Notes: generated from the sequence alone by a model not told the origin. 27,182 nt of DNA from Alphaproteobacteria bacterium (GCA_045605805.1 JAZUQR010000028.1:1-27182); one strand, 5' to 3'. Numbered from the stretch's first letter, positions 1 to 27,182 are shown. Program-made: numbers and translations.

Positions 1-128
1 GCCGTATTTTATCCTATCAAAACACATGGATATAAACGAGTTGAATATTTGGCATGTAGTGTATGAAAAGTGACCGCACAATAGTGAATTATTTTGAAAT
101 AAAGCGTCTTTTCTGCTTGACTACCGGC

Positions 129-388
129 TTATGAATACGCAAGTTAGCGATAACACAACACATTGCTGTTGTTTGTATTGAATAAGAATTTAGCAACTTT
201 GTTGTCACGAAAGTTGTCGATTTTTTGTCATAAAAGGTTCGGGGGGTGCAAAATTTCGGAAAAAAGAAGGGAACGGTCAATAAAACCGTTCCCAAAGTGT
301 CACTTTACTTTTCTTGAACTCTTGTCAAATTTCGTGTTCTCCGTCTTCATTTGGGTTTTCCACTCGTTCAAGAATAAACTGTTCAATG
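129..388. repeat. Left copy of terminal direct repeat (attL-like junction), matching 26923-27182
   Basis: TTATGAATACGCAAGTTAGCG... aligns base for base with the window end at offset 26,794. There are two mismatches (160 a/c, 248 g/c). The sequences upstream of 129 and of 26923 differ. Confidence 0.95.
260..293 (-). terminator. Rho-independent terminator closing the late operon
   Basis: Stem GGGAACGGT/ACCGTTCCC (269-293), followed on the minus strand by TTCTTTTTT, just past the stop of 325-768. A copy lies at 27054-27087. Confidence 0.8.
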
Positions 389-768
389 TGCCTGTAAAGT
401 TCATTCCAATTTATAATGTTTTCCCAATTTACGCTTTCAAATGCGTCAATGATTGCTTTTTTGACAAGGGGTCTAAATGCTGCAATTGGCAACATCTCAT
501 TACCAAAGTCAGACTTTTCAATTGCCTGTTTGACTTCTTGAATATCTGCCATGCGTTCAACTTCAAGTTCAGCCTTTTTTATTTCAGCAATTGCAAAGTC
601 AATTAAATCTTGTTTTATCTTTTCCCTTTGGTATCTGTTCGGGGCAAAATGACCCTTCCAAGATTGCTGTTTGCGTGTGTAGGGGTTTTTGTCACCCTTT
701 GCAACTTTCAGCGGGTCACGATAAATCAATTTGAATGTTCTTGTTTTGGCGTTGTATGTGACTTTCAT
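325..768 (-). CDS. Hypothetical phage protein (147 aa)
   Basis: ATG overlaps the upstream TGA (ATGA at 765-768), and a terminator follows. Confidence 0.8.
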   Translation of the reverse strand: MKVTYNAKTRTFKLIYRDPLKVAKGDKNPYTRKQQSWKGHFAPNRYQREKIKQDLIDFAIAEIKKAELEVERMADIQEVKQAIEKSDFGNEMLPIAAFRPLVKKAIIDAFESVNWENIINWNELYRHIEQFILERVENPNEDGEHEI

Positions 769-1634
769 TTTTCAAAAGAACAGAATGTGACATTTATTTT
801 GTTAAAATTGCCGTGACCTGTTGAACGGTGCGTTATTGACCAAAATAAATCATTACTTTTTATTTTGTATTGTTTGCCCCTGTAAGCAATCACCAAATCA
901 AAGTTCAAATATTCAAGTTTATTTGTTCCGTTTTCGGTTTGATGTTCTTGAACTTCATGTTTGGTGTAGTCAAACATAAACAACAATTCATCAGTTTGGC
1001 AATTTGGGGTTTCAATGAAGTTGAACTGTTGCAAGAATTCCCCAAATTGTAACTTGTAAAGTTTGCCTTGTTTGGTTTCTTCATTGAAAAAGTGAATTGC
1101 AAAACTGTCTTCAACCTTTTTGTCAATTGTCGGTTTTAGCGTCAAACGGGTCTTATCAGCGTTTTGAACCTTTATTTGGTCATTTACTTGTAAAATAATT
1201 TCAAACCCCTGCAAGGGGTGTTCAGGGCTGTTGAATGACAAAACAAGTTTGCCAACATTTGGAAAATATGTCACATTCTTTTGACTTGTCCGTTTTCCAT
1301 CAGTCAAGAACAAATTAGCGTTCTTTAATCTGTTACCATTTGGAAAACGGTTATCAATCAAAATGGAATGAGCAAATGAAGAAACTGTTTTCATTTCATT
1401 GAAAATTTGTTTGCCCTTGTAAAAGGCATTCAAGAAAAATGTTCCGTGTTCGTCATTTGTTGTCAAATAACCTTGTCCAATTTCAGGTTTCTTTTTTAAT
1501 TCTTCATGTGTTCCACCTGTAAAACCAATTTCAATGAATGTTTTAAGTTCATTGTAACAATTCAATGTTTCATCGTTTAGGCATGGAATACCAAACCAAT
1601 AAACGCCATTATCATCAAGTCTTCTTAACTTCAT
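765..1634 (-). CDS. Hypothetical phage protein (~289 aa, MKLRRLDD...)
   Basis: The ORF track start (1856) overlaps gene 1693-2127 and a terminator, so the ATG at 1634 is the more plausible start. Ends in TGA coupled to the next gene. Confidence 0.7.
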   Translation of the reverse strand: MKLRRLDDNGVYWFGIPCLNDETLNCYNELKTFIEIGFTGGTHEELKKKPEIGQGYLTTNDEHGTFFLNAFYKGKQIFNEMKTVSSFAHSILIDNRFPNGNRLKNANLFLTDGKRTSQKNVTYFPNVGKLVLSFNSPEHPLQGFEIILQVNDQIKVQNADKTRLTLKPTIDKKVEDSFAIHFFNEETKQGKLYKLQFGEFLQQFNFIETPNCQTDELLFMFDYTKHEVQEHQTENGTNKLEYLNFDLVIAYRGKQYKIKSNDLFWSITHRSTGHGNFNKINVTFCSFEK

Positions 1635-1640
1635 AGAAGG

Positions 1641-1666
1641 AAAAAAGGCGGTCAAGTTTGACCGCC
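1641..1666 (-). terminator. Rho-independent terminator after 1693-2127
   Basis: Stem GGCGGTCAA/TTGACCGCC plus T6 on the minus strand. Confidence 0.7.
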
Positions 1667-1692
1667 ATGTTTTTATTGTGGTTCTTGAATAA

Positions 1693-2127
1693 TTAGATTT
1701 CCTGACCTTCTCCGTTGTCTTCGGTTTCAGCCGTTTTGGGTTCTTCCGACTTGGGTTCTTCCGTTTTCTTTGCTGTCTTGCGAGCGGGTTTGAATGTTGC
1801 CACAAAATACAGCAATTCTTCAACATTTGCTTCTTTGAGTGCTTGACGGATTTCACGCTTCTTCATGGTTTCACTTGACCCGTTAGAACCATATTGCAAG
1901 TAAAGTTTATTAAGAATTGCTTCTTCAAGATTGTCAATTGCGTTCTTGATAATTGTAATCTTTTCTTCTTTTTTCAGTTCTGCGGGGTCTTTCAACTCAA
2001 CATTGCAATAATGTTTGTAAGCCTTGTTCAGGGCGTTACCCTCCAATTCTTTCATTCTTTCAGAAAATTGCTTTTTGGCAATTTTCTGCATTTGAGCCTG
2101 TGCGACTTGCTTCTTCTCGTTTTCCAT
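1693..2127 (-). CDS. Hypothetical charged helical protein (144 aa)
   Basis: ATG to TAA, Lys/Glu-rich, followed by a terminator. Confidence 0.8.
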   Translation of the reverse strand: MENEKKQVAQAQMQKIAKKQFSERMKELEGNALNKAYKHYCNVELKDPAELKKEEKITIIKNAIDNLEEAILNKLYLQYGSNGSSETMKKREIRQALKEANVEELLYFVATFKPARKTAKKTEEPKSEEPKTAETEDNGEGQEI

Positions 2128-2236
2128 GACTGTGTTCTGTGTTTGAGGTTCAAGAAGGGTGTCACCATGAAACCCTTATTTTGTAACCGTATAGAACCAC
2201 TTTTGAACCAACATGTCAAGTCAAAACATTGGGTCT

Positions 2237-3031
2237 TCAACAATTTACTGATAACTTTGTGTTCAATTTGATGAAGCCGTTACAATTTTGGGCTGTAATG
2301 TAAGTTCTGAAGCCTGTTTCCATGTCAAACAAATAAAGAACATTTTGAGGTGTTTTCAGGTCTTCCCAAGTCTTTTTTTCGTTTGTGGTTGTGACCATAC
2401 CCTTCATTGTGGGTTCATAAATAATTGGGTCATTACCACTGCTTGAACCTCCCCCATTATTCAAATTAAAAAAGCCTTCATTTGTATCAATGGCAACAAA
2501 CTTCTTTTGATTACCACATGAAGCAAACTTGCAATCTGTTGCAATTCTTGAAAGTCTTCTATAAATAACATTCTTTTCATTAGATTGCATTAATGGTGTT
2601 GAACTATACTTCAAAATTGAACACAAAACTTCATCATGGTTATCATTCAAATAAATAACTTGATACAATGTGCCATTGTCTGACAAACATTTGTAATCAG
2701 CAATCTTTTTCAATTTGTAGTCACATGGAACATAACGCAATTTGTCACTTATGGAAAATGAAACATCTCTTGCGTATAATCCACTTTCACCAACAAATGT
2801 GTTGTCATACCCTGACAAGACAATTCCCGCCCCGTCTTTTTTCCACATTTCTGCAACTGGATGTGTGACTGTTGGTGTGTGTGGTAAAGGAACGGTATCT
2901 GTAAAACCATTTACAGAAATGTCATTTTGTTTGTTCAATTTTTCAAAAAGTTCATTGATTGCTTTTACTTCTTCATTCAACTTGTCATGAAAAAGTGGTT
3001 CGCCCTGTTTCCAAAGTTCTAATTTATCCAT
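2237..3031 (-). CDS. Putative minor tail / tail-tip protein (264 aa)
   Basis: Lies downstream of the tape measure, 8 bp from the upstream gene. Function is inferred from position only. Confidence 0.6.
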   Translation of the reverse strand: MDKLELWKQGEPLFHDKLNEEVKAINELFEKLNKQNDISVNGFTDTVPLPHTPTVTHPVAEMWKKDGAGIVLSGYDNTFVGESGLYARDVSFSISDKLRYVPCDYKLKKIADYKCLSDNGTLYQVIYLNDNHDEVLCSILKYSSTPLMQSNEKNVIYRRLSRIATDCKFASCGNQKKFVAIDTNEGFFNLNNGGGSSSGNDPIIYEPTMKGMVTTTNEKKTWEDLKTPQNVLYLFDMETGFRTYITAQNCNGFIKLNTKLSVNC

Positions 3032-3039
3032 GCTTTTAT

Positions 3040-3909
3040 TTAGTTTGTTGTTGTTGTTGATGTGGCTAACATATCGGGGTCATACTGTCCAATTGAATAA
3101 GTTTCTTGAACTTGATAACCGCCACCTTCAGCGGGTGAAGAACTTGCTCCCATGAAAACTGATATGTATGGTGCAGAAAATTGGAAGTTACCGCCACTTG
3201 GGGCTTTTTGTGTTCCAATTCCGTTCATGTTTGCAACGGGTGTTTCACTCCAATATGAAACCGTGATATTCACACTTGGAACATAATAAACGGGGTTCTT
3301 TATTGCTTTTAGAACATTGGGGTCAGTATGAAGCAAGATGTCTTTCAAGAACTTGTTTTGTGGATTTCCGTCAGCGTCAAGTCCGTTGGGAATAACTGTC
3401 AAGGGGCTTGCCCCGTTGATGTATTGTTTCAATGCTCCAAGTTTTTCAGCGTCCCATGATTTATACGGTTCTTTGAAAAGAATTGACTGTTGAATTGCTG
3501 TGACGCTCGTATTTACAATTTTGGGTCTGTCGGGTGTTCCGTATTTTTCTTTTTGTTGCTGTTCAACTTCACTTTGTGTTGCTTCAAGTGTTTGCAAAAG
3601 TTTTCCCGTTCTTATTTGCAAATTCCACATTTCACCTTCACTTCTTGAAACAGTTGCTTGAACTGAAAGACCAACTTCAAGAATTGTCGCTTCACTTACG
3701 GTTGCTGAACTTGGGTTGAAATAAGCCTTGTTCAATTCTTCTTCAAGTTGTTCTTCAATCTGTTCTTTTGTTCCTGTAAAACTGTATTCAATTGTTTCAT
3801 CAGACACGGAAACATTGAAACCGTGAAGTTCTTCCTGTGTTGGTGCGGTTTTTGTATAGGTTCGTTGAACCTGTTCTTTCAAGTTTATGTTATACTTCAA
3901 TACACTCAT
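3040..3909 (-). CDS. Putative minor tail protein (~289 aa, MSVLKYN...)
   Basis: The ATG at 3909 avoids the terminator and AT-rich spacer covered by the ORF-track start at 4008. Ser/Thr/Gly-rich, in the tail region. Confidence 0.6.
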   Translation of the reverse strand: MSVLKYNINLKEQVQRTYTKTAPTQEELHGFNVSVSDETIEYSFTGTKEQIEEQLEEELNKAYFNPSSATVSEATILEVGLSVQATVSRSEGEMWNLQIRTGKLLQTLEATQSEVEQQQKEKYGTPDRPKIVNTSVTAIQQSILFKEPYKSWDAEKLGALKQYINGASPLTVIPNGLDADGNPQNKFLKDILLHTDPNVLKAIKNPVYYVPSVNITVSYWSETPVANMNGIGTQKAPSGGNFQFSAPYISVFMGASSSPAEGGGYQVQETYSIGQYDPDMLATSTTTTN

Positions 3910-3986
3910 TTCTTTATAATTTACAATGTGTTTTCCTAAAATGAAAAGTAAAATGAAAAGAATTGTTTTTGATAAAACAATAAATG

Positions 3987-4014
3987 AAAAGAACGGTTGT
4001 TTGTTCAACCGTTC
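3987..4014 (-). terminator. Terminator overlapping the end of the frameshifted chaperone ORF
   Basis: Stem GAACGGTTG/CAACCGTTC followed by TTTT on the minus strand. Confidence 0.6.
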
Positions 4015-4238
4015 AATTCTTCTTCAATAAATGTGTCAAGGCTGTCAATGTCAAGTTTAGGTGTAGAAGCGTCAGCATTTGACCATGTTGTTTCTGCTCC
4101 GTCTAAAACTTGCAATGCGTGGCTGTATAATAGAACTTTGTAAAAAGGCATGTTTATGATTTCCTTTTCAGTCAAGTTCATTTTACTTCCCAAGTAAGCA
4201 ATGAGCCAAACTGTCAAACTTGGGGTTGCTCGTTTTTT
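4005..4238 (-). CDS. -1 frameshift extension of tail assembly chaperone (gpGT-like C-terminal part)
   Basis: Slippery heptamer A AAA AAC at 4238-4232. The -1 frame reads KRATPSLTVWLIAYLGSKMNL... and is continuous with ORF 4005-4217. Confidence 0.7.
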   Translation of the reverse strand, partial: KKRATPSLTVWLIAYLGSKMNLTEKEIINMPFYKVLLYSHALQVLDGAETTWSNADASTPKLDIDSLDTFIEEELNG

Positions 4239-4645
4239 GATTGACCTTTACTTTGTGAAATTGATTTTGTTTTGCTGTTGTTTATGTTGTCTCTGTCACG
4301 CATGATGTCTTGAATGAAAACAACAATGTCGTCAATGGTCAAGTTCAATCCGAACATTACAATTTTTTCTGTCCATTGTTCAGGCTTCAATCTTGACTGC
4401 AAGACTTCTTTTGTTACCTGTTCAATTGGCTGTGTGTGAAGATAAACAAATTCCAACATGGCTGTTACATTCTCAATTGGAATTTCTGCCCCGTTCAACA
4501 TAACTGAAACAAACGGATTATTCAACATTTGCAACAATGAGATTGAACCCATGCTGACATGTCTAATGCCTGAAATGGTTTCATTGTTTGGAATTGAAAC
4601 ATCAAAAAAAGTGTTATCTCGTGAAGTGTTACTGTCTTTATTCAT
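4214..4645 (-). CDS. Tail assembly chaperone (gpG-like, 143 aa)
   Basis: Size fits, it is adjacent to the tape measure, and it has a 3' slippery site with an overlapping -1 ORF. Confidence 0.65.
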   Translation of the reverse strand: MNKDSNTSRDNTFFDVSIPNNETISGIRHVSMGSISLLQMLNNPFVSVMLNGAEIPIENVTAMLEFVYLHTQPIEQVTKEVLQSRLKPEQWTEKIVMFGLNLTIDDIVVFIQDIMRDRDNINNSKTKSISQSKGQSKNEQPQV

Positions 4646-4680
4646 AATTGTGTGATAATTGTATTTATTTAGTTTTTCCT

Positions 4681-6942
4681 TTACAATGCCCTTGGAACAA
4701 TATTCAATTTTTGAATTGCTTCAATCTCTGTTTTGAATAAGTTTATCTGACATTGTAATTTTGCGTTTTGTTCTTCAAGTTGTTTTCTCTGTTGTGCCAT
4801 TTGATGAAGGGCGGGGTCATTGTGAGTGATTGCAAGTCCTTGTCCCCATGCTCCACGCTCGTATGTGGTAATTTTTCCGTTCTTGCATTCCAAACAAGAT
4901 GAAGTTACAAAATTCAATCCACCTTTTATGAAGTCAATTTTATCTTGTAAAGTTTTACTTTCATTATTCAAACCAAACAATTTATTTTCACGGTCTTTTA
5001 TCATTTTGTCTTGTTCGCCTGTGACATGTTTATTTATGTCTTCAAGTGAATACCCAAGTTTTACCATTTGTTCCAAAGTTCGGTTCATGTCAATCTGGAA
5101 TGCCGCTTGTCTGTCACCGTTCTTTGCTTTGTATGATAATTCAAAGTTTTCACGCCCCTTTGCTTTGGCTTCTTCTTCCTTTTGCTTCTTATCAATCATG
5201 TCAAACATGGGCTTGAAATGTTTAACAAATTCAACATCAGCGTCAGTTCCTTTGCCACTTCTCATGTTTTGTTTGGCTTCATCGTATCGTGTGCGAACTT
5301 CATCAGCGTTTGTAAATTTGTCTTGTCTATGGTTCAACCTCCACGCTTTTATGTAATCATTTTCATGTTGTGCGTCACTTAACAATGTTTCAACTTGAAT
5401 TTCTTTTGCTCGTTTGGCAAGTCTTTGACGCTCCTTTTCAAGTTCAATGTCCTTTTGTTTCTTTTCAAGTGTCTGTTCAAGAATTGAAAGTTGTTCTTTT
5501 GCCTGTTGAACTAAAACTTCACCGTTCTTTTTTCTTTCTTCATCAACATATGGGTCAGCAATGTCATGTTCAGTTTGTTCAATTAACTTCTTCATTGTTT
5601 CAATTTTAGAAGATAACTTTGCAACACTGTCGCTGTCTTCCATACCATACGCAAGTTCAGACAATGTGACCCCGTGAGCCTGTGCAGATAAATTTAACCC
5701 TGCAACATGGCTGTCAAGTTTGTTCATGCTGTTCTGTGCGTCAATGTTCTGTTTGTCATTCACCACATTATCAAGCCATGACATTAAACCTGCAAGTTCT
5801 TCTCCCAAATCACGCATTAGGTCATTCCACCCGTCCTTCATGGTCAGCCATAAATCTTCCGCTTGTGCCCCCATGCGTGCCCATGTCTCGTGCATTGTTT
5901 CAACATCTTGTTTAGTCAAATATGCTTTTTCTGCTTCATGTTCTCTTTTGGCATGTTCAGTTCTTACCTTGTCAAATTCGGCTGTGTATGTTTTAGCGTA
6001 AAAGTCATTTTGTAATTCTTGGGTTTGTTTCTGGTAATATTGAGCGTTCTTGATTACATTGTTTTGGTTCGCCCCTGCAACTGAAATTTTTACTGCTTCT
6101 TCCGCTGCCTTCTTAAATTGTTCAGCGGTTATCTTACCTTGTTCAGCAATTTTCTTTGCTTCTTCCGCAGATACGCCCAAAATGTCACCCAAAGTTCTGT
6201 AAATTGGAATACCTTTTTCATTCATTTGTTTCAAACTTTCGTTTTCAACTGTTCCGAACTGTTGGGCTTTTGCAACCAATTCAGCAAAGAAATCAGCACT
6301 TTCACCCGTTCCCGCTGCCATGTCTGCAATTAGGGCTGTCCATTTTCTGACTTCACATTGATTGCCCTTGAATGCTAACATCATCTTTTGGGCTGTCTTT
6401 GTCAAGTTCTCCACGGGAATTGAACCTTTAATTCCAAGTTCAATCAAGTCTTTTGTAAGTCTGGAAACATCACCCGAACCGCCCATATTACGGTTCAAGT
6501 TGCCCAAATTGTTGTTCAAACTTCTTTCTTGATTAAACCTTGCTTGACCCTGTTCCGCTCGTTTTGCTGTCACTTTATAGCCCAAAACGGGAAGACCAAT
6601 TGTCGCTGCAATGGCTGCACCATACGGGCCCAATCTTGCCAAACCTCCAAGTCTGCCACCAATACCGCCACCAATACCGCTAAACTTTGATGTCAATCCA
6701 CCTAATTTGTCACTTAAAAAGTTTTTTACAGTTCCCCCAAATCCTGATAAACCTGATGTTGTTCCACCTTTTGACAAAACTGTTGTTCTTCCTTTACCCA
6801 AACCGCTACCGACTGACATTCTCTTGTTTTGCTGTTCAGCAATTTGTCCAGTTCGTTTAATCTCGGTTTGTAAAGTCTTCAAACCCTGCAAGGCGGGTTT
6901 GTTGTTTATACTTGTTTCAATTCCAACTTTTCCGTTACTCAT
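4681..6942 (-). CDS. Tape measure protein (753 aa)
   Basis: Gly-rich N-terminus, a tape-measure domain pattern (IADMAAGTG...LKQMNEKGIPIY..LGDILGVS...AEQGKITAEQF) and long coiled coils. Confidence 0.9.
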   Translation of the reverse strand: MSNGKVGIETSINNKPALQGLKTLQTEIKRTGQIAEQQNKRMSVGSGLGKGRTTVLSKGGTTSGLSGFGGTVKNFLSDKLGGLTSKFSGIGGGIGGRLGGLARLGPYGAAIAATIGLPVLGYKVTAKRAEQGQARFNQERSLNNNLGNLNRNMGGSGDVSRLTKDLIELGIKGSIPVENLTKTAQKMMLAFKGNQCEVRKWTALIADMAAGTGESADFFAELVAKAQQFGTVENESLKQMNEKGIPIYRTLGDILGVSAEEAKKIAEQGKITAEQFKKAAEEAVKISVAGANQNNVIKNAQYYQKQTQELQNDFYAKTYTAEFDKVRTEHAKREHEAEKAYLTKQDVETMHETWARMGAQAEDLWLTMKDGWNDLMRDLGEELAGLMSWLDNVVNDKQNIDAQNSMNKLDSHVAGLNLSAQAHGVTLSELAYGMEDSDSVAKLSSKIETMKKLIEQTEHDIADPYVDEERKKNGEVLVQQAKEQLSILEQTLEKKQKDIELEKERQRLAKRAKEIQVETLLSDAQHENDYIKAWRLNHRQDKFTNADEVRTRYDEAKQNMRSGKGTDADVEFVKHFKPMFDMIDKKQKEEEAKAKGRENFELSYKAKNGDRQAAFQIDMNRTLEQMVKLGYSLEDINKHVTGEQDKMIKDRENKLFGLNNESKTLQDKIDFIKGGLNFVTSSCLECKNGKITTYERGAWGQGLAITHNDPALHQMAQQRKQLEEQNAKLQCQINLFKTEIEAIQKLNIVPRAL

Positions 6943-6995
6943 TTCTTTATTTTCTTCTTTCCGTTTTCACTCGTTCAATTATTCAACAAAAGGTT

Positions 6996-7748
6996 TCATC
7001 CATTATTCAACATGTCAATGACTTTTTGCTTCATTTCTTTTCCACATCGTTTGTCAATCAATGCCATTTTTTCACCGCGAACAATTAGAATTTTTTCTTC
7101 ATTCCATACACCTGACATCAATTCTTTTCTATTCATTCCAGTTGAAACCAAAACGGACAAGGGGCTGTAATCATCGTTATCAGTTTCAATTACTTTATTC
7201 TTCATGTCTTCAATCTTCTTCAATGACATGTCGCTTGTTCGGTTCAACATTATGTTCAACTGTTGGTTTTCGTCAAAATAATAACCACTTATTGAACACC
7301 CCAAAGAACAAGCGGTTGCAACATCCCATAAATCACTTGTTCTTTCATTGTCAAAATAACTTGAACTTGTAATTGGTATTTGTTGCCCGTTGTCGTTCTT
7401 CAATACGGTGTAACCGTCACAAATAATCTGTTGCAATGGTTGTTTGTCTGTTACAACTGACTTCAAAACTTGGTAATTATGGGCTGTTAGTTTTGCATAT
7501 TCTGCCAAATTAGAAATTGCTTTACCTTTTGTTGGTAACTTGTATTTTTTCATTACATCTTCACATGTTCCCAAATCCTGATAACCCTGTGAAACATCGT
7601 CAAATGACCATTGACCGCTTTTCGGTCTTTTCACATTTGGGTTATTCAAGTCAAGTGTGGAAGTTACAAGAAACTTCTTCATTGCATACCCAAGAGAAAC
7701 AAGAAAACTTGCCAAATCAACATTCAAAACTTTCAATTCATAATTCAT
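6996..7748 (-). CDS. Hypothetical protein (250 aa) between major tail and tape measure genes
   Basis: Intact ATG-TGA ORF with no motif recognised. Confidence 0.75.
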   Translation of the reverse strand: MNYELKVLNVDLASFLVSLGYAMKKFLVTSTLDLNNPNVKRPKSGQWSFDDVSQGYQDLGTCEDVMKKYKLPTKGKAISNLAEYAKLTAHNYQVLKSVVTDKQPLQQIICDGYTVLKNDNGQQIPITSSSYFDNERTSDLWDVATACSLGCSISGYYFDENQQLNIMLNRTSDMSLKKIEDMKNKVIETDNDDYSPLSVLVSTGMNRKELMSGVWNEEKILIVRGEKMALIDKRCGKEMKQKVIDMLNNG

Positions 7749-7778
7749 AATTCATTTATTTACTTTTTCATTTTCCAT

Positions 7779-7813
7779 AAAAAAGAACGGTCAATGTTTT
7801 TGTCATTGACCGT
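7779..7813 (-). terminator. Terminator after major tail gene (near-identical to 10127-10160)
   Basis: Stem ACGGTCAATG/CATTGACCGT plus TCTTTTTT on the minus strand. Confidence 0.8.
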
Positions 7814-7843
7814 CCATGAATAAATTGTTGTTTAGTTTTTTAA

Positions 7844-8284
7844 TCAGTTGAAAGAATAAGCCGTTCCGCTCAAACTAAATGTTGCTGCACCTCCTGCGGA
7901 AGTGTTGAAAGAAGCAGACTTGATTATTGCAATGTTTGGAACATTTATTTCTTGATTGAAACCAATATGCTGACCTTCATACAAAAGGAAGGGTAAAAGT
8001 TTTAATTCATTGGTACATGACATTGCTTTTGCATCTCCAACTCTAATCTCTAAACAATTATTTGTATTAAGAATTGTTCCGCTCATGTCAAACCCAACGG
8101 TCTGGTCATAAATCAAGTAACCGCAAACTGCCCCGTTCTCGTCAGTCTGTTCATAGTCCTTTATTTCAATATTGGTGTTAAAACTGTCAATAATGACACC
8201 GTTCTTCAATGAATTGAACTTTTGTCCTTCGCTGTCCCATGTTCCCCAATATGGGGTTTTTCCTTGTCTTAAAATATTTGCCAT
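7844..8284 (-). CDS. Probable major tail tube protein (146 aa)
   Basis: Position, beta-rich composition and a C-terminal ATFSLSGTAY typical of tube proteins. It shares its leader and terminator with the capsid gene. Confidence 0.7.
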   Translation of the reverse strand: MANILRQGKTPYWGTWDSEGQKFNSLKNGVIIDSFNTNIEIKDYEQTDENGAVCGYLIYDQTVGFDMSGTILNTNNCLEIRVGDAKAMSCTNELKLLPFLLYEGQHIGFNQEINVPNIAIIKSASFNTSAGGAATFSLSGTAYSFN

Positions 8285-8345
8285 TTGTAAAAATCTTTCT
8301 ATTTGTAAAAATTGTTAATAATACTTTATTTTGTTTCAAGTTTTC

Positions 8346-8412
8346 CCATTTCAAAGTTTTCTTTGAATGTTACCAAATCAAAGTTTCCTTTGAATGTAAC
8401 CATTTCAAAGTT
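8346..8412. repeat. 27-bp tandem repeat (~2.4 copies) with internal palindrome TTCAAAG-N4-CTTTGAA
   Basis: Units start at 8347, 8374 and 8401. Confidence 0.85.
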
Positions 8413-8824
8413 GAACAATGAATGTCATTGGTAAGTTGAACGAAAGATAAACTCCATCAATACTGACTTCATTTGTTTCAGACATGGCTTCAATCAAAAC
8501 AGCGTCAAGAATGTTTGTGTAATGCTTTTCTTTACACCAATTTGAAACAAACAATTCAAATTCTTTGACTTCATTCAAAACTTTTTCATTACCATATTCA
8601 CCAATGAGAATTTGACCCGTCAAGGCAACATCAACTTCAAATGTCTTGTTACCTTTTACAACTTCACTTTTACCGTTCATGTGAAGAACGGCTAAAAGGT
8701 TCTTATTTTCGTCAGGTGTTTCATTTGGTATTTCTGACCGAACATCCCAATGAAGTAAAGTGTTTGTTTGGTTCTCCGTCCAATCGGCTGCAATTTCTTT
8801 CAATAATTCTGTTAATGTTGTCAT
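8405..8824 (-). CDS. Putative tail terminator/completion protein (139 aa)
   Basis: Acidic, typical size, directly upstream of the major tail gene, with ATGA coupling. Confidence 0.6.
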   Translation of the reverse strand: MTTLTELLKEIAADWTENQTNTLLHWDVRSEIPNETPDENKNLLAVLHMNGKSEVVKGNKTFEVDVALTGQILIGEYGNEKVLNEVKEFELFVSNWCKEKHYTNILDAVLIEAMSETNEVSIDGVYLSFNLPMTFIVQL

Positions 8825-9765
8825 TTTGTTACTTTCAATTTAGTGTTGTTTTCCATGTCTCGCTTTATCTGTTCATTCAGATACTTTATTTCATTCTTGT
8901 AATGCTTGTTCAAGTTCTTTTCAAGGTTCTTGTCAATTACCTGTTGTTGGTATCGTTGAACACTTTTATCAACATTTTCGTTTGTTGCTTTAAGGTGAAT
9001 TTCTTCATCGGTCTGTTTTATTGAACCTTGACCCTTTTTCTTGTTCGGGTTTGTTCCGACTAAAACATTATTCAATAAATTAGACTTTGCTTGTTTCAAT
9101 CCCTTCATTTGTAAAATGTGTTCTTGTAATGCTCGCCACCCTGAAAGAAGGACACCTGCATTTTTAGACATAATATTTGCTGCTTCAATGGCTGTTTCTG
9201 CTTTGTCAATCCACATTATTCTTGACCCCTTGCGTTTAATTCTCTTTGCCACTTTTCCACCCCTTTTGTAATAGACTGTTGCTTTTATAATGTGTTTTAT
9301 AAGTTCTTGGGGGGAAGTGGTAAAATTGACAGGTTGAATGACTTTCTTTGCTTTTTTACTTTTGCTTTGTCTCAATACAATGTAACCCGCCGTTATCATT
9401 CCTTTTTTCGTTCCACGGGCAATAATACCATTTTCATTTGCTGGAATACCTGACGGAATTCCGCTTTTTCCTGACCATGTTTCAACTGTGTTTCCTTTTT
9501 TGTTGGTTTTGGTAACACTTCCCAAGATGTCCCTTTTGATACGGGTTCGCAATGCTTTGATGTTCGCTTTTATCTTTGGGGCAGACTTGGAAGCGGAAGT
9601 TTTATTAAAATCTTCATCGTTTGTGGGTGAAGAAGGTAATGTGTATTTTACAATTTCATTGAATGTTGCTTGAATTGTTTTTGCTGAAACAGTTTTTAAT
9701 CCGTCTTTCCATTTCTGTAAAAGACTTTCAAAGTTTGACATCAATTTGAAATTTACCTTTGGCAT
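8821..9765 (-). CDS. Basic neck/tail-completion region protein (314 aa)
   Basis: Very Lys-rich and in the position of HK97 gp10 / lambda gpZ-like genes. Function is inferred from position. Confidence 0.55.
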   Translation of the reverse strand: MPKVNFKLMSNFESLLQKWKDGLKTVSAKTIQATFNEIVKYTLPSSPTNDEDFNKTSASKSAPKIKANIKALRTRIKRDILGSVTKTNKKGNTVETWSGKSGIPSGIPANENGIIARGTKKGMITAGYIVLRQSKSKKAKKVIQPVNFTTSPQELIKHIIKATVYYKRGGKVAKRIKRKGSRIMWIDKAETAIEAANIMSKNAGVLLSGWRALQEHILQMKGLKQAKSNLLNNVLVGTNPNKKKGQGSIKQTDEEIHLKATNENVDKSVQRYQQQVIDKNLEKNLNKHYKNEIKYLNEQIKRDMENNTKLKVTK

Positions 9766-9766
9766 A

Positions 9767-10093
9767 TTAGATACTTCTTACTTTTACCAAATCACACGCA
9801 AACGCGACTTCATACTTTGACTTGACACTTGATGTAATAATGTATTCACCTTCTTTTGTGACAAGTCTATTACCCTGTAATTTCTCTTGACCTACACTTT
9901 CGGGAATGAGTGCATGACCGTCTATGTTGTAAGTCATGCTTCCAATTTCAGCGGTCAATTCACCTGTCTTTGTTGTAACAACTGCCATGAATTCAGGTGT
10001 AACAGTTTGGTTTATTTTATCAACAATTTTACAAGGTTCTCCCATTGTTTTTAGTTGGTCATTCAATGCTGTTTCAAAAAACTTCTTCATCAT
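9767..10093 (-). CDS. Putative head-tail joining protein (108 aa)
   Basis: Size fits and it lies directly after the capsid gene. Confidence 0.6.
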   Translation of the reverse strand: MMKKFFETALNDQLKTMGEPCKIVDKINQTVTPEFMAVVTTKTGELTAEIGSMTYNIDGHALIPESVGQEKLQGNRLVTKEGEYIITSSVKSKYEVAFACDLVKVRSI

Positions 10094-10126
10094 AATTTTT
10101 TATTTATTACTTCATTTTCCGTGAAG

Positions 10127-10160
10127 AAAAAAGAACGGTCAATGTTCTTTCATTGACCGT
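10127..10160 (-). terminator. Terminator after major capsid gene
   Basis: Stem ACGGTCAATG/CATTGACCGT plus TCTTTTTT. Confidence 0.8.
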
Positions 10161-10191
10161 CCATGAATAAATTGTTTTATGTGTGGTTTAA

Positions 10192-11100
10192 TTATCTTGT
10201 ACCGCCAATGTTTAATACCTTATGTTCATCAGCAACTGTGAAACCTGCAAGAGTTTCTACGGAACACTTAACAGTTTGGGTGTTGTAATCAAAAGAAGAA
10301 ATTAGAACCATTGGAATTCCACCAACTTCGCCAAGATACTGCATACCCTGACCAACTTTTGTGAAAAGAATTTCAGGGGTTGCAACGGCTCCAACAATGG
10401 CATCTTTTGCCCATGCGAAACCAAATAAGTAATTATAATCACTAATAATTTCATCTTTGTAAATGTGGTCAATGCCATAAACGCCTTCAGTCTTGGGGTC
10501 AAGTCCCAAACCGTTTGTTGGAACAAGTCTTGAATATGCAGAAGGTGACAATGAAAGACCAGCAATTGCAAACGCGCCTGACAATGCTACAATTTTCTCG
10601 GGTGTTATTGATGTTGGTGTATATTCACCAATTGTATAAGTTGCATCCACAAATGTATTAATGCTGTCATAAAAGAGTTTATTTACACCCTGTGCAACTG
10701 CCTCCATTGCAGCCTTTACTTTGCTTTCAATTCTCTCGCCCTTCATGATGTCATAAGCGGTCAATTTGAAGGGTCTGGATACACGATGAAGTTTTACATC
10801 AACATACTTATTCTTGATGTTCGTGGTATCCCAATTTTCACCGTCAATCATAGCGTCACCCATAGAAGAAATGACTTCAACCTGAACAACGGGACAAGCA
10901 TCAGGATTGCGAACTTGCAAGTCTGTCTGAACATCAATAATTTGACTTGCAACGGGTGCAAGTATCTTTGCAACACCGTCAGCGTATTTTTCACTAACAC
11001 CCTTCCAAAGTTCGCCCGTTGCTGTGGTATTACCACTGTCAGCATTGGTAAGAGAAGGGAAAAGAGTATTCAACTTGTTATTAAAATCTTCTGTAATCAT
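10192..11100 (-). CDS. Major capsid protein (302 aa)
   Basis: Follows the protease/scaffold gene and has its own terminator. Size and composition fit an HK97-fold capsid. Confidence 0.75.
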   Translation of the reverse strand: MITEDFNNKLNTLFPSLTNADSGNTTATGELWKGVSEKYADGVAKILAPVASQIIDVQTDLQVRNPDACPVVQVEVISSMGDAMIDGENWDTTNIKNKYVDVKLHRVSRPFKLTAYDIMKGERIESKVKAAMEAVAQGVNKLFYDSINTFVDATYTIGEYTPTSITPEKIVALSGAFAIAGLSLSPSAYSRLVPTNGLGLDPKTEGVYGIDHIYKDEIISDYNYLFGFAWAKDAIVGAVATPEILFTKVGQGMQYLGEVGGIPMVLISSFDYNTQTVKCSVETLAGFTVADEHKVLNIGGTR

Positions 11101-11161
11101 AATTTGTAAAATCTTTCTATTGTTAAAAAGTTTATTTATTTTATTTTAGGTTTTCCCATGA

Positions 11162-12112
11162 TTAAAACAACATATTCAAGGCTGCATTCAATCCTTTTTC
11201 TTTGACAATTTTTCTGTAATCATGGTTTGAAATTTCGTTTTTGGGTGTTGGTAAGTCTTCCACATTGTAACCCAAGTTTGCAATTCTTTTATTGACTTCA
11301 TTGTTCAATGCGTTCTTAAACTGTGACTTTTCAAATTCCAATTCTGCAAGACGGTTCTTCAATTCTTGGGTCATGGCTTCACGCTCCTTTTCAAACGCTT
11401 CAATCTGGTTCTTCAAGTCTGCAATGGTTTCAGCCTGTTCAGAAACTTTGTTTTTCAATTCAGTTTCTTCTTTATCTGCTTTAATCAATTCTTTACACTT
11501 TCGCAAAATGTTCTTGAAACTGAAAATTGGTGTTTCATTTTCTGTCTTCACATCATCAGTCATTGTGTTTGTCAATTCAAGTTCATTCTCATTGGTAACA
11601 GTAATTACACCGCCTGTAATCTCATCAACCCAATTTAATTGTAAAGCCTGTTCGGCTGTGTAATATTTTGGCTTCTCAATTTCATTGTAAATTTCATCAG
11701 CCGTTCTTCCTGTCTTTACTGCATAAATTGCAAGAACTTGATTTTGTAAGTTCTCAAAAAATACAAGGTCATTTTGTATTTCTTCAATTGTTCCGTATAA
11801 TCCACCTTCACACAAATGAACAAAAAATGTTGCATTTGGTTGAATTGTTACCCTGTCACATGCAAGGGCTGGATATGTGGCTGCACTTCCGCAAATGCCA
11901 CGGATAACACAAACGGTTTCAATGTTGGTCAATGCTGTAATTGCGTCATACATGGCAAGACCTGCTACAACTGACCCGCCTTTGCTGTCAATAATGAATG
12001 TAATTTGCTTCACATCGTTTGCAACCAATGCGTCAATTTCTCTTTGCAATTCATGGGCTGCTTCCGTTGTGATTTCTCCTGTAATCAAAATTTCATTTTT
12101 TCTGTCAAACAT
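11162..12112 (-). CDS. ClpP-family head maturation protease with C-terminal coiled-coil scaffold (316 aa)
   Basis: IDSKGGSVVAGLAMYDAI, GICGSAAT (catalytic Ser), FFVH (His) and YYTAEQALQLNWVDEI motifs. Charged heptad C-terminus. Confidence 0.9.
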   Translation of the reverse strand: MFDRKNEILITGEITTEAAHELQREIDALVANDVKQITFIIDSKGGSVVAGLAMYDAITALTNIETVCVIRGICGSAATYPALACDRVTIQPNATFFVHLCEGGLYGTIEEIQNDLVFFENLQNQVLAIYAVKTGRTADEIYNEIEKPKYYTAEQALQLNWVDEITGGVITVTNENELELTNTMTDDVKTENETPIFSFKNILRKCKELIKADKEETELKNKVSEQAETIADLKNQIEAFEKEREAMTQELKNRLAELEFEKSQFKNALNNEVNKRIANLGYNVEDLPTPKNEISNHDYRKIVKEKGLNAALNMLF

Positions 12113-12125
12113 TTCTTTTTATAAT

Positions 12126-12314
12126 TTATTGTTCGTTTTCCGTTCTTTTTCTGAATAAACTTTTCACATCAAAAAACTTTCGTTCTTTGAACTCTGATTG
12201 TTTTCCAATGTTGAATGAAGCAAGGTTTCTCATGTAGCCCATGACCCTTGTCCAAACCTGCGTTTTCTGACGGTCATTTGTGTGTTCGTTTAAGAATTGA
12301 CTTTTGCTTTTCAT
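12126..12314 (-). CDS. Stand-alone NrdD C-terminal glycyl-radical domain peptide (62 aa)
   Basis: VWTRVMGYMRNLASFNIGKQSEFKERKFF matches the class III RNR C-terminal pattern R-V-x-G-Y-x-R...N.GK..E...R. Confidence 0.85.
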   Translation of the reverse strand: MKSKSQFLNEHTNDRQKTQVWTRVMGYMRNLASFNIGKQSEFKERKFFDVKSLFRKRTENEQ

Positions 12315-12338
12315 GGTAACATTGATTGCTTGTTTCCT

Positions 12339-12941
12339 TTACAATTTGTTCCAAACTTTGCGAACATTGGCAGACTTTGAACCATACTTTGCAACTTCAA
12401 AATGTGGGTAATCTTTGAAAGAAGTCCAACTTCCACCGTTCAACATTTCATCAGGACATCCACATTCTTGAACCAAATGTTTGTAAATGTCATCATTGGT
12501 AATGTATGAAGACCCCTTGAAAATACCAATATCAAACGCAATACCAAAGTTATGAAAACTTGAACCGCCTTTTGCATTTGTTACCTTTGAACCCTTTTTT
12601 GTTCGTCCAATTGCGTAAAGTTCATTCTGTTCATTTATGGTTCTTGTTCCACAAATTACCTTTACTGTGTAACCTGTTTTATTCATCCAGTCTGAAACAT
12701 GGTCATGAAACCATTTACGGACATTGAACTGAACACTTGGAAGAAGTGTTGAAAGATTACTTTCTGTTCTTTGGTCAAGACTTCCAAACTTCTTCAAATG
12801 TTTATCAGCGTCAAGTAACCATTGTTCAAGACATTTGTTCGTTTTATAACCCCTTATTCCATCCACCTTCCCGCAATCATACCCCGCAAATTTTAGCAAT
12901 CTTTGCAAGTATTCTGTATCATTGACAATTTTATTTATCAT
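12339..12941 (-). CDS. Endolysin: N-terminal peptidoglycan-binding domain plus M15 (L-Ala-D-Glu type) peptidase
   Basis: LQRLLKFAGYDCGKVDGIRGYKT (PG_binding_1-like), RTINEQNELYAIGRT...VTNAKGGSSFHNFGIAFDI and DYPHFE. Confidence 0.92.
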   Translation of the reverse strand: MINKIVNDTEYLQRLLKFAGYDCGKVDGIRGYKTNKCLEQWLLDADKHLKKFGSLDQRTESNLSTLLPSVQFNVRKWFHDHVSDWMNKTGYTVKVICGTRTINEQNELYAIGRTKKGSKVTNAKGGSSFHNFGIAFDIGIFKGSSYITNDDIYKHLVQECGCPDEMLNGGSWTSFKDYPHFEVAKYGSKSANVRKVWNKL

Positions 12942-13203
12942 TGTTCTGGTTCTGGTTCGGTTTCTTCTTTGATAATTCCTGTAAATGGTATTCTTCCAAG
13001 TGTTGCAATCTTAAATTCTGTTCTTTCAATGTGGTTGTAAATTCTTGGAACGCTGCTGTCTGTGACTGCATGAATTCACGCATATCAGAATAAAGGAAGA
13101 CCAAACCACAAATTGCAAGAAAACAAAACAATTCAAGTGGCTTCTCTGCAAGTTGTCTGAAAAAATAGACAATCATGTTTTCATCTGGTCTTTTCTGACA
13201 CAT
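12931..13203 (-). CDS. Putative holin / membrane lysis protein (90 aa)
   Basis: One hydrophobic segment (LFCFLAICGLVFLY) plus a coiled coil. Overlaps the endolysin start. Confidence 0.55.
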   Translation of the reverse strand: MCQKRPDENMIVYFFRQLAEKPLELFCFLAICGLVFLYSDMREFMQSQTAAFQEFTTTLKEQNLRLQHLEEYHLQELSKKKPNQNQNNDK

Positions 13204-13412
13204 TACTTCTTGTTCCCTTCTACTGTTAAAATTTCAACATCAAGTTGCTTTTCATGGTCTGCATAGTGTAATGTGCATGAAGTAAAATACAAGGCAGATA
13301 CTATACCGAACAATACACCAATGATAATCTTCACCAATGTATTGTTCATGCCTTTATTCACCGCCCATGAATAAACCTTTTTCAACATTTCAATAAAAGT
13401 TTCTTTTTTCAT
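13203..13412 (-). CDS. Small membrane / lipoprotein-like protein (69 aa) in the lysis cassette
   Basis: Hydrophobic stretch IIIGVLFGIVSALY ending in lipobox-like FTSC. Confidence 0.55.
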   Translation of the reverse strand: MKKETFIEMLKKVYSWAVNKGMNNTLVKIIIGVLFGIVSALYFTSCTLHYADHEKQLDVEILTVEGNKK

Positions 13413-13442
13413 TTTCGTTCAATTAATGTTTTGTTTTTCCAA

Positions 13443-14948
13443 TTATTCATTCAAGTTTGGTTCGGGTTCGGTGTCCTTTGGTAATGGTATTTCTTGACCG
13501 TTCCATTGTATCGGGGCTGCTCCTGCCATGTTTTGAATTAAACTTTCAACGGGTAACTGATACTTTTCCGCAATTTGTCGGATATGTGCAAGGTCATGTG
13601 CAGTTCTTTCAGCAATTTCTTCAACCGTCATTCCATAATTGGCAAGTGTCCATGTGTTACCGTCCGCAAGACCTGCGTTCTTTTGAGCAATGAAGTTATT
13701 TGTATCATGTCCCAAGTCAATTGACCATGCTGTTCTATTTATCCAAGTAACATGAAATTGTTCTTCGGGTTTGCTGCAAGGTCTCAATCTTCCCGCTTCA
13801 ATTTCACATGCAATGACATGTTGATAAACACGGTTTGCCCAGTTTTCTCTTGCATACAATCTTGACTTTGCCCAGTCTTTCGCCTTTGCCAAAATGAAGC
13901 GTGTAGAAGCAGACCCCAAAGTTTCAGGGTTGAATAAAACCTGTGGGTCAATTCCAACTGAATAAGCCAAACTGTTAATGAGGTCATGAACATATGCCCT
14001 GACTTCATTACTTGGGTTTTGGTTGTGAAGTGTCTTCAAATCTCGGCCAGGTTCAAGAGATATGGCTTTTACACCGTCAATAATAAGCGGTTGTTCCGTT
14101 TGTTGAACAATGGGTTCTTCACCGTTTTGTTTAGCCTGTCTTGCTTGAATGAGGTCATTCAAACCTGTTCTTTTATCTGCCATGTTTTTTGTTTCAACCA
14201 AACCAAATGTTGCCCCAATTTTGACCTGTTGTTTATGAAGTTTGTTTATTTCATAAATGTCTTGTGCGGTTGTAATTGCTGTTACCAATTCAGACTGACA
14301 TCTTGTTTCATTTGGTTCTTGGTTGTGACCGTATAGAATAGCCCTGTTTGCGTCAATTTCAACTGTCTTGTCAAGGTAATAATCTTTTACAAAATACTTT
14401 TGAGCCTTCCCGCTTTTACCGAACTTGACACCCATTGAAACACCGTTATTCTTGTCTTCATCACTCCAAATTTGAGGGGCTGCAAATAAGGCAATCCCCG
14501 CCCCCTTGTCAAATCCGCTTCTTGTCATTACTGTCAAACAATCACCGTCAATAATTGCTCGTTTTTCAATCCAATTTTGGCATTCAAAGAAGTTCATTTT
14601 ACCTGTGGTTTCAAATAAACGGGGGTTCATTGCTCGCTTCAAAAACGCTTCACGGGCTTCTTTGTTCCAATCTTCATCAGTTGTTGCGGGTCTTGGGGTC
14701 AATGTTCCCATTAACAAACATAAAGTTGAAACCGCTTGTTTTATTTCAGGTGTGTTCAAATACAAGTGTCTTGCCCTTTTCCAAATGGTTTGAATGTCCC
14801 ATTTTGAAATTTGGTTTCTTGGGTCAAGGTTAAACCAATCTGTCAATGAAAAGTTTCTGTCAGCCGTATAAAGTGCAGCGTCAGCACGGTTCAAAATTTC
14901 AATGTTTTTGTTCTTCTTTTTCTTCATTCTCTTGTTCATAGTCTTCAA
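13443..14948 (-). CDS. Portal protein, lambda-family-like (~500 aa; ATG at 14939 possible)
   Basis: RARHLYLN, IIDGDCL, LEPGRDLK and SASTRF motifs. Lies after the terminase and the gpW-like gene. Confidence 0.88.
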   Translation of the reverse strand: MKTMNKRMKKKKNKNIEILNRADAALYTADRNFSLTDWFNLDPRNQISKWDIQTIWKRARHLYLNTPEIKQAVSTLCLLMGTLTPRPATTDEDWNKEAREAFLKRAMNPRLFETTGKMNFFECQNWIEKRAIIDGDCLTVMTRSGFDKGAGIALFAAPQIWSDEDKNNGVSMGVKFGKSGKAQKYFVKDYYLDKTVEIDANRAILYGHNQEPNETRCQSELVTAITTAQDIYEINKLHKQQVKIGATFGLVETKNMADKRTGLNDLIQARQAKQNGEEPIVQQTEQPLIIDGVKAISLEPGRDLKTLHNQNPSNEVRAYVHDLINSLAYSVGIDPQVLFNPETLGSASTRFILAKAKDWAKSRLYARENWANRVYQHVIACEIEAGRLRPCSKPEEQFHVTWINRTAWSIDLGHDTNNFIAQKNAGLADGNTWTLANYGMTVEEIAERTAHDLAHIRQIAEKYQLPVESLIQNMAGAAPIQWNGQEIPLPKDTEPEPNLNE

Positions 14949-14958
14949 TTCTTTCTGT

Positions 14959-15228
14959 TTAGATTACACTCACAAATGACATAATGTTTGAACCTCCACC
15001 AATGAAACCGTTCTTCTTGTATTCAATGGCAAATGTCAATAACTCAACCAATTCTTGACTTGTCATGTTCAATGCCTTTGTATAACTTGCTCCTGCACCT
15101 GTGGAAGCGGAAACAATTCTGTCAGGGTTCTTCAACATCTCATTCACCGCTTTGGTAAGTTCTTGTTCAAGTTCTTCAACCGTGTATAAATTCGCAACTG
15201 CTTTTATTACTGTATCACTCAAATTCAT
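14959..15228 (-). CDS. gpW-like head-to-tail joining protein (89 aa)
   Basis: Small gene between TerL and portal, as in lambda. The ATG at 15228 lies 11 bp after the TerL stop. Confidence 0.6.
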   Translation of the reverse strand: MNLSDTVIKAVANLYTVEELEQELTKAVNEMLKNPDRIVSASTGAGASYTKALNMTSQELVELLTFAIEYKKNGFIGGGSNIMSFVSVI

Positions 15229-15239
15229 TTTATTATAAT

Positions 15240-16928
15240 TTACAATTGATTTTCCGTTTGAACGGGATTGACCCAAGTGCAGAATAAGCAAAGTTTCAAA
15301 CAGTCATTGTAATGGTCTTCTTTCAAATCTTTCCATTGTCTTTGACCTGACTTTGTGATTATCACCTGTTGCCCCTCTAACCCCTTTACAAGTTCATTGT
15401 CTGTGTTTGCAGGAAGATGAACCATTTTGTCCTTTATCTGATTGTGTAAAGTCATTTTCAATGAATAGTCATTGTATGTGTATAGCGTCAAATCTGCGTG
15501 TGTTCTTACTTGGGTTTCATTCCAAACACCCTTCGCGGTTGAACCTTTTGTTGGGTTCAATTTTCCATTTATTCCAAGAAGACATTCATTGTAAATTTCG
15601 TTTGTTGAATATCCGCTGTCAATGTATGCAATGTCAACACCCCAATCAACACCGTTTTTATCTTTCCAATTCAATTCATCAACCAATTTTTTGTAACCTG
15701 TTTTTCCATTTGCTGATGAATATGACATTAGCGTTCCCCAATCAATCACTTTCAATGAACCATCATGACAAACGGCTGTCGCAACCCAATGTGAAGCGTT
15801 TTGTCCTGCGTCACCTCCAAGAACAATGTAAAGTGTATTATCTGGTATTTCTCCACGCATGTATGACTTATCAATAATGTTTTGAATGTCATTAGTGGAA
15901 GTTGTTTGTCCAACCTCTGTGAAGGGAAGTGCAAGCCAACTGTTCTGAAAGTTCCTTATTGCTTCATGTTTGATTATTGAACTTTGGGCTTTTATAAACT
16001 CACACGCAATGTCACCAAATGAAACAAAAGGTGAATAAATTGAATTCAAATGATAACCATGATGTCCTTTTGTGTGGTTCGTTCTCGTTTTCACCCAATG
16101 CCCACGGTTCATGACTTCAATTTTCATGTTGTCGGTTATCTTGCCTTTGCAATGAGGGCAGACATAATGAGCCGTTTTTCTCACATGTTCAAGTGTTGCG
16201 TTCTCCCAATTTAGTGTTTCCTTGGAAAACACAAATTCAAAGTCTTCATTGCAATGGGGACATGGCATGAAGTAATGACTTTGACTTGAATGAAGGAACT
16301 CCTGATAAAATACATCTTCATTTACTGACGGGGTAGAAGAACTGATTATTTTGTGATTAGAAAATGACTTTGTTCGTTCTCTTACCAACAAATATGGATG
16401 TGCTTCTTTTACCGAACCTTTTTGCCATTTGCTCACTTCATCAAGCAACAATACCCCCGCAGACATGGAAGCCAACTTGTCAGCCGTTCTTGCCCCTGTA
16501 TAAAATGTGTCCATGGCAGGGAATAAAATCATGTTTTCTTGACCTTGGTTTTCGGGTGGAAGTTTTTCTTTCCACCATGAATTTGACTTTAATAACGGTA
16601 TCAATCTTCTACGGACAAGACGCTGTGCAAGTGGGTCAGTTGATAACGCAATTAAACAAGGCTTTGGATTAAACCTTGATAAAAGTAAATATGACAATAA
16701 AAGAATTGTCGTTTTTCCTGTTTGTGCTCCAAATACAAGAGTTATTTCTTGAACCCTTGGGTCAGTTACATCTTCAAGAATTTGCCTTGCCCACGGCTGT
16801 TGTGACAAGTCAAGATTACCCGCTGCATTTGGTGACACTTCTCTTGGAAAATAAACATTCTGTTCAAGCCAAAGTGAAGCGTCAATGTCCAAAGTTTCAT
16901 TGAACAATAATTGTGAAAAGTCATCCAT
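15240..16928 (-). CDS. Terminase large subunit, lambda GpA family (562 aa)
   Basis: Walker A GAQTGKT, Walker B LLLDE, SSTP coupling motif, two CPHC motifs, and nuclease-domain GGDAG and IDSGY. Confidence 0.95.
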   Translation of the reverse strand: MDDFSQLLFNETLDIDASLWLEQNVYFPREVSPNAAGNLDLSQQPWARQILEDVTDPRVQEITLVFGAQTGKTTILLLSYLLLSRFNPKPCLIALSTDPLAQRLVRRRLIPLLKSNSWWKEKLPPENQGQENMILFPAMDTFYTGARTADKLASMSAGVLLLDEVSKWQKGSVKEAHPYLLVRERTKSFSNHKIISSSTPSVNEDVFYQEFLHSSQSHYFMPCPHCNEDFEFVFSKETLNWENATLEHVRKTAHYVCPHCKGKITDNMKIEVMNRGHWVKTRTNHTKGHHGYHLNSIYSPFVSFGDIACEFIKAQSSIIKHEAIRNFQNSWLALPFTEVGQTTSTNDIQNIIDKSYMRGEIPDNTLYIVLGGDAGQNASHWVATAVCHDGSLKVIDWGTLMSYSSANGKTGYKKLVDELNWKDKNGVDWGVDIAYIDSGYSTNEIYNECLLGINGKLNPTKGSTAKGVWNETQVRTHADLTLYTYNDYSLKMTLHNQIKDKMVHLPANTDNELVKGLEGQQVIITKSGQRQWKDLKEDHYNDCLKLCLFCTWVNPVQTENQL

Positions 16929-16929
16929 T

Positions 16930-17697
16930 TTATTTGTTCTTCTTTATTTTGTTTCTGACAGGGTTCTTTGCCTTTTCCCTTCGGTTTTCTTTCTTGTCTA
17001 TACTTTGCAAGGCTTCAATCTGTGCAAGTTCTTTGTAATCGTTTAAGGCGTTTTCTGCTTCCTTTGCTGCGTCTTTGTAACGATAATAAGCCATGTTCCA
17101 TGCTCGTTGAAATTCAGGAACCATGTCAGCGGGTAAATTGTTTTCAATGGCAAGTTTCATTTCATCCAAACCGTTGTTCAATCTTGGGTAAAAGTGTGTT
17201 TTGTATCTTTCAAACACTTCCATTGGAAGATACTTGCCTTCTTGAACTTCCGCAATCTGTCGCAATCTGCAAAGTTCATTGAATGTGGAAGTTAAATCTT
17301 TCACACCTCCAACATACACACGCAATGTCTGAAACTGTTGTTCATTTATGGCTTCATCCAAAAGAAACTGTGTTTTTCTTAATTGGTTGAACGCTGTTTG
17401 TTCAAGTAACTTGTATCTTTCAACCAATGTGTCTGTAATGGTTTCTTGTTCCGTACATGCCACTTGATGAACATTTACTTCTTCAAGCAACTGTTCAAGT
17501 TCATTGTCATTCTTCTTTTCAATTGTCTTCATGTTTTTCATTTCAATATGTCTGTAATCAAACCCGTTTTCATTACACCACTGAACCCATTGTTCATGTT
17601 GTTTCTTTCGGTGTTCTCGTGCGGTCTTTGGTTTCAAGTTGAACTCTTTTGAATAAGCGTCAATTATCAATCTATCTGTGAAATTTCCACGGCTCAT
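16930..17697 (-). CDS. Probable terminase small subunit (255 aa)
   Basis: Ends 1 bp upstream of TerL and is helical/coiled-coil. Assigned by position. Confidence 0.6.
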   Translation of the reverse strand: MSRGNFTDRLIIDAYSKEFNLKPKTAREHRKKQHEQWVQWCNENGFDYRHIEMKNMKTIEKKNDNELEQLLEEVNVHQVACTEQETITDTLVERYKLLEQTAFNQLRKTQFLLDEAINEQQFQTLRVYVGGVKDLTSTFNELCRLRQIAEVQEGKYLPMEVFERYKTHFYPRLNNGLDEMKLAIENNLPADMVPEFQRAWNMAYYRYKDAAKEAENALNDYKELAQIEALQSIDKKENRREKAKNPVRNKIKKNK

Positions 17698-17731
17698 GTC
17701 TCTATTTATTCATGAATTTTCCAAGGTGTTA

Positions 17732-17900
17732 CAAGTCATTGATTATCAATTTTTAGTGATGCTTTTGAATAATAATTGCAAAGTATTGATAATCAGGCGG
17801 TTATAACGCCTTGATGAAGAAAATTTGCGAAAAGAAGAACAAGCGAGCGAAACACCCAATCAGACACCCCCCCTCGGTAATAGATTTCTTATACCCCCTA
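17732..17900. promoter_or_regulatory. Candidate cos/packaging region with two IHF-consensus sites
   Basis: Non-coding gap between HNH and TerS. Minus-strand AATCAATGACTTG (17744-17732) and TATCAATACTTTG (17791-17779) match WATCAANNNNTTR. C-tracts at about 17867-17898. Confidence 0.5.
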
Positions 17901-18000
17901 TGTTATGTAGGAATTGAAAAAACATCTCCCAAAAATAAAGCAACCATTGAAATTCTTGTTCAATGGTTGCTTCATAATTATGGCTATTCTATCAACTTAT

Positions 18001-18660
18001 TTATGAAAATTGTTTTCTAAACTCTTTCACCTTTTTATCAAGTTTCTTCTTCTCTTTTTCAAGTTCGTTGTATCGTTCTTCAAGTTTTTTCATTGCTTCT
18101 TCATTTACTTCTAAAATCTAATTCAATCTGTCATCATCCAACATTGTGTAATGTGACTTGCCTTGCCAAAAGTTTCTGTCATGAAGAACGGCTTTAATCT
18201 CATTTATCAATTTATGAATGAAGTCAATTTTCTAAAAACAACTGTTCATTCTTCTTGTCAAACTTCTTCTTTCATTCGCTGTTCCATAATTCACATTGTC
18301 TTTCAAAGTCATGGCTTCAAGGTTATCAAATGAATTGTCATATGGGTTTTCATTTTTGTGGTTCAAGGTTTCACCATGTTTAAGTTCTCTTCCACCAAAT
18401 GCCTTCCAAATCATTCTGTGTAACATCTCATGAATGACTTTGCCATTGTCATCAGTCAATGTAACTTGAATGTAACCATGCCCATTGTCATACCCAATAA
18501 ATGACTTGGTTCTATTGCTCCAACATTTGCCATGCTTAAACCAAATGTATTCATTCAAGCCTTCAATCTTTGCTGCATATTCAAGAACGCTGTTCATGTT
18601 CTTCTCATTCATGACAGTCATGTTTGCTGTCTCCGTCTTTGTATTGTGATTTACTTTCAT
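18001..18660 (-). CDS. HNH endonuclease with C-terminal coiled coil (219 aa if the TAGs at 18232-18234 and 18118-18120 are read through; 142 aa otherwise)
   Basis: HRMIWKAF...LNHKNENPYDNSFDNLE HNH motif. Beyond the first TAG the frame stays open apart from one more TAG: KIDFIHKLINEIKAVLHDRNFWQGKSHYTMLDDDRLN*ILEVNEEAMKKLEERYNELEKEKKKLDKKVKEFRKQFS-TAA. Confidence 0.8.
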
Positions 18661-18828
18661 TGTAGTATTATTTAGTTTTTATTTTTAGGAAACCTGACCT
18701 TCACCGTGATTGTCAGTTTCATTTCCTATAATATTATTTATTCATTTCATTTCAAAAAAACTGTAAAAAATGCAACTTTTTTGAAAAAAAGTGAAAAAAA
18801 GTGAAAAAACTTCATGTAAAGTGATAAA

Positions 18829-19533
18829 TTACTTCTTCCACACATGAAGGCAATGTGACATTGCTCGTTTAATTGGTATAATTGGGGGAATTCTGCCTGT
18901 CAGATAATTCTTCAAGTAACCAATGTTTGCACACTCCACAAATAGAATTACAGACTTCAAGACTTGGATGTTTGAATAATGATTACCATTGAATTGACAG
19001 ACAAGGGCGTTTTGTTGGTTTGGTAACACACATTGCATAATTCTTATTCTTTCAGGCTTACAAACAATGTGACATAAACCTTGTAATGTTTCAAGCGGGT
19101 CACGATTAAACAAGTCAAAATAAAAAGGTTGTTCAAGCCACTTTATTATGTTTTCAATCATTGTCAAGTTTATTCCAAAACAAGAATTCAATGACTGTGT
19201 GTTTTCATTTGACATAAAACCCAAGTAATCACATTCACCCGTTGTCAATGGTTTATCAATGGGGCTTCTAAAAACAACACTTGACTTGGAAACAATGAGC
19301 GTTGAACCGTGGTTTTCTGCTAGAACTTTCAAGCATGATAGAAGTTTTAGAAAATTATTGTGTCCCCTTTGCGAAATGTCTATTCCAAACAAGTTCAATG
19401 AACCTTTTGGGGTATCTAATTTTTCAGGTGTAATGTAAATTACTTCCGCTGTTTTGTCAGACTTCTTTATTCCTTGGAAGTGCAAATGAAGAAGTTCTTG
19501 TTCGTCTTTATTGGTGAATGTTATGTAAGTCAT
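18829..19533 (-). CDS. Hypothetical protein (234 aa), possibly a divergent glycosyltransferase-like member of the sugar module
   Basis: Overlaps the end of the NeuA-like gene. No clear DxD motif, so function is uncertain. Confidence 0.6.
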   Translation of the reverse strand: MTYITFTNKDEQELLHLHFQGIKKSDKTAEVIYITPEKLDTPKGSLNLFGIDISQRGHNNFLKLLSCLKVLAENHGSTLIVSKSSVVFRSPIDKPLTTGECDYLGFMSNENTQSLNSCFGINLTMIENIIKWLEQPFYFDLFNRDPLETLQGLCHIVCKPERIRIMQCVLPNQQNALVCQFNGNHYSNIQVLKSVILFVECANIGYLKNYLTGRIPPIIPIKRAMSHCLHVWKK

Positions 19534-20287
19534 GTTTAGTGTTTAAGAATTGTTTTAGTTGTTCAGGATAATCAATATCAATGACCTGTCCGTTGTAATT
19601 TTCAATTAGGTTCTTGGGGCTGTCATGTCTCCAAAGAACTTGACTGTTCAAGAATTGTTTTCGTTTTCGGTACTGGTATTCAGTTTCAAAATTGTAACTT
19701 GCTTCAATACTGTCTTCATGATAATTTGGTTCTTTGAATATGTGGAAGCCATAAACCGCCCCGTCATACAACTTCAAGTAATCAATACCTGTGTTTCTTA
19801 TTGCTTCATTCCAGTTGTCACCGTTTGCATTGATTACCCGCCAAGGTTCTTCAAATGGAACTTTCACAAATGAAGTTACAAGTCGTGTGTCTTGCTTCAA
19901 TAAATCATTTATGACATCCACCAATAAACCGCTTCTTCTTTTTGGTTGCGTAAGTTGTAAAAGAATAATGATGTCTGCTTTGGTTTCTTCATCATACCAA
20001 TTCAATAAAGGCTTCATGTCATGTGATACTTCATCAGGGCAAAAGACTTTTCTAATTGGGAAGTTATACTTCAAATCTTCTTCATCATTGACAAGAACTT
20101 TCTAATTTCTCAATTCTACAACTTCAACTTTCAGATTGTTCTTGCCCCTCCACATTGAAACACATTGTTCTTTTATCAATTCAAGTTCATGCTCCAAATA
20201 TTCAAGCGTGAAGTGTCTCAAATAATGGTTCTTGTTCGGACATCGTTCTGAATGTTTTGTGTTTGGAATTAAAATTTCAATTTTCAT
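19508..20287 (-). CDS. NeuA/KdsB-like acylneuraminate cytidylyltransferase (259 aa) with in-frame TAG at 20102-20104
   Basis: ORFs 20102-20287 and 19508-20074 are in the same frame. N-terminal ILIPNTKHSERCPNKN resembles IPARxGSKRxPxKN. The C-terminal part has LLQLTQPKR, YDGAVY and IDIDYPEQL. Confidence 0.8.
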
Positions 20288-20874
20288 AAAAATACAATTT
20301 TACTTTGGTTTTTCATCCAATGTTGTTCTTTCTGCCAGTTGTAATGTTGGTTCATGTCAGTCATTCCGTTTGGGTAATTATGGGCGTTCTGACAATACTT
20401 CTTCACATTCTTGAAACCGTCTTGAAAATGACCGAACCCAATCAAATAAACCTTCTTGACATCTCTGTTCAAAAAATAATGAATTGATTGAATACCCGCT
20501 GAAACATTTTCATGACCAACTTCAACCAACAATTCATTCTTTTCACTTTCAGAATAACCAACAAATTGGTTTAATATAATTGTCTTCTTTGCTTTGTTCA
20601 ACACTTCATCAGTAAAGAAATTCATTCCGTTCTTAACCCATTGTTGCCACCTTGTAAAAATGAAGTCAGTTCTTGAACCAATGTCAAGTTCATTGCCATA
20701 CATTTTATTCACTCTTGCCACGATGTCAAAACGGTTGCCTTCAATTATGTTCTTCATTCTTCTTCCGTCTATGTCCTGACCGCTCCCAATAATTAGAACG
20801 GTCTTGTCTTTCAATCCAACTTCAATGTCATCAAATTCACATGAAGCCGTTTGGTCATTTGTAATTTCATTCAT
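20284..20874 (-). CDS. GT29 sialyltransferase-like glycosyltransferase (196 aa)
   Basis: Sialylmotif L-like VLIIGSG...FDIVARVN...IGSRTD, S-like SAGIQSI...VYLIGF and VS-like HYNWQKE. Confidence 0.7.
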   Translation of the reverse strand: MNEITNDQTASCEFDDIEVGLKDKTVLIIGSGQDIDGRRMKNIIEGNRFDIVARVNKMYGNELDIGSRTDFIFTRWQQWVKNGMNFFTDEVLNKAKKTIILNQFVGYSESEKNELLVEVGHENVSAGIQSIHYFLNRDVKKVYLIGFGHFQDGFKNVKKYCQNAHNYPNGMTDMNQHYNWQKEQHWMKNQSKIVFL

Positions 20875-20876
20875 GG

Positions 20877-21299
20877 TCAGTTTCTTTTCAAAATGTTTTC
20901 AATGTTTTTATTCTTACTGTTCAATTCTGCCATAACTCTGTTCAATTCATCATAATACTGATGTGTTGAAATTCCGAACAATGACTTCATTTCAAGAACT
21001 TTGAAATCCCTTTTGTTTAGTATGCTGTCAAGAATAACCGCACGGCTTGCAATTCTAGCGTATAATGCTTCAAGGTTCTTTTTAGACTTTCCGTTTGCTT
21101 GAATGTTGGTTATCCAATTCAAAATTGTTCGTATAACTTCAAGTCTATAATCTGCCATGTATTCTGTCAAATATTCAAGTTGGTCTTCATCAAATAAACC
21201 TTTTTCAAGGTCATGGGGAAGTGTTGCTTCACGCTTTATTTCCTATTCATTCCCAAAATTGTGAAGTTTCCAATCTTCTTTGTATTCAGTCTTGCTCAT
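20877..21299 (-). CDS. Hypothetical protein (140 aa) with in-frame TAG at 21243-21245
   Basis: ATG at 21299 preceded by AAGGGAG. MSKTEYKEDWKLHNFGNE*EIKREATLPHDLEKGLFDEDQLEYLTEYMADY... runs in frame into ORF 20877-21170. Confidence 0.72.
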
Positions 21300-21492
21300 T
21301 TGTTTTGTCTCCCTTCTTGAAAATGTAGTTGAAAAGTTTTACCATGTTTTCCCAAATTGCAACGGTTATTTCTTTGGCTAATTCCAAGGCAAAAGCAAAG
21401 AAAACTAAAATCATGACAAGTGCTATACTTGTTCCCAATAAATTAAAAAGTGCAATAAAGATGTTATCCATATATGTATTTAGTAATTTCAT
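21286..21492 (-). CDS. Small membrane protein (~68 aa)
   Basis: ATG at 21492 with GGAG upstream and a long hydrophobic stretch. The ORF-track extension to 21756 is antisense to the MTase. Confidence 0.6.
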   Translation of the reverse strand: MKLLNTYMDNIFIALFNLLGTSIALVMILVFFAFALELAKEITVAIWENMVKLFNYIFKKGDKTNEQD

Positions 21493-21523
21493 TCTCCGTT
21501 TTTTGTCACTTTTGGTAAAAAAC

Positions 21524-21551
21524 TTTACTTTTTTCAAAAAAAGTTTATAAT
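21524..21551 (+). promoter_or_regulatory. Sigma70-like promoter for the MTase (probably leaderless transcript)
   Basis: TTTACT (21524-29), 16 bp spacer, TATAAT (21546-51). The ATG follows 7 bp later with no SD. Confidence 0.55.
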
Positions 21552-21558
21552 TGGGCGT

Positions 21559-22494
21559 ATGGCTAAAATCACACATGACGAATTTTACACTCTGTTTCAA
21601 GATGTGGAAAATGAATTGAAACATTACAACTTCAAGAACGCTGTTGTATGGCTTCCGTGTGATAACTCTGCTTTTAGTTCTTTTTATCGTTACTTCTTTT
21701 TGAACTTTCATGAACTTGGTTTGAAAAAAGTAATCTGTTCTTGTTATGGCAAACAAGGCAAGGTTACAATCTTTGACGGAAGTTCAATTTCCACACATAT
21801 CTTGAACGGGGACGGTTCATTTGATTGTGATGAAGTGAAACCGTTTTTGAATGAATGTGACATTGTAGTTACAAATCCACCTTTTAGCAAGTTTGAACAG
21901 ATAACCGAACTTTGCATTGAAAACAACAAACGGTTCATTCTTCTTGGGTTCTTTGGTGTTCTTTACCGTCATAAAGTTTTTGAATTCCTGTTTCATGGCA
22001 AGTTGAAATTAGGCTATACAAGAAACAAGTCACTTGAATTCATTGTTCCTGATTGGTGTGATTATCACACAGAAAAGAACGGTGTTCATTATGTCACGCT
22101 GTCAAATGTGGTATTCTTCACAAACATTGACATTGATAAACAAGTTCAATTCAAGTCTGATGTCAAAATGTGTGATTATCCTTTTCAGAAATACAGCAAT
22201 TTTGACGCTTTTCACATTCCTGAATGTTCTCTTATTCCAAGTGACTGTTTTGAATTGTTGGCAGTTCCTTTGACTTATTTTACAATTCACGATGAAACCC
22301 AATTTGAAATTGTTGGAAGACTGCATTCATACCCAAAGAATGAACCTGAACATGGCAAGTATTGTGGAAAACGGGTCATGTGCATCAGTAAAGGCAAACA
22401 AGTTTATACAACGGGCGGGGTCATTGGTAATACTGCATACTTCACCCGCCTGTTAATCAAAAGGAAGTTCAATGGTTCTTCAACTTGTCAATGA
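21559..22494 (+). CDS. Adenine-specific DNA methyltransferase, EcoRI-methylase family (311 aa), orphan
   Basis: DEFYT, VVWLPCD, FHELGLKK, LNGDGSF and DIVVTNPPFS motifs. No adjacent endonuclease. Confidence 0.9.
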   Translation: MAKITHDEFYTLFQDVENELKHYNFKNAVVWLPCDNSAFSSFYRYFFLNFHELGLKKVICSCYGKQGKVTIFDGSSISTHILNGDGSFDCDEVKPFLNECDIVVTNPPFSKFEQITELCIENNKRFILLGFFGVLYRHKVFEFLFHGKLKLGYTRNKSLEFIVPDWCDYHTEKNGVHYVTLSNVVFFTNIDIDKQVQFKSDVKMCDYPFQKYSNFDAFHIPECSLIPSDCFELLAVPLTYFTIHDETQFEIVGRLHSYPKNEPEHGKYCGKRVMCISKGKQVYTTGGVIGNTAYFTRLLIKRKFNGSSTCQ

Positions 22495-22666
22495 CCTTTT
22501 TATTCACACAAATGAATTGTAAAATGTCAATGTCCTTGAACATCTTTGCAAGTTCAATGTAGTCATTGGCAAGTTCAATCTGTTGTTCAAAATGGTCAAT
22601 CAGTTCTTCTTCACATATATGGTGAAGTTCGGTTTCACATGTGTTGTCTTTCATTGGAATGTTCAT
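22469..22666 (-). CDS. Small acidic hypothetical protein (65 aa)
   Basis: ATG to TGA, convergent with and overlapping the 3' end of the MTase. Confidence 0.55.
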   Translation of the reverse strand: MNIPMKDNTCETELHHICEEELIDHFEQQIELANDYIELAKMFKDIDILQFICVNKKVIDKLKNH

Positions 22667-22797
22667 GAATTATTTTATGGCATTCTTTCCTTTTTATTTA
22701 TGTATAGAACGGGGGGTTGTTCCGTTTGGGTATAAAGTATCATGAAAAGGGCAATCCCCTTTTCTGTGTTGTATTATGTGGCAAGAATGAGCCATTT

Positions 22798-23680
22798 TGA
22801 AACTTGAAACTATAAGCACGGTATAATGACTTGTTTTTGACCCTGACAAAAAAATGATAACTTAAAAGTATAGTAACATAAAGTAATCTTCTTTCTTCTT
22901 TTATTACCATAGTTTCAAGTTATCATTTTATTCTAGTCTATTATTTTTGATTACTGTTCTTGTTTATGGTTCAAGTTTAGTTCAATGAAAAGTAATCAAG
23001 TCAAGTGTTCATGTCTATGGTTCAAGTCTAGTTCAACCAAAAAAAGAAATGAAGCCCACTTGCTCCGCAAGGGGCTGAATGAACGATAAAACAGAATGTT
23101 TTTTCAGGGGGCGTGGGGGGTGAAAACACCCCCACATCAATGAAAAGTAATCATGTCAAGTAATCAATACAGTATTCATGTCTATGTTTCAATGATACTG
23201 TTTTGAATACTGTTCAAGTCAAGTGTTCAAGTTTAGTGTTCTTGTTTATAATTCAAGTTTAGTTCAATGACATTGTTCTTGTCTATGGTTCAAGTAAAGT
23301 AATCAATACAGTATTCATGTCTATGTTTCAATGATACTGTTTTGAATACTGTTCTAGTCTATTATTCTTGATTACTGTTCTTGTCTATGGTTCAAGTCAA
23401 GTGATGTTGTTTCCGTTGGTTCCCCCCGTGAGGGAACCCCCCAACGGATTATTTTCTTTGTCGTTCCGTCTTGCCCCCTCCGTCCTCCTGGGGGGGCAAT
23501 CCGTCACTTATGTTGTTTTTAGGTTCAAGTCCAGTGTTCATGTTTAGTGTTCAGGTCTATAATAAAATGATAACTTAAAAGTATAGTAATATAAGATAAT
23601 CTTCTTTTATTACCATTATTTCAAGTTATCATTTTTTGGTTCAAGTAATCAATACACTGTGCTTATAGTTTCAAGTTTCA
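22798..23680. repeat. Symmetric non-coding repeat and hairpin array bounded by a perfect 22-bp inverted repeat; candidate replication origin
   Basis: TGAAACTTGAAACTATAAGCAC at 22798-22819 and its reverse complement at 23659-23680. Hairpin repeats at 22851-22929 and 23564-23635, a 58-bp exact repeat at 23158-23215 and 23297-23354, a 46-bp repeat at 22931-22976 and 23352-23397, and many GTTCWWGTYTA-like units. Confidence 0.85.
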
Positions 23681-23681
23681 T

Positions 23682-24575
23682 TCAAGCCCAAAAAAATTGA
23701 AACTTCACTTTGCCAAACTTCATGATGTCACCGTTCTGTTTGTCTTTCATCTTTCGTGAAAAGTTGGATTTGGCAACCTTGAATTCTTTTGCTGCTTCCG
23801 TCATGCTGTCAAATACTTTTTCAATTCCTGTTCCAACTTCAATGAACTTCATTCTTTTAGTCAAATGGTCATTGTTGCAACCTTTTGTTCTACCCTGTTT
23901 AACTTCTTCAATCTTTCCGTTCTTGTCCATTGTCAAACCCCTTTTCAAAAGTCTATTTGCAAAACAAGCGTTCATAAACACACGGTCTGTCAATTTGATG
24001 AAGTAATGTTTTTCAAGTTTGGTTTCTTCAATAAACTTCAATTCAGTTGAACACCATGTTTGAACCTTGGTTTCAGTTTCTCTTTCATGTACCGTGTAAC
24101 CCAATGTTGCCACCGTTATTGTTGATTTCTTGTTTAGATATATGTCAAGTTGGTTGTTCATTTTGCGTTTTGCAATCCTGTATTCAACTTCAATGTCATT
24201 GTTCTTGTCATGTGCCAACTCTGAAAGTTCTTCTTTCAACTTGTCATGTTTAATCTTTACTTCATCGTTGTTCAAGACATGTTTGTTTATGGTTTCAAAT
24301 ACTGCAAGTTCTGTGAATTTGCTTTGAAACTTTAATTCAACTTCACTGTGTTTGTTCTTCAACTTCTTTTCTATTGCAAAGAATGCCCCCTTATCTGTCA
24401 CCAAATAAAACCAGTTGAACGGAAAATGAAACACTTCTTCATTGATGTCATTGGGGAAGTTCTACTTCAACACTTGAACAATGATGTTGTTCTGTGTTAC
24501 TTTGTTGGTTGAACTTTGGAAGTCTGTCAAAAGGGCAAATTCAGGTTCGTTTGTTGTTTGGTTTTTCATCGTCAT
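23682..24575 (-). CDS. Putative DNA-binding protein with C-terminal NUMOD1-like HTH (297 aa) with in-frame TAG at 24462-24464
   Basis: MTMKNQTTNEPEFALLTDFQSSTNKVTQNNIIVQVLK*NFPNDINEEVFHFPFNW... is in frame with ORF 23682-24434. C-terminal KVFDSMTEAAKEFKVAKSNFSRKMK. Confidence 0.7.
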
Positions 24576-24649
24576 ATTTGTATTTAGTCATTTTAATTCT
24601 GTTCTAGTGAAAAAAATTGAATTTTCTTGAAAATAATTTTCAAACATGG

Positions 24650-24682
24650 TGAAATTCGCCTGAAATTCGGCTTGAATTCGGG
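24650..24682. repeat. Three tandem 11-bp units (TGAAATTCGCC / TGAAATTCGGC / TTGAATTCGGG), operator-like
   Basis: Seen directly. They lie upstream of gene 23682-24575. Confidence 0.6.
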
Positions 24683-24698
24683 TTCATGAACATGGAAT

Positions 24699-24739
24699 AA
24701 AAAAGGGGGCATGTGGCAACCCTAGAACCACATGCCCCC
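24699..24739 (-). terminator. Strong terminator downstream of the integrase
   Basis: 12-bp stem GGGGGCATGTGG/CCACATGCCCCC plus T6 on the minus strand. Confidence 0.85.
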
Positions 24740-24882
24740 CATAACGATGAAATACTATACAATACTACAAACAACGGGTTTCAACTTGTAAGAAACATTT
24801 ACATGTTTATGAAACTTACATTTTTATTTATACCATATTTTCCCAATGAGGGGAAGAAAACTTGAAAAAAGTTGAAAATAAT

Positions 24883-26388
24883 TTAATGTTCCATGATGAA
24901 CCTTGCCAGTTCTTCACCGTGTATTGCAACCAATTCTTCAAACTTCTTTTGAGCGTCTTTCTTTTCATCGTCAGATTTGTCAATGAGGGTATGAACAAGA
25001 AGGTTTGAACCGTCTTTGTCACGCTTCATGTCATGTTCAATTTGACGCTGTTCTTCAATTCTCTTCTTCTCCTCCAATTCATCAATGTATGCAACTTCAA
25101 GACCCCTTTTTGTTAATGGTATTTGAATGACCTTGTAAGCCATGTGGTTCAACATTGCTTCCGTTGTTCGTTTGGGGTCTGCTGCCAAGTCAAGGTAAAA
25201 CTTCGCTGTTGTATTGTTCGGTTTGTGACCCTGCAAGTAGTCAATCGCGTTCTGGTTAAAATGTTCAGCCGATAAAATAGAACTTACTGTTCCACGCAAT
25301 GAATAAAGACAATGTGTGTGGTATCTCTTACCGCTGGAAACTTTATGTGTTCCAAGTTCTTTCATCTCTCTGAATGCCCTGAACAAATATACAAGTGATT
25401 GTCCCCCCGCAATTGACAAGTAATCTTCAAAGTTCTTCTTGTTTGTTCCCTTGTCAGAATAAAATGAAAACACATACTTCTTGTTCAACGGTTCTTCTTT
25501 TTCGTGCCACTCCTGCATTTTCCAAAAGATTTCCAACAAATGAGGTGTCAAGAAAATTACAGTTGAAATTCCCTTTTTCTCTGTTTTGGTATGAACAATT
25601 GTCAATGTTCTTTTGGTGAAGTCTATTTGTTCCCATTTAAGAAGAACAATATCTTTGGGTCTGATACCTGTCAAGGCAAGTAAATAGACCATGCAAAAAC
25701 GCTGAACTTTTTCAACATCTCTTGCTTGCTTGATTTTCGTTTTCTGCCAAACAAGTGAAAACTTTAACAGTTCCCGTATCTCTTCGAGGGTAAGTCTTGC
25801 TTTACTCTGAATTGGTTCTTCCTGTGCAATCTTTTCAAGTTTGAGTGTTGCAAAAGGGTTCTTGTACCCAAGGGAACTGTCTTCAAATTCATCCATAATA
25901 ATGTTGAATACATACCCCAAACGCAACCAACGATGTTTTTTGTATGAGAATGTTCTTTTTTGTTGCTTCATCCATTCATGGAATTCTCTTGCAATCTTCT
26001 TGTTTATTTGGTGCAAGTAAATTTTTTCATGTCCTTTTTCTTTCAAGAATGTGCAGAATTCATTGACAATGTTCTTTGCCCTTTTTCTGTCCTGATAGTT
26101 CTTGCAACGGGTCAGGTTATCCCCTTCAACCTGTTCCAAATATTGAATTGCAAAGTATGGTGTTTCTCCTGTTTCAGTCAGGTCTTCATTGTTCTTAATT
26201 GCTTCACTTTTTTTGAGTGTCCAATTCTCTTGTTCTTTACAAAACTTTTTCAGTTCTTCAATTTTCAACTTGATTTCATTTGCTGTCATGTTTTCAGTTG
26301 AAACTTGTTTTCGGACATAGGTATTTTTCAAGTAATCCGTCCAACGATAGAAAATTTTTTTCTGTTTTTTGTCGTGCTTTATTTTCAT
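24883..26388 (-). CDS. int: Tyrosine recombinase / phage integrase (501 aa)
   Basis: LTGIRPKD (R), HTKT (K), YSLR (HxxR variant), LQGH (H) and TAKFY (catalytic Y). Adjacent to the att repeat. Confidence 0.93.
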   Translation of the reverse strand: MKIKHDKKQKKIFYRWTDYLKNTYVRKQVSTENMTANEIKLKIEELKKFCKEQENWTLKKSEAIKNNEDLTETGETPYFAIQYLEQVEGDNLTRCKNYQDRKRAKNIVNEFCTFLKEKGHEKIYLHQINKKIAREFHEWMKQQKRTFSYKKHRWLRLGYVFNIIMDEFEDSSLGYKNPFATLKLEKIAQEEPIQSKARLTLEEIRELLKFSLVWQKTKIKQARDVEKVQRFCMVYLLALTGIRPKDIVLLKWEQIDFTKRTLTIVHTKTEKKGISTVIFLTPHLLEIFWKMQEWHEKEEPLNKKYVFSFYSDKGTNKKNFEDYLSIAGGQSLVYLFRAFREMKELGTHKVSSGKRYHTHCLYSLRGTVSSILSAEHFNQNAIDYLQGHKPNNTTAKFYLDLAADPKRTTEAMLNHMAYKVIQIPLTKRGLEVAYIDELEEKKRIEEQRQIEHDMKRDKDGSNLLVHTLIDKSDDEKKDAQKKFEELVAIHGEELARFIMEH

Positions 26389-26429
26389 GACTGCAACTGT
26401 GGTTTGTGTTCTTGTTCTTGAAAATGGTT

Positions 26430-26449
26430 GCCCCCTTTTTCAAGGGGGC
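26430..26449. other. GC-rich hairpin between the 97-aa gene and int
   Basis: Stem GCCCCCTT/AAGGGGGC with no clear U-tract on the minus strand. Confidence 0.5.
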
Positions 26450-26456
26450 TGTCTGG

Positions 26457-26750
26457 TTAATCAATAAATGAAGAATACAAGTCCTGTAATCTGCTTCTTA
26501 ATTGGTCAAGTTCGTCTTCAATTTCTTCAAGTTCGCTGTTGTCAGTTTCCCACATTTCAAGCCGTTCTTGTGCTCGCTCGCTGTTTTCGTGTTCGTCAGC
26601 GTATTCTTCCGCTTTTTCAAGTTGGGGTTCAACATCGTCAATTCTGATGGTGTTCAAGGTGTCTTGAACCTGCATCAGAAGGCTGTCAATCTTGTCAAGT
26701 TTTTTGGCTATTCTCTTGTTCATGGCTGTGTGTTTTGTTGTGTTGGTCAT
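26457..26750 (-). CDS. Acidic coiled-coil hypothetical protein (97 aa)
   Basis: ATG to TAA with a heptad pattern. First gene inside the att site. Confidence 0.75.
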   Translation of the reverse strand: MTNTTKHTAMNKRIAKKLDKIDSLLMQVQDTLNTIRIDDVEPQLEKAEEYADEHENSERAQERLEMWETDNSELEEIEDELDQLRSRLQDLYSSFID

Positions 26751-26787
26751 AACTTACTAAAAATGAGGACCAAAGTCAAGCGTTTTT

Positions 26788-27023
26788 GTTGCCGTTTCGG
26801 TTGCCGTTTGGGGTCAAAATGGGGTAAGTCAAAAATACGCAAGTCAAAAAAAGGAAGTCATAAACATTGAGAAAAGAACACTTTACAACAATTCGCCAAA
26901 AAAGTGAATTCTGACTAAAGTTTTATGAATACGCAAGTTAGCGATAACACAACCCATTGCTGTTGTTTGTATTGAATAAGAATTTAGCAACTTTGTTGTC
27001 ACGAAAGTTGTCGATTTTTTGTC
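26788..27023. promoter_or_regulatory. attP-like region with putative integrase arm sites either side of the junction
   Basis: GTTGCCGTTT twice (26788, 26800) left of the junction, and GTTGTC / GTTGTC / TTTGTC (26995, 27007, 27018) right of it, with 11-12 bp periodicity. Confidence 0.55.
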
Positions 27024-27182
27024 ATAAAAGGTTCGGGGGGTCCAAAATTTCGGAAAAAAGAAGGGAACGGTCAATAAAACCGTTCCCAAAGTGTCACTTT
27101 ACTTTTCTTGAACTCTTGTCAAATTTCGTGTTCTCCGTCTTCATTTGGGTTTTCCACTCGTTCAAGAATAAACTGTTCAATG
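26923..27182. repeat. Right copy of the direct repeat; start of a second phage copy, truncated by the window end
   Basis: Includes the terminator and the 3' end of gene 325-768 (27119-27182). Confidence 0.95.

What the first reader, a model, noticed from the sequence alone, without database searches (positions are those of the whole stretch)
18001..24575. Amber (TAG) recoding or readthrough confined to the non-structural module
Seen: five in-frame TAGs in four genes (18118, 18232, 20102, 21243, 24462). Reading through each one fills otherwise unexplained gaps, restores an ATG start or a TAA/TGA end, and gives natural-looking protein. All ~30 other genes I call end in TAA or TGA. I found no internal TAA, TGA or frameshift breaks in these four genes, whereas random decay in an AT-rich genome should not give only TAG. 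All five TAGs are followed by a purine (A, A, A, G, A). Known: TAG-to-Gln recoding (code 15) occurs in gut phages such as crAss-like and Lak phages, and has been reported as enriched in late structural and lysis genes. Inference: here the pattern is inverted. The packaging, head, tail and lysis genes and the integrase are TAG-free, while the origin-adjacent DNA-binding protein, the NeuA-like enzyme and HNH carry TAGs. No suppressor tRNA or release factor is visible. This could be a translational switch that depends on a host or helper-phage suppressor, or an early stage of recoding.
Basis: partly seen in the sequence, partly recalled or inferred. Interest (0 to 1): 0.92.

Follow-up and report, generated by a model that had tools for sequence, protein, structure and literature searches.

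The report
Sparse amber-to-glutamine recoding in phage
A small temperate gut phage, and its relatives, keep a few TAG "stop" codons inside working genes at glutamine positions and never end a gene with TAG, a thin version of a known phage trick that carries no visible means of reading TAG.

Summary
All 33 genes end in TAA or TGA. No gene has an internal TAA or TGA.

Each TAG lies inside a frame that homologues keep whole. Close relatives (86-97% identical) have Gln at four of the five sites, or their protein stops exactly there. A collinear relative (TerL 73% identical) has seven more in-frame TAGs, in terminase, endolysin and a tail gene among others. It has no TAG terminators. One of its TAGs sits in the same column (ELRN-TAG-KV) of the cytidylyltransferase-like gene.

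I read this as code-15-type TAG-to-Gln use; I put the odds that the TAGs are translated at about 0.77. It is far sparser than in the published Garnet and Topaz phages (4 of 33 genes). No tRNA is found in either phage. The genome it was binned with has RF1 and no CUA tRNA, but that host link is unsupported.

"Confined to the non-structural module" holds for this phage and its relatives of 90% identity or more. In the more distant relative it is only an enrichment. The decoder of TAG is unknown.

Verdict: a new variant of a known kind, of moderate interest.

The parts
18001..18660 (-). HNH endonuclease gene, 219 codons if TAG is read. It lies just upstream of the terminase genes.
   Evidence: Pfam HNH_3 at 35.4 bits against a cut-off of 24.8. 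The PHROG 59 match spans residues 5-173, across the TAG at codon 143. Thirteen full-length relatives of 217-232 aa were found.
18232..18234 (-). In-frame TAG, HNH codon 143.
   Evidence: Gln in 13 of 13 full-length relatives; 6 other cluster members end exactly here.
18118..18120 (-). In-frame TAG, HNH codon 181.
   Evidence: Gln in 7 and Asp in 6 of 13 full-length relatives; the nearest relative (97% identical) has Gln.
19508..20287 (-). Gene B: KdsB/NeuA-fold cytidylyltransferase-like protein, 259 codons if TAG is read.
   Evidence: AlphaFold2 model with pLDDT 78 and pTM 0.81. Foldseek probability 1.0 and TM 0.5-0.66 to CMP-Kdo and CMP-NeuAc synthetases. No Pfam hit. Homologues are whole across the TAG.
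20102..20104 (-). In-frame TAG, gene B codon 62 (ELRN-TAG-KV), just after core strand 53-60.
   Evidence: Gln in 2 of 2 full-length close relatives; 7 other 61-aa fragments end here. There is a TAG in the same column in G061, whose gene B is 42% identical. Twenty-one bases around the codon are identical in the two phages.
20877..21299 (-). Gene C: 140-codon protein of unknown function.
   Evidence: The N-terminal motif upstream of the TAG (MSKTEYKEDW..HNF) is conserved in homologues at 59% and 44-46% identity.
21243..21245 (-). In-frame TAG, gene C codon 19.
   Evidence: All 4 members of the 90% cluster are the 93-aa downstream piece. The only whole homologues are distant; the 59% one has Thr near this column, where the alignment is loose.
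23682..24575 (-). Gene D: 297-codon protein next to the iteron-rich region, possibly DNA-binding.
   Evidence: The C-terminus gives weak NUMOD1-like hits (E 0.03, below cut-off). The model is poor (pLDDT 56). The N-terminus upstream of the TAG is conserved in P0042 and P0014.
24462..24464 (-). In-frame TAG, gene D codon 38.
   Evidence: Gln in P0042 (94% identical) and Asn in P0014 (58-60% identical). Most other cluster members are shorter downstream pieces, eight of them 239 aa.
18829..19533 (-). TAG-free 234-aa neighbour of unknown function in the same accessory block.
   Evidence: 11 of 11 cluster members are 234 aa. Its G061 homologue carries a TAG at codon 14.
20284..20874 (-). TAG-free 196-aa neighbour of unknown function.
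   Evidence: 15 of 15 cluster members are 196 aa.
24883..26388 (-). Tyrosine integrase, TAG-free.
   Evidence: Pfam Phage_integrase, E 4e-12. 12 of 12 cluster members are 500-519 aa.
325..17697 (-). Packaging, lysis, head and tail module: 23 genes and 5630 codons, with no in-frame TAG.
   Evidence: It is collinear with G061.

Best explanation
The four genes are intact, and their UAG codons are translated as glutamine. This is a sparse form of the TAG-to-Gln (code 15) recoding known from gut phages.

The lineage has dropped TAG as a terminator. It tolerates, and at one site conserves, TAG at Gln positions. The phage has no tRNA gene, so the decoder must come in trans. I commit to an efficient amber suppressor, such as a tRNA-Gln with a CUA anticodon, supplied by the real host or by a co-resident element.

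The practical effect is a gate. The full-length HNH nuclease, the cytidylyltransferase-like enzyme, the 140-aa protein and the origin-adjacent protein are made only when UAG is being decoded. The integrase and, in this sub-lineage, the virion and lysis genes are independent of it.

Shown: the TAGs; frames conserved across them; Gln or a stop at the same columns in relatives; TAGs in essential genes of a relative; no TAG terminators; no tRNA on either phage.

Inferred: that translation really passes the TAGs, that Gln is the residue inserted, and where the decoder comes from and how efficient it is.

Odds that the TAGs are translated at all: about 0.77. Odds for this efficient-suppressor version: 0.5.
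For: 1. Only TAG interrupts frames: 5 of 5 here and 7 of 7 in G061. The joint p is about 8e-7 under random nonsense changes.

2. TAG ends 0 of 33 genes here and 0 of 28 in G061.

3. Frames are conserved across the TAGs.
- In gene B, 10 of 10 homologues that span the site keep conserved ELRN and V around it.
- The predicted KdsB/NeuA fold needs the first 61 residues.
- The most conserved segment of gene C lies upstream of its TAG.
- The N-terminus of gene D is conserved.

4. Residues at the TAG columns in close relatives:
- HNH codon 143: Gln in 13 of 13.
- HNH codon 181: Gln in 7 of 13, Asp in 6.
- Gene B codon 62: Gln in 2 of 2.
- Gene D codon 38: Gln in 1 of 1.
- Both gene B TAGs of G061 are Gln in a 91%-identical protein.

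5. The same stop points recur in several diverged assemblies. Seven other 61-aa gene B fragments and six other 142-143-aa HNH fragments were found, some on contigs of 26,483 and 28,233 bases.

6. The gene B TAG column is shared at three depths: the window, a lineage whose downstream piece is 71% identical (61-aa P0026 with 169-aa P0005) and G061 at 42% identity. The frame is still open on both sides in all three.

7. G061 carries TAGs in TerL (codon 243), endolysin (143) and a tail gene (72). Its gene B has two TAGs, as does the HNH gene here. Two weak leaks in series would give almost no product, which favours efficient decoding.

8. All 12 TAGs in the two phages are followed by a purine (p about 0.007). 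From recall of E. coli work by Bossi and by Miller and Albertini, this is the context in which amber suppression works best.

9. In the Borges et al. preprint (passages), TAG suppressor tRNAs were detected in only 40% of TAG-recoded phage genomes. A phage without one is therefore not unusual.
Against: - No decoder was found. There is no tRNA in the window or in G061. None of the 52 tRNAs of the binned genome has a CUA anticodon. That genome has intact RF1 and RF2, and 135 of 1051 of its long ORFs end in TAG.
- TAG use is very thin: 5 TAG against 372 CAA and CAG codons. This fits a costly codon better than a free synonym.
- At the more distant comparisons the TAG columns are not Gln. Gene B codon 62 is E 5, S 3, L 1, Q 1 in 10 homologues. 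The window has H, K, D, E and K at five of G061's TAG columns; a sixth is the column the two phages share, and the tail-gene site was not compared.
- For relatives known only as proteins I cannot see that the stop is TAG. I also cannot rule out that a code-15-aware gene caller wrote Q for a TAG. Fragments from the same sources argue against that.
- The HNH, gene B and gene D alleles with Gln are 93-97% identical to the window's, so those TAGs could be recent.
- No peptide or RNA evidence exists.
Confidence: 0.5

Rival explanations
1. Leaky stops used as attenuators. UAG is still mainly a stop in the infected cell. A few percent of ribosomes read it with the host's near-cognate tRNA-Gln (CUG). 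The TAGs therefore hold down the output of proteins needed in small amounts, and no dedicated suppressor exists.
For: - No tRNA on the phage, and no CUA tRNA but RF1 in the binned genome.
- TAG is rare, at 1.3% of Gln-type codons.
- 12 of 12 TAGs are followed by a purine.
- One TAG is conserved in position, which fits a regulatory role better than a neutral synonym.
- TAGs tend to lie early in genes. The mean relative position of the 12 is 0.33, my arithmetic.
- TAGs are enriched in enzymes and regulators.
- Gln insertion at UAG in suppressor-free E. coli is in the literature (recalled: Nilsson and Ryden-Aulin 2003; not read here).
Against: - Genes with two TAGs (the HNH gene here, gene B in G061) would yield almost no full-length product, yet their downstream frames stay open.
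- TerL, endolysin and a tail gene of G061 carry TAGs.
- A mostly efficient stop gives no reason for 0 of 61 TAG terminators, though low GC content alone may deplete TAG.
Confidence: 0.27
2. Plain nonsense alleles. The TAGs are CAG-to-TAG mutations that knock out or shorten dispensable accessory genes, and they circulate as polymorphisms. The truncated HNH protein still holds its HNH domain, and gene D could restart at a GTG.
For: - Alleles with Gln and alleles cut at the same codon coexist among relatives of 86-97% identity.
- The affected genes here are accessory. The HNH domain (residues 79-123) lies before the first TAG.
- The gene callers behind the collection give 142, 61+188, 93 and 250 aa products for this contig.
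Against: - TAG only, 12 of 12 across two phages, although CAA outnumbers CAG by 263 to 109 and would give TAA.
- There are no frameshifts and no second hits.
- The gene B stop column is shared at 71% and 42% identity with both halves still open.
- G061 has TAGs in TerL, endolysin and a tail gene.
- Neither phage has a TAG terminator.
- The conserved N-termini of genes C and D would be lost.
Confidence: 0.15
3. Split genes. Each TAG is a true stop, and the downstream part is translated separately from an internal start. The result is two polypeptides that work together or alone.
For: Start codons follow each TAG: TTG for gene B, GTG for gene D, ATG or TTG for gene C.
Against: - The gene B break falls inside the core sheet of a single-domain fold.
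- Close relatives have a single Gln codon there and no intergenic signal.
- The restart points skip conserved residues.
Confidence: 0.03
4. Artefact. The TAGs are assembly or sequencing errors, or a chimera of strains.
For: The contig comes from a metagenome bin. Strain variants exist in many gut samples.
Against: The same truncation points appear in independent assemblies from several sources. An independent IMG/VR contig shows the same habit. Errors would not produce only TAG.
Confidence: 0.02

Closest known systems
Garnet and Topaz clades of TAG-recoded temperate gut phages (Borges et al., bioRxiv 10.1101/2021.08.26.457843; passages read)
   Same: Small temperate gut phages (clade means 22-34 kb; curated prophages of about 24 kb) from pigs, cattle and humans. 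TAG is read as Gln. The integrase is free of in-frame TAG. The hosts use the standard code. Many such genomes have no detectable suppressor tRNA.
   Different: [quoted passage not shown] Here only 4 of 33 genes do (5 codons), none of them a head, tail or lysis gene. Coding density rises only from about 0.85 to 0.87. Whether this phage belongs to either clade could not be tested, because no Garnet or Topaz sequence was on hand.
crAss-like and Lak code-15 phages (search listings: PMC9523058 for metaproteomic proof of Gln at TAG, PMC10607447 for phAss-1; not read beyond the listing)
   Same: TAG is used as a Gln codon by phages of standard-code gut bacteria.
   Different: Those are large virulent phages with dense TAG use in late genes. 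They often carry their own suppressor tRNA and sometimes release factors. This is a 27-kb integrase-bearing phage with no tRNA.
Gain and loss of in-frame TAG as synonymous change within recoded phage populations (Lou et al., bioRxiv 10.1101/2023.08.07.552389; passages read)
   Same: [quoted passage not shown]
   Different: That study follows lytic phages that already carry many TAGs, mainly in structural genes. Here a handful of sites lie in accessory genes, and one is conserved across 42% protein identity.
Akkermansia phage Moulinsart (ON453896.1), the nearest deposited phage
   Same: TerL is 38.9% and portal 38.6% identical. It has a similar size (31 kb) and module order, and an integrase-like end.
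   Different: It is only distantly related. As annotated, its genes are whole under the standard code. I did not check it for in-frame TAGs.

Membership tests
TAG-to-Gln (code 15) recoded phage | Conserved genes are interrupted by in-frame TAG and by no other stop or frameshift. | tested here: met
   5 TAG, 0 TAA and 0 TGA in 4 genes. Homologues are whole across each site.
TAG-to-Gln (code 15) recoded phage | TAG is not used, or hardly used, as a terminator. | tested here: met
   0 of 33 genes here and 0 of 28 in G061.
TAG-to-Gln (code 15) recoded phage | Homologues have Gln at the TAG columns. | tested here: met
   In close relatives: HNH codon 143, 13 of 13; HNH codon 181, 7 of 13 (Asp in 6); gene B codon 62, 2 of 2; gene D codon 38, 1 of 1. 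Gene C codon 19 has no close whole homologue. Distant homologues vary (E, S, L, N, T).
TAG-to-Gln (code 15) recoded phage | Related phages share the habit. | tested here: met
   G061 (TerL 73% identical, collinear) has 7 in-frame TAGs. Fragment patterns in 90% clusters fit the same picture.
TAG-to-Gln (code 15) recoded phage | The phage encodes a suppressor tRNA (CUA). This is common but not universal: 40% of TAG-recoded genomes in the Borges preprint. | tested here: not met
   ARAGORN and Rfam (E up to 1) find no tRNA in the window or in G061.
TAG-to-Gln (code 15) recoded phage | Recoded codons are concentrated in structural and lysis genes. | tested here: not met
   0 of 5 here. In G061, 4 of 7 lie in the packaging, lysis and tail block, but the density is about 8 times higher in the accessory genes.
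TAG-to-Gln (code 15) recoded phage | Peptides show Gln at UAG. | not testable with these tools
   No proteome is available, and no RNA run was listed.
Garnet or Topaz clade | Placement inside the clade on a large-terminase tree. | not testable with these tools
   No clade sequences were held. The nearest record in the phage collection is Akkermansia phage Moulinsart at 39% identity.
HNH endonuclease (Pfam HNH_3) | Profile match above the curated cut-off. | tested here: met
   35.4 bits against 24.8, residues 79-123. Ten PHROG HNH families also match.
CMP-sugar cytidylyltransferase (KdsB/NeuA type) | Fold of the family. | tested here: met
   Foldseek probability 1.0, E 5e-10 to 2y6p (KdsB), TM 0.5-0.66; CMP-NeuAc and CMP-Kdn synthetases are among the top ten.
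CMP-sugar cytidylyltransferase (KdsB/NeuA type) | Sequence-profile membership and catalytic residues. | tested here: not met
   No Pfam or PHROG family at E up to 0.01 or 0.001. Catalytic residues were not examined. The enzyme's function is therefore only inferred from the fold.

The most novel reading that the evidence does not exclude
The TAGs are position-specific genetic-code sensors in a phage that has no tRNA. The ELRN-TAG-KV site, kept across 42% protein identity, and the other amber codons would hold a replication, modification and packaging-helper gene set silent. They would be read only when a trans-acting amber suppressor appears in the cell, for example from a superinfecting code-15 phage (crAss-like or Lak) or from a conditional host factor. 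The small phage would then sense another element's code change or a host state. Alternatively, a means of decoding UAG that needs no phage tRNA exists in these gut bacteria.
Probability: 0.15. Interest if true: 0.85.

Novelty: new variant of a known kind. Interest (0 to 1): 0.55.

Why it matters
- Detection. Recoding this thin raises coding density by only about 2 points (0.85 to 0.87; my arithmetic). Screens that pick alternative codes by the gain in density would call this phage standard-code. The extent of amber use in phages may therefore be underestimated.

- Annotation. Four genes of this contig, and their relatives in public collections, are stored as fragments of 142, 61+188, 93 and 250 aa.

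- Decoder. Two tRNA-less phages with TAGs in needed genes sharpen an open question left by the published work: what reads UAG in such cells?

- Function. One amber codon kept at the same column over deep divergence, together with the bias away from virion genes in this sub-lineage, suggests that stop-codon gating is not used only to time lysis.

Tried and rejected
Searches for DNA of relatives
- No DNA relatives in 60 related genomes or in the deposited-phage collection.
- TerL was found at no more than 30% identity in the 79 other genomes of the binned genome's family.
- Scans for related loci were empty in genome contigs and metagenome contigs.
- In viral contigs four scans were empty and two returned only G061.
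- A 20-base motif around the gene B TAG found G061 and one unrelated contig, L040, which has no homology to the window's proteins.
- As a result, DNA-level evidence rests on the window and G061 alone.

Reads
- 20 runs from 11 studies of animal-gut metagenomes (pig, goat and bovine among those named) hold parts of the stretch. No RNA holder was listed.
- I laid the contigs of four runs. The table of differences shows only 40 of 689 places, and none of them is a TAG position. It says nothing either way about the bases at the TAGs.

Host link
- No match to the contig's left end in 60 relatives.
- No spacer-like matches, only one 21-base hit.
- The contig has the lowest tetranucleotide correlation with the bin (0.816) of the 21 contigs longer than 9 kb.

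Other checks
- The other low-GC contigs of the bin (C2, C23, C25, C31, C29) show no clear amber-only pattern.
- The gene D structure model was too poor to search with (pLDDT 56).
- Pyrrolysine was rejected: there is no CUA tRNA, and relatives have Gln at the sites.
- The 62-aa forms of the 59%-identical gene C lineage diverge in sequence at their ends. They look like frameshifts or replacements, not amber sites.
- This scan's earlier notes hold nothing on this genome or on look-alikes of its TerL.

Full report
WHAT THE WINDOW IS

The window is one whole contig, C28, of a 1.21-Mb, 31-contig genome bin. It has 36% GC, against about 41% for the rest of the bin.

It is a small tailed phage. Nearly all genes lie on the minus strand. 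From right to left they are:
- a tyrosine integrase (24883-26388);
- a 297-codon protein (gene D) beside an iteron-rich region;
- an EcoRI-like adenine methyltransferase on the plus strand;
- a block of accessory genes;
- an HNH endonuclease;
- a 255-aa protein in the small-terminase position (not identified by any search);
- a gpA-type large terminase and a lambda-type portal;
- an M15-peptidase endolysin;
- a head protease, the major head protein, a tape-measure protein and tail genes.

A 260-base direct repeat with two mismatches lies at 129-388 and at 26923-27182, the very end of the contig. Relatives turn up as contigs of 26.5-29.3 kb. The contig is therefore probably a complete genome.

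One search places TAG codons on the minus strand at exactly the five reported positions:
- HNH gene, codon 143 (18232-18234) and codon 181 (18118-18120);
- gene B, 19508-20287, codon 62 (20102-20104);
- gene C, 20877-21299, codon 19 (21243-21245);
- gene D, 23682-24575, codon 38 (24462-24464).

With TAG read through, each frame runs from an ATG to TAA or TGA with no other break.

In my list of 33 genes, 19 end in TAA, 14 in TGA and none in TAG. The in-frame stops are 5 TAG, 0 TAA and 0 TGA.

Random single-base nonsense changes in these genes would give TAG about 31% of the time, so five of five has p about 0.003. CAA outnumbers CAG by 263 to 109, so decay of Gln codons should mostly produce TAA.

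The rest of the bin ends 135 of 1051 long ORFs in TAG. At that rate, 0 of 33 has p about 0.011. This borrowed rate is only a rough guide for an AT-richer phage.

All five TAGs are followed by a purine. Taken alone this is not significant (p 0.125), because 66% of codons here start with a purine.

THE FRAMES ARE REAL ACROSS THE TAGS

Gene B.
- 10 of the 10 homologues that span the site keep the flanking ELRN and V.
- An AlphaFold2 model built on that alignment has pLDDT 78 and pTM 0.81. It matches CMP-Kdo and CMP-sialic-acid synthetases with Foldseek probability 1.0 and TM 0.5-0.66.
- The TAG follows core strand 53-60, so the first 61 residues are part of the single domain.
No Pfam or PHROG family matches.

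HNH gene.
- The Pfam HNH_3 domain lies at residues 79-123.
- The PHROG 59 match runs from residue 5 to 173, across the first TAG.

Gene C.
- The best-conserved stretch of the family is the N-terminus upstream of the TAG.

Gene D.
- The 37 residues upstream of the TAG are conserved in proteins 94% and 58-60% identical.
- Its C-terminus gives only sub-threshold NUMOD1-like hits (E 0.03), and its model was poor. "DNA-binding" remains a guess.

WHAT RELATIVES HAVE AT THE TAG COLUMNS

The protein collection holds clusters of 90% identity around each gene.

HNH gene: 19 non-window members in two clusters.
- 13 are full length (217-232 aa). All 13 have Gln at codon 143.
- At codon 181, seven have Gln and six have Asp. 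The nearest relative (97% identical) has Gln.
- Six others end exactly after residue 142.

Gene B: 26 cluster members, of which 15 were listed and 13 are not the window's own.
- Two are full length (259 aa), both with Gln at codon 62.
- Seven are 61-aa pieces that end exactly at ELRN. They differ from one another at several positions.
- Four are downstream pieces.

Gene D: 12 non-window members.
- One (295 aa, 94% identical) spans the site, and it has Gln.
- Eight are 239-aa downstream pieces.
- The 58-60% homologue has Asn.

Gene C.
- All four members of the cluster, the window's own among them, are the 93-aa downstream piece, seen on up to 15 contigs.
- The only whole homologues are distant. 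The 59% one has Thr near this column, where the alignment is loose.

A 3310-base contig carries whole forms of the HNH gene and gene B.

Two caveats apply. For these protein-only relatives I cannot see which stop codon ends the fragments. I also cannot fully rule out that a code-15-aware gene caller wrote Q for a TAG. The presence of fragments from the same sources argues that the standard code was used.

A RELATIVE SEEN AS DNA SHOWS THE SAME HABIT

IMG/VR contig G061 is 22,947 bases, 37% GC, and classed as linear and incomplete. It is collinear with the window from the accessory block through the tail genes. TerL is 72-73% identical and portal 75%.

Its 28 genes end in TGA (16) or TAA (12), never in TAG. 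It has seven in-frame TAGs and no in-frame TAA or TGA:
- gene B, codons 56 and 75;
- the homologue of the 234-aa gene, codon 14;
- TerL, codons 3 and 243;
- endolysin, codon 143;
- a tail gene, codon 72.

All seven are followed by a purine. That makes 12 of 12 in the two phages (p about 0.007).

Gene B codon 75 of G061 is the same alignment column as the window's TAG, although the two proteins are only 42% identical. Twenty-one bases around the codon are identical, although preferred AT-rich codons may account for that.

A protein 91% identical to G061's gene B has Gln at both of G061's TAG columns. Cluster members of that lineage again show pieces that start or end at those columns.

A third lineage also ends at ELRN. 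Its 61-aa piece is P0026, and its 169-aa downstream piece P0005 is 71% identical to the window's.

So the stop in gene B has been kept or regained at three depths of divergence while both halves of the frame stay open. This is the strongest argument that ribosomes pass it.

At five of G061's TAG columns the window has H, K, D, E and K, not Gln. A sixth is the column the two phages share, and the tail-gene site was not compared. The Gln evidence therefore comes from close relatives only.

IS IT CONFINED TO THE NON-STRUCTURAL MODULE?

In the window, yes. There are 5 TAGs in 2319 non-structural codons and 0 in 5630 structural codons (Fisher p 0.002; 0.001 against Gln-type codons; post hoc).

The pattern repeats in relatives of 90% identity or more:
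- TerL: 8 of 8 members have 562 aa.
- Endolysin: 8 of 9 have 199-200 aa. The ninth lies on a 648-base contig.
- Protease: 10 of 10.
- Major head protein: 3 of 3.
- Integrase: 12 of 12.
- The 234-aa neighbour: 11 of 11. The 196-aa neighbour: 15 of 15.
- The exact sequences of the portal and of the 322-aa tail protein were not in the collection.

In G061, TAGs also lie in TerL, endolysin and a tail gene. Even so, the density is about eight times higher in the three visible accessory genes: 3 in 604 codons against 4 in 6128 (p 0.02).

The bias is therefore real, but it is not a rule of the clade. In addition, the HNH gene next to the terminase genes is probably a packaging helper. That rests on my recall of HK97-type phages and on no call here.

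THE DECODER IS MISSING

ARAGORN and Rfam (E up to 1) find no tRNA in the window or in G061.

The bin has 52 tRNAs, none with a CUA anticodon. It has RF1 and RF2, both well above the NCBIfam cut-offs. It uses TAG as a stop.

The link between the phage and this bin is unsupported.
- No relatives of the phage were found in 79 genomes of the same family.
- No attachment-site match was found.
- No spacer-like match was found, and the contig has the lowest tetranucleotide correlation in the bin (0.816).

The nearest deposited phage is Akkermansia phage Moulinsart, with 39% identity in TerL and portal. A member of the 59%-identical gene C cluster is labelled by NCBI as coming from an Akkermansia sp. 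MAG (MBQ2813627.1) and has been seen on contigs of up to 71.8 kb. Both are leads only. The endolysin is a bacterial M15 peptidase.

Parts of the stretch occur in animal-gut metagenomes, pig, goat and bovine among those named (20 runs, 11 studies).

READING

I put about 0.77 on the TAGs being translated, most likely as Gln.

Within that, I favour an efficient amber suppressor supplied in trans (0.5) over weak near-cognate readthrough used as an attenuator (0.27).
- For the efficient suppressor: genes with two TAGs, and the TerL, endolysin and tail genes of G061, would be starved by a weak leak. Neither phage ends any of its 61 genes in TAG.
- For a costly, regulated codon: TAG use is thin (5 against 372 CAA and CAG codons), the purine context is uniform, and one site is conserved in position. 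The question stays open.

Plain nonsense alleles in dispensable genes keep 0.15.

COMPARISON WITH PRINT

I read passages of the Borges et al. preprint.
- It describes TAG-recoded temperate gut phages, Garnet and Topaz, with clade means of 22-34 kb and curated prophages of about 24 kb.
- Their integrases are free of in-frame TAG and their hosts use the standard code.
- TAG suppressor tRNAs were detected in only 40% of TAG-recoded genomes.
- The authors also raise the idea that recoding could let a phage sense a co-infecting phage's suppressor.

I read passages of Lou et al., who report gain and loss of in-frame TAG within phage populations.

The other papers named in this report were seen only in search listings.

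What is different here:
- the thinness of TAG use (4 of 33 genes, a rise of about 2 points in coding density);
- the bias away from virion genes in this sub-lineage;
- the complete absence of tRNA genes;
- one amber codon conserved in position.

Two full-text searches turned up no description of such sparse, accessory-gene-biased amber use. That is a limited search.

Earlier notes of this scan (unchecked AI notes) describe other small elements and prophages that use amber codons without a decoder of their own. They fit this picture but are not independent evidence.

VERDICT

This is a new variant of a known kind, and the open question is what decodes UAG.

Noticed in passing
window 129-388 and 26923-27182: A 260-base direct repeat with two mismatches. 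The right copy ends exactly at the contig end, and the first 128 bases match nothing else. It is either a wrap-around of a circular genome of about 26.8 kb with strain variation, or attL and attR of a prophage with 128 bases of host flank.
   Followed up: partly
window 22848-23635: Two palindromic units of about 85 bases (22848-22932 and 23561-23635) lie 713 bases apart as direct repeats. They bracket about 620 bases packed with 16-51-base iterons and two G+C-rich hairpins, which looks like an origin. Contigs from two runs skip 712-714 bases between the units, so relatives may lack this insert, or assemblies may collapse it.
   Followed up: partly
window 18660-18829: This intergenic stretch between the HNH gene and the 234-aa gene has spiking word depth and loose ends in all four laid runs. 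It also has short 83-100% matches in other contigs of the bin and in unrelated genomes. It looks like a short sequence shared by many elements.
   Followed up: no
window 18829-20874: An accessory block of three adjacent minus-strand genes: a 196-aa protein, the KdsB/NeuA-fold protein and a 234-aa protein. It is conserved in G061 and in many contigs. It may be a sugar-nucleotide or modification pathway of unknown target. The two neighbours match no family.
   Followed up: partly
window 21559-22494 (+): An EcoRI-type adenine methyltransferase (Pfam E 6.5e-60). It is the only clear plus-strand gene and carries no TAG.
   Followed up: no
whole contig against the bin G000: The host assignment looks weak. 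The contig has the lowest tetranucleotide correlation of the 21 contigs longer than 9 kb (0.816). No attB or spacer link was found. The nearest deposited phage infects Akkermansia, and a 59%-identical gene C homologue is labelled as from an Akkermansia sp. MAG.
   Followed up: partly
12 TAG sites in the window and in G061 (L017, L018): Every TAG is followed by A or G (12 of 12, p about 0.007). The TAGs also tend to lie early in genes, with a mean relative position of 0.33 (my arithmetic).
   Followed up: partly
proteins P0192, P0194, P0196, P0197, P0200: In the 59%-identical gene C lineage, five of the 11 cluster members are 62-aa forms whose ends diverge in sequence. This looks like a frameshift or a replaced C-terminus, not an amber site.
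   Followed up: no
G000 contig C18, 8945-9260: ARAGORN marks the tmRNA with an asterisk. From recall, that marks a permuted (two-piece) tmRNA and points to an alphaproteobacterial bin.
   Followed up: no
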